Of a DNA stretch of 64,000 nucleotides, positions 1-64,000 are shown in pieces; positions within the stretch are counted from its first letter, which is position 1, and every line of letters begins with the position of its first letter. The DNA lies in IMG/VR virus record IMGVR_UViG_3300032086_003519, positions 23,213 through 87,212 of that record. One strand, 5' to 3'. The notes under the pieces are model-generated. The model made no database searches, had not been told where the DNA came from, and was given only the letters and a program-made list of their open reading frames with translations. The translations under genes and the position numbers were made by a program. The stretch comes from a virus.

Positions 1-75
1 TGCTTTTTGAATTGAAAATCTAACGTAATCTGGTAAAGCTCCGCCGTCAGATATAAAAGTATTTACTATTTTCAT
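1..75 (-). CDS. 5' part of a CDS running off the window (MKIVNTFISDGGALPDYVRFSIQKA...), probably glycan-related
   Basis: ATG at 75-73, 2 nt after the stop of the upstream gene; frame open to the window edge. Confidence 0.6.
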   Translation of the reverse strand, partial: MKIVNTFISDGGALPDYVRFSIQKA

Positions 76-77
76 AT

Positions 78-797
78 TTAAGTCCAAGTGTGAATTGTGA
101 ACAGGTCTACATCAGTAGCACCTTCATACATGTTTATTGCAGCTCTAATTTCTTCATGTGACCATTGTTTGTATTGCCCATGAGTCTTTGTTTTAGTGTG
201 AGTGTGATTGTACATTTGAGGATGTGTTTTTGCTACATAGTTCCCATAGGTTTCAAACTCAGAGAACAAATATTCTTCGTTCACCAAAATTTCATTGAGA
301 TCATTTACAAACGTCTTCAGATCTGGTAGCATTTCTCGACACACATTTTTATCGAACAGCATAAAGTCATTTATGTAAGTATGATTGACTTGTCTACCAA
401 AGCCGAAGTAAATTTCCATTAAGCTAAAGTATGGGATATGGTGTTGATCCCTGTCGCTAATAAAGAAGTTTGGCTTACCTCCAGCAAAGACATCAATAGG
501 GCGATTGAAAATTAGATCAGAATCTATGCACATGTAAAGATCATTTCTAGTTACATCCTGAAAAGTCTTTATAAGTTGCTGATAGATCCAGTTAGGTCTA
601 GTGAATTTTACTTCGCTTATATCTAAGTCGATAACCTCTGAATCCGTTAGACATATAAAATCATCTGATACTGCATGGTCAGGCGTTACCAAAAATATGT
701 CGTGAGGCATTGGATTTAACCACTTCATTGACTCAAGACAGTAGTTGATTTTAGTATAATCTTTTGGGTGTGATAATATAATTGCGTCGTATTTCAT
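78..797 (-). CDS. glycosyltransferase-like protein (GT-A fold, DUF6492-like)
   Basis: NWIYQQLIK, IDSD (DxD) and FSEFETYGNY motifs; glycan cluster context. Confidence 0.6.
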   Translation of the reverse strand: MKYDAIILSHPKDYTKINYCLESMKWLNPMPHDIFLVTPDHAVSDDFICLTDSEVIDLDISEVKFTRPNWIYQQLIKTFQDVTRNDLYMCIDSDLIFNRPIDVFAGGKPNFFISDRDQHHIPYFSLMEIYFGFGRQVNHTYINDFMLFDKNVCREMLPDLKTFVNDLNEILVNEEYLFSEFETYGNYVAKTHPQMYNHTHTKTKTHGQYKQWSHEEIRAAINMYEGATDVDLFTIHTWT

Positions 798-1691
798 TTA
801 TATTCCTTGTAATATATCAAGCTCTTGATGCGGACAAACAATCTGTTCAAAGTCTATACTCTCAAGAGAAAGGCGTTTACCTTCCTCATATTCATCTCTT
901 AAGTCCAGCGCTACATAACTGTAGTTATCTCCATTCCTATTCTTTATTTGGTTTTGAACCCTATTGTTCGGAGAATTGACAACACAGCTATATTCAGGGC
1001 AAGCCATTAAAGCTGGAAGATCAAAGAAATACATTTGTAGCTTAGTCTCAAACTCATTCGGTGTTTGCTTCCACGCATATTTTGCTCTAGGTACTCCTAT
1101 GTTAGAGTAGTGTTTCTCCAATACGCAAAGTTCGGTGCAAAATCTTAATAGCCTGTCCTTCTGGAATATATGCGCATCAACAGAAAGTGGATATGCCCAG
1201 TATCCTCCTACAGGAATGGATGTTCTATTCCAGACTAACAGGTTCCCTAAAGATCCTACCTGCTCCGGCAAAGCATCTTGTCTCAAAACACCATCGCCAT
1301 AATCCCTCATGACCGTGTTTTTGCCTAACCTTAAAGATATGCAGGAAACTTGGCTTTCAAATGCCAGATCAATATCTTCTTCTGTCAGAGATAGTTCTCT
1401 GTAAACAATGTCATCATCGGTGAAAAAACAAACGTACTCGTCTAGCGAAGTATCAACAAGCTTTTTTATGTCGCTGAATATACTCGCAGACTGTCTAACA
1501 AAGTTGACATCCTGATGCTCTTTAATTAGAGTTTCATATGAATTTTCATGCTCCTTAGATGTAGTATACAAAACATCAATACGATGAATTGGATATCCGT
1601 ACTGTGTGCATGGTATGCGAGATTTTATACTATTTAGAGTTAGATCTAACTGAAGCGCTCTATCTTTGCTAAATACGATTGAGGTAAACAT
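798..1691 (-). CDS. GT2-like glycosyltransferase
   Basis: IVFSKDRALQL N-terminus, FFTDDD motif; start reassigned to ATG at 1691. Confidence 0.6.
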   Translation of the reverse strand: MFTSIVFSKDRALQLDLTLNSIKSRIPCTQYGYPIHRIDVLYTTSKEHENSYETLIKEHQDVNFVRQSASIFSDIKKLVDTSLDEYVCFFTDDDIVYRELSLTEEDIDLAFESQVSCISLRLGKNTVMRDYGDGVLRQDALPEQVGSLGNLLVWNRTSIPVGGYWAYPLSVDAHIFQKDRLLRFCTELCVLEKHYSNIGVPRAKYAWKQTPNEFETKLQMYFFDLPALMACPEYSCVVNSPNNRVQNQIKNRNGDNYSYVALDLRDEYEEGKRLSLESIDFEQIVCPHQELDILQGI

Positions 1692-2625
1692 CAAACTGCT
1701 CCCTGTTTTCATTGAACCAGTTTACCGTCATTTCTAGACCGTCTAGCAGATCGTACTTAGGCTCATAACCAAGTCTTTCTCTAGCTCGACCGATGTCTAG
1801 TTGTCTTCTAGGTTGTCCGTCTGGATAGTCTGAATTAAAGTATATAGCTCCATTGTACCCCATAACTTCTGCGATTGAATGAGCCAAGTATTTAATCTTT
1901 ATTTCTCCGCCTGTTCCAATATTGATCGGCTCTGGAGATACATCTGTTTCCAGTGCTAACCTAAACGCATCCGCACAATCATATACATGTAGGAACTCTC
2001 TACTAGCTTCTCCTGTGCCCCAAACCTCTACAGCGTCTAAGTCAAACTTCATTGCCTTGTAAAACTTAAGGATAAGCGCCGGTATGACATGACTAATAGC
2101 AGGGTCGAAGTTGTCTTCAGGCCCATACATGTTTACGGGAACCAAGTTGACAGCATTAAAATCATACTGTTGATTATAAGCTACCAACAGCTGAGATAAA
2201 GTCTTTTTTGCGATTCCATACGGTGCGTTGGTTTCTTCGGGAAATCCTTTCCAGATGTCTTCTTCTTTGAATGGGACTTCTGTGAATTTGGGGTACGCAC
2301 AAACAGTTCCAGCCATTACAAACTTGGAGACTTTGCTTAACCTTGATTGCTCGATAGTATTTAATCCCATTGCAAGATTATTATAAAAGAACAATCCGGG
2401 ATTTTGTCTGTTCGCTTCAATTCCTCCAACAGTAGCTGCGAGGTGGATCACCGCCTTCGGTTCAAACTTATCGAAGGCTAACTTTGTGTCTTCTGCGCTC
2501 GTCAGGTCGAAGGAACTTCCGATAGCATGGACATTCTCGTAGCCATTATCTTTAAGATTAGCGACAACCGCTTTACCAAGAAAGCCAGTACCGCCTGTGA
2601 CTAAAACCGATTCGTTTTTATACAT
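1669..2625 (-). CDS. fcl: GDP-L-fucose synthase / GDP-colitose synthase (Fcl/WcaG/ColC family)
   Basis: GGTGFLG Rossmann motif, HLAATVGGI, GTVCAYPK, YGIAK catalytic YxxxK, WGTGEASREFLHV, PDGQPRR. Confidence 0.9.
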   Translation of the reverse strand: MYKNESVLVTGGTGFLGKAVVANLKDNGYENVHAIGSSFDLTSAEDTKLAFDKFEPKAVIHLAATVGGIEANRQNPGLFFYNNLAMGLNTIEQSRLSKVSKFVMAGTVCAYPKFTEVPFKEEDIWKGFPEETNAPYGIAKKTLSQLLVAYNQQYDFNAVNLVPVNMYGPEDNFDPAISHVIPALILKFYKAMKFDLDAVEVWGTGEASREFLHVYDCADAFRLALETDVSPEPINIGTGGEIKIKYLAHSIAEVMGYNGAIYFNSDYPDGQPRRQLDIGRARERLGYEPKYDLLDGLEMTVNWFNENREQFDVYLNRI

Positions 2626-3661
2626 TTATTTGACTCCTAGTTTTATTCCAACCAGTTATTATATTCTCTGCTTCTTGTTCACATCCGAAGTATCTAAGTA
2701 TGTCAGCAATTCTATGGAAGTTAGTGTGTGTACTCAACAAAAACTCTTGACCCTGCTTTGCTAGCTGAGTTCTTTCGTCTTCGTTATTTAGATAATAGTC
2801 TATCTTGTCTCTAAAGTCTTGTGGGCTATCCGCAAAGACTACACCATTTCCATTGAATATTTTTGCAATAGATGTTACATTATCGGAGATACAAAAGCCT
2901 CCTGCACACAAAATCTTAAAACATCTCTCATTTATGTCGAAGCCATAATGGTGAGCATGAGGTTCACTAAGGTTCGGACAAACCTTCGCGGAGACAAAAA
3001 GGTCTTTTACTTTCGCATCTTGTATAACTCCACAATATTGATTAATGTGCCAAGGTTGATTCCCAAACACTTTAATATTATAATTATGAACAGGGAAACA
3101 CATCGGTGTTAGATATTGATCTATCACAACACCTTTATATGGCCAGTAGCCACCAACAAATCCAATATCACAGGCCAATGACTCATCATACTTGCCTCCA
3201 AGATATTCTTGCACATCACCGCACATAATTAGAGACTTAGCATCTATGCCTATCTCTGCATACTTTGAATGTGTTTGGTCAACAGCTTCTTGGTCGTAGT
3301 GAATATGCACAAAATCTGGTTTGCCAGTCTCTTCTTTTAGCTTGGCTAATAATTGTATTTCTTGTTCAGTAGCATAAAGAACATTGAACCTTTGGTCTTG
3401 TTCAAAGTCTCCCCAATCTCCAGCACGAAGACCTACCTTTAGGTGCGGTCTTTCATAAATGCACTTGATCAGATCTGACGTAAGATTATATGCTTGCCCT
3501 AAGAACATATCTGGCTCAAACAAATCGAACGCATCGAAAGCTGACATATTCTTGCAGTCCCAAAATTGTGCCCTGATACCTACAGCATTAAATGCTTTTA
3601 ACCAAGACATTCTTTGAAAATAGTGGGCGTGCATGCCATCACTAGATATTAAAATTTTCAT
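2618..3661 (-). CDS. glycosyltransferase, CgeB/Glyco_trans_1_2-like
   Basis: DIGFVGG, INERCFKILCAGGFCISD and C-terminal YYL..EDER...HT..HR pattern. Confidence 0.75.
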   Translation of the reverse strand: MKILISSDGMHAHYFQRMSWLKAFNAVGIRAQFWDCKNMSAFDAFDLFEPDMFLGQAYNLTSDLIKCIYERPHLKVGLRAGDWGDFEQDQRFNVLYATEQEIQLLAKLKEETGKPDFVHIHYDQEAVDQTHSKYAEIGIDAKSLIMCGDVQEYLGGKYDESLACDIGFVGGYWPYKGVVIDQYLTPMCFPVHNYNIKVFGNQPWHINQYCGVIQDAKVKDLFVSAKVCPNLSEPHAHHYGFDINERCFKILCAGGFCISDNVTSIAKIFNGNGVVFADSPQDFRDKIDYYLNNEDERTQLAKQGQEFLLSTHTNFHRIADILRYFGCEQEAENIITGWNKTRSQINV

Positions 3662-4349
3662 TCTTTAAGTCTTTCATACAATCTATTTCTAATACTGAAA
3701 TTTTATCTGGCTCAATAACTTTGATATTGCCGCCTTTACTTATTATAAGATTAAGCACCTCAAAAGTCAACATATTTCTTGTTTCTTCTGAATGTTTTAG
3801 GAATATCTGCCTCAATAATTTTAACTCTTTTCCGCACAAGTATACTATTTGACACCACTTTAAGTTCAAACCATGAGAGAAGATCGTCGCTTTATTTTTT
3901 ACTTGGGTGATTCCAACTTCTCTATCTTGCATCGTGCTTTGTGAAGCCAAAGCAAAAGATCTGCTGTAGTCTAAGTCTCTTATTGCTTCTTGTCCAAAAT
4001 ACAAATCTCCATGAAAGAAGAGTATGCTGTCAGAGTCTGAGTTATTTGTGATGAGTCGCATTGTTTCTGCAGAGCCTGTAGTTTCGTACAACTGGTTCTC
4101 GACATATCTCACACCAGAACTTAGTCTTTTGATAACCTTGTTCGCATCTACTCCAAGGCCAACCACAATCTCTGGTTCTGAGAAGACATTCCTAGCCGTA
4201 GAAATCTGATGTTCAAGCAGCATTTTATTGCCGATCTTCAGTAAAGATCGTGGCTCATTAGATTTAATTCTATTTCCTACGCCAGCAGAAAGTATGCCAA
4301 CAGTTGTAGTGATAGAATCTTTCCTAATTTTTTGAGTAAATCTGTTCAT
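3642..4349 (-). CDS. nucleotidyltransferase (LicC/NTP_transferase-like)
   Basis: ILSAGVGNR..EPRSLLKIG, FHGDL, EIDCMKDL. Confidence 0.75.
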   Translation of the reverse strand: MNRFTQKIRKDSITTTVGILSAGVGNRIKSNEPRSLLKIGNKMLLEHQISTARNVFSEPEIVVGLGVDANKVIKRLSSGVRYVENQLYETTGSAETMRLITNNSDSDSILFFHGDLYFGQEAIRDLDYSRSFALASQSTMQDREVGITQVKNKATIFSHGLNLKWCQIVYLCGKELKLLRQIFLKHSEETRNMLTFEVLNLIISKGGNIKVIEPDKISVLEIDCMKDLKNENFNI

Positions 4350-5160
4350 TACGCTTTCTTATCTTCTCGGCATTATTTTGAAATATCTCTGCTGTCATCT
4401 TCATTGATTGGTTCAGTCCTGTTTCTCTCACATAAGATAGAGGTTCTGGCAGATGAGAAATCATACAAACGTTTGATAATCTTAGCCATAGATCATAATC
4501 TTCTGTACAGCCTATGAAGCCTTGACTTCCGGGCCCATGAAGATCACTATCATAGAACTCTCTGTTCTCCAACATGATTTTCGACAGGTAGGATTTTTTA
4601 ATCAGTCCTGCGCTATGAACTATGCACTGCCGTTCTAGCTCAAACTTAGAGTATGGATACTTGTACTCGTATGTTTCATAATCGTTATAGCCATAAGACT
4701 TGTGAATCACATAATCTGAATATGTGACACCAATTTCTTCATGCTCCATTAGCTTTTCTACCTGCTTACTAACTTTACTAGGATGGTAAAGGTCATCGGC
4801 ATCAAGAATAGCAAAAACATCAGCCCAGTTCCAAGCTTCCCAAATCGCTACGTTTCTAGCGGTACTGGCACCTGAGTTAGTAATGTGATAGCACCACAAC
4901 CCCAAGTCGCTGCATTGGAACAACTTCATATCTCCAGTATAATATGCCTCACTAACAGGATGCGTATCGGTAATAGAAGATATGTCTTCCGATGCGTAAT
5001 TTAGAAGTTTATCATAAGAGCCATCAGGTGAGCCATCATCAACCACGTAAACACGTAGCTGACCTTTGTAGTCTTGCTCTAAAGCGCTCGCTATAGCATC
5101 TAAAACATAATCGCCATAATTATAGTTAGTAATTATAACAGCTACATTAGGCAGATTCAT
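4324..5160 (-). CDS. GT2 glycosyltransferase
   Basis: IITNYNY, VVDDGSPD, NSGASTARN, LDADD, EDYDLWLR. Confidence 0.9.
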   Translation of the reverse strand: MNLPNVAVIITNYNYGDYVLDAIASALEQDYKGQLRVYVVDDGSPDGSYDKLLNYASEDISSITDTHPVSEAYYTGDMKLFQCSDLGLWCYHITNSGASTARNVAIWEAWNWADVFAILDADDLYHPSKVSKQVEKLMEHEEIGVTYSDYVIHKSYGYNDYETYEYKYPYSKFELERQCIVHSAGLIKKSYLSKIMLENREFYDSDLHGPGSQGFIGCTEDYDLWLRLSNVCMISHLPEPLSYVRETGLNQSMKMTAEIFQNNAEKIRKRNEQIYSKN

Positions 5161-5986
5161 CTATAAAGTCCTCCCAAGAAATAATTGTATCTGGGTCTGA
5201 CGTATTCATACCTTCAACTTTTTCAACAAAGCTAAGAGTCATGTCTTCTCCTGTCTCTTTGTGTTGCAGCTTTCTACTGCCATCTAGAAACTTATATATA
5301 GCCGTTTGGAATATCATGCCATTCAAATCATCATACGGCTTGACTAATACAAGTCTCTTCATGTCTATGTTTATTCTGTCATTGATTTTCTCTAGAAGAT
5401 CACGTCTCACATTTTCTCCGCTAGTCGTAACATACGCCCAACCATTCTTAGCATGTCTAAAGGCTTCGTCCAATAGGAAGTCATTTTTACTATCAACTAA
5501 TGTCTGTACGATGTGGAATTCTGTTTTAATAAACCTGTTCAGTCGTATATCTTCTGCTGTGGTATTATTAAAAGTATTCCTTAACATCTCGTGTAACTGC
5601 TCATTATATTCAACTCTAGAATTAATCAGTGCCACATATCGAGCTTGACCGAAGGTCTGCTCTCTAATGTCTTTCAATGTTGCGCTAAGTCGATCAAGCA
5701 TGCCTTCCTCATTATCCAAGAAGACAAAAAAGCCAACTCTTGGAGAGACTTCGTGCATAACAGACTTTATCATATCTTGCCGTTCTTCATCAGATAAAAT
5801 GATCTCCCATTCTTTAGGTCTGTATGTATTGCAAAATCTATTAAAAGTATAGTGATGCTTATCTCCATCCAAAAGTAAATCATTTTTAGGGTTTAGCTTT
5901 TCAGCCCTATTTAACTTACATCCGGTCTGTGTGTTCTTTGTGTATTCTGCAAATACGCAGCCTTTACAACTAGTTTGAACTTGCAT
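5147..5986 (-). CDS. hypothetical protein, Cys-rich N-terminus (CxxC..C..FCN), possibly degenerate GT-A domain
   Basis: long ORF coupled to both neighbours. Confidence 0.5.
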   Translation of the reverse strand: MQVQTSCKGCVFAEYTKNTQTGCKLNRAEKLNPKNDLLLDGDKHHYTFNRFCNTYRPKEWEIILSDEERQDMIKSVMHEVSPRVGFFVFLDNEEGMLDRLSATLKDIREQTFGQARYVALINSRVEYNEQLHEMLRNTFNNTTAEDIRLNRFIKTEFHIVQTLVDSKNDFLLDEAFRHAKNGWAYVTTSGENVRRDLLEKINDRINIDMKRLVLVKPYDDLNGMIFQTAIYKFLDGSRKLQHKETGEDMTLSFVEKVEGMNTSDPDTIISWEDFIDESA

Positions 5987-6413
5987 TTGCGATCCTCCTT
6001 GATGTTATAATACTTTGCATTGTTTCATTGTCCAAAGTCTTCTCTTCTATTTTTAGATTGCTCTTCTTAATAATCTCGCTAATAGTTTCTGTGTTTAGTA
6101 CACAGCCAATTGAGGGAGAGTCTTCAAATAACAAAGAGTTCATATCAGACAAAGCCATTCCTGTTTTATTATATCTATACGCGAGCAAGTCGATGTCCTT
6201 CTGGTAGATGACTAGCTTCGAGTTTAATCTCATCTTTGAAACTATCTTGTCTAAGATGTAGCCTAGACTTTCAAAATTAAAAGCAGAAAGAAAGCTATCG
6301 ACAATTATTTCTGTAGCTTCGTTGTTATCTACAACAGCGTCTAAAGTAGAAAAGTCTTTTACCCATACGTGGCTTTTGCTTTGTGGGTCTGTGTGTGAAA
6401 GTATAATCTTCAT
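5970..6413 (-). CDS. hypothetical protein, possibly degenerate SAM-methyltransferase fold
   Basis: coupled ORF; weak similarity pattern only. Confidence 0.45.
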   Translation of the reverse strand: MKIILSHTDPQSKSHVWVKDFSTLDAVVDNNEATEIIVDSFLSAFNFESLGYILDKIVSKMRLNSKLVIYQKDIDLLAYRYNKTGMALSDMNSLLFEDSPSIGCVLNTETISEIIKKSNLKIEEKTLDNETMQSIITSRRIANASSN

Positions 6414-7432
6414 TACTTTTTATAATTCCTTATAACTTTGAAAAACAAGTCATTCCAGTTTTTAGTAAACCTGTCAAGACTATAATTATCTTTGATTGTA
6501 TTCCGTGCATTTTCTCCAAGCCTTCTAGCTTCTTGAGGATTGTCAAGAAGAAATTGACAAGATGCGCGTAGCTCATCTGCGGTATCCGCAAGTAACCCGT
6601 TCTCACCGTGCTGGATTATTTCTGGAATCATACAGTTATTAGTGCTGACGATTGCGCAGCCACAAGCCATTGCTTCCATCAACACTGTTGGTACAGGTGA
6701 ATGTATAGATGTGTTTAGAAATATTGACGAGCTTTTGTAGGCATCTCTCAAATCTTCTATACTATCAGCAGGTTCGGAGAAGCCGGGACTATTTCCTAAA
6801 ACCTTAACTGGTAAAGTGCCTTCGTTAGTCTTAATTATTTCATTCCACAAGTTCCAGCCACAACACCAATCTCTGTTAGGCCATTCATTTACAACTGAGA
6901 GCAAAACGTTTTCACGTTCTAACTCTTCGCCTGTTTGCCAGAAGTCGTAGTCCATACCATGCTCGATAAAGCCGGTAGTTCTTTCTTGCTTTTTGCCCCA
7001 AGCTTTCATATTGTAATCAGAAATAAAACTGTCGTGATCGACAGTAATAGAATTGAAACCCTCAACCTGTTGCTGAACATCAAATCTAATGTCCGGCAGT
7101 ACATGCGTATGCCTAATGATTGGGATGTTATACATTGCTTGTAAGTTCTTGGCAAATTGCAGTCTTTCGCAACTCGTGTGAGAAAGTATCAAGTCGAATT
7201 GTATGTGCCAAGGTATAATCTTTATCTCTTGGTAGTTTTCTGGTATTTCACCGTAGTCTTCATTCCATAACTTACCTTGAGCTATGGAATAAAAGTTGTG
7301 ACCAGTGCGACACAAATTCTGCTCGTATCTTTCGTGAGTACAAAAGGTTAATATATTTAATTTATCTGTATCTTTCATAGTGGCACGGCGCACTATGGAT
7401 TTTATAGAAACTTGATTTGGCTGACTAGCCAT
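6413..7432 (-). CDS. GT4 glycosyltransferase
   Basis: PTVLMEAMACGCAIVST, EIIQHGENGLL. Confidence 0.9.
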   Translation of the reverse strand: MASQPNQVSIKSIVRRATMKDTDKLNILTFCTHERYEQNLCRTGHNFYSIAQGKLWNEDYGEIPENYQEIKIIPWHIQFDLILSHTSCERLQFAKNLQAMYNIPIIRHTHVLPDIRFDVQQQVEGFNSITVDHDSFISDYNMKAWGKKQERTTGFIEHGMDYDFWQTGEELERENVLLSVVNEWPNRDWCCGWNLWNEIIKTNEGTLPVKVLGNSPGFSEPADSIEDLRDAYKSSSIFLNTSIHSPVPTVLMEAMACGCAIVSTNNCMIPEIIQHGENGLLADTADELRASCQFLLDNPQEARRLGENARNTIKDNYSLDRFTKNWNDLFFKVIRNYKK

Positions 7433-8531
7433 AAAGCAACTCCTTTAATTGTACTCCAACGTTTGCATTACTATAATTCTGTGCCTTTAGTTGCGCATCT
7501 GCACAAATTAAATCATATTTTTTTCTATCATTTTTGTATGTTTCATATGCAACCCTCATTGCAGATGCCAGATGTTCTATGTTTGGCTCCATCCATTTGG
7601 TATGGGAAGTATACATATAATCCAAAGAATCAGTGGCATTGTAGCAGTTCTTAGCTTCGGAATCCACTTTCCATCCATGACAGAAATCATCCATTCCTGT
7701 ATTGCCAGTGTAGATGACAGGCATACCAATCGCCATAGATTCGAGTGCCGGTATGCACCAAGCCTCACCAAAGCTAGGCATTACAAAACAGTGACACTTC
7801 GCCATTAAAGACAATAAGTGTCTATCTTCTAGATGTCCAGCAATAGCAATTTCTTTCCTGTAATTGGAGCGTATCTTTAGTCTAGACTTGACAGAATCAG
7901 ACAGATTCTTAAATGCTTCAAGTGTAGCGTCGTTAGAAAATCCAGACTTGTTTATTTTCAACATTAAGTTCACGGGTTCTGAAGGATGAAACTCTGTATG
8001 GAAGGCTCTGAGCAAACCTTCAATATTTTTTCTGTTTATCATCTCTCCAACAAAACAGAAGTTAAAGCAACCCTCAAACTCAGTTGCATCAGCACAGTCT
8101 TCTATATTGCTATACTTTGTCAAGTCAAGTGAGTGAGGAGCAATCTTGATAGGTGCTTTAACACCGCTTTTGTGACAGGCTTCGACCATTTGTTGGTTTG
8201 GAACCCACACTTCATCCATCATGTTGATATGCTTCTGCCACATTGTCTCTGTAAAAGTCACAGTTTCGGTGACGAAGAATCCAATGTTTTTGATTTTAGC
8301 ATTATAACTATAAAGAGGCGGTAATGTGTGATAAATGCAGGCATCACAATCTGATTCGCTCTTAGCTTCTAACTTTGTAATCGTAGGGTGGATGTCGGCA
8401 TGAGAGTTGTTGAATGTTATAGCTCTTGGCACTACATCTACTCCAGCAGAGTGCAAGGCTAAAATATTATTTAGTGAAGCGTAACCCCAGCCAGTTCTAT
8501 CTTTATAATTACCTATGTAGAGTGTTTTCAT
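7425..8531 (-). CDS. GT4 glycosyltransferase
   Basis: RKNIEGLLRAF, PSFGEAWCIPALESMAIGMPVI. Confidence 0.9.
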   Translation of the reverse strand: MKTLYIGNYKDRTGWGYASLNNILALHSAGVDVVPRAITFNNSHADIHPTITKLEAKSESDCDACIYHTLPPLYSYNAKIKNIGFFVTETVTFTETMWQKHINMMDEVWVPNQQMVEACHKSGVKAPIKIAPHSLDLTKYSNIEDCADATEFEGCFNFCFVGEMINRKNIEGLLRAFHTEFHPSEPVNLMLKINKSGFSNDATLEAFKNLSDSVKSRLKIRSNYRKEIAIAGHLEDRHLLSLMAKCHCFVMPSFGEAWCIPALESMAIGMPVIYTGNTGMDDFCHGWKVDSEAKNCYNATDSLDYMYTSHTKWMEPNIEHLASAMRVAYETYKNDRKKYDLICADAQLKAQNYSNANVGVQLKELLYG

Positions 8532-10164
8532 TTTGCAACCTTTGTATTCTAATGTTTTCCCATTGGTTATGAATATTCCTCATCTTTGCCATGTAGTCAT
8601 ACGCCTGTTTTATGTCAAATGGAGTCCAAGATCTAATATCTCCATCAGTGTGTGACTCATTGAAGTAGAAATCTACGTTAGTATTCGCGACAGTACACTT
8701 ATACATTAAATCTTTTAGTGTTCTCTTCCACTGGTGGTTTCCTATCCAGTCAGGCTTTCTTAAAACAGAGTCAAATAAGAAATTAACTTGGTCTTTAACT
8801 GTCAACCCGTCTGGTATCTCAGGAGCAGGCTCAAAGAGTCTTGGAGGCGAGTACCAAGTTTCTGACGGGTCTTTTACTGGTGTTGCGTCAAAGTAGTTCG
8901 CCCAGATTTCAGCCGTCTTATCCCAGTTGTATCTGCTTAAAGTTTTTTGCCTCATGCCAAAACCTAGCTGCTTTAGTTGCTCTCTGCGCATACTGTAAAG
9001 TTCAACAAACTTCAAGAAGGCAAAATTGACATCAGGAACTGCTCTTTTGCATCCTGTCTCACATTCAGTCTGTAGTGTTAGAACAGGTATCTTAATTGCT
9101 CCGATATTGTCACCCACAGAATCCATAGCAGAATACGATACTGTCATGACAGGAAGACCAGATTGGCTCGCTTCTAGCTGAGGCATGCCAAAACCTTCAC
9201 TGTTTGCATACTGCACATAAACATCAAAAAGATTGTATATCTTAGCTAGGTCTTCTTCTTCGATTTTATTGTTGACTCCTACTAGCTCGCTCTTAAACGA
9301 GTTGCAAGCTCGACAATGGTTGAAAGTATCCTTATAGAACGAAGGTTCGATGTGACCGCATTGCTTACATTTGTAGGTAAACAAAACCCTGTTTGTTAGG
9401 TCGTATTCCTGTAGCAGATCTGGAATCTCCCATCCAACATCAGGATAATATGTATGGCAATACAGGAAGGCGTTGCTAGCTTTAGTAGTATCTAAGAATT
9501 CTCTAAATGCACGAAATAGGTCTGGGTAAAGTTTGCGCCTTTGGTTACGCATCACAGTCCCAATTATGAATGAGTCTGCTGTCAGTCCAGCACTTTCTTT
9601 ATGCCTTTCTTTATTTTGTACAGGTGCAAAACTATTACTAGCACAGGGAGAAGCTACATCTACGAAGTTGAGATTCTTACACTGACCCAGCAAAACATCT
9701 CGACCAAACTCAGAATATGCAAACACTGCGTCTGCGGAAGCGAACGTATCCATCCACTGTTTGTTCTGAGGAAACGCATCTACAGTTGGCATGATAGCCC
9801 AGTTGTAGAACTCTCTATAGGTCGATCTTTGTTGAAACTCAAACATCCACCAATCACGAATATCCATAACAAAGTCAGGCTTGAAGTCTAGTAACACATG
9901 ATTGAATGTGTATTCTCCAAATTCGTAAGTCGGTGAAGACTTATACTCACTCCACTCAGGAGAGTTTTTCTCTGGCTGGTTTCCATAGATCTTCCAACCT
10001 TTGGCATTTTGCTTTACTGAATTGTCAGTAGCATAGCAAGCTAGCTCAGCCACTTCAAAGCGAGGATCTAAGTGCAATCTAGATAGTAGCTCTTTTGTGT
10101 AAACAGAATATCCTGTTGGTAGGTAATGAGCTTCGGTACAAAAAAGTATTTTCTTAGGTCTCAT
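8509..10164 (-). CDS. GT4 glycosyltransferase with inserted CxxC-CxxC zinc ribbon
   Basis: MRNQRRK, EGFGMPQLEA; CKQC...CRAC insert; start reassigned to MRPKKILF. Confidence 0.85.
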   Translation of the reverse strand: MRPKKILFCTEAHYLPTGYSVYTKELLSRLHLDPRFEVAELACYATDNSVKQNAKGWKIYGNQPEKNSPEWSEYKSSPTYEFGEYTFNHVLLDFKPDFVMDIRDWWMFEFQQRSTYREFYNWAIMPTVDAFPQNKQWMDTFASADAVFAYSEFGRDVLLGQCKNLNFVDVASPCASNSFAPVQNKERHKESAGLTADSFIIGTVMRNQRRKLYPDLFRAFREFLDTTKASNAFLYCHTYYPDVGWEIPDLLQEYDLTNRVLFTYKCKQCGHIEPSFYKDTFNHCRACNSFKSELVGVNNKIEEEDLAKIYNLFDVYVQYANSEGFGMPQLEASQSGLPVMTVSYSAMDSVGDNIGAIKIPVLTLQTECETGCKRAVPDVNFAFLKFVELYSMRREQLKQLGFGMRQKTLSRYNWDKTAEIWANYFDATPVKDPSETWYSPPRLFEPAPEIPDGLTVKDQVNFLFDSVLRKPDWIGNHQWKRTLKDLMYKCTVANTNVDFYFNESHTDGDIRSWTPFDIKQAYDYMAKMRNIHNQWENIRIQRLQNENTLHR

Positions 10165-10636
10165 ATCTTTGTATTTTTCCAACTCCAGAATAGAATAGAT
10201 TATAATATTCTTTTTTACTTAAGGTTAACATGTCGCAGATTTCTTTCCTATTGAAACCTTGTGACTTCATTTCTAGAATAAAAGATTCAGCGGGCAAAAG
10301 TCTATTCGCACAAGATACTAGTATATTCTTGAAGTCATTGACATACGACTTATCATCATAACTAACAGTCACCGTAGAGTTGGTAACATTGTTGTTTTGC
10401 CATCTCAATTCTTTTCTCAAGAATCTATTAAGATGATTCTTTACGCAAGAAAAGACATAAGGTCTCAGAGGTCCGATGTCAGGATCAAAGCTACTAACGG
10501 CTTTGAAATACCCAACAAAAGCTACCTGCAATAAATCTTCAAACTCAAAAGATTTGGCATGACCTCCAAATTGAACTACTAACGAAATTATAATATCAAA
10601 GTTTTCGTCTATAGCTGGAGGGTCACTGTGTGTCAT
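10154..10636 (-). CDS. RNA polymerase sigma-70 family factor (regions 2+4)
   Basis: FEDLLQVAFVGYFKAVSSFDP (region 2), C-terminal HTH GFNRKEICDML; start MTHSD. Confidence 0.75.
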   Translation of the reverse strand: MTHSDPPAIDENFDIIISLVVQFGGHAKSFEFEDLLQVAFVGYFKAVSSFDPDIGPLRPYVFSCVKNHLNRFLRKELRWQNNNVTNSTVTVSYDDKSYVNDFKNILVSCANRLLPAESFILEMKSQGFNRKEICDMLTLSKKEYYNLFYSGVGKIQRYET

Positions 10637-10961
10637 TAGGTTCTCTGTCCTTAAAGACTCTAAAATTTTGAACTCTGAAGGCAACCTTCTGTTTTGGTTG
10701 ACCGTTTGAATCATTCCATTTTTCCTGTCTAGCTACAGCATTTACGGCGATCATATCACCTTTGCTGCATAATTTATGTATAGTAAGAGCTCCACTATCC
10801 CAAGCGGAAAAGTCAAAAAAGTCAACACGCTTTACTTTGTTTCCGTTCTTATCTTTTCTATGCTCCTCGATTGCTAGCGAAAATGTTGCTAGCTTTGTGG
10901 TGCCAACATCTTTTATAATAGGGTCTGCTGTTAGCCTGCCCACGAATGTACAATTATTCAT
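10623..10961 (-). CDS. ssb: single-stranded DNA-binding protein (OB fold, no acidic tail)
   Basis: NNCTFVGRLTADP, FSLAI, DFFDFSAW, KGDMIAV. Confidence 0.9.
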   Translation of the reverse strand: MNNCTFVGRLTADPIIKDVGTTKLATFSLAIEEHRKDKNGNKVKRVDFFDFSAWDSGALTIHKLCSKGDMIAVNAVARQEKWNDSNGQPKQKVAFRVQNFRVFKDREPNDTQ

Positions 10962-10997
10962 TATAATACTCCAAATATATTATATTTTAACTATAAA

Positions 10998-12560
10998 CTA
11001 AGCTTGAGACACTTTGTTTATAATCAAACTTGTATCTTTTTTCTTAGAAACCTGTGCCATAACGATCACTGTGTTGCCTTCGTACAGCAACTGTTTGTTT
11101 TCTTCATACGCATCTGGAAAAACTATCGCTGAATCCAAGCACGCTGTAGAATCTTCAACGGATAAAAATGCCATGATCTGTCCGGGATTTTTACCGTTCT
11201 TAGTTTTGTATTCACGTAAAGCATTTATATGAACAGCAAGGTTAACATTTCCAGTCTTGCCCTGAGCTATCTCTTTGCAGGTCGTATTGACCAAAGAGCT
11301 TTGGACCGCATCCGTCTTTGAGTAGCTTAGCGACGTACCTAAGTATTTAATTTCTAAGTCTGCAATCTGCTCTGGATGATCTACAAGTTCAAACGGTGGT
11401 GATTCTACCACATTTCTAAGATCAAAAACTTTTACGAGCCTACGAGAGGTAATCTTGAGATTATTTATCATATTATCTAAAGACTGGACAAAGTTGTGAC
11501 TTGAGTCGTAGTTTTCTTGAAGCCAAGTTCTCTCTCTGGCAGACAGGTCTTTGTAGCTTTTATATTCGTAGAGCATCTGGTTTCTATGCATACGGTTCTT
11601 AGTTCCATTAAAAGCACCAACATTTATCAGAGACTCCATTGATGTCTTATTGATTCTTGCACCTAAGTTAAACAATACGTCAGACCAAGTAAATTCAGTA
11701 AATGGTTTTTCGAGACTTTCTTCAAGCTCGGGTATTGCATCCAACAATTTGACAGTTTCAGAACTACCAACACCCTTCACGTTGTTGACACCAAAATATA
11801 TCTTGTCTTCAGATATAGTGAAGTTGTTAAAGAACTTGCCCAGTCTTGGCGGCATTACTTCAATATCGTAAAGTTTGGCATCTGATACTAGTTCTCGAAC
11901 TTCTGTTTGAGGGTCAGGCTTTCTGTCTGCGTGTCCGAGATAAGCCTCAAAGAACTCAATCTTGCGATGCACTTTACAATACGCACTTCTGTAAGCATTA
12001 ACGGCATATGATACGGCATGAGACTTATTGAAAGCATACCTGTTTGACTTCTCAATCCAGCTAAAGATTTCCTCCGCAGTCTCTTTCTCTAGACCTCCAA
12101 CAGAAATAGCACCGTCAATAAAAGATCCTTTGATCTGATTCATAAGGTCAGCTTTTTTCTTTCCGATAGCTTTACGAAGACTGTCCGCCTCTTTGAGGTC
12201 AAAGCCCGCCAGTTGCTGAGCAATCTTCATAGACTGCTCCTGATAAACAAGAACTCCGTAAGTTTCTTTTAGAATCGGCTCAAGACTGTCATGTAAATAC
12301 TTAACCTCATCAATGCCAGCCTTACGGTCAACGTAGTGCTGGGTCATTGACTTACCTTCAGTAAAAGCTTTCAAACATCCGGGCCTAATTAGAGAGATTA
12401 GCGCAGCCAACTCTTCTATACTTCGAGGACGAACTCTTTTCGCCCAAGATCTGCCTAGCTGTGACTCTAGCTGAAAGACACCCTTTGTCTGCCCTTCGCA
12501 AATTAAATCCCAAACACCAGAGTCATTATAGTTGTCAATATTAAACGTAGAATTCTCCAT
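10998..12560 (-). CDS. dnaE: DNA polymerase III alpha, C-terminal half (fingers, HhH, OB)
   Basis: TKGVFQLES, SLIRPG, ETYGVLVYQEQ, LRKAIGKK, YAFNKSHAVSY, VKGVG, MAFLSVED. Confidence 0.92.
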   Translation of the reverse strand: MENSTFNIDNYNDSGVWDLICEGQTKGVFQLESQLGRSWAKRVRPRSIEELAALISLIRPGCLKAFTEGKSMTQHYVDRKAGIDEVKYLHDSLEPILKETYGVLVYQEQSMKIAQQLAGFDLKEADSLRKAIGKKKADLMNQIKGSFIDGAISVGGLEKETAEEIFSWIEKSNRYAFNKSHAVSYAVNAYRSAYCKVHRKIEFFEAYLGHADRKPDPQTEVRELVSDAKLYDIEVMPPRLGKFFNNFTISEDKIYFGVNNVKGVGSSETVKLLDAIPELEESLEKPFTEFTWSDVLFNLGARINKTSMESLINVGAFNGTKNRMHRNQMLYEYKSYKDLSARERTWLQENYDSSHNFVQSLDNMINNLKITSRRLVKVFDLRNVVESPPFELVDHPEQIADLEIKYLGTSLSYSKTDAVQSSLVNTTCKEIAQGKTGNVNLAVHINALREYKTKNGKNPGQIMAFLSVEDSTACLDSAIVFPDAYEENKQLLYEGNTVIVMAQVSKKKDTSLIINKVSQA

Positions 12561-13230
12561 TCGCAAACGCCTTTTCAAATTTAGTCTTCTGTGAAATGTT
12601 CCGCTGGAACTTCAAAAATTTAATCAATATATTAGCTGTGTCCTTCACATCCTGCAAGGCATCGTGAGCGTTTTGTTTGCTCTCTTCTGGAAAGCCCATA
12701 TACTCACGCAAGAAGTCCATACTAAGACTCTTAAAGTCTTTGTTGTTCTCAGTCCAAGAGAAAACGATGTCCATCAAGTCTAACTTAAAGATAGGATTGA
12801 ATACAGTCTGACGACCTCTAGCATCGGTTGTGCCGTGCATATCACACATACGCTGAACAATCGGAAGGTCAAACCCAATGATGTTGTAGCCAGCTGCGAT
12901 AGGGGCAGTATAAGAGCTTTTCTTAAAGTTAAATTGCATACAGAAATCTTCAAACTTCTTCCATACAGTCTTTGGTAGCGGAGCTTTTGCTAGCGCTTCT
13001 CTGGTCTTGCCGGTAATCTTCAGCGCCTCTTCTTCGACTGGATCAAAGCCAGCCTCAATCGCTTTCTTATCATCAAGAATAGGGCGAATCTCACTATTGA
13101 AAATACCATTAGGTTGGATGGTTAGTTTTCTCCCATGCAAAGCAATAGCCGCAATTTGTGTCGGCTGTGTCTTGTGAGGATTCCTAGATCCTGTTTCAAA
13201 GTCAAATACAATTATGTCTCTATAATTCAT
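12541..13230 (-). CDS. DEDDh 3'-5' exonuclease (DnaQ/epsilon-like)
   Basis: VFDFETG (ExoI), GYNIIGFD (ExoII), HDALQD (ExoIII). Confidence 0.9.
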   Translation of the reverse strand: MNYRDIIVFDFETGSRNPHKTQPTQIAAIALHGRKLTIQPNGIFNSEIRPILDDKKAIEAGFDPVEEEALKITGKTREALAKAPLPKTVWKKFEDFCMQFNFKKSSYTAPIAAGYNIIGFDLPIVQRMCDMHGTTDARGRQTVFNPIFKLDLMDIVFSWTENNKDFKSLSMDFLREYMGFPEESKQNAHDALQDVKDTANILIKFLKFQRNISQKTKFEKAFANGEFYV

Positions 13231-13454
13231 CTAACAACACCTTTCAGTTCAAGAAATTTATCAACTGCATCATCAATACTATAAAATAATTTACTGTACA
13301 TCTTCTTTTTATTATCCGAGTGTACTTGGTAAACTCCGTTAGCTCTTCCACGATACTGAGGCAGAAAGTGTCTCAAGTCGCAAAGACTAACATTTCTATA
13401 CTCAATAGCGCAACCAGAAAAAACAACAGACTTGTAATCTTCTTTAGTGCTCAT
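13227..13454 (-). CDS. small hypothetical protein between the dnaE halves
   Basis: overlaps both neighbours; weak AP2-like pattern. Confidence 0.6.
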   Translation of the reverse strand: MSTKEDYKSVVFSGCAIEYRNVSLCDLRHFLPQYRGRANGVYQVHSDNKKKMYSKLFYSIDDAVDKFLELKGVVR

Positions 13455-15024
13455 CTTTAATCTCCATAATTTTACTTAATAGGTCAATGCCTAGAATATC
13501 AAACTTAACGTGACCTTGATCCTCAAGATCTCCCATTTCAAAACCAGCGACAAGATTCTTGTTTCTGTCTTGAACCATCGGGCAAACCTCTCTCAGTTTA
13601 TTAGCAGAAATAATGACTCCTGCGGCATGCTTGCCCTGTGACTTAATTGTACCTTCAATGTCAATAGCTTGCTCAAAGATTTCCGCTAAAGGTCCGATTA
13701 AATCTCCTTCTTGATTTACCTTGCACCACTTAACTAAGTCGCTAGGTTGGTAGAGTAGTGTCCATCTAATGAGAGACTTTTCTCCACTTTCTTCAATCAA
13801 GTCAGACACATCTGCTTCATTAGGAATATTCTTTGTTATATCATTCATCTCGGCAAAGGACACGGCGTTCGTGATGCGCATGATTTCTTTCAGCGCAGCT
13901 CGCCCTTGCAGTTTGTTAAATGTTAGCATCTGGGAGACATTATCCTCGCCGTATTTCGACTTAATATATGCGATAACATCATCTCGCTTTTCCGCTGGAA
14001 CATCAACATCAATATCAGGCAAAGATACGTGATCTTCAGTATTACGTCCTGCATTGTAGAATCTTTCAAAGATCAAGTCATACTCAATAGGATCAATCTC
14101 TGTGATACCGATTAAATATGAGATCAAACATCCGGCAGCAGACCCTCGTCCGGGTCCCGGCAACCAGCCTTGTTCTCTAACATAGTTTACAATATCTTGA
14201 ACAATCAAGAAATAACCAGACAGATCTGCTTCAAAAATAACATCCATCTCGTTCTTGATTCTATCGAGATATTCCTGCTTTACATCCTCATCGTCAACCT
14301 TGCCCGTCTCGGCAAGCAAAGTTCGCCAGCCATCTCTACATAACTGTTTCAGGTATTCATCTTCATCATACCCTTCTGGACAATCGAATTTAGGCAGCAT
14401 TGGTTTACCAAGAACATTATATTCTTCGCATTGTGCTGCAATGTCAGCAACTTTATCTATCAGATCACTATCATAGGCTGATTGAACTTCATTTGGCGAC
14501 AACATATAATACTTGTCAGAGTCAAAGAAGCCTTTGAGTTTTTTGAACCCATCCTGTTTTAGCCTCTCTTTTGACTTAGCCATTGTAGTCTTCATTGCAG
14601 AACACAGGAGTATTCTATGCAGCTCCGCATCTTTTGTTTCAGCATAATAACTAGGCTGTTGCTTTAGCTCATCAATGCAAATCAAATTTTCACTGTGAGA
14701 TTTTAGTAGCTTGTAAACAACGTCATCACTATACGAGTTTTTCTTAGAAACTAAGTCGATCAGGTCAAACCAACCAGCTTTGTTTTTAGCCAAGAGAGTA
14801 GTTGGCTTATGGCTTTCAAATTCAAATGTACAGCCAATGATAGGCTTAATGTTATTCTTCTTGCAAGTTTTGTAAAAGGCTACAGCGCCAGAGATAGTAT
14901 TTATATCAGTGATAGCGCAAGATTTGTAGCCAAACTCTTTGCATTTAGCTACGAGCTGTTCTGGTTTAGAATAACCTCTCTGTAAGCTAAAGTGCGTCTT
15001 ATTGTTCAGCGGAATCCAATTCAT
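13444..15024 (-). CDS. dnaE: DNA polymerase III alpha, N-terminal half (degenerate PHP, palm, thumb)
   Basis: IKPIIG, GYFLIVQD, GPGRGSAAG, FERFYN, PDIDVD, GKHAAGVII, KFDILG. Confidence 0.92.
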   Translation of the reverse strand: MNWIPLNNKTHFSLQRGYSKPEQLVAKCKEFGYKSCAITDINTISGAVAFYKTCKKNNIKPIIGCTFEFESHKPTTLLAKNKAGWFDLIDLVSKKNSYSDDVVYKLLKSHSENLICIDELKQQPSYYAETKDAELHRILLCSAMKTTMAKSKERLKQDGFKKLKGFFDSDKYYMLSPNEVQSAYDSDLIDKVADIAAQCEEYNVLGKPMLPKFDCPEGYDEDEYLKQLCRDGWRTLLAETGKVDDEDVKQEYLDRIKNEMDVIFEADLSGYFLIVQDIVNYVREQGWLPGPGRGSAAGCLISYLIGITEIDPIEYDLIFERFYNAGRNTEDHVSLPDIDVDVPAEKRDDVIAYIKSKYGEDNVSQMLTFNKLQGRAALKEIMRITNAVSFAEMNDITKNIPNEADVSDLIEESGEKSLIRWTLLYQPSDLVKWCKVNQEGDLIGPLAEIFEQAIDIEGTIKSQGKHAAGVIISANKLREVCPMVQDRNKNLVAGFEMGDLEDQGHVKFDILGIDLLSKIMEIKDEH

Positions 15025-15514
15025 TACAGTCCTCAAATTTATTCAATTCTGAAATAGCAACATTATGACAATCTGCTCGAACTATAAAGCCATTAGATGG
15101 ATCTTTCTGGCCTTTTGTAAGTTTGCGAGCTTTCTTAAAGTAATCATCGTGAGTCAACCAACCTAAGACCCACGCCCTTCCCCATCTTCTATTTTTATTT
15201 TCAATTCTAACAAAAACATATCTATCACACTTCTGCTTTGTGTTAAAGTTAGCAACTGAACAATCATAGTAAGGTTTAGGTGGAGAAGTACACCGTTTTG
15301 TTTTTACGTCGTACTTGATTCCGTCCTGTGAAACCAAGTCGTAATCGTAGGTGTTATTAATTGTACCACCTATAACAACATTTGCAACCTCTTCTCCTAA
15401 AAACCCAGCAATATTTCCATCGCCCTTCATGATGGAGTTCTTGATGACTCCCATCTCTCTGGACTTTGCCCATGCTCGCTTCTTCATATCTTCTGTAATT
15501 TTTACTTCAATCAT
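14999..15514 (-). CDS. PD-(D/E)XK-type nuclease-like protein
   Basis: GFLGEE..YDYDL..YDVKT motif arrangement. Confidence 0.5.
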   Translation of the reverse strand: MIEVKITEDMKKRAWAKSREMGVIKNSIMKGDGNIAGFLGEEVANVVIGGTINNTYDYDLVSQDGIKYDVKTKRCTSPPKPYYDCSVANFNTKQKCDRYVFVRIENKNRRWGRAWVLGWLTHDDYFKKARKLTKGQKDPSNGFIVRADCHNVAISELNKFEDCNELDSAEQ

Positions 15515-16527
15515 TATCCGGGAGCCTCATAATATCCAACATCGAAACCTTCTCTTGTGCAATTTTGTATTGTATCTAGCATACCAAATTGGTCTAGGTG
15601 ATTACTGACATGACGACACATACTTTCATCAGTTCCCGGCCAATCTTTCTTACAGAAGTCACAGAGTTTTTGACACTTCCAGTGAGATTGATTTCTTGAC
15701 AACATTCTTGGTCTAGTCGTCTTTTTGATTTCTTGAAATCTATCTTTTAACATGCCAAGAAACTTTTGCCTATCAGACTCCTCAAAGCAAATACTGAACG
15801 GGCCTCCATCTCTAATAAAGTATATCGACATAATCGCGTCATCATATTCAGGGAAAATCTTAGAAATAGCATAATGATAAAGCATTAGTTGCGGATCTTT
15901 GCAGAGCTTCTCGTATGTTTTCTCTTCTCCTGTAGCCCAGTTTAATCTGCGACCAGTCTTCCAGTCAATCACTTCGATGACTCTATCTGACACTTCTGTT
16001 ACTAAGTCAATAGTGCCCTTGATGGCAAGCCTACCTTCGACCTTACTGCCGTCAGGCATGTCATATTCGTACTTTCCCCAGTCTTCTTCGATAGGAATGT
16101 CAAACTGCGGTTCCGCCGCAACAATATTTCTCTTGCGAGGATCAAAGTTGCCGTCATCATAAGTCAGTGCGTCCCAAGTAAGTTTATCACAAAACTTGTA
16201 GTCGGCATTTGTATAATGATGTGTACACGGAACAGTGTAGTGATCGTAGCTACGCTTAAGGATTTCGTTTACAAATTTCTTTGTTCCGAGTCTACGCTTG
16301 GTAAACTCGACCTCTCCGATAGCGTCATCCTCAAGCAATAGCTCGTCACCATCTTGTAGCAATTTTTTGCATCCAGCTAAAACCTCCATGACCTTGTGTA
16401 CAACTGTACCAAGTTGAGCTTTTTTGCCCGATACAGTCTGATGACCCAAAACATAGGTCATAAAGTATTGCATCTGACAGTATTCAAAATTATTATAACT
16501 AGAACTTCTTATGTACGTTACTAACAT
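15514..16527 (-). CDS. Cas4/RecB-like PD-(D/E)XK exonuclease with putative Fe-S staple cysteines
   Basis: SSS..YC, GTVVH, GTIDLV, IDWKTG, QLMLY, C-terminal CQKLCDFC..C. Confidence 0.85.
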   Translation of the reverse strand: MLVTYIRSSSYNNFEYCQMQYFMTYVLGHQTVSGKKAQLGTVVHKVMEVLAGCKKLLQDGDELLLEDDAIGEVEFTKRRLGTKKFVNEILKRSYDHYTVPCTHHYTNADYKFCDKLTWDALTYDDGNFDPRKRNIVAAEPQFDIPIEEDWGKYEYDMPDGSKVEGRLAIKGTIDLVTEVSDRVIEVIDWKTGRRLNWATGEEKTYEKLCKDPQLMLYHYAISKIFPEYDDAIMSIYFIRDGGPFSICFEESDRQKFLGMLKDRFQEIKKTTRPRMLSRNQSHWKCQKLCDFCKKDWPGTDESMCRHVSNHLDQFGMLDTIQNCTREGFDVGYYEAPG

Positions 16528-16528
16528 G

Positions 16529-17362
16529 TTATTCCTTAATCTTATGGATTCCACCTACCAACTCTGGCTTATCCGCATCTGGAATTGATTCAGTAGGTGC
16601 TTCAATTTCACTACCAAGCCAACCCCACTTCTCAAGAAGCGAGATGATTTCCACGTTGGTTTCATGTAGTGTAAGTTCTTTATTGTCTATTGTTGCATCG
16701 TAGTTTTGTATCTTTTCACTTTCTACTTCGCTGCTATGTGTATCAGCATCAACACCTCTAGTCAATCGGACGACTTTGCCTCCTGCTCTTTGAACTGCAT
16801 CTACTTCATTTTGAAACCGACAGTCAGAAATTACAGCAACTAAAGGCTCCTCAGTGCGAATACTCTTGAGTGTGTGTTCAGTCCAAATCTCTGGATGGAT
16901 TTTACGACAAATGTCTGTACCAAAAAACTGCATGAACTCTCTAGCCGTCATACGACCTTCTTCATCACCCTCATATCCGGGCATATCTTGCCAACGAAAC
17001 CAAGTTAAAGTATTCTTTTCTTGGTCAGTTCCATAGCATTGTGCATTATCAAGGTCAAATAAGCCGTTGCAAATTTCTTTGAGTGCACCAGCAAAGGAAT
17101 AGTGCTTAATGAAAGGCCATAAGTTTTCTGCGGCCCACAACCCAAAGTCAAGATCTGTCCTAGTTACATCAAGAACTCCTTGAGTAGTTTCTTCTACGCC
17201 ATTTGCGTTAGTCGAAGTTGTATCTACAATCAACCTGCCCTTATCATCAATATTGAAACCTTTAATCAGATGATGACATCTCATTTGATAACCATGTAGA
17301 AACGCGCAAGCTGAATTTTTGCCTGACTGTTTTCTGCCAGCGAAAGCCAAAATTCTTGTCAT
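16529..17362 (-). CDS. deoxynucleoside monophosphate kinase
   Basis: GRKQSGKN P-loop, SFAGALK, REFMQFFGT, ISDCRFQNE, HSSE. Confidence 0.88.
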   Translation of the reverse strand: MTRILAFAGRKQSGKNSACAFLHGYQMRCHHLIKGFNIDDKGRLIVDTTSTNANGVEETTQGVLDVTRTDLDFGLWAAENLWPFIKHYSFAGALKEICNGLFDLDNAQCYGTDQEKNTLTWFRWQDMPGYEGDEEGRMTAREFMQFFGTDICRKIHPEIWTEHTLKSIRTEEPLVAVISDCRFQNEVDAVQRAGGKVVRLTRGVDADTHSSEVESEKIQNYDATIDNKELTLHETNVEIISLLEKWGWLGSEIEAPTESIPDADKPELVGGIHKIKE

Positions 17363-18415
17363 TTATAGAACTCCTTCTAATTTATTTATAATTTGATCTT
17401 GTATTTGTTCGACTGTCATATCGCCAACATCTTTTTGGTCAATTTGAGGTCGATAGTAATTGAATCTTCTGCCACATCGTTTGAGGATTTGTTGTGCGGC
17501 TTTCTCGCCAGCTTCATCATAGTCGGTAAGTATTACAACATTTCTTGCACCACTTCTTTCTATTAGTATTAGTTGGTCTTCACTGAGACTCGCACCAAAT
17601 ATTCCAACAGTGTTTGTAATCCCAGCCTCGTGCATACGCCAAACATCACCTTGTCCTTCTACTAAAACAATAGTGCCTTTTCTCATTATATCATCTTTGG
17701 CAACATTATACCCGTATAAATAAGAACTTTTTTTGAAACCTTTACTATGCAGCCATTTTGGTTGCATGTTCTGATAGACGGCTCTACCAATACAAGCAAC
17801 GTAATTATTATTCTCATCATAGATAGGTACAACTACTCGGCCTGACATTGGTTTGCCTTTACCGATGCACATACCTATATCAAACTTCTCAAGAGTTTCT
17901 GGTTTATATCCACGATTGATGTAGTATTGTGATGGTATATCAAGCTTGCTCACGACAGCATCTCTATCAATAACTTGCTCATGCCTCATAGGTTCTCTCT
18001 GAAAAACCTCAAGTATCTTTACCACGCTGTAGTTCTCAACTGGTTGCTCAAACTCAATTGTCTCTGGATCTAAACCCAAAAATTTACTACAAAAATAAAA
18101 GGTCTCTAATACTCCGACCTCTTTAGCTTTTCTGTTTGACAAGACACCACGAACAAAACCAAAAGTGTTCTTACCAAAGTCTTCGTGACAGTTGGCAGTC
18201 CAACAGTTCCAGTTCCCTTTGGAGCTCACTCCATCTGTAAAAATAGAACAGCCCTCTGGATTGTCTCCGCCGTGAATAGGGCAAGCACATGCAAGTCTAT
18301 TCGGGTACTCAATGTATTCAATATCGAAATATTTAAGCAAATCTTCAACCCTATTGGAGAGCTGATTAGACACCGCTAATATCTGCTGATTCGTTAGTCG
18401 TTTGTTCAAAACCAT
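17363..18415 (-). CDS. dnaG: DNA primase (CHC2 zinc finger + TOPRIM)
   Basis: CPIHGGDN..WNCWT, LVEGQGDV, DYDEAG; start uncertain (MVLNK). Confidence 0.9.
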   Translation of the reverse strand: MVLNKRLTNQQILAVSNQLSNRVEDLLKYFDIEYIEYPNRLACACPIHGGDNPEGCSIFTDGVSSKGNWNCWTANCHEDFGKNTFGFVRGVLSNRKAKEVGVLETFYFCSKFLGLDPETIEFEQPVENYSVVKILEVFQREPMRHEQVIDRDAVVSKLDIPSQYYINRGYKPETLEKFDIGMCIGKGKPMSGRVVVPIYDENNNYVACIGRAVYQNMQPKWLHSKGFKKSSYLYGYNVAKDDIMRKGTIVLVEGQGDVWRMHEAGITNTVGIFGASLSEDQLILIERSGARNVVILTDYDEAGEKAAQQILKRCGRRFNYYRPQIDQKDVGDMTVEQIQDQIINKLEGVL

Positions 18416-19835
18416 CATCCTTAATTTTGCTTGACTTATGGGCTTCATTTCTTGTCTTGCCCTCGACAAGCTTACCAAATTTACCAAACATATTCATATT
18501 GATGTAGTCACCGTCATCAAGTCCGGCTCCGTGACGAGCAACAATTGGAACAAGTTTTCTGTTACCATGCTCCTCTCCGTCATCAGCCATTTCTTCATCT
18601 GACTTCATCTTAAAAATAGTAAAGCTGGTACACAACCAAATCAATCTATCAGAACCACTGACAACATCTGTTGATTCCTTTGTGATACCATCTCTGTTTA
18701 GCTGTACAAAGCTCAGACAAGGAACATCATGTTTTACGCAGAAGTTATGTAACTGCGTGATTTGAAATCCTAGCACTTGAAACTCCTGCATGGAGTTGGA
18801 GATGCTGTCCGAGTTCATCAATTTTAAATAGTCATAAATTATAATACAATCGTTTGTTCTACCATTTTCATCAAAGCCAACTTCTTGATGAATCCATTTA
18901 CGCATAATTGCAAGAATGTTTTCAAATGGTTGGCCAGCAATACTAACGTAGTGATATGGGATATTCTGTAGTTCTTCAGCTGCTTTTTCTACTTTCTCAA
19001 TGTCCAAATCATTATTAGCAAATTTACCACTAGCTAACTTGTTAATCTCCACACCACTAAGGTTCGCTAGCATACGGTTGAGATGGTCTTCTTTCGACAT
19101 TTCAGTGTCTAACATCAACACTGGAATATTTAAGTTTCTAGATACGTGCATAGCTACAGCATCGCCAAACATGGACTTACCAACTTTAGGGCGAGCAGCA
19201 ACTAGATCTACGCATTTCCTGCGTATACCTCCACCAATCGCCTCATCAAAGCGAGGAAAGCCAGTGCTGATACCCAACATCTCATTTTGGTTCTCTTTCA
19301 AGAACTCAACGTATTCGCCTACATCCTCACCAATGATTTTTGGTTTGTTATCTGAGCCTTGATATATCTTTGAAGTAGCATCGAGAATAGGTGTTTCAAT
19401 CAAAGAGATGATCTCTGCAATATCTTCGTCACCATTAATCTTGTCTACTTCCAGAGAGCATTTGGCCAAAGTCTTCTTTACGTCACGAGCTATCTTGAGC
19501 TTAGCTAACTTGGCTCCATTAACAGGAATGTTGTCTTCCAGAATCGGAGTATCAAACAAGTATCTTAGATAACCAGCTTCTTCCTTAATAATATCATAAT
19601 GATTGAGCTGATTAGCAGCGGAAAGCAATGACGAAAGCTCCGCTTTTTGAGTGGATTCAAGAGACTTTTTTATGCAGTCAAAGATAACCTGATTTGTTTG
19701 GTCTACAAAATACTCGGTGCTGATATACTCAACCTCAAGCATTGCATCAATTCCGTATTGACACAAGCCAGCGAGAACCGCAGACTCAGCTGCGGCATCT
19801 TCTAGCTTATTTTCATTTTGTTTAATTCGTACCAT
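18366..19835 (-). CDS. dnaB: replicative DNA helicase
   Basis: GISTGF, ARPKVGKS Walker A, DTEMS, YDYLKL, VQLNR; start MVRIKQ. Confidence 0.92.
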   Translation of the reverse strand: MVRIKQNENKLEDAAAESAVLAGLCQYGIDAMLEVEYISTEYFVDQTNQVIFDCIKKSLESTQKAELSSLLSAANQLNHYDIIKEEAGYLRYLFDTPILEDNIPVNGAKLAKLKIARDVKKTLAKCSLEVDKINGDEDIAEIISLIETPILDATSKIYQGSDNKPKIIGEDVGEYVEFLKENQNEMLGISTGFPRFDEAIGGGIRRKCVDLVAARPKVGKSMFGDAVAMHVSRNLNIPVLMLDTEMSKEDHLNRMLANLSGVEINKLASGKFANNDLDIEKVEKAAEELQNIPYHYVSIAGQPFENILAIMRKWIHQEVGFDENGRTNDCIIIYDYLKLMNSDSISNSMQEFQVLGFQITQLHNFCVKHDVPCLSFVQLNRDGITKESTDVVSGSDRLIWLCTSFTIFKMKSDEEMADDGEEHGNRKLVPIVARHGAGLDDGDYINMNMFGKFGKLVEGKTRNEAHKSSKIKDDGFEQTTNESADISGV

Positions 19836-19969
19836 AATAACCCCACATTGGCCATTGCATAAGAAAACCACATGAGGGCATGTGGATAATCTTTTTGTTT
19901 CATACAAGAAACACAGACAGCTAAGTACATTACCGAAGCTGTTGCGATTGCAAGTATCCCTAAATTCAT
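19802..19969 (-). CDS. 55-aa membrane protein (MNLGILAIATASVMYLAVCV...), absent from ORF track
   Basis: GAGGA RBS, two hydrophobic segments, coupled to neighbours. Confidence 0.7.
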   Translation of the reverse strand: MNLGILAIATASVMYLAVCVSCMKQKDYPHALMWFSYAMANVGLLWYELNKMKIS

Positions 19970-20068
19970 TTACATTCCTCTAAAAATATAGAACCCCATA
20001 CAAATGCTGGCGCTTAAAAATACGCCGAGCAGAAAATCTTTCCATTCCAAATTAATTGATTTCTTCAT
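19970..20068 (-). CDS. 32-aa membrane peptide (MKKSINLEWKDFLLGVFLSASICMGFYIFRGM), absent from ORF track
   Basis: TAATG overlap with upstream gene, exactly fills the gap, one TM helix. Confidence 0.6.
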   Translation of the reverse strand: MKKSINLEWKDFLLGVFLSASICMGFYIFRGM

Positions 20069-20463
20069 TATCCAAAAAACCCTTTGATCTTAGTTAAGAT
20101 GTCCCCACCTCCAAAACCACCTTTGAAGATTACTAGGTATGCTACTATAGCACCAACTATGATAAAAAACAACCACTTTCTCTTAGAAGCGACCGCATAA
20201 AACTTTTCTTTTATTGCGGCAATCTTCTCTAATCGGTAGTTTCGTCTTTCTTCAACCTTCTCTTTGCGTTCTTCTCTACGTTCTTCTTTTGCCTCTTTCC
20301 TGATTTCACCTCTAGTTCTAGTAGTCTCTGGCAATTCTTCAGCCTCCGACTCTTCACTGATAACGGAATCAAGAGTAGATACTATCTCATCTACTTGAGA
20401 AGTGTCATAGGTTTTATTGGGAAAAATTTTATCTTTTATACTTTGTAATATATTCTTAAACAT
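20068..20463 (-). CDS. coiled-coil protein with C-terminal TM helix
   Basis: charged helical middle, WLFFIIVGAIVAYLVIF. Confidence 0.6.
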   Translation of the reverse strand: MFKNILQSIKDKIFPNKTYDTSQVDEIVSTLDSVISEESEAEELPETTRTRGEIRKEAKEERREERKEKVEERRNYRLEKIAAIKEKFYAVASKRKWLFFIIVGAIVAYLVIFKGGFGGGDILTKIKGFFG

Positions 20464-21080
20464 TATAAACCTTTTACATAATCTAAGTTAAGATCCAAAT
20501 CTTGCTTGACAAACCAGCGATGCCAAATGTATTTTCCGCAAGGACTTTTGGATGTGTAGAAATTATCATAACCGAGAGACTCCATGTAGCCGTAATCTAA
20601 ATAGTTAGGCACATCGTGATTCTCTGCGCAAATTAATTTTATGTTCGTCTTTGAAAAGTCTATTCCAGAAATAGCTTCGTGCTCAAAGCCTTCTAAATCT
20701 AGTGACAAAAAGTCTATCTCAGTGATAGAATTCTCATCAAATATATCTTGCAACATCCTAGCTGGAGATTGAAAAGAATTGTCACCAGAAGCTCCTTCTG
20801 CGCAACTTGCTACCATGCCTGCACCATGAAATATTATTGTGTCTTGGTTGTACTCATTGCCTACAATAGCAGAGTGAATAAACTTGGTGTTTGGTCTATT
20901 GACAAGATACCCTGCCTGATAAGAACTATGTGCATCAATCGCTATGCCTTGCCACCCACTCTGCTCCAACTTGTATGTATTGTTTTGTTCTACGTAACTG
21001 TTACATCCCGCATCAACAAAAAATCCAGACGAGCCGAGAATTGATAGAACAATGTCATCTACGTTGTCTTGTGCTGCCAT
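20463..21080 (-). CDS. FkbM-family methyltransferase
   Basis: GFFVDAG, NNTYKLE..GWQGIAID, IDFLSLDLEGFE. Confidence 0.85.
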   Translation of the reverse strand: MAAQDNVDDIVLSILGSSGFFVDAGCNSYVEQNNTYKLEQSGWQGIAIDAHSSYQAGYLVNRPNTKFIHSAIVGNEYNQDTIIFHGAGMVASCAEGASGDNSFQSPARMLQDIFDENSITEIDFLSLDLEGFEHEAISGIDFSKTNIKLICAENHDVPNYLDYGYMESLGYDNFYTSKSPCGKYIWHRWFVKQDLDLNLDYVKGL

Positions 21081-21502
21081 TACTTTCCACTGCTCCCAAA
21101 GCCGCCCTCTCCACGATCAGTATCGTCTAGACTTTCGACTTCTAAAAATTCAACATCTTCAACTTTTTGTATAATTAACTGCGCTATTCTATCGCCCGGC
21201 TGAACGTGTACCATTTGGTCAGAAGTATTCAGTAGGCATACTTTTATTTCACCTCTATATCCAGAGTCAATAACGCCTGCAAGCACATCAATCCCACTTT
21301 TAACTGACAAGCCAGATCTTGGCCAGATAAGACCGCAATAACCATCAGGAATCGCTATAGATATATCTGTGGAGATTAACCTTCTTTTATGTGGAAAAAT
21401 TGGCTGTGCTAAATCTGAAGCATATATATCCCAACCAGCGTCAGAACTGTGTGCCTTAGTTGGAACTTTAGCATCTTTACTTAGTAACTTGACTTTTATC
21501 AT
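21080..21502 (-). CDS. dut: dUTPase (trimeric)
   Basis: AGWD, PRSGL, GVIDSGYRGEI, DRIAQL, RGEGGFGSSG. Confidence 0.97.
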   Translation of the reverse strand: MIKVKLLSKDAKVPTKAHSSDAGWDIYASDLAQPIFPHKRRLISTDISIAIPDGYCGLIWPRSGLSVKSGIDVLAGVIDSGYRGEIKVCLLNTSDQMVHVQPGDRIAQLIIQKVEDVEFLEVESLDDTDRGEGGFGSSGK

Positions 21503-21945
21503 TATCTTCTCCTGTTAGATAAGCAGCCGTCACAGACAAACCATTCTCTACGGTGTGTCTCAGCTACTTCAAAAGTTTTTGAGCAACTTTGACAGGTCTG
21601 ATTAACCTTTCTAGGTGCTTTCCTTCTTTCTGTTGGTGTTACTGATGGAGTTTCTATATCCATATGCTCAGTTCTGTCATCAAAGAACTTGTTCTCTCTT
21701 TGTCTAATATCATTGACAGGAGTTCTTGAGCTAGATCTAGATTCTCTACTCACAACAAACTCATCAGCAGTGACTCTCTGAGGTGAAGCTTCTTCCTTCT
21801 TTACGACCTGTTTTACTTCAGGTTGAGCAGGCGTTTCGGTTTCAACTTGCACCTCTAGTAGAGAGTTTGCCATATTTATTAAATCTTCATCATTTAGAGC
21901 GATACCTTTCTTGAGTAGCTCTTTTGCTGTATCAATTATTGACAT
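21502..21945 (-). CDS. hypothetical protein with C-terminal zinc ribbon
   Basis: CQSC...CDGC. Confidence 0.6.
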   Translation of the reverse strand: MSIIDTAKELLKKGIALNDEDLINMANSLLEVQVETETPAQPEVKQVVKKEEASPQRVTADEFVVSRESRSSSRTPVNDIRQRENKFFDDRTEHMDIETPSVTPTERRKAPRKVNQTCQSCSKTFEVAETHRREWFVCDGCLSNRRR

Positions 21946-22412
21946 TAGTAACCTCTTCTTTTACCTAAGTCTTGCAATAGCGCAGCCATTCTTTTAGCGT
22001 TGTCAACTTTACCAGAAAGCCGATTGAGTCTAGCCTGCGACATAATCTTTAATCTATTTAATTCTGTAGCCATTGGATTTTCTTTTATTGCGGAGTAATA
22101 TTTTTCCTGCCATTTGGAATATTGTCCTCCGTAGTTCTGTAGTTTGTCTCCGACCATAAACCAGATACTGTCATCACAAAACTCAACGACTGTCTTCTCT
22201 TTATTATAAACACCTTGAAGATATTCTGCATGAGCAAAAAGAACAAAAGAATAGGACAGTGCCTTCTCTTGGCTCAGTGATCTAACCTCATCAGAACTGA
22301 GCGCCATGATTGGCTCGACTTCCTCGTTTTCTTTTGCGAGATCTGCGTTTCTATCTTCAATCCAGTCATCCACCTTTGAGAGGAATTCTGTTACTTTTTG
22401 TTCGTTAGTCAA
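21945..22412 (-). CDS. helical hypothetical protein (possible UvsY-like recombination mediator)
   Basis: all-helical pattern, two genes downstream of recA; function is inference. Confidence 0.4.
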   Translation of the reverse strand: MTNEQKVTEFLSKVDDWIEDRNADLAKENEEVEPIMALSSDEVRSLSQEKALSYSFVLFAHAEYLQGVYNKEKTVVEFCDDSIWFMVGDKLQNYGGQYSKWQEKYYSAIKENPMATELNRLKIMSQARLNRLSGKVDNAKRMAALLQDLGKRRGY

Positions 22413-22818
22413 ATTTTTCTCTCCATTGTTCTTCAGACTCGTCGTAATTTAATTCAATCAAAGTCATATGATTCAGTTCGCACCAAGCTCTTTTATCTTT
22501 ATCTCTTGCTTGAGCTTTGAAAAACGCCATCTTATCTTTGTGAAAAAATGAATTGAACTTAAAGTGTTGTTCGCCATGCACTTCTACGACCAGTTCTCTA
22601 TTTGGCACATAAAGGTCAGCATAAAGTAATGTTTTTCTAGAGCCAGTTTTAGTGCCGGGAAGCGTGACTTCTTCTAAGATTCTATCATATGGATAAATGT
22701 CTTTCAATAACTTTCTAGCTTTTTTGTGCAAAGAAGACCTATTTTTTTCACTCACCGAAGCCTGACTTCTGGAAGGATTCCACTTCCAGACTTTACCATC
22801 AAGACCGTGTATTTCCAT
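22405..22818 (-). CDS. Vsr/DUF559-like endonuclease
   Basis: ADLYVP..LVVEVHGEQH..RDKDK..C. Confidence 0.75.
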   Translation of the reverse strand: MEIHGLDGKVWKWNPSRSQASVSEKNRSSLHKKARKLLKDIYPYDRILEEVTLPGTKTGSRKTLLYADLYVPNRELVVEVHGEQHFKFNSFFHKDKMAFFKAQARDKDKRAWCELNHMTLIELNYDESEEQWREKFD

Positions 22819-23882
22819 TAGAGCATACCCTTAATTTCTTTCTCTAAGATATCAAACACTTCTTCGTTCGCCAGCAAGAAGTTGTAAAGTCTTTCTTGCC
22901 CTTGGAACTTTACTGCCTTTAAGACCGCCTCAGTATCTTCTATATTTGTTTCTGGTTTTATCTTCTTTACTACGTCTGTAAACCCAACCATAAACTCACA
23001 TGTAAACCAAGCGCCAGCTTTGCCAATTAAACCCAAATCCAACCCAAGCATAATAAGTTCTTGAATCTTGTCTACGCCATGACCATATTTGATCCAGCTT
23101 TGACATTCTGTGCCGGGAGACCCCATTGAGGAACACACAATCTTCCAATTCACAGCTTGGCCTATCTGTGTGTCGCTTTGAACCCAAGGAGTGATAGATT
23201 TGACCTCCATGCGTGTATCAGCCTGATATTGAATCTTGCGCCCACAGTCTGGCATCCTTGAAGCACCATAGCCTGAAGTATTAGCAATAAAGTGTGTAAT
23301 AATAATTAAAGTGGCTCGTTGATTAGGAACGATTTGTCCCATCTTCTTACAGAAGACTGAAAGAATCTTTGGAAGACCTGCTCGTCCGGGAGTCATATCT
23401 CCATCCAGTTCTTTCTCGGGCATTAGCGATGAAGTGGAATCAATAATACAGACACACCCTTCATTCTCTTTTGCGCTAACAAGCTTGACTGCAATATCCA
23501 GAAACGCTTCTGCACTAAGTGGCTCGTCTTCAGAATGGATGATTTGCATCTTTTCTTTATCTAAACCATCAACACCAAGAAGGTTCATCTCTTTTAATCG
23601 ACCTTCAGCGTCAAGATAGATAATTGGACGACCTTCTTTCTGGCAGTTGGCGGCAATCTGCAAAGCTGTGGTTGTTTTGCCGCACTTCGGATCTCCGGTT
23701 AAGATAACCCAAGAGCCTTCCTTGATTCCGCCACCCAATGCCAAGTCAATCGAAGGACTGACGGTGACAACCTTGTAATCTTTCCTTCTCTCTAGAATTT
23801 GATTCCCAGTAGAAATCACATTGCCATACTTCTTAACAATTTCTTTTACAAATGCTGGATCAGCCTTCTTTGTTTTTGCCAT
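22818..23882 (-). CDS. recA: RecA/UvsX recombinase
   Basis: SIDLALGGGI, GDPKCGKTT, YLDAEG, IIDSTSSL. Confidence 0.9.
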   Translation of the reverse strand: MAKTKKADPAFVKEIVKKYGNVISTGNQILERRKDYKVVTVSPSIDLALGGGIKEGSWVILTGDPKCGKTTTALQIAANCQKEGRPIIYLDAEGRLKEMNLLGVDGLDKEKMQIIHSEDEPLSAEAFLDIAVKLVSAKENEGCVCIIDSTSSLMPEKELDGDMTPGRAGLPKILSVFCKKMGQIVPNQRATLIIITHFIANTSGYGASRMPDCGRKIQYQADTRMEVKSITPWVQSDTQIGQAVNWKIVCSSMGSPGTECQSWIKYGHGVDKIQELIMLGLDLGLIGKAGAWFTCEFMVGFTDVVKKIKPETNIEDTEAVLKAVKFQGQERLYNFLLANEEVFDILEKEIKGML

Positions 23883-24315
23883 TTGAATTCCTCAATTTAG
23901 AAAAGAGCGATTTGTTACCAAAGCTCTTCATTGGTTTTACATTTACATTATCTTCTTCTACTTCAATAATATCAACCTCTTTGGGTTTTGGCCTTGAATC
24001 TAGAAGTTTTTTGTGTTTTTTGACTTCATCTTTTACCCACTTGGGCAATGCAGAGTAAACTCGTTTGTTTTTATTTATGATATAGTCATAGACAGCATCT
24101 TCGCCAAATTCAGAAATCATTTTATAGACTTCTTGAACCTGACGTTGATACTGTTTTTTACGAGTTTTATTCCAGAACTTGTAGGGCAAAGAGCCTTTGT
24201 TTTCTCTCTCTGATCTACGTTGCACCAATATCTCAGCTATGTATTGGCCTGTAGTACAGTAATCACCCGTTGAGGGTGACTTGAACCTGCTCGTTTTGCT
24301 TCTTCGTTTCGCCAT
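23860..24315 (-). CDS. hypothetical basic protein
   Basis: coupled ORF. Confidence 0.6.
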   Translation of the reverse strand: MAKRRSKTSRFKSPSTGDYCTTGQYIAEILVQRRSERENKGSLPYKFWNKTRKKQYQRQVQEVYKMISEFGEDAVYDYIINKNKRVYSALPKWVKDEVKKHKKLLDSRPKPKEVDIIEVEEDNVNVKPMKSFGNKSLFSKLRNSNGKNKEG

Positions 24316-24769
24316 CTTTCCAAATCATCCAAGAGAGATTTTCTTGAGTAATCATTCTCTTCTGTGTAAATTCCATAAAGTCGCACTCTGGCCAACTATA
24401 CTTCTTCACTTCTACTTCAAGATCATCATTTAATAAACCAAATGTCATGTGCTGGTAGGACGGGCCATCTCCAGTCACCATATCAATATCTTTTGAAAAG
24501 CCTCTAGCAATGAAAAAACCATCAAGGCCATCTTCGTTTTCAAAAACAACTTCTTCTGGCGCGCCCATCACAATTACTTGCGCCTTAGCTACACATCTAC
24601 CATTTTCTTCACAGTATCTCTGCAATCTAAGCCAAGGGCTTTCAGGTACTCCGGGACGCTCATAGTCGCCCCATACAATTGTACCATCATCTAACGTGCA
24701 CTTCCAAGTCATGGAAACATCTTCCATAATCAGTTTACGGATATGTTCATCTCTGACAGTACAAATCAT
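24263..24769 (-). CDS. hypothetical protein
   Basis: GGAG RBS before MICTV; start reassigned. Confidence 0.6.
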   Translation of the reverse strand: MICTVRDEHIRKLIMEDVSMTWKCTLDDGTIVWGDYERPGVPESPWLRLQRYCEENGRCVAKAQVIVMGAPEEVVFENEDGLDGFFIARGFSKDIDMVTGDGPSYQHMTFGLLNDDLEVEVKKYSWPECDFMEFTQKRMITQENLSWMIWKDGETKKQNEQVQVTLNG

Positions 24770-24770
24770 G

Positions 24771-25163
24771 TTAGTCTCCCTTAATCTTATGGATAGCACC
24801 TCTGTGGCGACGAGCGACATTAATCTTGTCAGGAAGTCTTTCTTCCTTAGTTCCGTCTCCAGCCATAGAAGCCTGTTCAGTCATGATAACTGTTCCGTAG
24901 CGATTGTTTCTAGCCATTAGTTCACCAGCTTTAGGCATCTCAGGCTCTTCTTCTTCGGGCTCACTACCTGTAATAGTAGCAGAAACTGCTGGCTTTTCTT
25001 CTGCTGAATCGTGCAGTAGTTCTTCTTCGCCTAATTTTGTAAGATACTTGTCTACAGATTTCTCAGACCTGTCAAGCTCTTCTGCAATTTCACCCACAGG
25101 CAACTCTCGATTGTCCTCAATATACTGTTTTTCGCTTTTTGAAAGCGGGCCTTTCTTAGTCAT
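24771..25163 (-). CDS. HTH-containing hypothetical protein
   Basis: VGEIAEELDRSEKSV helix-turn-helix pattern. Confidence 0.6.
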   Translation of the reverse strand: MTKKGPLSKSEKQYIEDNRELPVGEIAEELDRSEKSVDKYLTKLGEEELLHDSAEEKPAVSATITGSEPEEEEPEMPKAGELMARNNRYGTVIMTEQASMAGDGTKEERLPDKINVARRHRGAIHKIKGD

Positions 25164-25164
25164 T

Positions 25165-25497
25165 TTAAACCTCCATAAGTGATCTTCTTGCTCGTGTCAA
25201 AAAGATTCTATCTCTATTTGTTAAATATTCTATATAGTAATTGTATACGTTTTCTTTAACTTTCCTGAAGTCAAAGTATGGTCTGTTATGCATGTTTCTA
25301 TCTGCACCAAAAGGGTCGAACAAATCACCTCTACCATATTTGATATAATGAGTTTTGTATTCGCCATTCACGACAATTTTAGCAAATGCATCTTTTTCTT
25401 TAACTTCTTCGCCTTTGGCTCCAATAAAGGTTGTAACCTTAGTCGGAACTTCTGGTAAATTCAGATGAGAAATATCATCATTTTCGCCTCTAGCCAT
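25165..25497 (-). CDS. hypothetical protein
   Basis: coupled ORF. Confidence 0.6.
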   Translation of the reverse strand: MARGENDDISHLNLPEVPTKVTTFIGAKGEEVKEKDAFAKIVVNGEYKTHYIKYGRGDLFDPFGADRNMHNRPYFDFRKVKENVYNYYIEYLTNRDRIFLTRARRSLMEV

Positions 25498-25708
25498 CTA
25501 ATTTCTCCAATAACTCTTTGATCTTTTTAATACAATCTGCTCTGTCAAAGCCGTCTATAGCTATCTTAGCTTGACGACCAATATCATATCTTGCAAGTTC
25601 TTCTTCACTAGCTGGAATAGGATCTAGATCTCCATTCCTAAGAACTTCATGCACAGCAATACCGATATGTATAATTGCTTTGTGCGGTAAGTTAGCTCTA
25701 TCAACCAT
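25490..25708 (-). CDS. hypothetical protein
   Basis: coupled ORF. Confidence 0.55.
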   Translation of the reverse strand: MVDRANLPHKAIIHIGIAVHEVLRNGDLDPIPASEEELARYDIGRQAKIAIDGFDRADCIKKIKELLEKLDG

Positions 25709-26049
25709 TACTCACCTTTCTCTATGTATTTCATTTTTTCAGCAGTAGACATCTTGTTGATTTTGTTTCTGCGTTGATTAACCTCTCGGTCTTTCTTAAC
25801 CTTGTCCATATTATCAGCCTGCATCTTATCTTGCAGTTCATAGCTTCCCATCTTCTGTGTATTCCTATCGGCTAGGTGTCTTACTGTTGTAGGCTCACCC
25901 TTTACAGACACATGAGGAGCATCTAGTATAACTCTTCTAAATTTATGTTTCTTGCATGACGGACATCTTACCAAAGGTTTCTCCGAGAATCTTTGGAACA
26001 CTTCTTTATAATGTCCACACTCACTACACTCATAATCGTAGGTTGGCAT
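25708..26049 (-). CDS. FmdB-family zinc-ribbon protein
   Basis: MPTYDYECSECGH...CPSC signature. Confidence 0.85.
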   Translation of the reverse strand: MPTYDYECSECGHYKEVFQRFSEKPLVRCPSCKKHKFRRVILDAPHVSVKGEPTTVRHLADRNTQKMGSYELQDKMQADNMDKVKKDREVNQRRNKINKMSTAEKMKYIEKGE

Positions 26050-26058
26050 TTTGAATCC

Positions 26059-27210
26059 TTAATACAGATTGTTTATAACTTGACAAACTTTTTCTATATC
26101 TTTTATATCCATGTCGTGGTGATTTGGCACATACATTCCGTTAGAATCTACTAAACAAGAGTTTTTATGACCAACTTTGCCAAATAATTTTTGCCAAACT
26201 GGTTGCATACCAATGCTCCCAGCTATGAGAGGTCTACATTCAATATTGTTGTCATTAAGAGATTCTGCAAGCTTTTCTCTATCTCTAACAATTATTGGAT
26301 AGCCCATGTTTGATACGAGATTTTGGCACGAAGAAGGCTGTGGTTTCCAGATTGTGTCTTTGATTAGTTCGTCATAAATCAAGAAATTTTCATGACGTTT
26401 ACTTGCAATATTATCTATCTTATCGACCTGTCTCAGGCCAATAAATGCTTGCAAATCTGTAGACCTTAAGTTAAATCCAGCAAAGTAAAATTTATAAAGA
26501 GCATTGAACTCGTCTACATTATACTGGTTTCTATACTTTTTCTTAGAATCTTCAGATATGTCTCTATCCCACCCATGACTACGAATCATGCGAAGAATTT
26601 CTGCAAGATCATCATCATCGGTGCAAATCATACCGCCTTCGATGGTAGATATGTGATGTCCAAAATAAAATGAGAACGAACTCATGTCGCCAAAAGTTCC
26701 TAGCTTCTTGCCATGCACTTCTGATCCAAGACTTTCGCAAGTGTCTTCTATTAGCAGAACAGAGTATTTGTCACAAAGGGCTTTGACTTCTTGTATATTG
26801 CAGTCGAACCCTAGCACATGTACCAATATAAGGGCGGCAGGATTTTCAGTTTGAAATATATTCTCAAGATGACCGAGATCCAGTCCTAGATTTTGCATAT
26901 TGCAGTCACAAAGTATAGGCTGAAGCCCGAACTGTATGATAGGAAATACGGTAGTAGACCAAGAGACTTGAGGAGCTACCACTTTATTGTTTTTCATTTT
27001 CCCCGATTGAGCTAAGGCAGAAAAAGCTAGTAGATTTGCCGAAGATCCAGAGTTACAAAAGACTGAGTGCTTCACTCCTAGTTTTGCAGAGAATTTCTCT
27101 TCAAACTCTACAGTTAGCTTGTTCTTCGTTAAGATAGGTTTTGTTTTCAACCACTCAATCAAAGAGTCAATATCTGCATCATCTATGATTTCTGCACAAA
27201 GTTTTATCAT
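26059..27210 (-). CDS. PLP-dependent DegT-family enzyme, ColD-like (GDP-4-keto-6-deoxymannose 3-dehydratase type)
   Basis: NSGSSANL, EDTCESLG, FSFYFGHHISTIEGG with His at the Schiff-base Lys position; RSHGWDR; no E1 Fe-S Cys motif. Confidence 0.75.
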   Translation of the reverse strand: MIKLCAEIIDDADIDSLIEWLKTKPILTKNKLTVEFEEKFSAKLGVKHSVFCNSGSSANLLAFSALAQSGKMKNNKVVAPQVSWSTTVFPIIQFGLQPILCDCNMQNLGLDLGHLENIFQTENPAALILVHVLGFDCNIQEVKALCDKYSVLLIEDTCESLGSEVHGKKLGTFGDMSSFSFYFGHHISTIEGGMICTDDDDLAEILRMIRSHGWDRDISEDSKKKYRNQYNVDEFNALYKFYFAGFNLRSTDLQAFIGLRQVDKIDNIASKRHENFLIYDELIKDTIWKPQPSSCQNLVSNMGYPIIVRDREKLAESLNDNNIECRPLIAGSIGMQPVWQKLFGKVGHKNSCLVDSNGMYVPNHHDMDIKDIEKVCQVINNLY

Positions 27211-28139
27211 GCTTCTACAATTCCTTTAAGCTGTTCCAGCAAAAATTCTTGATTTACACATTCCGGTATTTTATTGTCAGGGAAACAGGGTAATGTTTGT
27301 ATTTTTTTATATTCAATAGTATTATAACAAAGCTCAAGAACTTTTTCATGTAGATGTTCTAAATTTTCAAAGTTTCTGACATGTAGAAATGCTTCTTCGT
27401 TGAACTCTTCTGCAACATCTTTGCATCCCCAATAAATAGGTATTGATCCTACATACTTGGGATGAATTATTTTTTCTGTGATCCAGCCATCTGATTCTCC
27501 GTTATCAAAACAAAGATTAAACTTGAAATCAGATAGATATTCCAGCTTGTGTTTTTCATCTCCGCCAATCGACGGCATATTAGTAAATGCTCTCCCTCTA
27601 CTCTCTACAAGAAGTCCATTATCAATACCAAAGTTTATAAATTTAGGATACGCTTCTTTTCTGTAGCCCATATCATTGTTAGTTAATATAGAACAGAATT
27701 TACTCTTTTGTGAAACATTAACTTGATTCGTTAACTTTTTTGCTGACAAGAGAAACGCTTGATTTCTGCCCTCTACATAGCTTTCTTGCTGATCGCCAAA
27801 CCAGTTTACATACATAGCCCACAGAGGTATTCTGACATTTCTATCATCTTCAAATTTACAAGACGAAATAGAAAAGTCACACTTGCTATAGTCGGGATCT
27901 CCTGTTCTGTCTATGGATTCTACTAACCAATGAACTATCTTGGAGCTGGTAAATCCTGATGTAAACCTTTCGGGAGGTGGAGCTTGATGACTAGCCGGTG
28001 AAACCTGACAGATTACAATGTCTGGATTACTATCTGTTATTGTAACGTCGTACTCTTTTCTAAGAGTGTTTGTTATAATGTTGTCGTACTCAAAGAAGCC
28101 GCCCCACATATTATAAAATTTTAAAGATATGTTTTTCAT
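27207..28139 (-). CDS. GT10 alpha-1,3-fucosyltransferase-like
   Basis: FKFNLCFDN..GWITEKI....GSIPIYWG alpha3-FucT motif. Confidence 0.85.
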   Translation of the reverse strand: MKNISLKFYNMWGGFFEYDNIITNTLRKEYDVTITDSNPDIVICQVSPASHQAPPPERFTSGFTSSKIVHWLVESIDRTGDPDYSKCDFSISSCKFEDDRNVRIPLWAMYVNWFGDQQESYVEGRNQAFLLSAKKLTNQVNVSQKSKFCSILTNNDMGYRKEAYPKFINFGIDNGLLVESRGRAFTNMPSIGGDEKHKLEYLSDFKFNLCFDNGESDGWITEKIIHPKYVGSIPIYWGCKDVAEEFNEEAFLHVRNFENLEHLHEKVLELCYNTIEYKKIQTLPCFPDNKIPECVNQEFLLEQLKGIVEA

Positions 28140-28175
28140 TTGTACCTCATATAAATAGTCTAATACATTATAGAG

Positions 28176-28505
28176 CTACTTATCGAGTTGTACATCTATT
28201 TTCTTTAAATTTTCTGAGAATTGTTTTAGCGTGCTTACTGTTGTTTCTCTGGCAACTCTTTCTGCGGTCTCAGCGGCATAAGCTTGGACTTCTGTTGGGA
28301 GTTCATTAGAAAGCGCCTGAAGAAACGTCTCAAACTTCATGGCTGTATCAGTTTGTATTGTGTGACTATAAGAAGCACCTTCCTCTAAAATGTCTAATCT
28401 TTTGTCTAAATATCGGTTGTTATATTCAGCTCTAGCGCCTATAAAAATAACGGCAGCTAGAAAGATGCCTCTAAAAATACTTGACTGGTTCACCTTCATG
28501 TTCAT
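28176..28505 (-). CDS. membrane-anchored hypothetical protein
   Basis: N-terminal hydrophobic helix. Confidence 0.55.
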   Translation of the reverse strand: MNMKVNQSSIFRGIFLAAVIFIGARAEYNNRYLDKRLDILEEGASYSHTIQTDTAMKFETFLQALSNELPTEVQAYAAETAERVARETTVSTLKQFSENLKKIDVQLDK

Positions 28506-29181
28506 TCTCATCTTCTTCTTTATTGAGTGTCATTAATATTTTGGACACGATACCACTACGAACAATATCGCTATAATCCAGTTTGCAAACACCAACACCA
28601 GAAACTTCGGAAAGTTTATCCATACAAGTCTTAAGACCACCTTGATGTTTACCTAAGTCGGACTGTCTTAGATCTCCGTTTATCACAGCCTTAGAATCTT
28701 TTCCAATTCTAGTAATAAACATTTTGATTTGTTCAAACGTAGCGTTCTGCGCTTCGTCTAAGATCATAAAACAATTATGAAAGTTTCGCCCTCTCATATA
28801 TTCCAGTGGGCATAACTCAATAATATCTCTACTCCTATAAGTTTCTACCGTATTCTTTGTGAGATATTGGTTCATCTCTTCTAGAATAGGTATTAAATAA
28901 GGATTAATTTTTTCTACTAATGTGCCGGGCAAGTGACCCAAACCACGACCCGACTCTACAACAGGTCGAGTAATAATAATTTTGTCTACTTTCTTTTCGA
29001 TCAAGTATTCACACGCCATTCCGACAGAGACGCTAGTCTTTCCCGACCCAGCAGGCCCAGAGCAGAAAGTAACATCAGACCTGTTTATACTCTGCATGTA
29101 AGTTTCTTGATTGCGTGTTTTAGGCCGTAATATTTTTCTTCTCTGTCTTGTTGTCTTTGGTTTTTTTGCTTGTCTTGCCAT
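28471..29181 (-). CDS. phoH: PhoH-family ATPase
   Basis: GPAGSGKT, ITRPVVE, LGHLPG, YMRGRNF, LDEAQN, GDLRQSD. Confidence 0.95.
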   Translation of the reverse strand: MARQAKKPKTTRQRRKILRPKTRNQETYMQSINRSDVTFCSGPAGSGKTSVSVGMACEYLIEKKVDKIIITRPVVESGRGLGHLPGTLVEKINPYLIPILEEMNQYLTKNTVETYRSRDIIELCPLEYMRGRNFHNCFMILDEAQNATFEQIKMFITRIGKDSKAVINGDLRQSDLGKHQGGLKTCMDKLSEVSGVGVCKLDYSDIVRSGIVSKILMTLNKEEDENEHEGEPVKYF

Positions 29182-29477
29182 TAATTATTCTCTACTGTTA
29201 TAGTTTTAATTGCTGAATCCTGACACATTGGACATATCGGCTGAGAGCCGGGCTTATGTATACCAAGTTGGTGATGGGTCATAAGGATTGCTTGAATTAT
29301 CTGTGATTCTCTAAGCCTTGAATGTAAGGGTAATTCTCTGAGTTCTTTTTCTATGGGAATTTTAAGTTCTATTGCTGGCTCCTTATTCATTATATGTTTG
29401 AACATATAGAAAGAGCCCGCTAAATTCAGTAAAGATAGTGAAAAAAGTACATAAACTGCGTTCTTAAAAAATTTCAT
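29181..29477 (-). CDS. membrane-anchored small protein with HH..H..CxxC
   Basis: N-terminal TM; THHQLGIH, CPMC. Confidence 0.55.
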   Translation of the reverse strand: MKFFKNAVYVLFSLSLLNLAGSFYMFKHIMNKEPAIELKIPIEKELRELPLHSRLRESQIIQAILMTHHQLGIHKPGSQPICPMCQDSAIKTITVENN

Positions 29478-30688
29478 TAGAATAATTCTTTTATAATCTT
29501 ACCAGAGTTGGCAATCTTCATAGGTCTGCCGTTATTACTGGTAAATGTGGTTGTTAGTGAAATGTCAAGAGCTTTGCATACTGAAGCCATCACATCTTGA
29601 GAAGTGTAAGGTTCTGTATCAACGCGCGTGCCATCTGAATTAGTAGCACCGACAGCAATACCTCCATTCATTCCACCTCCACCAACGACAACGCTCCAAC
29701 TTCGTGCCCAATGGTCACGACCTGCGTTCTGGTTGATTCGAGGAGTTCTACTAAACTCTCCCATCCAAATAATTACTGTGTCTTGTAGAAGTTCTCTCTG
29801 TTCTAGATCTTCAAATAGCGCACTCATACCTTGATCTAACATAGGAAGTTTGTTATCTCTTAATGTAGCATGAATATTCTGATGATTGTCCCATCCGCCA
29901 AGATTAACCTCTATAAACGGCACACCAGCTTCTACTAGCCGTCTAGCCATCAGACAACCTTTACCAAAGTTGTTGTTGCCGTATCTTTCTTTTACATTTT
30001 CTGGTTCGCCTGCAACTTTCAAAGCATCCATCTGTGAGCTTGTCAGTACATTAAATGCTTCCTTTAGAACTGATTGATGTTCTTTTGCTAGTGAGCCTCG
30101 TCTTTGGTTTATAAAATTACTTTCAATTGCATCCAAAGCGTAAGCTCTCTGATAAAATCTCTGATCTACTTTTACATCTAGATTTCTAATTCTACCATCG
30201 CTATTCACGCTAAATGGAGCATATTTAGAACCAAGAAAACCGGCGCCTATACTTCCTCCACCCACAGAAATAAACTTGGGTATAGAAAGATCTGGTCTTG
30301 GCGACTGATGTGAGATTACTGAACCATAACTAGGATGATCTATGCTTGGGTTCGGAACATATCCAGTATGCATATAATAGCGACCACGCATATGGTCAGC
30401 TTCACGAGTACTCATACTTCTAATAATAGCAGCGTTATGCATCTGTTTTGCCATGAGAGGCATATGTTCACATATTTGCACATCTCCAGAGGTATTGATG
30501 GGACGGAAAGGGCCTCCTGTAGGCGCTCCGGGTTTTAAATCCCAGATGTCCATAGTTGAAGGGCCACCGCCCATCCATAGAAGAATGGCGGACTTCCCTT
30601 TCTTTTTAAGTTCATCTTCGTTAGCTTTAACAGTTTCCGCTAATGATAGCGCACTAAAAACCGATGTTAGAAAGGTACGTCTTTGCAT
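29477..30688 (-). CDS. DUF1501-family protein with Tat signal (paralog 1)
   Basis: MQRRTFL; WMGGGPSTMDIWDLKP, ARRLVEAGV, GGWDNH, GEFSRTP, GRDHW. Confidence 0.9.
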   Translation of the reverse strand: MQRRTFLTSVFSALSLAETVKANEDELKKKGKSAILLWMGGGPSTMDIWDLKPGAPTGGPFRPINTSGDVQICEHMPLMAKQMHNAAIIRSMSTREADHMRGRYYMHTGYVPNPSIDHPSYGSVISHQSPRPDLSIPKFISVGGGSIGAGFLGSKYAPFSVNSDGRIRNLDVKVDQRFYQRAYALDAIESNFINQRRGSLAKEHQSVLKEAFNVLTSSQMDALKVAGEPENVKERYGNNNFGKGCLMARRLVEAGVPFIEVNLGGWDNHQNIHATLRDNKLPMLDQGMSALFEDLEQRELLQDTVIIWMGEFSRTPRINQNAGRDHWARSWSVVVGGGGMNGGIAVGATNSDGTRVDTEPYTSQDVMASVCKALDISLTTTFTSNNGRPMKIANSGKIIKELF

Positions 30689-30699
30689 GTCTTCACCTC

Positions 30700-30888
30700 T
30701 TAAATTATAGCATGTTGATCTGAATCAGAGTTTTGAAACTTAGCATAATTTCTATGCCAATCATATTGATGATCTTGGTACGGTGTAGGCTCATCATTAT
30801 TATCATTGTAGGCATAACCGAAATCTTGCTTGAGTGAAGCAGAGCTTCCGCTACCTATGCCCATTGTTAATAAGTCTCCCATAAACAT
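30700..30888 (-). CDS. small hypothetical protein
   Basis: AAGGA RBS; fills gap before DUF1501 gene. Confidence 0.45.
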   Translation of the reverse strand: MFMGDLLTMGIGSGSSASLKQDFGYAYNDNNDEPTPYQDHQYDWHRNYAKFQNSDSDQHAII

Positions 30889-31027
30889 AATATTATTTCC
30901 TTGTTAAAGCTGGTAAATATTTCATTTTTAACTCCTTTAGTAAAGCTTGAGCGCCCGATAAATTCCTTTTTAGCGAACGCCCAAACTGATTCCGATGGCG
31001 CCTCTCGCCGTTGGGTCGAGATCGAAA

Positions 31028-31222
31028 TTAACTAATGCATTTGGGGCATTTACATACCTCTGCCTTACAAATGCAGTTTGTTTCTGGACACGGACACTCA
31101 TCTACACAAATTTCACAAATTGTTGGTTGGTCGCTATTAAACATCTCCTTTATCTCCTCTTTGTTAATTAAGCATAACGCTGCAACTATAATAATTGCTA
31201 CTAGCGGAAGTTTGATCTTCAT
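31028..31222 (-). CDS. signal-anchored Cys-rich (metallothionein-like) peptide
   Basis: strong RBS GAGGGGGTGATC; hydrophobic N-terminus; 10 Cys in the last 29 aa. Confidence 0.65.
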   Translation of the reverse strand: MKIKLPLVAIIIVAALCLINKEEIKEMFNSDQPTICEICVDECPCPETNCICKAEVCKCPKCIS

Positions 31223-31240
31223 ATGACGATCACCCCCTCT

Positions 31241-32539
31241 CTAAATAATAAGGTCTTGTCGAACTGTACCACCGTCCACAATTTCTATAGGACGATCTCC
31301 CGGAGCCATAAGCTCCTTATCGGAAACGATTCCGATTCTATTGTATATTGTTGCTGCCCAATCTTCTACTGTCATTGGGTTATCTTCTGGTTCACTCGCT
31401 GTAGCATTAGAGCTACCATAAACCATTCCGTTTTTAATACCGCCTCCAGCCATAACTACACTGAAAACCTTTGGCCAGTGGTCACGACCAGCGGTAGCAT
31501 TAATCTTTGGTGTACGACCAAACTCGGAAGCCAAACAAACCAGCGTGGAGTCAAGCATACCTCTATCACTAAGATCTTCAATAAGGGCCGCAAGTCCTTG
31601 ATCTAGTGCTGGCACTTGTCCACGAATACCATTTTCTATATTGTCGTGCATATCCCATCCACCATAGGTGAGTGTGACGAAGCGAGTTCCAGCTTCTACT
31701 AAACGGCGAGCTAATAACATGCGAGCGCCAGCAGTATTTCTGCCATACTTGTCTCGCATCGCATCGCTTTCTTTGTTAATATCAAAAGCATCTCTGGCTT
31801 TTTCACTGCTAATCAAACTATAAGCACGATCATAAAAGCTATCTACGGCATCCAGAGAGTCTGACTTTTCTTTGGTAGCAAAGTAATCGTTGACTGCACT
31901 AAGCATTTTTCTTCTTGTTCCAAACCTATTATCATTCACACTGTCGGGCAGTCTGAGATCTCGAACCTGAAATCCATCACTAGCAGGGTCTGAACCTAAG
32001 CTGAAACCTGAGAATGAGCTACTTAAATATCCAGTACCTGCATATTCATTAGGTTGGTTTGGGATGCAGACGTATGGAGGAAGGTTTTGACGAGGCCCAA
32101 ACTCATGTGCCACCACTGAACCCATTGATGGGTATTGAAGGGCTGGGCTAGGTCTATAGCCAGTAAACATATTATGTGTGCCTCGTTCATGAGCTGCTTC
32201 TCCATGTGTCATACTGCGAATAATCGTCATCTTGTCTGTAACTTTGGACGTTTTGACCATCATCTCATTTAATCTAGTTCCGGGAACTACGGTTTCAATG
32301 CTAGACATTGGCCCCCTGTATTCAAGAGGAGCAAAAGGTTTAGGATCAAATGTCTCTTGATGAGCTGAACCTCCCGGCAAATAGATATAAATAACAGACT
32401 TTGCTGGCCCCTCAATGCTTTCATAAAACTTCTGGTCAGCTTGAGCTTGCTCCATGCGGAAATAATCCGATAGACTCAAACCCAAGCCACCCAAAAAACC
32501 AACTTGCAGAAAAGATCTGCGATTACTTTTGCAATTCAT
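31241..32539 (-). CDS. DUF1501-family protein with Tat signal (paralog 2)
   Basis: start MNCKSNRRSFLQVG (AAGGA RBS); YLPGGSAHQETFDPKP, ARRLVEAG, GGWDMH, SEFGRTP, GRDHW. Confidence 0.9.
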   Translation of the reverse strand: MNCKSNRRSFLQVGFLGGLGLSLSDYFRMEQAQADQKFYESIEGPAKSVIYIYLPGGSAHQETFDPKPFAPLEYRGPMSSIETVVPGTRLNEMMVKTSKVTDKMTIIRSMTHGEAAHERGTHNMFTGYRPSPALQYPSMGSVVAHEFGPRQNLPPYVCIPNQPNEYAGTGYLSSSFSGFSLGSDPASDGFQVRDLRLPDSVNDNRFGTRRKMLSAVNDYFATKEKSDSLDAVDSFYDRAYSLISSEKARDAFDINKESDAMRDKYGRNTAGARMLLARRLVEAGTRFVTLTYGGWDMHDNIENGIRGQVPALDQGLAALIEDLSDRGMLDSTLVCLASEFGRTPKINATAGRDHWPKVFSVVMAGGGIKNGMVYGSSNATASEPEDNPMTVEDWAATIYNRIGIVSDKELMAPGDRPIEIVDGGTVRQDLII

Positions 32540-32549
32540 AAAATTTCCT

Positions 32550-33461
32550 TTACCACATTCTGCAAGACCAGTACCGAGCTTTCCATTTTGGGCCCGGAGC
32601 TGTATCACATTTGTGTCTTGCTCTAAAACTTCTTCTTCTTTCAGGGTTATCCCTTTTAATTTCCATATTAGGATCGCCAAATCTAACAATAACAACTTTA
32701 CCAGATCCATTCTTAGTATAAACTGCAAATTTCTTTGGCCCATCAGGGGTTCTAAAAGGCTTATTTAAAGTGACTTTTCTACCTTGATATTCTGCCGCTT
32801 TGGACTTTCTTGGATGTCCTTTTGGAAGAAGGTCATTATCCTGCGTGTATCCAGAATTAGAAGGTTTACCAGTTCTGAGTAATGTCAAAAAGGCATTTAC
32901 TCTAGCCATAGCCCATCCATCTCTAGACATTTTTGGCGCATGACTTGTTGAGTAGGCTCCAGCCCCTCTACGATACACAGCTTTAAGCATACCAAGAGTT
33001 GCTTTTGATCCTTTGCCTTTAGCATTATGCTCTTTCACTTTCTTAGACAGTCTTTCGGTGGTCTTTTTACTAAAAGTGATTTTACCACTTGGGTTCTTTG
33101 CACTATCAGGCTTGTTTCTTTTTGAGCCTCTCTTCTGATCTTTTTTTGGTGCGGGAGTTCTACGGGGATCTCTAGGGCCCGGTTTGTCAGACTGAGCTTT
33201 CTTAAGCTCCTCTTGACTAGGACGACCTTCTTTTTCAGTGCGAGCAGGACGGTAGCTATCTCCTTCTCTCTGCTTTTTCCTCCTAATATTTTCCCAAAGT
33301 CCGGGCTTAGCTTGTGAAACATCCCATTCTTCAGTATCTTCACCAAAATCTACATACTCAGCTTCAGCAGGAATATAAAAGTTTTCCTCTGTAAGATCTT
33401 CTGTATATCCAGTTTCATTTAAGTACTCATTAAATGCGCTTGCGTAATCTTCTTTTTTCAT
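32550..33461 (-). CDS. acidic-then-basic modular phage protein
   Basis: modules PGLWENIRRK; LKAVYRRGAGAY..WAMARVNAFL; FGDPNM..SFRARHKC..ARYWSC. Confidence 0.6.
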   Translation of the reverse strand: MKKEDYASAFNEYLNETGYTEDLTEENFYIPAEAEYVDFGEDTEEWDVSQAKPGLWENIRRKKQREGDSYRPARTEKEGRPSQEELKKAQSDKPGPRDPRRTPAPKKDQKRGSKRNKPDSAKNPSGKITFSKKTTERLSKKVKEHNAKGKGSKATLGMLKAVYRRGAGAYSTSHAPKMSRDGWAMARVNAFLTLLRTGKPSNSGYTQDNDLLPKGHPRKSKAAEYQGRKVTLNKPFRTPDGPKKFAVYTKNGSGKVVIVRFGDPNMEIKRDNPERRRSFRARHKCDTAPGPKWKARYWSCRMW

Positions 33462-34717
33462 TATAATATTACCTTTCCTTCACCTTCTAGCAGGTATCTT
33501 GGTCTGCCAGAGTTATCAACTCTCTGTGTGCCTTTATCTATTCCAAAATGATCAAATAGGGTTGCCTGTAAATCCAAAGGCCCAACAGGTCTTTCTGTAG
33601 GACTGTAAGATCTATCAGCCTCTCCGATGGTTCTTCCTGCTGCATACTCTCCACCGAACATAAACATCGGCGTGATTGATGGCCAGTGGTCACGACCGGC
33701 ATTTGCATTAATTTTAGTTCTTCCAAATTCGCCAGTTACTACCAATAATACTTTATCACCTAAACCTCTATCGGACACATCCTGTATAAAGCCTGCAATA
33801 GCTTTATCGACAGGAGGCACTCTTGTCTTTAGGGCATTTGATACATTGCTATGCATGTCCCATCCGCCATAATGAAGCGTAACAAATCTTGTTCCGTATT
33901 CTACAAGACGACGAGCAAGAAGAAGTTGTTCACCAATATCTTTTGCTTTAGTTGACCCATAGAGAGCTTTTGTTTTTTCATTCTCTTTTTCTACTGCAAA
34001 TGCGTCTTTTGCAGATCCTAATATTACATCGTATGCTTGCCCCTTGTAAAAGTCTACTGAGTTGGCGCTTCTGCTTGCGACTGCGGCGGCATCAAGTCCT
34101 TTGAGCAGGTCTTTTCTTGTAGAGAATCTATCAAGTTCGACTCTTGGGGTAAGGTTGTCTTTATTGGATGGATCGAAAGGTTTATATGCTCCACCGAGCC
34201 AAGCACCTTCATCACCTTCGATTTTACCTTGCTTAACATATGTTGGTACTCCATTTTCTTGGTTGTTAGCTCCATAACATGCAGATACAATAGATCCGAA
34301 TGAGGGGTACTTTGCCATAGAAGTGGTGGTTCTTTCTGGATTATACTGTCCGGTCATCATAAAATGAGTCCCTTGTCTATGAGAGGAATCTCTGTGACTA
34401 AAGGAATTTACCACATTCATTTTGCCGGTATGTTTAGCTAGTTCTGTCCAGTCAGCACCTAAATTTATGTTCGTTTTAACATCATAAATAGAACCGTTTA
34501 CTGCTTGCCATTCGGTAGGCACAGTGTCTGTAGGAGCGTGAAATGTTTCAAACTGTGTTGGCCCTCCTCCAAGCCATAACCAAACAACTGCCTTATCTTC
34601 ATATGCATCAAAACCTTCTTGAGAAAACGCTTTGTCGGAAAGTCCGATAGAACTCATAGCTGCGCTGATGCCACCTACCCTTAAAAAGTTTCTTCGATTG
34701 AAAATAAAGTCTAACAT
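33461..34717 (-). CDS. DUF1501-family protein with Tat signal (paralog 3)
   Basis: FNRRNFLRVG; WLGGGPTQFETF, ARRLVEYG, GGWDMH, GEFGRT, GRDHW. Confidence 0.9.
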   Translation of the reverse strand: MLDFIFNRRNFLRVGGISAAMSSIGLSDKAFSQEGFDAYEDKAVVWLWLGGGPTQFETFHAPTDTVPTEWQAVNGSIYDVKTNINLGADWTELAKHTGKMNVVNSFSHRDSSHRQGTHFMMTGQYNPERTTTSMAKYPSFGSIVSACYGANNQENGVPTYVKQGKIEGDEGAWLGGAYKPFDPSNKDNLTPRVELDRFSTRKDLLKGLDAAAVASRSANSVDFYKGQAYDVILGSAKDAFAVEKENEKTKALYGSTKAKDIGEQLLLARRLVEYGTRFVTLHYGGWDMHSNVSNALKTRVPPVDKAIAGFIQDVSDRGLGDKVLLVVTGEFGRTKINANAGRDHWPSITPMFMFGGEYAAGRTIGEADRSYSPTERPVGPLDLQATLFDHFGIDKGTQRVDNSGRPRYLLEGEGKVIL

Positions 34718-34727
34718 TTTGGTCTCC

Positions 34728-35753
34728 TTAATAAGTTGTTGATTGTGTTTTTGTGACTATTGATCCATTTGTGTATGGCATGTAGTCATTGTTGTCATTT
34801 GTATAAGAGAAAGACATTTCTACATTGCCTCCTCCTGTATCTCCACCCGAAAATCCAACGCCTGTACAATAATTCTTTGACCCCAAATCAAAAATTATAT
34901 TATCAAATTTCAGGACTATTTGCCGATCAGGAGTTGGAAATGTGCCCATAAAAATATTGTTGTTGTCTGATATTAGTATATCTTGTTGGACTGACTTTCT
35001 AGCTATTGCGCTGATTTCACAAGTAACTTCAACAGGCGTTTCTACGTACTTATATTTGTTTTGCTCGCTTGGATTGGTGCCCTGATTTGAACCTCTCCAA
35101 AAACCCGTATCGGCAAGTTCAGAGTAGCTGACCGAAAGACTAATTCCTATTGATTGTATAACCCTAACTTTTATATTATCATCTACTGTTAGTATGGCTG
35201 CGTCAACCTCAGTTGGAAATATACTGTTTTCTGTGTCGAAGTTTTGCTTTCTCATAAGAGTTCCAGACTCTCCAAGAGCCGGAATAGAACCGGCAGACTG
35301 CTTCGTCAGGTTATTGGTAACGAGGGTAATACTTTCAGTAAATATACCATCAACAGAGAAGTTATACGAAATCTCTGTAACCAAACAATATTCAAACTTT
35401 ACTGAATCGACAGAACCACTTATGGTCGTATCATCACCATAAGTCAAACCAATTTCATATTCTTTTAATCCAGTCCAGCCAGCTATACCTAGATTGGAAT
35501 TTTTTAGAAGATAAGAGTCTTCATAATTGCCAGTTCCTATAGTATAGAAAGGCGTATCACCAGATCTTAGATGTCGTTCTATTGTTATTGTCACTTCTGG
35601 CTTGTTGTATCTATCTCCAAAAGCCTGAGATCTTCCGGTATCAAGTATAGCTTCAGCGTCAGCGCTATAGTCAACGCCAACGCTTTGGACGTTCTTTAAG
35701 TACGTGCCATCAACGAAGACCGCCTGACACGCATAAAAAACTCTGTTACCCAT
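34728..35753 (-). CDS. putative virion structural protein (tail-tube-like)
   Basis: NRVFYACQAV..VQSVG N-terminus; beta-rich, S/T/G-rich; GGDTGGGN near C-terminus. Confidence 0.5.
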   Translation of the reverse strand: MGNRVFYACQAVFVDGTYLKNVQSVGVDYSADAEAILDTGRSQAFGDRYNKPEVTITIERHLRSGDTPFYTIGTGNYEDSYLLKNSNLGIAGWTGLKEYEIGLTYGDDTTISGSVDSVKFEYCLVTEISYNFSVDGIFTESITLVTNNLTKQSAGSIPALGESGTLMRKQNFDTENSIFPTEVDAAILTVDDNIKVRVIQSIGISLSVSYSELADTGFWRGSNQGTNPSEQNKYKYVETPVEVTCEISAIARKSVQQDILISDNNNIFMGTFPTPDRQIVLKFDNIIFDLGSKNYCTGVGFSGGDTGGGNVEMSFSYTNDNNDYMPYTNGSIVTKTQSTTY

Positions 35754-35767
35754 AGTAAGTACCTTTA

Positions 35768-36784
35768 TTAAAAGTCGTCAACTAAATTTCCTACAGAATA
35801 CTCAGTGACTCTAGTCTCGAAAAAGTTCTTGCATTTTTCCAGATCAATGATCTCGCTCATCCAAGGAAATGGGTTCTGTGCATTTCCATAAGGTGATGGT
35901 AAATTTAAATTGGTTAATCTTCTGTCAGCAATAAACTGAACATAATCAATAAACATATCTGCGTTTAATCCTAAGATACCATTTGGTAGAACATCTCTAG
36001 CATATGCTAACTCTAGCTCCATAGCTGTATCAATATGCTCGATGGTTTCTTTTTCCATTGCTTTTGTCCAGATCTTAGGATTGTCTTCTCTCAATCTATT
36101 AATAAGAGTTGTCCCAAAGTTGATGTGGATACTCTCATCACGAAGTGTGTATTGAATTTGCTCTCCAATTCCCGGCAGTTTGTTTTGCCTATTAAATGAA
36201 AGGAGCATAGCAAAGCCAGAGAAGAAGAAAATCCCTTCACAGATAACATAATAAGTAATAATATTACGAAGGAATTCCCTTTTCCCCTCCAGCGTATTTA
36301 TATTAAAATCAGGGCGATTGATGTCAGTTGTAATGTTCATCAAGAACTCGTCTTTGGCCTTGATACTCGGAATTGAATTATATGCCTGATAAACTTCATC
36401 AATATCTAAGTTCAAAGAGTCACAAACATAAACCACAGTAAGGTTGTGGAGGCTTTCCTCATATGCTTGACGCAGAATATATTGGCGACATTCTGGATCT
36501 GTTACAAACTTGAATACACTGAGAAGCAAGTTATTGGCAACCAAAGATTCTGATCCAGCAAAGAACCCTAAGCATCTCTTCACAACTAATCTTTCATCTT
36601 CGGATAGAGAGTTAGATTTCCACTGTTCAATGTCTTTTGCCATAGAGACCTCTGTAGGCATCCAATTGTTAGCGGCTCCGTCGATGAATAAATCCCATGC
36701 CCATTTGTTTGTATGCGGCAAGATTTGATTCACAGTGGCTACTTTATCTGATATAATTTCTTTGCTTTTTTTCATTATTGACAA
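35768..36784 (-). CDS. nrdB: ribonucleotide reductase class Ia beta subunit
   Basis: NNWMPTEV, YEESLH, EGIFFFSGF, RDESIH, NFFETRVTEY. Confidence 0.95.
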   Translation of the reverse strand: MSIMKKSKEIISDKVATVNQILPHTNKWAWDLFIDGAANNWMPTEVSMAKDIEQWKSNSLSEDERLVVKRCLGFFAGSESLVANNLLLSVFKFVTDPECRQYILRQAYEESLHNLTVVYVCDSLNLDIDEVYQAYNSIPSIKAKDEFLMNITTDINRPDFNINTLEGKREFLRNIITYYVICEGIFFFSGFAMLLSFNRQNKLPGIGEQIQYTLRDESIHINFGTTLINRLREDNPKIWTKAMEKETIEHIDTAMELELAYARDVLPNGILGLNADMFIDYVQFIADRRLTNLNLPSPYGNAQNPFPWMSEIIDLEKCKNFFETRVTEYSVGNLVDDF

Positions 36785-39225
36785 CTCTCACATCCGGGAT
36801 CTAAAATAGAACATGCCTTAATTTCTTCTGCTTGTGGCTCTTCGGTTGACTTAAAACTAACAGTTGATTTCTCAACGCGAGTGGCGGCTTTGCCTCTCAA
36901 GTAATATGTAGTTTTTAATCCGTTTTCCCAAGCACAAAAATATAAGTCATTCAAAAACTTAAGACTGTCATGTTTGTTGTAAAGATTAAGCGATTGTCCC
37001 ATATCAATCCACTTCTGTCTTTCAGCCGCAGCCTTAATTAAAATTTCTGGTTCAATATCAAAAGCAGTAATAAACTCTCTCTGAATATCTTCATCCAGAT
37101 CAACCGCCATAACGTCTCCGTCAGCAGTTTTTAGAGCATCTACTAGCTCTTGACACCAAATACCCTTCTTCTTAGCCATTGCAACAAAATGTTCATTGAC
37201 CATAGTAAACTCTCCACTAAGTGTTGAGTACACATAAAGAACCGAGTAATCTGGCTCAATAGACTGCGAACAACCCTGAATATATGAGATGGTTGCGGTA
37301 GGAGCGATTGCCATGACATTACTATTACGCATACCATGTTTTCTCACTAATTCCCTAACCTCATCCCATTCTTCTACAAAGTTCTCGAAGTCCTCTTTCT
37401 TATACACATTATCTGACCTGTGAGTCTCTCTCTGATTCATTAAATCACAATAAGTATCTATAGGAAAATTACCTTTATCCCATTCGGAACCCTCAAAAGA
37501 GGGGTATGCGCCTTTTTCCTTAGCTAATAATGCTGACGTTTTGATCGCATGTAAAGAAATAAATTCTTGTATTTTCCCGCACAGTATGACTGCATCTTGA
37601 GAATTATACGGTATTCCTAGCTTGTGTAACACATCATGAGTACCCATAATACCAAGCCCTACAGGTCTGTGTTTCAGGTTTGACTTTTTGGCTTCTTTTG
37701 TAGGGTAGAAGTTTAGATTTACAACATTGTCTAAGCCTCTAACTGCCACCTCTACGGTTTTCTGTAGCTTTTTCCAATCAATAGTTCTAACTTTTAAGTG
37801 CGATGATAGATTGATACTGGCGAGATTACAGACTGCTGTTTCACCTACCTCGACAATTTCACCTTCTTCATAAACTGTAGGTTTGGTGTGCAGTAAAATC
37901 TCAGTACACAGATTAGAAGAATGGACTACACCCTCATGTTTATTAGAATATCTTATATTAGATGGGTCTTTAAAGGTGATCCAAGGATGTCCAGTTTCAT
38001 AAAGCGCAGTAAGAACTTTCTTCCAAAGGTCTTTAGCATTAATAGTTCTATAATTATTTATTTCTCCATTGTCTGCGGCTTTCTTATATTTTCTATAAAC
38101 CTTAGTAAACTCTTTGCCGTAGGTATCGTGTAACTCTGGACATTCTGCTGGATCAAACAAATACCAATCTTGGTTTTTTGTGACAGCTACCATAAAGTCA
38201 TCTGGAATCCATAAGGCAGTATTCATGTCGTGACAACGACGGCGATCATCTCCAGTATTTTTTCTAAGGTCTAAGAAGTCTTCAATGTCTAAATGCCAAG
38301 GTTCAATATAAGAACATCCAGCACCTTTTCTTTTTCCTCCTTGATTGACCGCCACTAATAAGTCATTGAATATTTTTAACCAAGGAACAAGGCCTGTAGA
38401 CTTTCCATTTGTGCCTTTTATGTAGCCGCCTGTAGCTCTTACGCTAGACCAATCAACACCAAGCCCTCCAGCATATTTCGACAATCTAGACTGTCCATGT
38501 AACGTACCAAAGATGCCATCAATTGAATCTCCCACTGTACTCAAATAGCAAGAAGAAAGCTGAGACCGTTTTGTCCCACTGTTAAACAGTGTAGGAGTAG
38601 ATGGAGAATATCTAAACTCTGACATCATATTATATATTTCGAGAGCCTTCTCTTCTTTATTATCCCCCTCTGCAAGACATAGACCCATAGCTACTCGCAT
38701 ATAAAATGCTTGAGGGGTTTCCATTCTCTGTTCATTTAGGTGGATAAAATAGCGATCATAGAGGGTTTGGATGCCCAAGTATTTGAATAGTTTGTCCCTT
38801 GATGGAACCATATTCTCAGCTAGGTAATCAAGATCATAAGAAAGGAGTCTATCACTGAGCCTCTCTTCTTTTACTAACCTTTTGATGTTTTTCACAAAAG
38901 CTTTTTTGTACTGCTCTTCAAAATTTTCACTACCTACGTCTTCGCCAAACACCTCTTTATAAAGATTGTTAAGTAGCATCCTCGCAGCTACATAAGCATA
39001 GTTTGGTTCTTTTTCTATCTTAGAGCGAGCAGATAATATCAGCGCCTTGTTTATTTCTGATGTTGGTATCTTATTGTAGAGTTGCAAACTAGCATCAAGA
39101 ACTACTTCGCTCACAGAAACATCTTCAAGTTCATTACAAGCCCTTTCAACGCACTCATTTATCTTGTCTAAACAAACATCTTCTAGTCTACCGTTGCGTT
39201 TTTTAATTTTTATATCTTGGCTCAT
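36775..39225 (-). CDS. nrdA: ribonucleotide reductase class Ia alpha subunit with ATP cone
   Basis: IKKRNG ATP cone, PSTPTLFNSG, QLSSC, SNLCTEI, CNLASINL, APTATIS, KTTYYLR, C-terminal CxxC. Confidence 0.96.
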   Translation of the reverse strand: MSQDIKIKKRNGRLEDVCLDKINECVERACNELEDVSVSEVVLDASLQLYNKIPTSEINKALILSARSKIEKEPNYAYVAARMLLNNLYKEVFGEDVGSENFEEQYKKAFVKNIKRLVKEERLSDRLLSYDLDYLAENMVPSRDKLFKYLGIQTLYDRYFIHLNEQRMETPQAFYMRVAMGLCLAEGDNKEEKALEIYNMMSEFRYSPSTPTLFNSGTKRSQLSSCYLSTVGDSIDGIFGTLHGQSRLSKYAGGLGVDWSSVRATGGYIKGTNGKSTGLVPWLKIFNDLLVAVNQGGKRKGAGCSYIEPWHLDIEDFLDLRKNTGDDRRRCHDMNTALWIPDDFMVAVTKNQDWYLFDPAECPELHDTYGKEFTKVYRKYKKAADNGEINNYRTINAKDLWKKVLTALYETGHPWITFKDPSNIRYSNKHEGVVHSSNLCTEILLHTKPTVYEEGEIVEVGETAVCNLASINLSSHLKVRTIDWKKLQKTVEVAVRGLDNVVNLNFYPTKEAKKSNLKHRPVGLGIMGTHDVLHKLGIPYNSQDAVILCGKIQEFISLHAIKTSALLAKEKGAYPSFEGSEWDKGNFPIDTYCDLMNQRETHRSDNVYKKEDFENFVEEWDEVRELVRKHGMRNSNVMAIAPTATISYIQGCSQSIEPDYSVLYVYSTLSGEFTMVNEHFVAMAKKKGIWCQELVDALKTADGDVMAVDLDEDIQREFITAFDIEPEILIKAAAERQKWIDMGQSLNLYNKHDSLKFLNDLYFCAWENGLKTTYYLRGKAATRVEKSTVSFKSTEEPQAEEIKACSILDPGCESCQ

Positions 39226-39261
39226 AAGTCTCACTGGAATCAAAGGTTAGTGTAAGTGTAT

Positions 39262-39394
39262 AAAAAAAACGACACTTATAACATACAGAGATAGGAACTT
39301 GTCTACTCTAAGTTTATCCCTGTGCCTTTCGGCTTGTCGGGGTAAGTGTCGTTTAGCCTGTTTTCCAAAACTGGCTTTTTATTCCCCAACGACT
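39262..39394 (-). ncRNA. structured nrdA 5' leader (candidate attenuator/riboswitch or stand-alone sRNA)
   Basis: 12-bp closing stem running into a U8 tract, GAAA-capped hairpin, G-U pairs favouring the minus strand, 5' segment complementary to the closing stem. Confidence 0.55.
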
Positions 39395-39399
39395 GTTAA

Positions 39400-39428
39400 A
39401 TTATAGTGTTCGTTGAGCGGATTTGCAA
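39400..39428 (-). promoter_or_regulatory. sigma-70-type promoter for the nrdAB leader
   Basis: TTGCAA-N17-TATAAT. Confidence 0.75.
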
Positions 39429-39442
39429 GATCTAATTAATGA

Positions 39443-39646
39443 CTAACCGCCAAAAAATGATCTTTTTTCGTCGTCACCATCTTCGTCTTCCGAGACTGGC
39501 TCTGGAGCCGGAGCTGGTGCTGGTACTGGGTCTTTTTTAACACCCAAAGCTTCCGCCATAGCGGTAAATACTTCAACAAGCTGTTCATGGTTCTGAGTGC
39601 CAAGAATAACCTTATCTAACATATCTTTGATTACAACTTTGTCCAT
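39443..39646 (-). CDS. hypothetical protein with (PA)n linker
   Basis: AGGAG RBS; PVPAPAPAPEP. Confidence 0.6.
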   Translation of the reverse strand: MDKVVIKDMLDKVILGTQNHEQLVEVFTAMAEALGVKKDPVPAPAPAPEPVSEDEDGDDEKRSFFGG

Positions 39647-39658
39647 TTCTAAAATCTC

Positions 39659-39949
39659 CTATTTACAATTATGAATGGCTTCTATTATCTTTTCTGTTAC
39701 AGACAACTGTGTCTGATGAATAGATTCTTCTAACTTGTCCATCTTATTATCAATCTTAGTCTCCAATCCGTCAACCTTATTCTCTAAAGAATCCAATCTT
39801 CTTGATATAGAATCATTGACTTTTTCTTCTAACATTGCTAACTTACCCCCATGCTTGACTATAGTTCTAAGAACCCAAGCAATAAGAGGTAATGCGACCA
39901 TGCCGAAAAACTGCGTAATTTCTTTTACTAACTCCCATGTATCTTCCAT
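39659..39949 (-). CDS. holin-like/membrane protein (one TM + coiled coil)
   Basis: FFGMVALPLIAWVL TM; heptad C-terminus; AGGGGTGA RBS before MEDTW. Confidence 0.5.
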   Translation of the reverse strand: MEDTWELVKEITQFFGMVALPLIAWVLRTIVKHGGKLAMLEEKVNDSISRRLDSLENKVDGLETKIDNKMDKLEESIHQTQLSVTEKIIEAIHNCK

Positions 39950-39962
39950 AGCGATCACCCCT

Positions 39963-39995
39963 AAAAAAAATAAGGGGAGGGAAACCCCTCCCCTT
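39963..39995 (-). terminator. intrinsic terminator
   Basis: AAGGGGAGGG-GTTT-CCCTCCCCTT then A and T8. Confidence 0.85.
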
Positions 39996-40014
39996 GTAAA
40001 ACTCTAAATTGTTA

Positions 40015-40689
40015 TTACATACCAGTGATGGCTTTGTAATCGAAGAAGTCTCCGCCACTGCTTACGCTTAGTGTTACGAAGTCTACCTTCAATACTAGTT
40101 CACCCGGAATTGCGCGAGTTGGGTTACCAGCATTGTCTGCTGTTCCCTGTACATCGCTTCCTGTTGTTGCGCCAGCCATAGCAGTACCATCTAGCTCTGC
40201 TGGAGATGCTGCTGCGGTGCCGGAAGAATTCAACCAGTTAATACGCATGTTGGTGATCGTAGCGCCACTGTCAAGAGTACCAGTCCAGCTGAACTGATTT
40301 TGTCTCCAGCCAGTAAGTAGCTTGGCTCCGTAATCGCCTTGGAATGTAGCAATAGACTTTCTGTTGTCCCCTCTGCCCATAGTGAGTAGCTGAGTTTTAG
40401 ATACGCCAGAGAGAGTTGAAGAAGATCTAGCAATAACGTATTTGCCCTCTTCGCTGTAACCAAAAGTACCAGCAGATAGAGCTTTTTGTACGTTGTAAAT
40501 ACCGCTAGCTGTGACGCTTGGTAGCATGTTGCTATCTGGGGCTACTGCTACACCGTCTAAAAGAGTAAGACTTTTTGTTATAACGTCACCAGTAGTGTCG
40601 TTACCTAGAATTGTACCACCCTGTGTTTGCGAAACAAAAGTCCCGCCAGTTGTGTTCTTTAGGTGGCTGTTGTTGCTTGGAACTGCCAT
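40015..40689 (-). CDS. putative virion structural protein (G/T/S/A-rich)
   Basis: composition, AGGAG RBS, own terminator, candidate late promoter upstream. Confidence 0.5.
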   Translation of the reverse strand: MAVPSNNSHLKNTTGGTFVSQTQGGTILGNDTTGDVITKSLTLLDGVAVAPDSNMLPSVTASGIYNVQKALSAGTFGYSEEGKYVIARSSSTLSGVSKTQLLTMGRGDNRKSIATFQGDYGAKLLTGWRQNQFSWTGTLDSGATITNMRINWLNSSGTAAASPAELDGTAMAGATTGSDVQGTADNAGNPTRAIPGELVLKVDFVTLSVSSGGDFFDYKAITGM

Positions 40690-40759
40690 TATACATGACT
40701 CCTATAAAAAATAAAGATATTTTATTCCCACATTTGTCCGTATAATAATCCAAGTCCTA

Positions 40760-41398
40760 CTATATATTACACAAATTGTCAAGTATTTTATATGATTTTA
40801 TTCTGATTCCATAGATATTTGATTTATAAAAAATATCATAATGATCTTGGCTTAGTATTGGAGAACAGCTAACAACAGGCATATCTATCTGGTCTTCTAT
40901 TGTTTTGCAACATATTATATTATCTACAATGTCATCTACCATTGTTCCTGTTCCAATAACTATCTCGGAAGAATTGTTGGATTTCAGGCAATAACACAAG
41001 TCCATTACAAATGACCAGTCAGAAACCCTGTATTCTATTACAGGACGAAGAGAGATGTCATATTCACTACAAGCAGAAGCACAAGACTTGAAGTCTTTTC
41101 TTATACTAGCTAAATTAGATGCTTCTAAATCATTTCTATTTATAACTAAGTCAATGCTTTTGGCTCCTCTTCTTTTTGCTAATATTATATCGTGTATTCT
41201 CACGTTTGTGTCGGATATACCGTATGGGTAATCCACAATAGCAGAAAAGTTCAGATGCTCCTTTATTAGCGATTCATCAATTCTAGATAGTAGCCCTGAC
41301 GGAGTGCAGATCGTATCTACTTTGCTGTTTGCAGAATTAAATATACACTCCAGAACGGAGCTGTAATTAGCTTCGTTACACAAGACTTCTAATTTCAT
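40760..41398 (-). CDS. DeoC (deoxyribose-phosphate aldolase)-like TIM barrel, catalytic lysines absent
   Basis: IVDYPYG, GAKSIDLVIN, LRPVIE, IVIGTG in place of FxKTSTG. Confidence 0.65.
   Translation of the reverse strand: MKLEVLCNEANYSSVLECIFNSANSKVDTICTPSGLLSRIDESLIKEHLNFSAIVDYPYGISDTNVRIHDIILAKRRGAKSIDLVINRNDLEASNLASIRKDFKSCASACSEYDISLRPVIEYRVSDWSFVMDLCYCLKSNNSSEIVIGTGTMVDDIVDNIICCKTIEDQIDMPVVSCSPILSQDHYDIFYKSNIYGIRIKSYKILDNLCNI
40761..40773 (-). promoter_or_regulatory. candidate phage-specific promoter motif TGTGTAATATATA
   Basis: 12/13 identical to 42518-42530; both precede intergenic gaps. Confidence 0.4.
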
Positions 41399-41868
41399 TA
41401 GTCATTGTCCTCAAATATCGCTAGTGCGCTGTTGACGGCTCTACGTGCAGTCTCTCTACTGTAACCGTTCTTCTCTCCAATCTCGACCATGGTCATTCTG
41501 TCGAGGTAGCGTTGCTTTAGAATCTTCTTCTGGTCTTCATTGAGGTCTGAGAGCAGGACTTCAATGTTTTCTTTTGGAGTGTGGCAGATGTCAAACGGTA
41601 TGCCATTCTTCTCTCTTCTTCTAATTCTAAGCTGGTTCATCATCGCATAGTTGAGTTGTTGATACAGAAAGGTTGTAAATTTAACACCTCTAGTTTCATC
41701 AAAAGAGTTCAGGCACTTCCACAATACTTCTAGCCTTAAAGATGAGATGTCATCTGGGTCAACACTTTTACAATATTTTGCGCAAACAGAATCCATAATT
41801 TTTTTGTAATCAATATTTTCTAAAGCTTCGTTTAGATCTCTAGTCTTCAATTTAAGATACTTCTTCAT
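41398..41868 (-). CDS. RNA polymerase sigma-70 family factor (second)
   Basis: LWKCLNSFDETRGVKFTTFLY; LNEDQKKILKQRY..MTMVEIGEKNGYSRETARR. Confidence 0.85.
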   Translation of the reverse strand: MKKYLKLKTRDLNEALENIDYKKIMDSVCAKYCKSVDPDDISSLRLEVLWKCLNSFDETRGVKFTTFLYQQLNYAMMNQLRIRRREKNGIPFDICHTPKENIEVLLSDLNEDQKKILKQRYLDRMTMVEIGEKNGYSRETARRAVNSALAIFEDND

Positions 41869-42478
41869 TCTTGCTCCTTAATATGGTTCCACCAATTTTA
41901 TCACGTAAGTTTTCAAATTTATTTAAATCATTCAAATACTCATCGTTTAGTGTATCTGACATGATATACTCAATTTCTGCCGTTGGACTAATGAAGATAG
42001 CCCAGTAAGGCTTTTCAGAGACTTGATTTTTTACCATCTCAATAGTTTCTTCTACTTCGAGAATGATGTCATCTCTTCCTGATATTGTATCTTCTATATC
42101 GAGTTTTACAAGTGTAGAATTGAAAAGTTTTCCAATTCCAATAAACATTGTGTATCTCGATAATACTTTTATCGCCTCAACCCCTTGAATTTCTTCAATC
42201 TTTTTTACCATATTTTTAGTAATATCAAAAGAAGTATAGCAGAACCAACAGTCCCATCTATTAGAAGGCTTTAACATTGATTCTGCGGCGAACAGGCCAT
42301 AAGGAGTATATAGCACTTTAGGTTGTGGAGGTTCAACTGGAGCATACTTTAGCATATTTTCCATCATCTCTAACTCTTCTTCTGTTAGGTGATCTAGAAA
42401 ATTTATTGGTTCTTCAGAAAGAATTTCATCAACTATAGCGTTCCAGCTTTCCCAAGCTATCGTGGCTTTTTTAGACAT
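41852..42478 (-). CDS. hypothetical protein
   Basis: GGAG RBS, long ORF. Confidence 0.6.
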   Translation of the reverse strand: MSKKATIAWESWNAIVDEILSEEPINFLDHLTEEELEMMENMLKYAPVEPPQPKVLYTPYGLFAAESMLKPSNRWDCWFCYTSFDITKNMVKKIEEIQGVEAIKVLSRYTMFIGIGKLFNSTLVKLDIEDTISGRDDIILEVEETIEMVKNQVSEKPYWAIFISPTAEIEYIMSDTLNDEYLNDLNKFENLRDKIGGTILRSKNEEVS

Positions 42479-42517
42479 TTTTTGTACTCCACGTTTACTG
42501 TTTGAACTTTAGTCTTA

Positions 42518-42530
42518 TATATAATACACA
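42518..42530 (-). promoter_or_regulatory. candidate phage-specific promoter motif TGTGTATTATATA
   Basis: repeat of the motif at 40761-40773. Confidence 0.4.
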
Positions 42531-42866
42531 TTATTCAAACTTAACAGCGCTAGGTCTTACAACCAAATCGCAGTTTTTTGATTCTTCCTTGAAGGAGTCA
42601 TAATAAGTAAGGAACGCTAAAAATTGATCTTCTCCACCACCATTGTCGGCAGAGCATTGTCTTTCAATCTCTTTTAGTATTTCCGTTTCATACTCTCCAG
42701 AATTGACTTTATATAATAAACTAGCAAAAGCTGAGATGTCTTCTAGAGAGTTTCCCCATCCGCATTTAAAATATATATCATAAGTTTCCGGTTCTACGAA
42801 TACAGTAAAATAAGAACTGCTAGAAACAGAATCTTGTTGTGGTAAATCTGGATATTGATCTGACAT
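42531..42866 (-). CDS. hypothetical protein
   Basis: coupled ORF, start MSDQY. Confidence 0.55.
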   Translation of the reverse strand: MSDQYPDLPQQDSVSSSSYFTVFVEPETYDIYFKCGWGNSLEDISAFASLLYKVNSGEYETEILKEIERQCSADNGGGEDQFLAFLTYYDSFKEESKNCDLVVRPSAVKFE

Positions 42867-43206
42867 ACCTTTCTCCAATTTTGTTTAAGTTGTCGGTGTT
42901 ATTAAGATTCAGCATTTTACCTTTTATACTAAACCCTGCAACATATGGAAAATGACAGTAGTATACAACCTCAAACTCGTCTTCTGAAACTCTACAAAAG
43001 TCAGCTAGCTGATAGTCAAGCCATTCTGTATCATACTTAATATATTCAGATGATAGTTTGCCTAAACATTCTGGAACATCTTCATTATAAAAGTATCGGT
43101 TTATAACATTGCCATCTTGATCCAAAAGTAAACTATTTCTAGTTGCATCTGCTATGTTTTTTGAATTATCGAAAGTCACCGGCAAGATCGACAGTTTAAT
43201 CTTCAT
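42820..43206 (-). CDS. hypothetical protein
   Basis: coupled ORF. Confidence 0.55.
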   Translation of the reverse strand: MKIKLSILPVTFDNSKNIADATRNSLLLDQDGNVINRYFYNEDVPECLGKLSSEYIKYDTEWLDYQLADFCRVSEDEFEVVYYCHFPYVAGFSIKGKMLNLNNTDNLNKIGERYVRSISRFTTTRFCF

Positions 43207-43444
43207 TGTTGCTTTCTTCCGCTTCTTGCGAAGCTTTTAAGTATTGAGCTTTTAATTCTTGAACAAACTGAAAATTGCCTCTAGCATCATTATAATCTTC
43301 TAGAGCGTTTCTAAATTCCTCAAAGATTTGAGGGTGTTCACCAATACCGGCAGGATTTGACATATACACTTTCATTGTTAAACCGGCTTCGTCCATCTTA
43401 GCTTTGTAGTGAGATTCTGCTGCCGATATAAAATCAATATTCAT
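43196..43444 (-). CDS. hypothetical phage protein
   Basis: NPAGIGEHP motif, AAGGA RBS. Confidence 0.6.
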   Translation of the reverse strand: MNIDFISAAESHYKAKMDEAGLTMKVYMSNPAGIGEHPQIFEEFRNALEDYNDARGNFQFVQELKAQYLKASQEAEESNNED

Positions 43445-43460
43445 CTTGTGTTCCTTATTT

Positions 43461-43494
43461 AATAAAAGAGCCTAGCGCTTCATGCGCTAGACTC
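43461..43494 (-). terminator. intrinsic terminator
   Basis: GAGTCTAGCGC-ATGAA-GCGCTAGGCTC then TTTTATT. Confidence 0.75.
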
Positions 43495-43517
43495 AGAATC
43501 ATGATTCTCAAATATGT

Positions 43518-43691
43518 CTACTCCGTTGGACGAAGAGAATCACCCACAATCCATGCGATAGCTACAGCCACAATGCTGGTAGCTGTTTCTGGTGGAATGC
43601 CGATGACATCTTGGAGGCATACAGTAACAACTGAACCAACTGCCGTCCAAAAACGTTTCGACTTAACCAGACCTTTAATTTTATCTACCAT
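43518..43691 (-). CDS. 57-aa two-TM holin-like protein (MVDKIKGLVKSKRFWTAVGSVV...), absent from ORF track
   Basis: AGGAG RBS, own promoter and terminator, KSKRFW + two hydrophobic helices. Confidence 0.7.
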   Translation of the reverse strand: MVDKIKGLVKSKRFWTAVGSVVTVCLQDVIGIPPETATSIVAVAIAWIVGDSLRPTE

Positions 43692-43728
43692 TTTTCTTCT
43701 CCTATAAAAGATATTGGTTGACTAAAAC

Positions 43729-43757
43729 ATTGTAACATATTTCTACACAATAGACAA
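43729..43757 (-). promoter_or_regulatory. sigma-70-type promoter
   Basis: TTGTCT-N17-TACAAT followed by GTTTTAG as at 62174. Confidence 0.55.
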
Positions 43758-43759
43758 GT

Positions 43760-44800
43760 CTATTCTAAGCCTTTTATGAATTTTTTAGCCGAGTTCTCCC
43801 AAGAAAACTCTTTAGCGGTGTAAATACCGTCAATATTTGTTTCCAGATTTCCTTCTTGTTTTAACGTGTGTATCGCTCTCATGTAGGTAACAACTTGTTC
43901 TAGCTGGTTACTACCCAAAGAAGCCCATGAGCCTTGACCATGAAACCAAACTCCATCTTGAGCCGGTTCAAGATTGTCTATCGAAACCAAGTGACAATTC
44001 TTTGCATTGCAAAACTCCGTGTGTGCTGAATATTCGGTAGCTATAACATGTTTGCCACACGCCATCATTTCTAAAAGTTCCAGATTCCAGCCTTCAGCTC
44101 TAGCAGGAAAAACTCCACAATCAGCTTGTTTCATAACATTGTAAACATCTCTGTGTGTGTTCTGTCTCGGTATAATCCTGATCTTATCACCAAGAGGAGA
44201 TTCTTTATAAAGTTTTTCCCATTGTGATTGTTGCTCAGGTGAGTAGAAGGGATTGCTACACATCATCCACAATTCAACTTCATCCGAGTGGTCAAATGCG
44301 GCGTTAAAACAATTCACTAGTATATCATGACCCTTTCTGACTTCCCATTTTCCGCAGTTGAAGAATACCGTTTTTGGTCTAGTAGAATCGTGAGGTTTGA
44401 AAATTTGCGTATCTACACCAAGAGGCACCACTTTAGTTTCAACTCCGGTTTGTTGTTCTACTATTTCTTTTGCCCATTTTGAGCAGGTGAAAATTCTGTC
44501 ATTATATTTTATGCTTTGTTTTTCCAGCTCGTTAAATCTTTCAAGCTCGAATATAGGAAAACCAACGTGCATACCTTTTCCGACGTGTCCATGTAATTCA
44601 TGTTGATGCCATATTTTGACAGAAGGATTCTTTTCATGACATTCTTGCATGGTGATCTTTTGTATAAACGGATCTGACATCTCCGGTTTGCCAATCGGAA
44701 GATAGTTTACCTGATTGCCCTGCGACAATAAATTCTTAATTATATTATAACTTGCGATGCCATATCCGAGATTGTTTATAGGCGCTGTAATATTAATCAT
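43760..44800 (-). CDS. GT4 glycosyltransferase
   Basis: GKWEVRKGHDIL, PARAEGWNLELLEMMACG. Confidence 0.9.
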   Translation of the reverse strand: MINITAPINNLGYGIASYNIIKNLLSQGNQVNYLPIGKPEMSDPFIQKITMQECHEKNPSVKIWHQHELHGHVGKGMHVGFPIFELERFNELEKQSIKYNDRIFTCSKWAKEIVEQQTGVETKVVPLGVDTQIFKPHDSTRPKTVFFNCGKWEVRKGHDILVNCFNAAFDHSDEVELWMMCSNPFYSPEQQSQWEKLYKESPLGDKIRIIPRQNTHRDVYNVMKQADCGVFPARAEGWNLELLEMMACGKHVIATEYSAHTEFCNAKNCHLVSIDNLEPAQDGVWFHGQGSWASLGSNQLEQVVTYMRAIHTLKQEGNLETNIDGIYTAKEFSWENSAKKFIKGLE

Positions 44801-47231
44801 TTTGACCTCTAGCTATTTTGTAATAATGATAAACATTTCCAAGATCAACCTTAGAACTATCAAAAATGTCGTTATCTAAAACATTTAGGAAATCTTTGTG
44901 TAGTTTATTGTTTTCCATCCATACGGCATGGTCTTCAAAGACTTCGCGCTTCCAAGTTCCCCAGTCTGTTATAATTGAAAAATTCATCTTGTCTACACCG
45001 TCTAATGAATTAGCCAACTCAACACATGCAGGCATCTCTTTATAGTTGTTCTTTTGTACTACTGAGTCAATCCTAAGTATGTTAATTTTACCTTCAACTC
45101 TCAATCTTGACAACATTTCTATGTTCTTCATCAGCAAGTCCCAATCGCCACCTATACGTATCTTATCATAAGTTTCTTTAGTGGCAGCGTCGATAGACAC
45201 AATTACCTGATTGATATTGTCATGGCACTTGTGTAGCATGTTCCACATTTTTTCAGTAAGCATGACTCCGTTTGTTTGTAGGTTTATCATTATTTCTGGG
45301 TGCTGTTTCCCATCAAAATTTATCAAGAAGTCCCTGAAAACTTTTGAGCCGAACGGATCGCCAGAGCCAGTGATGTTTAGCGAAGTATGACCTTTTGGTT
45401 GCTCGTTTAGAACAAAATCCATTATCTTGTTTTGTATCGCAACAGCATCATCATATTTCTTTCCCGAAGTATGAAGTATCGAACTTATCCTACAGCTAGG
45501 ACATTTTAGATTGCAAGAATCGTCCCACAAAAAGTTGACATGTTTAATTCTATCCATGTCAGTAATATTGTTTTCTATTATATGCTTATGTCTTTCTTGT
45601 GTGACATCTTCTCTTTTAGGCAGCGCATCAACATTTTGTAATCTCGGACATGTCTTTTTGTTGCAGTAACTGAATGAACCGTCTAAAATCGAAGCTCTAA
45701 TATTTTTTGCTTTATCAGAATTGAGTATCTCTGTTATTGATGACTCGTGTATATTCCCGATGCTTTCATCCATCCAGTAGGAACAGCAGGTTCTAACATT
45801 CCCATGCTCATCAACTTCAAAATTATCGAAGGGTTGTTCGCAGAAAAGCGCTGAAGTGTCTACGATTGGAAGAGAACTATTATCAGCATCTTCGTATATG
45901 TCACTTATTTTAGTTTTTTTTTGATCGTTGAATGGGTCATAGGTCTCAAAGTCAACCCATTCCTCTCCATTCCATATGATATTTAGCCTGTCGGTTATGA
46001 CAACATCAGTCCCGTACATTGTTTTAATGAAATTAGAATCTATGAAGCGCAGTTTGCCATCATAGAAAACTTCTTTGTATCCATACTTTTCAAGGTTATC
46101 ATCTAGTTGTGATATATCTACATCATTTAAAAGGTTAAATAACCCGCCCAAGTTAACATGCATCATTTCTGAATTATGCACTAGATGCGCTCTAACATGT
46201 TTATTCAATTCAGGGTCAAAAACAATATCAAGCAACTCTTGGTGTCTTGGGTGTTTCTTCTCTTGAACTGCTCGGTAAAACCAAGTCTCAAAGAAATCTG
46301 GTGAACCTATCAGGAAGTCAGGCTCATAGGTTTGAAACTGAACACATTTCACATCATACTTTTTACAAAGATCGACAAACTGTAACACTTCAGAAAGATT
46401 ATCATTCTGCACAACAAAACTTGTATTGAAAGTTACTATCTGACCAGTAGCCTGAAGGTGCTGTGCGAATTCCAAATTTTCTAAAAGCATATTCCAATCG
46501 CCACCTTTTCTGACAACCTTATATGTTTCTTCGGTTGCGGCATCAATTGATATAGAAATGTGCTTTATCTTTTCTTTTGAATAGTCACTTAGAGAGTCCC
46601 AATACTTCTTCATCAGAAGCCCATTTGTCAATATTTGAATTGTCTCTAGATTTGGAGCGTCTTCTTCTTTCAGTGTGCGGAGGAGGTCTCTGAATACAGG
46701 ACTAGCAAAAGCATCTCCAGAGCCTGTAATACAAAAAGATTTTGCATTATGGAAGGCTTCTTTCTTTAACTTGTCTTGTATATTTAGAATCTGCTCGCGC
46801 TTTTTGCCAGACTCCATAATTAGCTCTAGCCTACAAGATGGACATTCAAGATTACACGATCTATCATATCCAAAGTTTATGTCTAACGGCGTATGATCTA
46901 GTTTTGTTTTACCCTCAACAATGTCGTCATGTATAAGATCCCAGCCTCTGTGACTATTAGTGTTTCCTATCTGATAAAGAGTCTGAACGCAGTGAGTCTT
47001 CGTTTCTAAGTGCGGACATACTTCTCTGTTGCAATACCTGTAGGAGCCATCAAGAATTGATCTTCTCAGCTCTTGAGCCTCTTCACTGTTCCATACTTCT
47101 TCTACTGACTTGTCTTTTATATTGCCAATTTCATAATTATTAATCCAAGACGGACAGCAACAACTAACTCTACCGTCGTCGTACACTTCAAAAAATTCAA
47201 AAGGTCTTGTGCAATAATGTTTTTCATTCAT
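44793..47231 (-). CDS. radical SAM protein, tandem duplication of SPASM/twitch + radical SAM units
   Basis: CNLECPSC and CNLKCPSC; two ITGSGD(A/P)F; two SIDAAT.ETY; two C..PF..FEV...G.V..CC starts. Confidence 0.85.
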   Translation of the reverse strand: MNEKHYCTRPFEFFEVYDDGRVSCCCPSWINNYEIGNIKDKSVEEVWNSEEAQELRRSILDGSYRYCNREVCPHLETKTHCVQTLYQIGNTNSHRGWDLIHDDIVEGKTKLDHTPLDINFGYDRSCNLECPSCRLELIMESGKKREQILNIQDKLKKEAFHNAKSFCITGSGDAFASPVFRDLLRTLKEEDAPNLETIQILTNGLLMKKYWDSLSDYSKEKIKHISISIDAATEETYKVVRKGGDWNMLLENLEFAQHLQATGQIVTFNTSFVVQNDNLSEVLQFVDLCKKYDVKCVQFQTYEPDFLIGSPDFFETWFYRAVQEKKHPRHQELLDIVFDPELNKHVRAHLVHNSEMMHVNLGGLFNLLNDVDISQLDDNLEKYGYKEVFYDGKLRFIDSNFIKTMYGTDVVITDRLNIIWNGEEWVDFETYDPFNDQKKTKISDIYEDADNSSLPIVDTSALFCEQPFDNFEVDEHGNVRTCCSYWMDESIGNIHESSITEILNSDKAKNIRASILDGSFSYCNKKTCPRLQNVDALPKREDVTQERHKHIIENNITDMDRIKHVNFLWDDSCNLKCPSCRISSILHTSGKKYDDAVAIQNKIMDFVLNEQPKGHTSLNITGSGDPFGSKVFRDFLINFDGKQHPEIMINLQTNGVMLTEKMWNMLHKCHDNINQVIVSIDAATKETYDKIRIGGDWDLLMKNIEMLSRLRVEGKINILRIDSVVQKNNYKEMPACVELANSLDGVDKMNFSIITDWGTWKREVFEDHAVWMENNKLHKDFLNVLDNDIFDSSKVDLGNVYHYYKIARGQND

Positions 47232-47821
47232 TTTTCATAACCAAAATTAACAAAGTCATATTTATACATGCTATATATTATATCTTTGGACTGCTCATTG
47301 TACACATCCAAATAGTTAGGCTTGTTTGATTTATTATAATGGATAGGCACCTGTATCTCAAGCTCTTTTTCTAATTTTTCAAGATTTTCATATCTGTATA
47401 TTTTTATATCTTCAAAAGGCTCATAGCAAAAATCACATACCCAGTTTGACTGAGGTAGAAAATGACACGTAGTCTTCATATTTGTATTGTATGTATCTAC
47501 AACTTGACATGGTGGTAGTTCCTGAAGTGATAAGTACTTTATAACAAATTCGTTAAAGTCTGCAAACTGCTTTGCCTGTCTTGAGAATTCTATATCCGCA
47601 GAGTGATGAAGGTTATTGTTAGTAATAAACCAGTATGCCGAAAAAATTCTGTCGTAAGGATTTCTACAAATACAAAACTTTTGATAGTCTGATCCTGAGA
47701 AATCAATATAGGCTTTGTGGTGGTAAACAGGACGTTCTGTTTCCTGAAGTGCAGCGGCAATTGACAGCGAAGCATTTTTTGGTATTGCTATAAAAGCGAG
47801 TTGTCTTTTATGGTCTAGCAT
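47228..47821 (-). CDS. sulfotransferase family 2 protein
   Basis: FIAIPKNASLSI (5'-PSB), RNPYDRIFSAY (3'-PB), HFLPQ, YKYDFVNFGY. Confidence 0.85.
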   Translation of the reverse strand: MLDHKRQLAFIAIPKNASLSIAAALQETERPVYHHKAYIDFSGSDYQKFCICRNPYDRIFSAYWFITNNNLHHSADIEFSRQAKQFADFNEFVIKYLSLQELPPCQVVDTYNTNMKTTCHFLPQSNWVCDFCYEPFEDIKIYRYENLEKLEKELEIQVPIHYNKSNKPNYLDVYNEQSKDIIYSMYKYDFVNFGYEK

Positions 47822-48780
47822 AATATGTTTTCTAGTTTTGTAGTCAGGTCATTAGCAAAGTAACTGCCGTTGATCCATCGTTTGTCCATGTTTTTGAAAT
47901 GCTCGTGAGCTGCGAATATCTTATCAAAATCACAGACTAATTCATAGGCATGATCCAAACTGTCAAAATACAGAGGGTAATCCTCACCGCAGTATTCTAC
48001 CACTGCTGGATGCCTGTTCACCAGAAGTGGAGTGTTCCTAGCAATACATTCAATCACAGCATTATTGGCAGATGAATCGTACAGGTCAAGAAATGCAACA
48101 CAGCTTGTTAGCATGTCGTCAAACTCTTCATTGCTAACACGTTGAAGCATCTCAACTCCAGACCATCTAGACTTATTTGCAAATGGATGTTTCAGACTTC
48201 TTTTTTCTACGCTCAATAATTTGTTTGCATAATCATAGTCGCTAGGTAGCCACTTCTTAAAAAATGGATACGGAACATTTACCTCACATATGGAAAACAT
48301 TCTACGTAACCAATATCCTATTTGTAATAAAATCGGCCTTTCCTTATATAGAAACTTTTCCGGTTCCCATTTTAGTATATTTGTAGCGGTAGGATGTTTA
48401 ACTGTTATAACTGGGACATCACATTTGTCTCTAACCCACTCCGCAAGATACTCAGAAAGGCATATTAAGGCGCGACAGCTTTCAAGTGATTTACGAAAAA
48501 CATCTCTAGTGAAAATGGCATCAGGACTATTGTATGTATCAAACCAGTCAGGAGGATTCGGTGGATTATGGGCAAAGCCTATCCAATCTCTCGTATACGG
48601 GATTTTACTAAACTTACTATCATAATATTGTTCCATTTTCCAAGAGAAATTGTCCTCGATAAAACCATCGACATAAATGCCGTGTTTAGAATGAAATGGT
48701 AGCAAGGAACTTATGCAATACTTCCACCCACTTCTGTGGATGCCAAAGCCTCCACAGTCTGATACATCTAAAGAAATCAT
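47815..48780 (-). CDS. GT-B-like glycosyltransferase
   Basis: HRSGW, IGYWLR, SANNAVIECIARNTPLLVN. Confidence 0.6.
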   Translation of the reverse strand: MISLDVSDCGGFGIHRSGWKYCISSLLPFHSKHGIYVDGFIEDNFSWKMEQYYDSKFSKIPYTRDWIGFAHNPPNPPDWFDTYNSPDAIFTRDVFRKSLESCRALICLSEYLAEWVRDKCDVPVITVKHPTATNILKWEPEKFLYKERPILLQIGYWLRRMFSICEVNVPYPFFKKWLPSDYDYANKLLSVEKRSLKHPFANKSRWSGVEMLQRVSNEEFDDMLTSCVAFLDLYDSSANNAVIECIARNTPLLVNRHPAVVEYCGEDYPLYFDSLDHAYELVCDFDKIFAAHEHFKNMDKRWINGSYFANDLTTKLENILC

Positions 48781-49622
48781 TATAAATTAATTCCAGACAA
48801 TCCTTCAAACAGTCCTGATTGATACGAGCATTTAACCATAGCTAGTTTCTCTGCGAATATTTTGCTTTGCTCTGTACCATCGCCCAATGTAAAAGTCAAC
48901 CTACCTAAGACCTTGTGGTCTAAAGATTCTGGTGTTTCAATAAACTGTTTCCAAATTCTTTCAAAGTGGGGCATCTTCTTAAATCTTATATTCATCGCAG
49001 CCAAGAAACCTTGTTGATAGAAATAGTTTGAAATTGATTTAAGGGAAAGCTCCTCCTCGGAAAGCTTTATCTTTGTCGATAAAAAGTCAGAATGTATTAC
49101 CTCTGCCATATTAGAAGCAGAGAGAACAAACGCCCTATCGTTATTTATAAAGCCTTTGGGTGATGAAATCGGTGAGATGCCGCCTCTTTTATTGTATACG
49201 CTGGAGTTTATGGCTATATTGTAACAAGGGGGAAAGTTGTCGGGTTCAGAAGTTATGTCACAAACCAAATTTTTCGAGTACTTTCTAAGTTGATATGAAT
49301 GACAGTATTTCATTATGCTTTTTGTAAAGGTGTCTTCTGAGATCGCAGCATACTTTGGTTCAATGTCTCCACATAAAATTGAAAAGTCTTTGACTAAAGA
49401 TGATAGACAAAGAAGGTCTTTGACGTATGTTTTAGATACAGAAGAATTCTCTAGAAATACCAAAGTTATAGCTGAATCGCTTGATGTAGGAAGTTCTGTA
49501 GGCGAGCAACTCTTAATAGAATAAGATAAATTGTTATCATTTAACTGCTTTTTAATAACAGGCTCTAGACTTGATGTCTCGCTTTTTCCATCTTTGATTA
49601 AAAAAACATTTATGTCTTTCAT
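48780..49622 (-). CDS. degenerate GT2-like hypothetical protein
   Basis: CYNIAI...GG, YFYQQG pattern; weak. Confidence 0.45.
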   Translation of the reverse strand: MKDINVFLIKDGKSETSSLEPVIKKQLNDNNLSYSIKSCSPTELPTSSDSAITLVFLENSSVSKTYVKDLLCLSSLVKDFSILCGDIEPKYAAISEDTFTKSIMKYCHSYQLRKYSKNLVCDITSEPDNFPPCYNIAINSSVYNKRGGISPISSPKGFINNDRAFVLSASNMAEVIHSDFLSTKIKLSEEELSLKSISNYFYQQGFLAAMNIRFKKMPHFERIWKQFIETPESLDHKVLGRLTFTLGDGTEQSKIFAEKLAMVKCSYQSGLFEGLSGINL

Positions 49623-49634
49623 TCAACTTCTCTC

Positions 49635-49725
49635 AAAAAAAAATGCGCCACCTTAACTATAGGGGAAATTAAGATGGCGCTAAAGTGAGGATACTGCTGG
49701 GGGAGCAATACCCAAAACAAATTCA
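49635..49725 (-). ncRNA. candidate sRNA: two hairpins with C-rich loops ending in an intrinsic terminator
   Basis: TATAAT at 49737-49732; 10-bp stem with CCCCC loop; 14-bp stem with UCCCCUAU loop + U9. Confidence 0.5.
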
Positions 49726-49784
49726 GGAACCATTATACTATAACTTTGTCTGGGTAAAACTGCCCAAAAAAAAATTCGCCGTCG

Positions 49785-49818
49785 CAAAAACCATTGTCAG
49801 GCTAGTTGCGGTAGTACA
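49785..49818. repeat. 34-bp direct repeat, copy A
   Basis: caaaaaccattgtcagGCtagttgcggtAgtaca; 31/34 identical to 50568-50601. Confidence 0.85.
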
Positions 49819-50539
49819 CAGGTTTCCATCCATCAACTTCATAAAACGTAGGGTCATGCCAAGTTTTGTCTTCATAAAACGCTGGATATACTATATTATT
49901 TTTACAGCCTAGCGCGCCAATAAACCAACTGTAAGACCCGTGACTTAATATTTTGTTCGTAAATCTCGAACCAAATTTTAATGTTTCTTCTTTTCCAGCA
50001 TCATATATTTCAAAGTCAAATTGTTTGGCAAAATTTTTAACTGTGTCGCTGTGAACTTCATTTGATGTAACATACTTCTTAAAAGGGCTAATCTTAGGAC
50101 GGTCAGATATGGCAATTTCCGAATATACTTTCCTAAGGGCAGGTTCATAATAGTCCATACCGAGCTGAAACTGTGAACCAAGATCACCAAGTCTCATGTG
50201 AACAAAAATACCCTCTATGGGTTCTTGATTAATTACTTCTTCCTTGAAAACTAAATCTAAGTTATCTACAACAAAGTTGGCTGCGTTTTTACATTGTAGA
50301 TATTCATTATTTGAACAGCTAAGGCTCATAATTTCTGGATATATACTATATTTGTCATCTTCTACATCAACAATTTTTAATTTGTTTTGATCTAAGAACT
50401 GAAAGATAGAAGCTGAGTAATCTCCTCCGTATCTTGCAAAAGATATTTCTCGATTTTGTTGAGCCGAAAAAATAGAATAGATACTACATATAAAAAGTTT
50501 GTTGCAAAACAAACCGGCATTAACTGGAACTACAAACAT
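49802..50539 (-). CDS. GT11 alpha-1,2-fucosyltransferase-like
   Basis: AGLFCNKLF, FVHMRLGD, SHGSYSWF motifs. Confidence 0.75.
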   Translation of the reverse strand: MFVVPVNAGLFCNKLFICSIYSIFSAQQNREISFARYGGDYSASIFQFLDQNKLKIVDVEDDKYSIYPEIMSLSCSNNEYLQCKNAANFVVDNLDLVFKEEVINQEPIEGIFVHMRLGDLGSQFQLGMDYYEPALRKVYSEIAISDRPKISPFKKYVTSNEVHSDTVKNFAKQFDFEIYDAGKEETLKFGSRFTNKILSHGSYSWFIGALGCKNNIVYPAFYEDKTWHDPTFYEVDGWKPVYYRN

Positions 50540-50567
50540 GATTTCCTCAAAACAAAATCCAAGCTCC

Positions 50568-50601
50568 CAAAAACCATTGTCAGCTTAGTTGCGGTTGTAC
50601 A
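50568..50601. repeat. 34-bp direct repeat, copy B, abutting tmRNA 3' end
   Basis: caaaaaccattgtcagCTtagttgcggtTgtaca. Confidence 0.85.
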
Positions 50602-50605
50602 AAAG

Positions 50606-50946
50606 TGGAGGTGGCGGGATTTGAACCCGCGTGCCACATAATATTATTATTAACTTCTACATGTTTAGTATAATTATTATCGTCCATCATACTAGACTAT
50701 CCAAGTTATCGGAGTCAAACAAATTATTGTTATCATATATATTTAGTTCAAGTATATAAACTCTAGCAAAATTATCTGCGTCATCACTATTTGGTTTGCG
50801 GGGCTGTGATACCCGTGCCGCTAGGCGGCGAGTGCGAAATTCTCTTCTACACTTAAAAAAAATGAGAACGATTTTTTAAGTAGCCACTCGTTCAACTACT
50901 ACATGCAATCAATAACTTTATTACTGGTCGATCCCAATTCACCCCC
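50606..50946 (-). ncRNA. ssrA: tmRNA; tag reading frame 50850-50821 = (A)VEENFALAA*
   Basis: 5' GGGGGTGAATTGGGATCGAC; 3' GCGGGTTCAAATCCCGCCACCTCCA; G3-U70 alanine identity pair; tag ends LAA-stop. Confidence 0.93.
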
Positions 50947-50952
50947 TTGAAA

Positions 50953-51162
50953 TTATTCAGTTTCTCTTCTTAGCTTTTCATAGTAAATTTCTTCACTAGC
51001 CATAGAAATTAAATCACCATCAACAAATGCTCTTGACTGGTTAATACAAACAGCGAGCCTTTGTTTGTTGTCTGGATATTCTTCTTTCATCTTATCGCTG
51101 GACATGCAACGAGGCATAAAATCCTTAGCTGATTCGTTGTCATTTCTAGTTGGTAGTGGCAT
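50953..51162 (-). CDS. small phage protein
   Basis: MPLP....E...DFM.RCM......EYPD.KQRLAVC pattern. Confidence 0.6.
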   Translation of the reverse strand: MPLPTRNDNESAKDFMPRCMSSDKMKEEYPDNKQRLAVCINQSRAFVDGDLISMASEEIYYEKLRRETE

Positions 51163-51886
51163 TATCTTCTCCTATTTTTATATCTGGAAACATATCATAT
51201 TTTACATCTTCAAATATTGCTGAAGCAACAACCATTGAAGCGTCATTGTCTGAAGGGTAGTGTACTCCCTGTAGCATCCTAGCTTCTCCAGCTAGATTAG
51301 CAATGCGGTAGAAGTCGGAAGTGTAATCTGGGTACATCGTACTTAACATCGCAGCGGAAAACGCCGCATAAGCCGTATGACCAGATGGATAAGCTGGAGT
51401 ATGATGCGTTTGCGTCTTGGTAACTTCGATACTAAAACGTAACTTTCCAGCAATATCATAAGGTCTTGGTCTTAAAAACTTATATTTGAGTTGCATGATT
51501 ACAGGGTCTAAAGTATTCTTATAATACTCATCAAACTTCTCTTTTGGAAACTTCAACCCGTGTATTTTAAGAACTGGCATGAAGAGATTGTTAGGATCAT
51601 CATCAACCATCTTTATGAGGTCTAACTGCCTCTCTGAAAGGTTGTAGGTTATCTTAGATAGGTACTCTAATTCTTTTCTTGTAACGTCACTAGAGTTCGC
51701 TGGAGGCTCTGGTAGCAGGTTCATGTAGTCAATGCTTACACCTTTAGGTTTCATCTCCAAGACCCTCTTATCTTTGTCCGATAAAGGCAGAGGATTGATA
51801 TAATAGGTCTTGTCAAGGATTCCATCATTTATGACCCTGTTTATATCTTTGATAATATTATTTTTAGATGTCATGTTCATACTCAC
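51146..51886 (-). CDS. PAP2 / acid phosphatase-haloperoxidase family protein
   Basis: KYKFLRPRP, YPSGH, RMLQGVHYPSD. Confidence 0.88.
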   Translation of the reverse strand: MSMNMTSKNNIIKDINRVINDGILDKTYYINPLPLSDKDKRVLEMKPKGVSIDYMNLLPEPPANSSDVTRKELEYLSKITYNLSERQLDLIKMVDDDPNNLFMPVLKIHGLKFPKEKFDEYYKNTLDPVIMQLKYKFLRPRPYDIAGKLRFSIEVTKTQTHHTPAYPSGHTAYAAFSAAMLSTMYPDYTSDFYRIANLAGEARMLQGVHYPSDNDASMVVASAIFEDVKYDMFPDIKIGEDNATTN

Positions 51887-52052
51887 TCAAGATTTCACTA
51901 TTGGTATTATATCCACAGATTGGACATTCAAAGACATAAGTTCTTCCTGTGGGATTTTCTAGTATATCTATTAATACACAATCTTCAGTATCTATCTCGT
52001 CTTGACAACAAGAACAAAAAAAGAAATTAACCATAAACCTTCTCCCAATCAA
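51864..52052 (-). CDS. small zinc-finger protein
   Basis: CSCC...CPIC; true start may be MVNFF. Confidence 0.5.
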   Translation of the reverse strand: MIGRRFMVNFFFCSCCQDEIDTEDCVLIDILENPTGRTYVFECPICGYNTNSEILSEYEHDI

Positions 52053-52572
52053 AGAATCTCCATCTATTTAAGTGTTTTGCGTCTTCATCTTCATTAACGT
52101 GATTCAGGTATTCAAGCACTTCACTCCAGTTGGAAAACACCATTTCATGAGGAATCACACCAAACAACCAGTTTGGAAGATTGTGCTTGCCCTGCTGACA
52201 CATTACGATTACAGGCTTTTTCTGGCTGATTGCTACAGCGGCTTCATGATATGAGCCACACAGGTGAGCATCTACATCAATGCTCATTACTATGAAGTGA
52301 GCAATATCAACCATTCTAAGGTCTACGGCACAGATTGGTTTCATATATTCAGTAAGCTCATCATACTTCTGCGCGCGTTTTAGATTATTTAATATATCTC
52401 TAGTCTCTTCGTTCTCCAGAGCATAATCGCTTGGCTTGTCACATGGATTCAAAACACCGATTCCAAGCTCCTTGAGTTTAGGAGTAATATTACCTCTCCA
52501 TCCAACGCCTCCATCTTGGACACGATCCATAGCTCCGCACAAGTAACACAAAGAGTTTTTCAATCTATTCAT
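52027..52572 (-). CDS. nucleoside 2-deoxyribosyltransferase-like protein
   Basis: YLCGAM, WR, LNP, DLRMVD, GSYHE, KKPV. Confidence 0.75.
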   Translation of the reverse strand: MNRLKNSLCYLCGAMDRVQDGGVGWRGNITPKLKELGIGVLNPCDKPSDYALENEETRDILNNLKRAQKYDELTEYMKPICAVDLRMVDIAHFIVMSIDVDAHLCGSYHEAAVAISQKKPVIVMCQQGKHNLPNWLFGVIPHEMVFSNWSEVLEYLNHVNEDEDAKHLNRWRFFDWEKVYG

Positions 52573-53013
52573 CTAAGCACCCCTAATAAAATCCTGAATC
52601 AAATCATCCGCACTAGTATACATTTTATCTTTACACAAATCTCTGATTTTATCTTTAAGTTCTGTTGGTTTGTAGCCAAGAGGCTTCAATGCCTCATGAG
52701 CTTCTCTGATTATTTCTCTGCTAGTCGTGGAAATACCAGACTGCTGAGGCTCAGTTTCGCTAAAGACATGTTTAGTAACCCAGTCTCTCGCAGATTTATT
52801 GCCAGACATAGCATCAAACATTGCTGATTCAACAATCATATCCCATTGCTGCTCTCTGCACAAAGTAGGTTGTACTGACTGTGAAACCTCTACTGCTTTG
52901 CGGCTAGACATCCACGAAAATAGCTTCATGAAATTCTGAACTATAGCCGGAAGAAAAAACAAGCCGACTACAAGCATGATAAACTCAGCGTTATAAGCTC
53001 CTGTGTGTGACAT
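52573..53013 (-). CDS. membrane protein with C-terminal RuvA domain-III-like motif
   Basis: N-terminal TM; EAHEALKPLGYKPTE...ADDLIQDFIR. Confidence 0.5.
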   Translation of the reverse strand: MSHTGAYNAEFIMLVVGLFFLPAIVQNFMKLFSWMSSRKAVEVSQSVQPTLCREQQWDMIVESAMFDAMSGNKSARDWVTKHVFSETEPQQSGISTTSREIIREAHEALKPLGYKPTELKDKIRDLCKDKMYTSADDLIQDFIRGA

Positions 53014-53014
53014 T

Positions 53015-53959
53015 TTATCCCCTGTTAATCATCCATTCTTTTATGCCAATTGGACTTTTGCTAAACTTGTATTGATTGATCCAGTCTTCCAGTTCTACTT
53101 TAGGTTTCCATTCCAACAAATATCTGGCTTTATTTATATCAGCCAAAGTTACTCTAGCCTCACCGAGTCTCTCAGGTATATGAGCATACTTTACACCAAT
53201 CATTTTTGCAAGTTCTAAAACAGAATAATTTTTGCCAGTACCAATATTAAAGGTTTGACCCCATATGTTAGTCGCTTCACTATTCATTGCTAAGACGTTA
53301 GCCTCAACAGCGTCGGAAACATGCGTGAAGTCTCTTCTCTGTAAGCCGTCACCAACAATGGTCATTGGTTCCCCTGATTCTACCTGACGCAGGAAGATAC
53401 CAACAACAGGAGCATACTGACCTTTAAGTGGCTGGCGTTCCCCATATACATTGAAGTATCGTAGTGTTAATGTCTTCAGTCCAAACAGTTTAGTATACAT
53501 ATCACAGAGTTGCTCGCCGCAAGTTTTTGTGACAGAATATGGATTCAAACAATCGTTTGGCATGTCCTCGGTTAGTGGAGGAGTGTTGGATAAACCGTAG
53601 GCAGACGATGTAGACGAGTAGATCACACGCTCTACACCGTTCTCCCTAGCGGCCTGAAGTACGTTACATGTCCCAACCACGTTTGTTTGTGCAGACCTGA
53701 TCGGGTTCTTGATGGCTGGTTGGATTCTAGCTTCAGCCGCAAGATGAAATACACAATCAACGCCCTTGAACAAAGGATAGATATTACTGTAGTCACAAAT
53801 GTCAAACTTATGATTGTCTGCCTTGTCATTCCAATAAAAATCTTCATTGCATGTTGCAGACTCATTGTCGATAACTACAACTTCATTTCCATCTTGCACT
53901 AATCTATCAACGAGATTGCTCCCGATAAAACCAGCACCACCAGTAACAATACACTTCAT
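53015..53959 (-). CDS. NAD-dependent sugar epimerase/dehydratase
   Basis: VTGGAGFIGS, HLAA, YSVTK, RYFNVYG, GDGLQRRDF. Confidence 0.92.
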   Translation of the reverse strand: MKCIVTGGAGFIGSNLVDRLVQDGNEVVVIDNESATCNEDFYWNDKADNHKFDICDYSNIYPLFKGVDCVFHLAAEARIQPAIKNPIRSAQTNVVGTCNVLQAARENGVERVIYSSTSSAYGLSNTPPLTEDMPNDCLNPYSVTKTCGEQLCDMYTKLFGLKTLTLRYFNVYGERQPLKGQYAPVVGIFLRQVESGEPMTIVGDGLQRRDFTHVSDAVEANVLAMNSEATNIWGQTFNIGTGKNYSVLELAKMIGVKYAHIPERLGEARVTLADINKARYLLEWKPKVELEDWINQYKFSKSPIGIKEWMINRG

Positions 53960-53960
53960 A

Positions 53961-54833
53961 CTAAACTCCTACACCCTGTCCCTTCAGGACTGTTGATAAA
54001 CGCTCAAGTCGAACACGAATGTCCTCTTTCCAAGCATCATTATACTTTACGACACTAACATTATCAACTGTAGAACCCAAAACTTCAACCGATTTATCGA
54101 AGACATCTTCAAAGATTGCAACTACTTCGTAGCGACAGGCTCGTAGCTTTTGAAATTTAGCATCGCTTGGGACACTAACAACATCAGCAGGATTGACTTT
54201 GCAGATAACGATCTGGTTTCCACCGTCACCATCATTGTCGTCATGATTATCCAAGTTGATACCGCCATAGCTGGTAACATAGTCGATAGCTCCAACATGA
54301 AGACCTGCACTACAGTGTTTATTGCGATTGCTATCAACCTTAGAGCGATCAACCTCAACCACTTCGCCAACACTATTGTCAATCGAGCCACTGTAAATAT
54401 CTTTGAAGTCTGGACGCACAGCCTTGTAAGCCAAGAAGTGACCGTCTTGTGTGATCGGTAGATTCTTATTCTGCATGAAGTCAAACAATTCTAGGATAGA
54501 TTTGTCCGATGGATTATCGTTTAGATTACACATAAAGTTCAGCATAGAATCAAAGTCAAAGCCTTCCTTCTTCATATCTAAGATGCGATCAGTAAATAGT
54601 TCTGGCATTGGAATCCCATTCCAGTTCAGTGTTCCATTCTTGACATGCACATAGCCATCACAGAAATGTTCTACTGAAGATGCAACATCGTATGCCGCTT
54701 CAAAGTGTTCTACATTGCCACTCTTCAAATGACGAATGAGAGCATTGTAATTATGATGGTTCTTGTCAAAAGTATATGCCTCGCCACCAACAAAAGCATT
54801 TACTACACCTGAATCACTAATGATATATTTCAT
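53961..54833 (-). CDS. rIIB: rIIB-like protein
   Basis: NPS...ELFDF, LPITQDGHFLAYKAV, CSAGLHVG, KVNPADVVSVP..KLRACRYEV. Confidence 0.88.
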   Translation of the reverse strand: MKYIISDSGVVNAFVGGEAYTFDKNHHNYNALIRHLKSGNVEHFEAAYDVASSVEHFCDGYVHVKNGTLNWNGIPMPELFTDRILDMKKEGFDFDSMLNFMCNLNDNPSDKSILELFDFMQNKNLPITQDGHFLAYKAVRPDFKDIYSGSIDNSVGEVVEVDRSKVDSNRNKHCSAGLHVGAIDYVTSYGGINLDNHDDNDGDGGNQIVICKVNPADVVSVPSDAKFQKLRACRYEVVAIFEDVFDKSVEVLGSTVDNVSVVKYNDAWKEDIRVRLERLSTVLKGQGVGV

Positions 54834-54834
54834 A

Positions 54835-56949
54835 TCACACCTCCATACTATCAATATAACTTGCAATAACTTGTAACTGTTCATCCGACATCCAGCCCGT
54901 AGCAAACTGTAACATCGGATACTTCTCTACTATACTATCATATAATTCGTCAGTATCAAGTGACTCACTTGAATTTTCTTGCAGATTCTCTGCAAAATCT
55001 GTCCATACTTTCAGACGTTGCGCTGTTTCTTTCAACCTTGACAGCAAGTCCTTATCGACGCTGTAATCTGGATGAAACAACTTAGAAAACTCGTAGAAGT
55101 CTCCACGACTACTCAGCAGTGGATGTAACTCTTGCAGTGTAGCTACACGCCCTGTATGTTCGTTGCCGATAGACCACTTTCCAGTGGATGAATTATGGAG
55201 CAACGTAAGATCGTTAGTCATGATGACAAGCTGACGCTTGATCTGGTTTTGAATATATTCTAGTCCGTCTTGCCAGTTATCCCGCTCTTCGAGCTTCATG
55301 GTCTTGGCTTTGGATGGAGTTACATAGAATAACTTCTCACTTAGGTGACTCGTATCAACACCAAGCGAATCCAAAACATTCAGAGCCGATTTGATATAAC
55401 GAGTACCAACATTGTAACCTTTGATCTCCATGTCACCTCTGGTCTGGATAATATAGTAAGCATCCTCTTCTTTAACACCTACATTAAAAGTGCCTTCATA
55501 CCAGTCATTGTAGCCTTCACCTTTAGACTTGTATAGGCCATCAAGACCAGCAACGTATGATGAGCTAGATGTAGTCTTAGATAATTGCTTTGGAGGAGCA
55601 GGGAGAGTAGTCACGTTGGTGATGTACTCTGGCTCACAACCAAGACATTTAGCAACCTGTTCTAACTTGCCATTAGGAATAAGATATACGATACCTTCAT
55701 TTTCTTCTCTGAGCAAGTGTCTTATACGAGCAACACTGCCTGACTTCTTGTCCTGATAAAAGACATGACCTTTGCCAGCACGGATTTGGCATACATCCTC
55801 CCTTGAGCAAGTCTCACGCCATTTTGATTTGGTGTAACGTACAATCATCAGTCTTTCATCATCATCTGTCTTCAGATTTATGAACTCTGAACCATCTTCA
55901 AAAACCTTCTGGCCGTTGAACTCTATCTCAAACAGAACATCGTCAACCATGTACGAGCCAATCCTACCAACAGTATCAAAGATTTCCATAGCCCTCCATC
56001 TTGCACTCCAAAGATTAGTGCAGGCGAGTATGTCCTCTTTGGCCTTTTCTCCAATGCTTTCTATGATACGATTGATCGCACAGATAATATTATGCTTGGT
56101 TCTACCAGTGTAAGAAATTGACTCACGAGAAGGAGTGATGTCAATGTCACCAATGTTCATGTGCAAGCGGAGACTGCCAAGCGTTCGGAGCGCCCGCCAG
56201 ATGTTGTCTGTCTCTTCACTCTGGAACTGCATGTCGTCAATAGGGTATGAAATTTGACCCATAATAACATGGTTGCCAGAGCGTCTTTTAAGAACAGACC
56301 AGTTGTCACCACCAATCTTAACCTCTTCAGGCTTGTATTCAAGTTCAGTATTGATCTCTGGGCGAACAGCAAAATGCTGAAAGATAGACTTGGCTTCACT
56401 CTCGAATTCCCAAATGTCAGTAGACTCTACGTTCATGCTGATCTGCATACCGTTAGGCTCATCAGTAGGCTCTTCGTGTAGCAATGCAAACTCAGGAGAA
56501 CCAGCTTCATTCATGTAAGAATTGAAAACGTAGCGAGTGCCGTTGAAGAAAGACTCAACCATGAAGGAGTCAGTATAAGCAAAGGGAGACTTACTGCCAA
56601 GACCTAAGCAACCAACAGCATCGTTGGAATCAGTCTTGTTGCTACCGAAGTAAGTAGTATAAAGATTAAAGCAGTCATCGTAACTAAGACCTGTGCCAAA
56701 GTCACGCACGACAAATACCGGCTCCAGCTTTGTTGGAAGCTGAACTCGGAACGGGGAATCAGGACAGCCTGCCGAGACATGAGCATCATACGCATTAGTA
56801 GATAGCTCACGAATAACTGCTTTGATCTTGTTTGAGTAAAGACCATCTGACAAGATAGAGAACGCTTTTGCGGTAGCCTCGATCTTGTAATTAGTTGACT
56901 GGAAGTCAGATGATCGCTGAATTGTGTTTTGATTAGTTTGCAATTTCAT
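54835..56949 (-). CDS. rIIA: rIIA-like protein (N-terminal GHKL ATPase)
   Basis: AFSILSDGLYSNKIKAVIRELSTNAYDAH, RDFGTGL, GLGSKSPFAY, TPSRE. Confidence 0.9.
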   Translation of the reverse strand: MKLQTNQNTIQRSSDFQSTNYKIEATAKAFSILSDGLYSNKIKAVIRELSTNAYDAHVSAGCPDSPFRVQLPTKLEPVFVVRDFGTGLSYDDCFNLYTTYFGSNKTDSNDAVGCLGLGSKSPFAYTDSFMVESFFNGTRYVFNSYMNEAGSPEFALLHEEPTDEPNGMQISMNVESTDIWEFESEAKSIFQHFAVRPEINTELEYKPEEVKIGGDNWSVLKRRSGNHVIMGQISYPIDDMQFQSEETDNIWRALRTLGSLRLHMNIGDIDITPSRESISYTGRTKHNIICAINRIIESIGEKAKEDILACTNLWSARWRAMEIFDTVGRIGSYMVDDVLFEIEFNGQKVFEDGSEFINLKTDDDERLMIVRYTKSKWRETCSREDVCQIRAGKGHVFYQDKKSGSVARIRHLLREENEGIVYLIPNGKLEQVAKCLGCEPEYITNVTTLPAPPKQLSKTTSSSSYVAGLDGLYKSKGEGYNDWYEGTFNVGVKEEDAYYIIQTRGDMEIKGYNVGTRYIKSALNVLDSLGVDTSHLSEKLFYVTPSKAKTMKLEERDNWQDGLEYIQNQIKRQLVIMTNDLTLLHNSSTGKWSIGNEHTGRVATLQELHPLLSSRGDFYEFSKLFHPDYSVDKDLLSRLKETAQRLKVWTDFAENLQENSSESLDTDELYDSIVEKYPMLQFATGWMSDEQLQVIASYIDSMEV

Positions 56950-56994
56950 AATTTGAAACCCCTATAAACGTGTGATAAATCTGTTACGTGTTTT

Positions 56995-57022
56995 ATTGTA
57001 ATATACTAATCGTCGTTTGCAA
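56995..57022 (-). promoter_or_regulatory. sigma-70-type promoter for rIIA/rIIB
   Basis: TTGCAA-N16-TACAAT. Confidence 0.6.
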
Positions 57023-57024
57023 GA

Positions 57025-57234
57025 TTATTCTTGAACAATTTCTGAATTTTCTTTTGGTTTTCTGACAGTGGTTCTGAGCATCTTGTTTCTTTCTTTCTCA
57101 AATTCCCTGTCGATCATCCAGCGTTCTCGCTTTTCTTTGTCAGCGAAAAACTTTGCTTTCTTGCGACGAGCTAGTTTTGCTTTGACTCTCTCTTGACGCT
57201 TCTTGGCTTTACGTTGTTTTTGTTTATTCTTCAT
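57025..57234 (-). CDS. small basic protein
   Basis: K/R-rich coupled ORF. Confidence 0.55.
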   Translation of the reverse strand: MKNKQKQRKAKKRQERVKAKLARRKKAKFFADKEKRERWMIDREFEKERNKMLRTTVRKPKENSEIVQE

Positions 57235-57448
57235 AGTTCCTAGACAACCTCTTCTTGAGTTTGGTTCTTTCTTTGATTAATTTACCCTGCTTTTTCAAAA
57301 GCTCTTTAGTGTCTTTAGTAGTTATACTAGACTCGATCTTCACTTCCAGTTCTTGTAGTGAGTCGTTGATTGTTTCCAATCTATTATATATTCTATCTTG
57401 GTTCATAATTAAAAGTCTGACGGGAGTTTCCTCCCGCCAGATTCTCAC
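57224..57448 (-). CDS. small coiled-coil protein
   Basis: coupled ORF; start may be MNQDR. Confidence 0.5.
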   Translation of the reverse strand: MRIWREETPVRLLIMNQDRIYNRLETINDSLQELEVKIESSITTKDTKELLKKQGKLIKERTKLKKRLSRNYEE

Positions 57449-57451
57449 TGA

Positions 57452-57826
57452 TTAAAATACGTCTTCAGTTGTTTCAGCAACGGAGGCGAAGCCTTGTTCC
57501 TGTTTTCGTGGCGCACGAACAATCTTGGCGATGTTCTCAGGTACTACTACCATAGAGAATCGTTTGTTGCCATCATTGTCCGTCCACGAACGATCTTGTA
57601 ATCGACCTCGAACGCTGACCCGATCACCCTTAGAGAGTTCGACATTCTTACAGTAAGATGCCTGATAACCCCAAGCGTTGACATCAATATACAAAGTCTC
57701 TTCATAGTCTTTGCTGATTCGCTCGTTGATTGCCATACGGAATACGGCCAAGTCACGACTCTCATTGATAGTCTTATGTTCTGGGTCTTTGGTGAGGTTT
57801 CCCTCGAAAGTTACAAAATTATTCAT
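57452..57826 (-). CDS. ssb: single-stranded DNA-binding protein (second, with acidic tail)
   Basis: GNLTKDPE, KGDRVSVRGRL..RSW, C-terminal ETTEDVF. Confidence 0.9.
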   Translation of the reverse strand: MNNFVTFEGNLTKDPEHKTINESRDLAVFRMAINERISKDYEETLYIDVNAWGYQASYCKNVELSKGDRVSVRGRLQDRSWTDNDGNKRFSMVVVPENIAKIVRAPRKQEQGFASVAETTEDVF

Positions 57827-57844
57827 CGTGTTATACTCCTAAAA

Positions 57845-58051
57845 TTAGTATCCTCGTCGCTTCAATGCTTTACGTGCAAGTCGGCGACCGTAAGTTACAC
57901 CGTGAGTACGAAGAAGACTACGCACTTCTCCACTCGCTTCAGTGTTTACAAAAGTTGACGTAAGTTCTCGACCGCTAGTTTCGCCCACTGCGAACTTCTT
58001 AACTGCCTTGATCTTAGTCTTGTTGGACAAAATAGTTGACCAATCAATCAT
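57845..58051 (-). CDS. small basic hypothetical protein
   Basis: GGAGG RBS, promoter upstream. Confidence 0.65.
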   Translation of the reverse strand: MIDWSTILSNKTKIKAVKKFAVGETSGRELTSTFVNTEASGEVRSLLRTHGVTYGRRLARKALKRRGY

Positions 58052-58085
58052 AATAAAACCTCCATTAAAAACAATTTACAAAAGT

Positions 58086-58114
58086 ATTATACAATACTGT
58101 TAAACTTTTTTCAA
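58086..58114 (-). promoter_or_regulatory. sigma-70-type promoter
   Basis: TTGAAA-N17-TATAAT. Confidence 0.7.
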
Positions 58115-58519
58115 CCTCTTTTTGGATTTTGCCCAAATTAATTTATGTGGACGCAGATAATAATTATCCATCATTCGCCACTTCTGAGCTTCACCCATGT
58201 AAACAAACTCTACGATAGAAGACTGTAAACCCTTGTGAATTGTATAAGCAAGAATACCATCATGCCTAACAGACTTTACAATTAATTTACCGTATACTCC
58301 CATGTATGTTTTTTCTTTAGTTTCAGTGTTAAGCCAATAAGTTCCATGACCCTTCACTGATTTTATTTCATCACCAGCCTGTAGCTGAGTCCAATCTTCC
58401 ACTAACGATAACTTCTTTTTGAAGAACACATGACCACAGCTTTTACATGTAGATGCTCTAGCATGACACTTACCTGTGCAAGATGGACAATCTTTTTGTG
58501 GTGCTTTTCTTTTTGCCAT
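58100..58519 (-). CDS. zinc-ribbon protein
   Basis: CPSC...CKSCGH. Confidence 0.65.
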   Translation of the reverse strand: MAKRKAPQKDCPSCTGKCHARASTCKSCGHVFFKKKLSLVEDWTQLQAGDEIKSVKGHGTYWLNTETKEKTYMGVYGKLIVKSVRHDGILAYTIHKGLQSSIVEFVYMGEAQKWRMMDNYYLRPHKLIWAKSKKRLKKV

Positions 58520-58526
58520 TGTATGG

Positions 58527-58706
58527 TCAGTCCTTAAAATATGTTATATCACTTCTATAGTTGGCGTAATCATCTCTCTGCTGACGCATGTACATTAATT
58601 CATAACATTCAGCACAACGGTATAGATTACCTTTGTTTGTTTTAACTACATACCAGTCTGAAGTCTCTTCGCCACATACATGACATTCATTCTTCTCTTT
58701 TGCCAT
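58527..58706 (-). CDS. small zinc-finger protein
   Basis: AGGAG RBS before MAKEK; CHVC...CAEC. Confidence 0.6.
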   Translation of the reverse strand: MAKEKNECHVCGEETSDWYVVKTNKGNLYRCAECYELMYMRQQRDDYANYRSDITYFKD

Positions 58707-58818
58707 TCTTTCTCCTCCTATATACTTTCTGTTCCTCTCTGTACAGCAGGTAAAATGCAAACCCTGCAACAGCTAATTCAATTCCCCAAGCTAATAGTCC
58801 TGCGTATAATGCCTGCAT
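58687..58818 (-). CDS. 43-aa membrane peptide (MQALYAGLLAWGIELAVAGFAFYLLY...), absent from ORF track
   Basis: GGAGG RBS, TM followed by basic tail. Confidence 0.6.
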   Translation of the reverse strand: MQALYAGLLAWGIELAVAGFAFYLLYREEQKVYRRRKNGKREE

Positions 58819-59070
58819 CTAAACGGCCTCCACATAAATAGGTGTATGTTTTCCAACATATGCACCAAAAGTATTGTACTCAAGCCATTCCACAGCCTCG
58901 TCGTGATCGACACTCAAGTCTTTTGCCGCTATCTCAATCATTTTTGGAATAGAGTAAGCAACCCTTCCTGAATCGAAGCCACCACAAACCCCAATAATAG
59001 CATCATCATAACCATCGGCAAACAAAAGATCATAGCCGTAATATTCACACAACTTTTCACGAATGTCCAT
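58819..59070 (-). CDS. conserved-type phage hypothetical protein
   Basis: LFADGYDDAIIG...EAVEWLEYN..GAYVG..TP. Confidence 0.7.
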   Translation of the reverse strand: MDIREKLCEYYGYDLLFADGYDDAIIGVCGGFDSGRVAYSIPKMIEIAAKDLSVDHDEAVEWLEYNTFGAYVGKHTPIYVEAV

Positions 59071-59236
59071 GTCCCTTGAATCCTTCTTTCCATGTTCTCT
59101 TATCTTTATCCCACCACGTTCGGTACTTGTTGACTATTTGTTTAGTCTTCTCATTAATCATTTTAATATGTTCTCTGAATTTTGCAAGCTCTTCTTCGTC
59201 AGTTTCTGGTTTTTTGAATCTTTTTTTCTTAGCCAT
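59057..59236 (-). CDS. 59-aa basic protein (MAKKKRFKKPETDEEE...), absent from ORF track
   Basis: overlaps both neighbours and fills the gap. Confidence 0.6.
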   Translation of the reverse strand: MAKKKRFKKPETDEEELAKFREHIKMINEKTKQIVNKYRTWWDKDKRTWKEGFKGHGHS

Positions 59237-59864
59237 TGGGTCTATCTATTATAATATTTAAGTGTGTCTTTGTAATTGGCTCCCATTGCTCTCTGCCATG
59301 TAACATATCGGTTCTTTCAGAGTTGCACTTTAACCAAAAATTTAAGTTTTTAATATTGAAACCTTTTTCAGTATATCTATTAAGTCTGTTTATACATGTA
59401 GTATGTCGGCCATTGCTCAAGTTATAATGATTACCAGTGTAAACTAAGTCTTTGTTTTCATTGTCATCAAAGAATGAATCGCAATAATAAAATTTAAGGT
59501 TTGAATCTATCGCACATGAGTTCACGGTGAAATCAAAATACTTTATACATACCTCTGGAGAAAGGTCATCAAAGTTTGGATAGTGCCAGAACTCCCAAGT
59601 ATCCATTCTATGCGAGAGAAAAGCCTCAAGCATATTATATTTCTTTATACCATCGAATCCATAATTTTCAACACAAAAATTTATAGCCTTTTGACTATCT
59701 TCTTTTGATCTAAAGAAAAGGTCTACATCTCTATAGTCTCTGTTAAATATATAATCGGCAACACAACCACCAGCAATCCAAAAATAAATTCCAGAATCTT
59801 TAAGTAAGTCGAAATAATTTTCTTTGAAATGCCGTCGGCAATTTTCTATCTGGAAGTTATACAT
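59229..59864 (-). CDS. tRNA nucleotidyltransferase / poly(A) polymerase head-domain protein
   Basis: IAGGCVAD...RDVDLFF, FDFTVNSCA. Confidence 0.7.
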   Translation of the reverse strand: MYNFQIENCRRHFKENYFDLLKDSGIYFWIAGGCVADYIFNRDYRDVDLFFRSKEDSQKAINFCVENYGFDGIKKYNMLEAFLSHRMDTWEFWHYPNFDDLSPEVCIKYFDFTVNSCAIDSNLKFYYCDSFFDDNENKDLVYTGNHYNLSNGRHTTCINRLNRYTEKGFNIKNLNFWLKCNSERTDMLHGREQWEPITKTHLNIIIDRPNG

Positions 59865-60309
59865 TTCTCACTTTGCTTTTTTGTATCAGTGTGCTGGATG
59901 ATTGAGTTTTTTCTCCACCAACATTGTATAGCATCGTGATGCCAAGCTCTTCTTCTAGTAGGTCTTCAGGAACACCACCTGACTTCCTGTCGCCTCCGTT
60001 AGCAAATGCCATACCCAAGAAGAAAGGATCGTCTTGTAAGCTATAGAACTCTTTTCGTATGCTCTGACATACGGTAGCATCTTCATCTATAGATATAACA
60101 GCCTTATCCACACACCGTAAAGACTTTACAATCCGAAGTCTTTCATTCTCGTCCATGAATGGATCACTACCCTTTAGTGAAACTTGATGGTCATTGTTTA
60201 CTATAACTATTAAATAGTCGCCTCTCTCCTTTGCGGACTCTAAATAGTCAATATGACCAGAGTGGATAGGATTAAAATAACCACTAACTACAACTACTCT
60301 ACCACTCAT
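59857..60309 (-). CDS. cytidylyltransferase-like protein (RfaE-II/TagD type)
   Basis: SGYFNPIHSGH (HxGH), VNND, FANGGDR, KTQSSS. Confidence 0.88.
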   Translation of the reverse strand: MSGRVVVVSGYFNPIHSGHIDYLESAKERGDYLIVIVNNDHQVSLKGSDPFMDENERLRIVKSLRCVDKAVISIDEDATVCQSIRKEFYSLQDDPFFLGMAFANGGDRKSGGVPEDLLEEELGITMLYNVGGEKTQSSSTLIQKSKVRNV

Positions 60310-60461
60310 TTTTTTAATTCCTTAATTTGTTTTCTTAGTTTAGTAATAGTTTCTTCAAGTTCTCTCTGTTTCTTTAGTTGTCTTTCATATCTGAATTCCC
60401 ATTTTTGTTCCATTCTTGAGAGTTCAGCATCAAACTGATTTTTATACAAGTCTTCACACAT
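60306..60461 (-). CDS. 51-aa coiled-coil protein (MCEDLYKNQF...), absent from ORF track
   Basis: AGGAG RBS; ATGA overlap with next gene. Confidence 0.6.
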   Translation of the reverse strand: MCEDLYKNQFDAELSRMEQKWEFRYERQLKKQRELEETITKLRKQIKELKK

Positions 60462-60728
60462 TTATTTTCTCCTGTTCCATTTTTCTCTAGCTTCTGCCCA
60501 GTTTTCACCAGAGCCACCAGCACCACCACAATCTTCACATTCATACCAATAAAGGTCGATGGTCTGCATAGCTTCTGCCTGCGGTTCACCACCACAGAAA
60601 GGGCAAGGCAAAAGTGTGTCTTGTGTGAATTCTACTACATCTATATTGTGTTCGCCACACTTGATACACCAAATTGGCTTATTATCTACATCGACAATTC
60701 TGCCACAGCACTTTAGTAAATATTTCAT
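60462..60728 (-). CDS. Lar-like (restriction alleviation) zinc-finger protein
   Basis: LLPCPFCGG...CEDCG...AREKWNRR. Confidence 0.7.
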   Translation of the reverse strand: MKYLLKCCGRIVDVDNKPIWCIKCGEHNIDVVEFTQDTLLPCPFCGGEPQAEAMQTIDLYWYECEDCGGAGGSGENWAEAREKWNRRK

Positions 60729-61456
60729 TTTACTGGTTCTAATTCAATCTCTCTTATTTTGTCTATCACTGCCAGAATATCTCTGGTCTGTGTCCAGTCT
60801 GCCACATGATATTTCTCATATGCGGCTTCAGCTATAGTGTAATCATTGCCTCCAAGATAACAGTTGTCACCGAAGAATATATTCTTACCCTCAAGGCATC
60901 CGAGAATCTGTGACTTGTCTTTACCTTTGGGATAAATATCTATACTAATCTCTCCACCAATTACCGCATCGACCTCTTCAAAGTTCGATCTAATTATATC
61001 TGCAATGGTTTCACGTTCTAAGTTTTCTTTGTCCCATTCATAATATTCGGCTCGTTGATTATGGGTACAGTCTCTTCCTATAGTAGATATATTAACCATA
61101 CCAACACGCTTCTCAATATTATTATCTGCTGTTCCATACCAACTGCTTTGTTCTATCAGGCCATTGACAACCTTCTCTAGTTGGTCACACATTTCCCAGT
61201 CTGACTCGAAGATAAGTTCGCCTTTGCAAAATAATTGATTGCCAGAGTTCTGGTAAGAGCCATCGACTAGCATCCATAAGTCTTCACCAACCTGTTCGAT
61301 TGTCTTATCTTTATCAGAACCAGTGATGAAGTATACTTTATTACCAGAAGATTGTTGAGTGTTTATCCAAAACTTAAAATACTTTTTGAAGTCTTCAACT
61401 ATCGGCTTTCGTGATGGAGTCAGGGTTCCATCTACATCGAATAAATAATTTATCAT
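60725..61456 (-). CDS. HAD-family phosphomannomutase (eukaryote-type PMM)
   Basis: LFDVDGTLTPSR, TGSD, GGEISIDIYPKGKDK, FFGD...GGNDY. Confidence 0.85.
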   Translation of the reverse strand: MINYLFDVDGTLTPSRKPIVEDFKKYFKFWINTQQSSGNKVYFITGSDKDKTIEQVGEDLWMLVDGSYQNSGNQLFCKGELIFESDWEMCDQLEKVVNGLIEQSSWYGTADNNIEKRVGMVNISTIGRDCTHNQRAEYYEWDKENLERETIADIIRSNFEEVDAVIGGEISIDIYPKGKDKSQILGCLEGKNIFFGDNCYLGGNDYTIAEAAYEKYHVADWTQTRDILAVIDKIREIELEPVK

Positions 61457-61532
61457 ATGTGGTTCCTTATAAAATTGCGAGATGAAGTATTGAATCTAGA
61501 TCGAATCTAAATAACTAGGTGAATCTCGCTAG

Positions 61533-61604
61533 TGACCTGTACGGGAATCAAACCCGTGTTGCCAGCGTGAAAAGCTGGAGTCCTAACCCCTAGACGAACA
61601 GGCC
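61533..61604 (-). tRNA. tRNA-Glu (UUC), CCA not encoded, T-loop TTTGATT
   Basis: GGCCTGT/ACAGGTC acceptor stem; CCAGC-TTTTCAC-GCTGG anticodon arm; ACGGG/CCCGT T-stem. Confidence 0.92.
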
Positions 61605-61649
61605 GTAGAGGATGACCGAAACTTTGCACAATTTCAATCGTCTTAGTAA

Positions 61650-62147
61650 TTAAACTCGTCCGTAGTCATCCTCAATTCTTATAATATCGTCTTCTTGACA
61701 CACACCTGTTTGAATTTCAAGTATAACTAATTCGTTAAGACCTGAAGCTCGAACTCGGTGTGTCTGGTATTTCTTAATATCAAAAGAATCACCAGCGGAA
61801 ATATCAATTCTTTGTCCGTTTAATTCTAAAGTCCCGAAGCCTTCTACTACAAACCAGTGTTCATCTCTCTTGGTATGTAGCTGTAGACTTAATCGCTTAC
61901 CAGAATTAACAACTATCTTTTTTACTTTGATATATTCCTCATCAAGAAGAACTTTGAACGAACCCCAATCTCTATTCTCAAATGACTTATCGCCTGAGAA
62001 CGGATGTAGATTATAAAAGACTCTATCTTCTTTGTCTACCTCTTCCATTATGGGATTATGTTTTCCACATTTTGGACACTGTTGTAGTTTACCATAATTT
62101 TTAGCCGCTGGAGCTATAGTATTACAGCAGTTAAATTTATATTGCAT
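61650..62147 (-). CDS. mannose-6-phosphate isomerase type II cupin with N-terminal zinc ribbon
   Basis: RDWGSF, LSLQLHTKRDEHW, ILEIQTG..EDDIIRIEDDYGR. Confidence 0.88.
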   Translation of the reverse strand: MQYKFNCCNTIAPAAKNYGKLQQCPKCGKHNPIMEEVDKEDRVFYNLHPFSGDKSFENRDWGSFKVLLDEEYIKVKKIVVNSGKRLSLQLHTKRDEHWFVVEGFGTLELNGQRIDISAGDSFDIKKYQTHRVRASGLNELVILEIQTGVCQEDDIIRIEDDYGRV

Positions 62148-62173
62148 ATCTGACTCCTTTATTAACTAAAAAC

Positions 62174-62202
62174 ATTGTATCACAAGATGGGCTAATTTGC
62201 AA
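62174..62202 (-). promoter_or_regulatory. sigma-70-type promoter
   Basis: TTGCAA-N17-TACAAT, then AAGGAG RBS. Confidence 0.7.
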
Positions 62203-62205
62203 GAA

Positions 62206-62418
62206 TTATTCTGGAACTTTTCTATTAAGTTCAAATCTATTTGGATCAGCAAGGCCAGAGTCAACCATACTCATGGTTGTGACATACTTGCCTTTGTCAT
62301 CTTCACAGACAACTGTCCCATCTCCTCTATCTTCTACAATCATCTCGGCGTGTGAGCCAAACCAACTTTTTGTAGTAATAGTATTTCCTGTAACATGTCT
62401 TGATCCTCTTCTAGCCAT
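62206..62418 (-). CDS. hypothetical protein
   Basis: AAGGAG RBS. Confidence 0.6.
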   Translation of the reverse strand: MARRGSRHVTGNTITTKSWFGSHAEMIVEDRGDGTVVCEDDKGKYVTTMSMVDSGLADPNRFELNRKVPE

Positions 62419-62537
62419 TTTATATTCTCCTTTTCAATCTTCCTTATTTCTCTGTTATATCTTCTGATGTCTCGTCTAGTAAATCTATCTAACTTAAATA
62501 AAGGTAACATAGTAAGTGTAAGTATTACCCAAGCCAT
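62340..62537 (-). CDS. hypothetical protein
   Basis: GGGAG RBS; long overlap with next gene lowers confidence. Confidence 0.4.
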   Translation of the reverse strand: MAWVILTLTMLPLFKLDRFTRRDIRRYNREIRKIEKENIKWLEEDQDMLQEILLLQKVGLAHTPR

Positions 62538-62540
62538 AGT

Positions 62541-62834
62541 CTACTCCCTGTAAAATCTTCCTGAGTTATACTGAAACTCAAGTCGTGGTTTTTTGAAGTA
62601 GTATGTTTTCTTCTTTGGTTTGTAGAAGTCTGCCCTGAGTGGAGCAGTAATAATTTCTCCAAGACCAAATGCTGTAGTCTCGATTCCTTCGATGACTTTA
62701 CCACCAGTTTCAATCACAAAACTGCCAGCACTCTTGACATATTCATCCAGCGGGATGAGCCTGAATTGCTCTGCGGCATTTACATTTGATGCCGGAATGA
62801 ATAATAAAACTAAAATTGGTAAAAACTTTTTCAT
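62541..62834 (-). CDS. exported hypothetical protein (Sec signal peptide)
   Basis: MKKFLPILVLLFIPASNVNA; GGAGG RBS. Confidence 0.65.
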   Translation of the reverse strand: MKKFLPILVLLFIPASNVNAAEQFRLIPLDEYVKSAGSFVIETGGKVIEGIETTAFGLGEIITAPLRADFYKPKKKTYYFKKPRLEFQYNSGRFYRE

Positions 62835-62849
62835 TATAAACCTCCATGT

Positions 62850-63029
62850 CTAAACTAAAAAGTATACTAGAGTGGTTAATAAACCAATCCCAAATAAAAA
62901 TAATCCTAAGTAAATCAGAGCCACAGTAGATTTTGCCTGCGCTCTTTCTAACATCTTCTGCTGAATATCGTTAGGTGTTTTGAATCTGCCCGACGAAAAT
63001 GATTCTTCTCTATCTTCTTCCCAATTCAT
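62850..63029 (-). CDS. 59-aa protein with C-terminal TM (MNWEEDREES...), absent from ORF track
   Basis: ATGA overlap with upstream gene; hydrophobic C-terminus. Confidence 0.6.
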   Translation of the reverse strand: MNWEEDREESFSSGRFKTPNDIQQKMLERAQAKSTVALIYLGLFLFGIGLLTTLVYFLV

Positions 63030-63223
63030 TCTTGTTCTAAACCTTTGACCTCAAAACCAAACTCTTCGTATGTTTTCCAAGCTGACTCTACAATTTCTTC
63101 TTCGGGTGGAGCAAATCCAATTGGGTTACTCTTTTTGATAACATCTAAAGAAATGCCATCATCATCCATCTTGACAGAAACTGTAATCTTCCCAATATCT
63201 ACACTCAAATATCTATCTTCCAT
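63026..63223 (-). CDS. hypothetical protein
   Basis: AAGGA RBS before MEDRY. Confidence 0.55.
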   Translation of the reverse strand: MEDRYLSVDIGKITVSVKMDDDGISLDVIKKSNPIGFAPPEEEIVESAWKTYEEFGFEVKGLEQE

Positions 63224-63225
63224 AT

Positions 63226-63843
63226 TTAATTCTTCCTTATCCAAAGTTGGTAGTCTTTATGAATTATCGTAAGATCATCATAGAACAGCCCAACAAAATA
63301 ATCTATTGCGATCTTCGTCAAGCCTTTGTTTGCTAATGAGCCTTCCGAATCTGGATACCTGATGCAAAGTAGATAGTCATCTAGTGCCATGATACCTCCA
63401 GACTTGAGAACCCTGAATGAGAGTAGCATGTCCTGTAACACTGCTCTCTCATCGTGGTTCCCATCAACATAGATGAAGTCAAAGTAATCTCTGGGAAACT
63501 TGCCTACATAATCTATTGAGTCACCCTTGATAATCTCAACTTTATCTTTGTGTCCGCTGAGTTTAATATTATTTACAAATGTAGAGAAGGCATCGCCAGT
63601 CCATTTAGCCCAAGCATCAATGCACCAAAGCCTTGAGTCTTGATGCGTCAGGACATTATCAAGCATCCATATTGCTGACATACCTTCGTAAGAACCTATT
63701 TCAAGAAACTTACATGGTTTGTCTTTATAGCAAGAAAGAAACTTGTCAAACTCTCTCACTACTGGCTCGCCGTTATCTTCAGAGAACCAGTCATTTGTAA
63801 AAGTATAATTAGTCAATTCTGCTTTCCTCTTCATATAATTCAT
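63226..63843 (-). CDS. class I SAM methyltransferase (Methyltransf_24-like)
   Basis: FLEIGSYEGMS, DFIYVDGNH, LKSGGIMALDDY. Confidence 0.88.
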   Translation of the reverse strand: MNYMKRKAELTNYTFTNDWFSEDNGEPVVREFDKFLSCYKDKPCKFLEIGSYEGMSAIWMLDNVLTHQDSRLWCIDAWAKWTGDAFSTFVNNIKLSGHKDKVEIIKGDSIDYVGKFPRDYFDFIYVDGNHDERAVLQDMLLSFRVLKSGGIMALDDYLLCIRYPDSEGSLANKGLTKIAIDYFVGLFYDDLTIIHKDYQLWIRKN

Positions 63844-64000
63844 TAAGTCTTGTTTCTAATTTTTCTTGAATCATAATAATTTCTGACTCAAGTTCAAGAC
63901 CTGAATACATTAGTTCCTCAAGGTCATACCTATCATAATTGCTCATAAGTAATGACATTGCACGATTAATAATTTCAATTTGATAATCTTTTAGTTCCAT
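63809..64000 (-). CDS. hypothetical acidic protein
   Basis: ORF at window edge overlapping next gene. Confidence 0.5.
   Translation of the reverse strand: MELKDYQIEIINRAMSLLMSNYDRYDLEELMYSGLELESEIIMIQEKLETRLNELYEEESRID

Follow-up and report, generated by a model that had tools for sequence, protein, structure and literature searches.

The IMG/VR phage record IMGVR_UViG_3300032086_003519 (87 kb) encodes three full-length DUF1501 (PF07394) proteins on the minus strand between nrdB and phoH, in a phage context that includes rIIA, UvsX, a helicase, a primase and a polymerase; the window, i.e., the whole 64,000-nucleotide stretch that was analysed, spans positions 23,213 to 87,212 of this record. 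P1 (29477-30688, minus strand) comprises 403 aa with the Tat leader MQRRTFL, P2 (31241-32539, minus strand) comprises 432 aa when counted from the Tat start MNCKSNRRSFL, beyond which its reading frame is open up to 32743, and P3 (33461-34717, minus strand) comprises 418 aa with the leader NRRNFL. The cassette is flanked on one side by NrdB (35768-36784), and a PhoH-like ATPase (28471-29181, minus strand; PF02562, 236 bits) lies at its other end. The co-orientation between nrdB and phoH described in the first-pass annotation is borne out, with the addition of a gene between nrdB and P3 (34728-35753, minus strand; feature score 0.97), the product of which is tail-tube-like in its structure (TM 0.72-0.81 to the Phage_tube_2 and Phi812 tail-tube clusters). 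A further gene, o303 (32550-33461, minus strand), encodes a basic phage protein of 303 aa (DUF5824/DUF5754, phrog_7595) and probably plays no role in the DUF1501 function, because its position differs among related phages.

Small genes are interleaved with the DUF1501 genes. In the product of s98 (29181-29477, minus strand; 98 aa), a membrane helix at the N-terminus is accompanied by a conserved ILMxHHxxGxHxPGxQxxCPxC motif, and there was no Pfam match. The gene overlaps its neighbours at both ends, with the P1 stop at its own start and the phoH start at its own stop, and it follows P1 in 49 loci. This gene is phage-specific, all of its 77 clusters being on phage-type contigs. Immediately downstream of P2 is s64 (31028-31222, minus strand; 64 aa), which has a hydrophobic signal or anchor at its N-terminus and approximately 10 conserved Cys residues. 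These two genes fit the earlier description of interleaved small exported Cys/His-rich proteins, whereas the acidic ORF s62 (30700-30888, minus strand; 62 aa), located upstream of P1, has no signal and was found only in the nearest relative, and the 303-aa gene is the basic phage protein mentioned above. The interval at 30910-31027 is an indel site: it comprises 118 bp here and 1683 bp in a near-identical contig (L005), in which the insert encodes a fourth DUF1501 protein (P4, 427 aa) and a 127-aa ORF, and the flanks in the two phages are 96-98% identical (blastn).

The assignment of P1, P2 and P3 to the DUF1501 family is supported by end-to-end matches to the Pfam profile, which has a gathering score of 27 bits and a length of 390 positions. 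The three proteins score 344, 380 and 229 bits, respectively, cover profile positions 1-2 to 386-390, and were also found in a search of the whole record. As had been proposed, they are divergent: their mutual identity is only 29-36% (36% for P1 against P2). Each twin-arginine motif (that of P2 being NRRSFL) is followed by a hydrophobic stretch, which supports the reading of these sequences as Tat-type leaders, judged here from the motif alone. The pattern RRxF[LM] occurs in 284 of the 293 collected family members, including all phage copies, and TatC is encoded in the host genomes and absent from the phage record. The GG, GGWDxH, EFGRT and GRDHW motifs are present in all three proteins. In the numbering of P2, the residues invariant in the family are T83, R108, H117, R279, W295-D296-x-H298, D313, E339-F340-x-R342-T343 and G351-R352-D353-H354. 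P1, P2 and P4 retain every one of them; in P3, T83 is replaced by Asp and R108 by Asn, so that the description of all three genes as intact holds for the listed motifs but not for these two residues. The changes in P3 arose stepwise within the phage lineage, in which R108 was lost first and T83 was then changed to Asp.

An AlphaFold2 model of P2, the only one of the three proteins that was modelled (pLDDT 88.8), adopts an alkaline-phosphatase-superfamily fold, with Z scores of 19.8 to ENPP6 and PafA and 18 to sulfatases (Foldseek probability 1.00 for the latter). The core fold is thus shared with S1 formylglycine sulfatases and with NPP/PafA phosphodiesterases and phosphatases (Z 18-20 over about 245-270 residues), and the strand-helix segment that precedes their “GDHG/SDNG” aligns with the “GEFGRT” of DUF1501, at a sequence identity of 9-16%. 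However, the C/SxPxR sulfatase signature is missing from the phage proteins (no CxPxR occurs in P1, P2 or P3). A profile alignment to host sulfatases places the invariant His117 on the Cys (FGly) position and Gly-Gly on the Asp-Asp pair that supplies the first-strand Asp ligands in sulfatases. In NPPs and alkaline phosphatases, the nucleophile is a Ser or Thr at the N-terminal end of the helix that follows strand 2, and the metal ligands are the first-strand Asp, DxxxH and DH; the placement of His at the NPP nucleophile position comes from this alignment and the secondary structure of the model, and not from residue superposition on an NPP. DUF1501 proteins possess, in addition, the invariant GGWDxH and GRDHW motifs. 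The active centre appears to be remodelled and may consist of a His at the nucleophile position together with the Asp and His of GGWDxH, the Glu of EFGRT and the Asp and His of GRDHW. Since C/SxPxR and the first-strand Asp ligands are missing and a His is at the predicted nucleophile position, the chemistry of DUF1501 is predicted from sequence to differ from that of every characterised member of the superfamily. To our knowledge, there is no experiment or structure for any DUF1501 protein.

P1 and P2 each have a separate single-copy counterpart in the same marine Pirellulaceae MAG (G001). P1 is 77-80% identical to its counterpart in this MAG and shows 62-77% identity to Pirellulaceae genomes, and its orthologue is found as a single-copy match in 70 of 81 Pirellulales genomes. 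P2 is 86% identical to its counterpart (G001:C48), with 78% in a second genome (G002) and 74% for the next best match; its orthologue, like that of P1, is near-universal and single-copy in the host. P4 shares 57-68% identity with a third orthogroup of the host. For P3, the best cellular matches reach only 41-43%, and the top 120 database matches (57-88%) are all on phage-type contigs. In the phylogenetic tree, P1, P2 and P3 fall in separate orthogroups with starred support; the phage copies of P1 form the sister clade of the G001 gene, those of P4 form the sister clade of a gene from another host genome (G005), and P3 belongs to a phage-only clade with 99% support. Phage copies occur in at least six host clades, at least six label changes are needed, and P1, P2 and P4 evolve no faster than their host orthologues. 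The clustering, co-orientation and similar length of the three genes would be expected if a single captured gene had been duplicated in the phage and its copies had then diverged, but this origin can practically be dismissed: no two of the genes share a host orthogroup, P1 and P2 resemble host genes (77-86% identity) much more closely than they resemble each other, and forcing the phage copies into one clade lowers the log-likelihood by 1142 units and is rejected by the AU test (p-AU 3e-64). The choice between independent captures and duplication, which the first-pass annotation had left to a tree, is thereby settled: P1 to P4 are separate captures of different host orthogroups, and P3 is an old phage-only lineage that represents an older capture.

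The genes have resided in phages for a long time under purifying selection. The dN/dS ratio is 0.03-0.05 across phage copies (0.043 for P3). The GC3 of the three genes (0.29-0.33) equals that of the phage core genes, and that of host orthologues is 0.48-0.70; the phage and host genes share only 73% nucleotide identity, and synonymous sites between the phage and G001 are saturated. The same gene order is found in dozens of IMG/VR viral contigs of up to 167 kb, and the 8.3-kb stretch occurs in 14 runs of 7 studies; in two further runs, one contig spans the whole of it with 0 differences. A hint of transcription comes from metatranscriptome contigs of a single study, which match parts of P1, P2 and P3 at 95-99% identity but could include DNA carry-over. 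A chimeric assembly with host DNA, which had been named as the outcome that would overturn the proposal, or the misreading of a cellular island or prophage as a lytic phage, might be suspected from the slight rise in GC over the cassette (0.40-0.43, against 0.386 for the window) and from the 86% identity of P2 to a host protein. Such an artefact is scarcely credible, however, in view of the phage-like GC3, the low nucleotide identity to the host gene with saturated synonymous sites, the abutment and overlap of cassette genes with phage genes, the constant order in dozens of viral contigs, and the identical whole-stretch contigs of further runs. The genes accordingly show the cellular origin, the location in a bona fide phage genome and the purifying selection that characterise host-derived auxiliary genes.

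The host is most likely an open-ocean member of the planctomycete family Pirellulaceae, as the first-pass annotation had supposed at the level of the phylum. The closest sampled genome is a MAG titled “Rhodopirellula sp. NAT69”, and the tmRNA of the phage encodes a tag (VEENFALAA) similar to those of Pirellulaceae (AEENLSLAA and AEDNLALAA); the assignment is based on gene similarity and this tag, and not on a physical link. The habitat of the phage is the oligotrophic open ocean. In the host, the orthologues of P1, P2 and P4 all adjoin PSCyt2/PSD1 (DUF1549/DUF1553) genes. That of P1 is preceded by PSCyt2-PSD1 and followed by an ECF sigma factor and then PSCyt2/PSD1, and that of P2 belongs to a four-gene module (DUF1501, a PPC protein, a Big_2/PSCyt2/PSD1 protein and one more) described previously (Kamneva et al., 2012; PMC3542564). 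Compared with the PSCyt/PSD1-DUF1501 modules of Planctomycetes, Verrucomicrobia and Lentisphaerae (PMC3542564), to three of which P1, P2 and P4 are orthologous at 57-86% identity, the Tat leader, the invariant residues and the fold are held in common. By contrast, the phage copies are recoded to phage composition, stand alone without a PSCyt/PSD1, PPC or ECF partner, and, in the case of P1 and P2, are trailed instead by phage-specific small membrane or Cys-rich proteins. The reported lack of a DUF1549/DUF1553 partner extends beyond the window: neither of these domains nor DUF1800 occurs in the 87-kb record, which is only about 57% complete and could have a partner gene in its unrecovered portion; host partner proteins gave no tblastn match in 1.29 Mb of related viral loci, and fuller relatives (120-167 kb) contain no partner gene within 10 kb of the cassette. 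For P3, the nearest cellular relatives (L181) are without adjacent PSCyt/PSD1 genes, and at least one phage copy may therefore act alone.

We favour, with a probability of roughly 55%, the reading that this is a phage cassette of host-derived DUF1501 subunits that are exported by the host Tat system and join host PSCyt2/PSD1 partners. On separate occasions, a large marine tailed phage would have acquired the DUF1501 genes from different conserved PSCyt2/PSD1-DUF1501 modules of the host, without the accompanying partner genes. Because the copies keep twin-arginine leaders, they would be folded, and probably metal-loaded, in the cytoplasm during infection and then exported by host Tat to the periplasm, where they would most likely join host PSCyt2/PSD1 proteins and supplement or replace the catalytic subunit, much as cyanophage psbA replaces host D1. 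P3, having changed two invariant residues inside the phage lineage, probably has an altered specificity. We infer Tat export, docking to host partners and a benefit to the phage, and both the docking and the term “catalytic subunit” are drawn from gene order.

The alternative that the proteins are stand-alone periplasmic phosphatases, phosphodiesterases or sulfatases, which would free phosphate or sulfate for phage replication in the manner of cyanophage phoA and pstS, is in keeping with the superfamily fold shared with NPP-type phosphodiesterases, PafA and S1 sulfatases, the conserved metal-type Asp/His motifs, the solitary cellular relatives of P3 and the nutrient-poor habitat. We nevertheless consider it unlikely. 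The first-pass annotation had derived phosphate or sulfate scavenging from the adjacency of phoH, but this is uninformative, since phoH is common in phages and abuts the cassette by chance of order; the proteins lack the sulfatase signature and ligands and carry His at the predicted nucleophile position, and the fixed location of the near-universal single-copy P1 and P2 orthologues beside PSCyt2/PSD1 argues for a complex. The other function suggested there, the hijacking of host DUF1501-DUF1553 complexes, fits the evidence better and is retained in conditional form in the reading that we favour. A bolder and more doubtful extension is that the phage rewires a planctomycete-specific periplasmic system, with a neofunctionalised P3 competing for or re-targeting PSCyt2/PSD1, P1 tapping the ECF-sigma module, and envelope signalling or uptake being controlled together with s98. 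Still less probable is that the phage copies, above all P3 and P1, are decoys or competitors on the host partners, which might dampen or set off an envelope-stress signal, or protect against superinfection by hiding a structure in the periplasm or on the surface. The ECF sigma factor and PSCyt2/PSD1 protein in the operon of the P1 orthologue would suit such manipulation, as would the induction of an ECF/PSD1-PSC2 pair of Rhodopirellula baltica, not necessarily at the P1-orthologue locus, by heat, cold and salt stress (PMC2754498), and the stepwise loss of two invariant residues by P3 under strong purifying selection. However, P1, P2 and P4 keep all invariant residues and evolve no faster than host genes, as expected of working enzymes, and nothing ties DUF1501 to sigma-factor signalling.

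No published description of a DUF1501 phage module was found in the literature searched, nor any report of DUF1501 as a common phage gene, in agreement with the view that the module had not been described. Similarly, no described phages of the host phylum were found in this literature; a 2025 review of the planctomycete phylum describes none, and a 2026 Hi-C study calls planctomycete phage infections previously unrecorded. The cassette resembles cyanophage psbA, pstS and phoA in that host genes captured by a lytic phage are kept under purifying selection, encode a protein close to the host version, and would supply either a single exchangeable component of a host machine or a periplasmic nutrient protein. 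It differs from them in that the family is of uncharacterised function and one cassette brings together three to four members taken from different host loci. With 60 to more than 150 DUF1501 copies per planctomycete genome (counted here), DUF1501 and its PSCyt/PSD1 partners are among the largest unexplained gene systems of Planctomycetes. From this repertoire, phages took a handful of conserved single-copy members without partners; the captured copies would mark those most important to the infected cell and offer a minimal set for expression, assays and partner-binding tests. The cassette may also serve as a strong host marker that links a widespread clade of large marine phages to Pirellulaceae, and relatives are encoded on 470 IMG/VR contigs.

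The virus record, of which the window spans bases 23213–87212, comprises 87,212 bases, is ~57% complete according to CheckV, and is clearly of phage character: it encodes rIIA (with rIIB-like matches), a UvsX-like recombinase, a DnaB-type helicase, a primase, and a split DNA polymerase, and NrdA, NrdB, and PhoH are encoded in the window, where all long ORFs lie on the minus strand. Although rIIA/rIIB and UvsX are present, a "T4-like" label was dropped because the polymerase gene is split and matches phrog_405; its two ORFs (10998–12578 and 13444–15036, minus strand) correspond to consecutive parts of that family, with genes in between. The window also encodes an 812-aa phage protein (44793–47231, minus strand) whose C-terminal half is radical-SAM-like (phrog_21308).

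In transcription order, NrdB is followed by a tail-tube-like protein (34728–35753), the DUF1501 protein P3 (33461–34717), the basic 303-aa phage protein o303 (32550–33461), the second DUF1501 protein P2 (31241–32539), the small ORFs s64 (31028–31222) and s62 (30700–30888), the third DUF1501 protein P1 (29477–30688), and the small ORF s98 (29181–29477), the last before PhoH; all are on the minus strand. P1, P2, and P3 match the whole Pfam profile with 344, 380, and 229 bits, respectively (cut-off, 27 bits), are just 29–36% identical to one another, and each opens with a twin-arginine motif ahead of a hydrophobic stretch, which bears out the first-pass annotation of three full-length, divergent DUF1501 proteins with twin-arginine leaders between NrdB and PhoH. 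A promoter and terminator scan of 28000–39600 gave no convincing signals within the cassette, and the terminator count equaled that of shuffles.

The possibility that this cassette is an artefact of chimeric assembly with host DNA, raised in the same annotation, is rejected on several grounds. The GC3 values of P1, P2, and P3 (0.29–0.33) are phage-like (NrdA, PhoH, and tube, 0.31–0.32), against 0.48–0.70 in the host orthologues. P2 and its closest host gene are 86.5% identical as proteins and 72.9% as DNA, with synonymous sites so saturated that dS between phage and host copies is not computable. Relatives are encoded in 470 IMG/VR contigs, and the gene order NrdA-NrdB-tube-P3-(o303)-P2-s64-(P4)-P1-s98-PhoH, in which P4 is a fourth DUF1501 protein, is repeated in dozens of the 80 contigs fetched (up to 167 kb). 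Every sampled word of an 8.3-kb stretch is present in 14 DNA runs from seven studies, and in each of the two runs examined at the contig level a single contig contains it without differences. The cassette resides in the phage. Among the deposited phage genomes of INPHARED, a tblastn search with P2 gave a single weak partial match, in a 6.9-kb faecal contig.

The three genes might instead have arisen by duplication inside the phage, an alternative that the first-pass annotation proposed to separate from independent capture by a tree with cellular DUF1501 proteins. A maximum-likelihood tree was built from 88 representatives. In it, the phage clade of P1 (support, 100) is sister to a gene of G001, a MAG titled "Rhodopirellula sp. 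NAT69" (97), within a Pirellulaceae clade; P2 of the window is sister to the P2 orthologue of the same MAG (97), and P4 is sister to a gene of genome G005 (98). P3 belongs to a phage-only clade (99) with a long stem, and a second P1-type phage clade, from 180–240-kb contigs, is placed elsewhere. On this tree the phage label must change at least six times, and constraining all the phage copies to a single clade lowers the log-likelihood by 1142 units (p-AU 3e-64); the phage copies are therefore independent captures and duplication is rejected. Within each phage clade, P3 included, dN/dS is 0.03–0.05; the captured genes are under selection.

The number of DUF1501 genes in a host genome ranges from 60 to over 150. 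When prokaryotes were scanned with one genome per species, relatives of P1 at 57–77% identity were found only in Pirellulales and Planctomycetota, with Gemmataceae and Isosphaeraceae at 48%. P1 is 80% identical to its G001 orthologue (next genome, 70%), and its orthogroup is present in 70 of the 81 sampled genomes of the order, nearly always as one copy. P2 matches another G001 gene at 86% identity (next best, 74–78%), and its orthogroup occurs as a single copy in 25 of 41 sampled genomes; that the captured P1 and P2 orthogroups are both widespread in the order and single-copy is a new finding. Also new is a presence/absence indel of P4 between near-identical phages: contig L005 carries 1683 bp (L005:8097–9779) with P4 and a 127-aa ORF where the window has 118 bp (30910–31027), the flanks being 96–98% identical. 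P4 is 57–68% identical to members of a third host orthogroup. The contigs of the second phage clade (L074–L083; IMG/VR, 180–240 kb) carry one P1-type DUF1501 (64% identity); it clusters with different Pirellulales genes, suggesting a further capture, in this case by larger phages.

P3 has no close cellular relatives (best, 41–43% identity), and its best 120 database matches (57–88%) are on phage-type contigs. At residues 83 and 108, T/R occurs in cellular and basal phage relatives and D/N in the main P3 clade; intermediates are T/N in three contigs, N/N in one, and D/D in three, a stepwise change described here for the first time. His117, D296, H298, E339, D353, and H354 are conserved throughout this series. 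Since dN/dS in the P3 clade is 0.043, the replacement of T83 and R108 looks like an altered function acquired in the phage lineage rather than decay, and P3 is not classed as a dead enzyme.

The AlphaFold2 model of P2 (55-sequence alignment; mean pLDDT, 88.8) was assigned to the alkaline phosphatase superfamily by exhaustive structural search, with Z scores of 19.8 for ENPP6 and PafA and ~18 for S1 sulfatases at 9–16% identity, in agreement with Foldseek. The DUF1501 profile gave only a 35-residue match, to S1_8 sulfatase and LtaS, among the sequences of solved structures, and therefore no DUF1501 structure has been solved; of nine proteins checked against NCBIfam, none was assigned a family. 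Family-invariant residues (P2 numbering) are T83, R108, H117, R279, W295, D296, H298, D313, E339, F340, R342, T343, G351, R352, D353, and H354. In a profile alignment to host sulfatases (hhalign; probability, 72%; E, 3.5e-5), the formylglycine Cys of CxPSR is aligned with His117, which is the first residue of the helix after strand 104–111 in the model, the Asp-Asp ligands with Gly-Gly, and SDNG/GDHG with EFGRT. The predicted active centre of DUF1501 is thus redrawn; it is not that of a canonical sulfatase and probably not that of a canonical NPP; the His at the sulfatase nucleophile position is a new observation.

In hosts, a PSCyt2-PSD1 (DUF1549-DUF1553) gene (~570 aa) immediately precedes the P1 orthologue, and downstream come an ECF sigma factor and then a second, larger PSCyt2/PSD1 protein. 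Cognate PSCyt2-PSD1 proteins of hosts are encoded at L085:4195–5919 and L179:2037–4493. In two host loci (L085:7388–10060 and L093:7204–10248), the PSCyt2/PSD1 protein after the P1-type DUF1501 and the ECF sigma factor has a long N-terminal extension, a layout reminiscent of a sigma/anti-sigma pair. In R. baltica, stress induces an ECF/PSD1-PSC2 pair (PMC2754498), which may be the same locus. The host P2 orthologue is the first in a series of DUF1501, a PPC-domain protein, a Big_2/PSCyt2/PSD1 protein, and a further large gene, which is the "most complex four-gene cluster" of Kamneva et al. (2012; PMC3542564). A host P4 orthologue also precedes a Big_2/PSCyt2/PSD1 gene, and the nearest cellular relatives of P3 stand alone. 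The absence of such partners, first noted for the window, extends to the whole 87-kb record and to 1.29 Mb of related viral loci.

Pirellulaceae are likely to be the host. The best matches of P1 and P2 converge on the single MAG lineage of G001, and the phage tmRNA (50605–50946, minus strand), an AT-rich relative of Pirellulaceae tmRNAs, provides a new host clue: its nine-residue tag, VEENFALAA, has the length and pattern of those in four Pirellulaceae genomes (AEENLSLAA, AEDNLALAA, ADENLALAA, and AENNLAMAA). TatC is present in host genomes and absent from the phage record.

The best-supported reading is that the cassette supplies host-derived DUF1501 subunits, which would be exported via the host Tat system and would dock with the PSCyt2/PSD1 partners of the host, presumably to the benefit of the phage. 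Rival readings are that the phage proteins scavenge esters on their own or act as decoys or in signalling. As the first-pass annotation suspected, the literature searched contains no paper on DUF1501 in phages; nor does it contain any functional study of DUF1553, DUF1549, PSCyt2, or PF07394, or any paper using a phrase such as "Planctomycetes phage". Its treatments of DUF1501 are genomic only (PMC3542564; PMC2754498 for the ECF/PSD1 pair). In a 2025 review of the phylum, phages appear only as genes on a plasmid, and a 2026 Hi-C study called planctomycete infections previously unrecorded.

The small proteins s98 and s64 are, speculatively, phage-made accessories, e.g., in metal handling or anchoring. 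s98 overlaps the stop of P1 and the start of phoH, and it comes after P1 in 49 loci. An N-terminal membrane helix and the conserved motif ILMxHHxxGxHxPGxQxxCPxC characterize the protein; its relatives form 77 clusters, of phage type only, lacking any Pfam match or cellular name. s64, after P2, has a signal or anchor and ~10 conserved Cys residues. Metatranscriptome contigs from one study (95–99% identity) cover parts of P1, P2, P3, phoH, tube, and nrdB, which hints at transcription of the cassette. Uncovered bins in the RNA runs X15 and X16 carry no weight, and other RNA runs, which share a small part of the words, count as no evidence. The whole 8.3-kb stretch occurs, without a difference, in a 17.5-kb contig of a run (X10) filed under one organism name and not as a metagenome, which may be a culture or enrichment containing the phage and its host.

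Follow-up and report, generated by a model that had tools for sequence, protein, structure and literature searches.

The stretch immediately upstream of the ribonucleotide reductase (RNR) genes nrdA and nrdB of this uncultured marine phage encodes what is, judged by conservation and covariation, a real, conserved structured RNA of ~130 bases with its own promoter. The family to which this RNA belongs is absent from the families catalogued in Rfam 15 and from the literature that we found. Our leading reading, a tentative one that we hold at somewhat less than even confidence, is that the RNA is a cis-acting leader gating read-through of its own terminator (helix P3 and the U-tract after it) into the RNR genes. 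RNR is among the commonest auxiliary or replication genes of marine viruses, and its dNTP supply limits phage genome replication.

Location and fold of the candidate leader RNA

We analyzed a window of 64,000 nt from a phage that carries rIIA/rIIB, a sigma-like gene, and a tmRNA and has every ORF on one strand (minus). In the window, nrdA and nrdB encode the class I RNR large and small subunits (Pfam), and the two genes overlap. The stretch upstream of nrdA contains the following features.

39443 to 39225, minus strand: gap of 217 nt from the stop of a 67-aa ORF (39443) to the nrdA ATG (39225), read directly
39400-39428, minus strand: predicted promoter, with -35 TTGCAA (39428-39423), a 17-nt spacer, and -10 TATAAT (39405-39400)
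39384-39390, minus strand: P1 5' strand GUUGGGG, pairing with 39336-39342
39377-39383, minus strand: J1/2, an A-rich linker with family consensus UAAA(A)G, its columns conserved when the alignment is fitted to the model
39355-39376, minus strand: P2, hairpin AGCC-A-GUUUU/AAAAC-A-GGCU (RNAfold), its 3' strand adjoining P3 with zero linker
39343-39354, minus strand: P3 5' strand AAACGACACUUA, pairing with 39267-39278
39336-39342, minus strand: P1 3' strand CCCCGAC, directly after the P3 5' strand
39324-39333, minus strand: GCC-GAAA-GGC tetraloop hairpin, subgroup specific
39285-39323, minus strand: P4, a long variable arm (minimum free energy [MFE] fold)
39278-39267, minus strand: P3 3' strand UAAGUGUCGUUU, running into U8 (39269-39262), a terminator-like end
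39214-39236, minus strand: nrdA start region, an invariant block with CAGUGAGA (39236-39229) and the start codon (39225-39223)

An earlier note on this DNA had described the promoter TTGCAA-N17-TATAAT, the hairpin, the 12-bp stem, and the U8 on the minus strand; all are present, and the promoter, P2, and P3 are kept in dozens of relatives. A promoter scan gave 10 of 12 consensus matches at 39428-39400 (minus), from which the transcript would start a few bases before GUUGGGG. The motif CTTGCAAAT...TATAAT is kept throughout the window's subgroup and is unique within the window, and the promoter spacer contains a copy of the P3 5' strand motif, AACGAACAC (39414-39406). U8 lies 36 nt from the nrdA ATG, and no promoter-like site was found in these last 36 nt of the window's leader, so nrdA in the window must be read through P3/U8. 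We rejected AACGAyACUUAUAA as a phage-wide promoter motif: 18 matches (≤3 mismatches) were found where 16 are expected, and the sole exact match is the element itself.

RNAfold reproduced exactly the nested fold that had been proposed, at -37 kcal/mol (z = -2.74; 1 of 200 shuffles was equally good). The choice of strand also holds, given that the G-U pairs are compatible with the nrdA strand only and that the opposite strand folds slightly worse. The relatives, with their compensatory changes, point instead of the nested three-way junction to a different core. From 5' to 3', its elements are the P1 5' strand, P2, the P3 5' strand, the P1 3' strand, the variable domain, and the P3 3' strand, with the P1 3' strand beginning 0 to 5 nt after the P3 5' strand. 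Because of this order, P1 and P3 interleave with zero bases shared, which is an H-type pseudoknot topology and replaces the three-way junction core with a competing 5' antiterminator put forward earlier. The GACA/UGUU stem thought to close that junction fails to recur in relatives, and its GAC forms part of P1; the 6-bp GUCGUU/AACGAC alternative is specific to the window's lineage. Pairing of the 5' end with CCCCGAC, which the earlier note had offered as a mutually exclusive option, survives as the conserved, covarying helix P1, which shares no base with the long stem and so does not compete with it for sequence. P1 and P3 could thus coexist in one RNA, the ~130-base leader is probably knotted, and P2, P3, and P1 could form a coaxial stack. 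The MFE structure in a series of nested folds consists of P1, P2, and the inner hairpins until the P3 3' strand emerges.

Covariation was found in each helix of the core. P1 has changes on both sides at 8 of 8 pairs, and 88.5% of its cells are paired, in a model-fitted family alignment that leans toward the covariance model; the helices were recovered from individual loci as well. None of 500 shuffles matched this pairing, and slid partners reached at most 45%. The sequence of P1 varies widely with pairing kept (GUUGGGG/CCCCGAC, CUUGUUGGGU/ACUCAACAAG, AACCAGAG/CUCUGGUU, GUGCUAGG/CCUAGCAC, and others), and the base of P2 covaries as well, its fourth base pair being C-G, G-C, or U-A. For P3, a structure-blind MAFFT alignment shows 95% pairing and 4 pairs with changes on both sides; an anchor-free search recovered 10 bp of the helix in 41 of 45 distinct sequences and revealed A-U/G-C exchanges at three positions. 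A good part of the conserved sequence lies within P3 and not in the junctions. The GCC-GGC stem is invariant in all 29 subgroup copies (loop GAAA, or GGAA in one), so that covariation neither supports nor contradicts it. By eye, the base of the P4 arm (CAG.../...CUG) is kept, and its inner pairs vary by lineage and still pair (GGGAUA/UAUCUC, UAGC/GCUA, and AGGU/ACCU).

Family members and their link to ribonucleotide reductase genes

To collect relatives, we screened the upstream regions of 80 loci encoding NrdA relatives in IMG/VR with a P3 stem-pair pattern, which matched in 54; a core covariance model confirmed 50 copies, 48 of them distinct, on marine viral contigs. A group A-pattern scan of marine metagenomes, in which UUAUAAGUGUCGUU (the P3 3' strand plus 39279-39280) was fixed, added 42 subgroup loci with 29 distinct sequences. 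These copies fall into three sequence groups: group A is the window's own, group B carries the signature GCUAGAGCGACAC...GUGUCGCUCU, and group C carries UCGCUAAAGCGACAC...GUGUCGCUUU and has a larger inner domain. The covariance model finds a single copy in the window and a single copy in the 87-kb genome record.

Beyond these loci the RNA was not recovered. A DNA search of 50,697 phage records with the leader gave no match; cultured relatives are distant, the best NrdA match being 48% identical and the best rIIA match ~35%. The RNA is missing from relatives with NrdA ~59% identical, and the RNR proteins of the lineages that bear it are only ~73 to 77% identical or belong to another class. Apart from that in L100, matches to the 15-mer TCGCTAAAGCGRCAC in viral contigs outside nrd loci all fail the covariance model and were discarded as chance. 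A pattern scan of 185,579 species genomes, made with group B/C wording only and thus open to the escape of divergent cellular copies, returned 3 hits (11 to 14.5 bits; E, 0.1 to 0.9) that we attribute to chance. Rfam 15 gave no hit to the leader region at gathering thresholds and only subthreshold chance hits at E ≤ 10, and it gave no match in 13 family loci or in a group C copy. The earlier note, which recognized in the element neither a 2'-dG nor a cobalamin riboswitch, is borne out in this respect.

The next downstream gene on the same strand is an RNR gene in 34 of 34 representative loci, and all 29 distinct metagenome sequences of the subgroup run into nrdA. The downstream genes are either nrdA-nrdB or, in L100, L137, L141, L142, and L150, the class II gene nrdJ (~730 aa; Pfam RNR-II_ins_dom), and groups B and C are each found with both RNR classes. 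Upstream neighbors vary: the nrdJ loci have dCMP deaminase, the window's group has small unknown ORFs, and other loci have other genes. The family therefore combines two properties by which riboswitch classes are recognized, a conserved structured domain with covariation and a cis position before functionally coherent genes in many genomes. Such exclusivity, with the link to RNR maintained even where the enzyme class changes, is what one usually sees with cis-regulatory RNAs, and for this reason we favor the leader reading. As the RNA is dedicated to RNR, common to lineages with two RNR classes, not seen in cellular genomes as far as the scan could reach, and absent from Rfam, it marks a phage-specific control layer for DNA-precursor synthesis.

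Two small ORFs accompany the RNR genes of some relatives. In L100 (9578-9796), L030, L046, L050, and L057, the RNA is separated from the RNR gene by a 72-aa ORF whose tail is rich in K/R (KFEVxFIxxDKNGKPT...); the ORF matches no Pfam family, and its product may be an RNA-binding partner. A 115-nt nrdA-nrdB gap in L003, L004, L012, L016, L037, and others holds a conserved 38-aa ORF (MRFVEFKQS...) that is absent in the window. We had considered internal terminators in this gap of the relatives and set them aside, the gap being the 38-aa ORF.

Predicted terminators and possible modes of action

The 12-bp stem of P3, followed by U8, encloses 64 nt, and a consensus terminator scan does not call it because its "loop" is of this length. 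A U-run follows P3 in most family members. Downstream of P3, at a distance of 10 to 14 nt, most group C members as well as L010, L013, and L146 carry another hairpin terminator, whose sequence is not conserved; where this second terminator is present, P3's own U-run is shorter or missing, and several such copies (L017, L021, L029, L055, and L033) lack it altogether. L010 and L013 have two terminators within 60 nt of the nrdA ATG and no evident promoter. In group C, the second terminator is followed by a further 110 to 170 nt with an invariant block holding a -10-like TACAAT. A promoter dedicated to nrdA may therefore lie in this stretch, which could make the RNA a transcription unit of its own.

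An invariant block, the 21-nt GTACAATTGAAATAGTTACAA, lies ~50 nt before the nrdA ATG in L012, L016, L024, L037, L042, L043, L045, and L051; it is preceded by a GTTATCT...GATATAG dyad, and both come after the second terminator. Block and dyad together resemble a promoter/operator that serves nrdA separately.

Downstream of the leader, we found no further strong terminator on the minus strand as far as position 26000, and the next ones upstream are at 39995-39972 and 43494-43468. The first of these (39972-39995, minus), a strong G/C hairpin with U8, lies ahead of two ORFs (96 and 67 aa) situated between it and the leader and bounds a short upstream transcription unit. Four RNA runs from three studies yielded short, low-depth contigs at 39196-39346, 39213-39411, 39326-39491, 39353-39506, and 39417-39590. 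These contigs extend across the promoter as well as the U-run, and 38770-39195 is covered by none of them; because they are assembled Logan contigs in which ends, strand, and level are not readable and DNA carry-over is possible, we draw no conclusion from them.

The 3' element also has an inverted copy, a repeat of ~14 nt formed by the promoter spacer/-10 stretch (39401-39414) and the RNA 3' element (39267-39280), ~135 bp apart. In the window's subgroup, UUAUAAGUGUCGUU is complementary to both the P3 5' strand and the promoter stretch, and across subgroup lineages one of the two partners is always strong: pairing with the P3 5' strand versus the promoter copy is -16.5 versus -11.1 kcal/mol in the window and -7.6 versus about -16.4 to -17.8 kcal/mol in the L164/L167 lineage. 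One subgroup lineage combines a decayed P3 5' strand with an invariant 3' strand. Since transcripts from upstream would carry the promoter copy, the 3' element may also stop upstream transcription; a DNA-level role is possible too. An antisense promoter at the inverted copy was sought, and no -35 was found.

Under the leader reading, the stretch would be the 5' leader of the phage nrdA-nrdB transcript, initiated by a strong sigma-70-type promoter a few bases 5' of GUUGGGG. In the nascent RNA, P1 would form first from the 5' end and CCCCGAC, enclosing P2 and leaving AAACGACACUUA exposed. Next, the variable domain would fold into its GNRA hairpin and long arm, and last, UAAGUGUCGUUU would pair back to give P3, interleaved with P1 and with U8 immediately after. 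P3 and the U-run would then terminate transcription intrinsically, 36 nt short of the nrdA start codon, and the leader would set the fraction of polymerases that go on into the reductase genes. An effector, perhaps a metabolite, a protein, or the polymerase itself, would read the conserved knotted core, made up of P1, the A-rich J1/2, and P3 with its conserved sequence.

Several observations weigh against a leader. A switch acting on P3 cannot govern the second terminator found in many relatives, and group C nrdA may be transcribed from its own promoter at the TACAAT block. No conserved mutually exclusive (antiterminator) pairing was found among the relatives, sequence conservation lies largely inside P3 and not in the junctions, and the P3 5' strand has decayed in the lineage noted above. 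Start site, termination at the U-run, and conditional control by the leader are all predictions. A CAACA/UGUUG hairpin that would compete with P1 in group B was rejected, as it does not track the P1 sequence in L141 and L048, and no conserved leader peptide was found. For the family as a whole, second terminators and a probable separate nrdA promoter in many relatives argue against the simple one-terminator riboswitch suggested before. The broader proposal of a ligand- or protein-controlled switch or a ~130-nt noncoding RNA (ncRNA) is a fair description insofar as it means a novel RNR-linked leader/attenuator or ncRNA; no ligand is indicated. We consider rather unlikely a marine-phage-confined riboswitch class in which the H-type pseudoknot would bind a nucleotide-pool metabolite (e.g., a dNTP, dNDP, or deoxynucleoside), stabilize the P3 terminator, and shut off class I and class II RNR; if true, it would amount to RNA feedback control of dNTP synthesis, replacing NrdR.

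The second terminators and the probable nrdA promoter fit a stand-alone RNA or a put-like element at least as well as a leader, and we regard both as serious rivals. The locus could be a stand-alone sRNA gene (promoter, ~130-nt knotted RNA, and terminator) whose product acts in trans on an RNA or protein target and which is kept beside the RNR genes through a functional link or coregulation; nrdA in the window would then be expressed only by terminator leakage. We judge this unlikely, with an appreciable chance nonetheless. The RNA is a discrete unit with its own promoter and is always followed by a terminator, either P3/U-run or the dedicated second hairpin; the shortening or loss of the P3 U-run where that hairpin exists fits selection for a defined 3' end and not a switch, and the -10-like block between RNA and nrdA in group C points the same way. 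However, trans-acting RNAs rarely keep one neighbor through replacement of the gene class, and all copies examined precede RNR. The window and most of groups A and B leave only 20 to 45 nt, with no room for another RNR promoter, and no target complementarity was found.

Processive antitermination of the put or nut kind, in which the nascent knotted RNA, with or without a small phage or host protein, would modify its own polymerase so that only transcripts from this promoter pass the terminator(s) into the RNR operon, seems to us quite unlikely. It would account for an RNA placed right after a promoter and before one or two intrinsic terminators ahead of the RNR genes, as in L010 and L013 with their two closely spaced terminators and no evident promoter. 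P3/U8 would also confront polymerases coming in from upstream genes, in line with an insulating role, and the 72-aa K/R-rich protein is encoded by some relatives between the RNA and the RNR gene. Such RNAs are rare, though, no similarity to a catalogued antiterminator RNA appears in Rfam, and there would be little to overcome, the nrdA-nrdB gap of relatives being without a terminator and the window having no strong one to 26000. Improbable, finally, is an unregulated element that serves as terminator or insulator for upstream genes and as 5' stabilizer of the RNR message and sets a fixed ratio of short RNA to mRNA. Burial of the 5' end in P1 and the lack of a conserved alternative fold are consistent with this, as is the strong partner that the subgroup 3' element always keeps, whether the P3 5' strand or the promoter-spacer copy, the latter only in transcripts from upstream. 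A plain terminator, however, needs no covarying pseudoknot, A-rich junction, and sequence-conserved helix across lineages with diverged or other-class RNRs.

Comparison with known systems and neighboring features

The 2'-dG-I and 2'-dG-II riboswitches are purine-riboswitch variants at RNR genes that act as transcription terminator switches. They are likewise structured leaders tied to RNR genes, but they are three-way junctions with kissing loops, whereas P1 and P3 here interleave with an inserted hairpin and give no Rfam hit at E ≤ 10. The features that define the purine/2'-dG class, a three-way junction with a P2-P3 loop contact and a junction core, were not recovered: no model matched, and the GACA/UGUU stem is unconserved. 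Adenosylcobalamin riboswitches (e.g., at Streptomyces nrdABS) also place RNR genes under RNA control, but no cobalamin model matched here, and because the RNA is found ahead of RNRs of class I (B12 independent) as well as class II (B12 dependent), B12 is unlikely to be the common signal.

SAM-II, SAM-V, preQ1-II, and the T4 gene 32 leader pseudoknot likewise place an H-type pseudoknot topology at the 5' end of a regulated message, the linker between the two helices being short or lacking. These knots are small and exert mainly translational control, and none has sequence or model similarity to the leader. Unlike them, helix 2 here is 10 to 12 bp and doubles as a terminator stem, loop 1 contains a hairpin, and loop 3 contains a variable domain of 60 to 130 nt.

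The HK022 put RNAs and the Bacillus EAR element act as cis antiterminators on their own polymerase. Both are, like the leader, promoter-proximal structured RNAs followed by intrinsic terminators in a phage or operon; the likeness is one of layout, with no similarity detected, and here the terminator stem belongs to the conserved RNA. A boxA-like CGCUCUUU in group B was dismissed, as it covaries as a helix strand (AGAGCG/CGCUCU versus AAAGCG/CGCUUU) and is not kept as boxA. NrdR with its boxes is also a regulator dedicated to RNR genes of all classes, but it is a protein acting on DNA. By eye, the only half-box-like strings are ACACTATA (promoter) and UAUAAGUGU (3' end), ~130 bp apart and not tandem 16-bp palindromes, and we rejected them as NrdR boxes.

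Were the RNA to bind a metabolite, it would define a new class of riboswitch and provide a naturally occurring (deoxy)nucleotide sensor; were it to act on polymerase, it would be a rare further example of RNA-only antitermination. At ~130 nt it is compact, and about 80 natural variants make it suited to biochemistry.

Other features of the window were also recorded. On the opposite strand at 39355-39385 (+), the complement of P2 together with UUUUUAUU resembles an intrinsic terminator and draws weak subthreshold Rfam hits (RprA and anti-hemB); as all ORFs are on the minus strand, this appearance is probably incidental. At 41401-41868 (minus), 2 kb upstream of the leader, a 156-aa ORF matches phage RNA polymerase sigma-factor families (PHROG 351; E = 3e-16), and this sigma-like protein may define a phage-specific promoter class. 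Rfam gathering thresholds were also passed by a tmRNA at 50603-50946 (minus; 100.5 bits) and a tRNA at 61533-61604 (minus).
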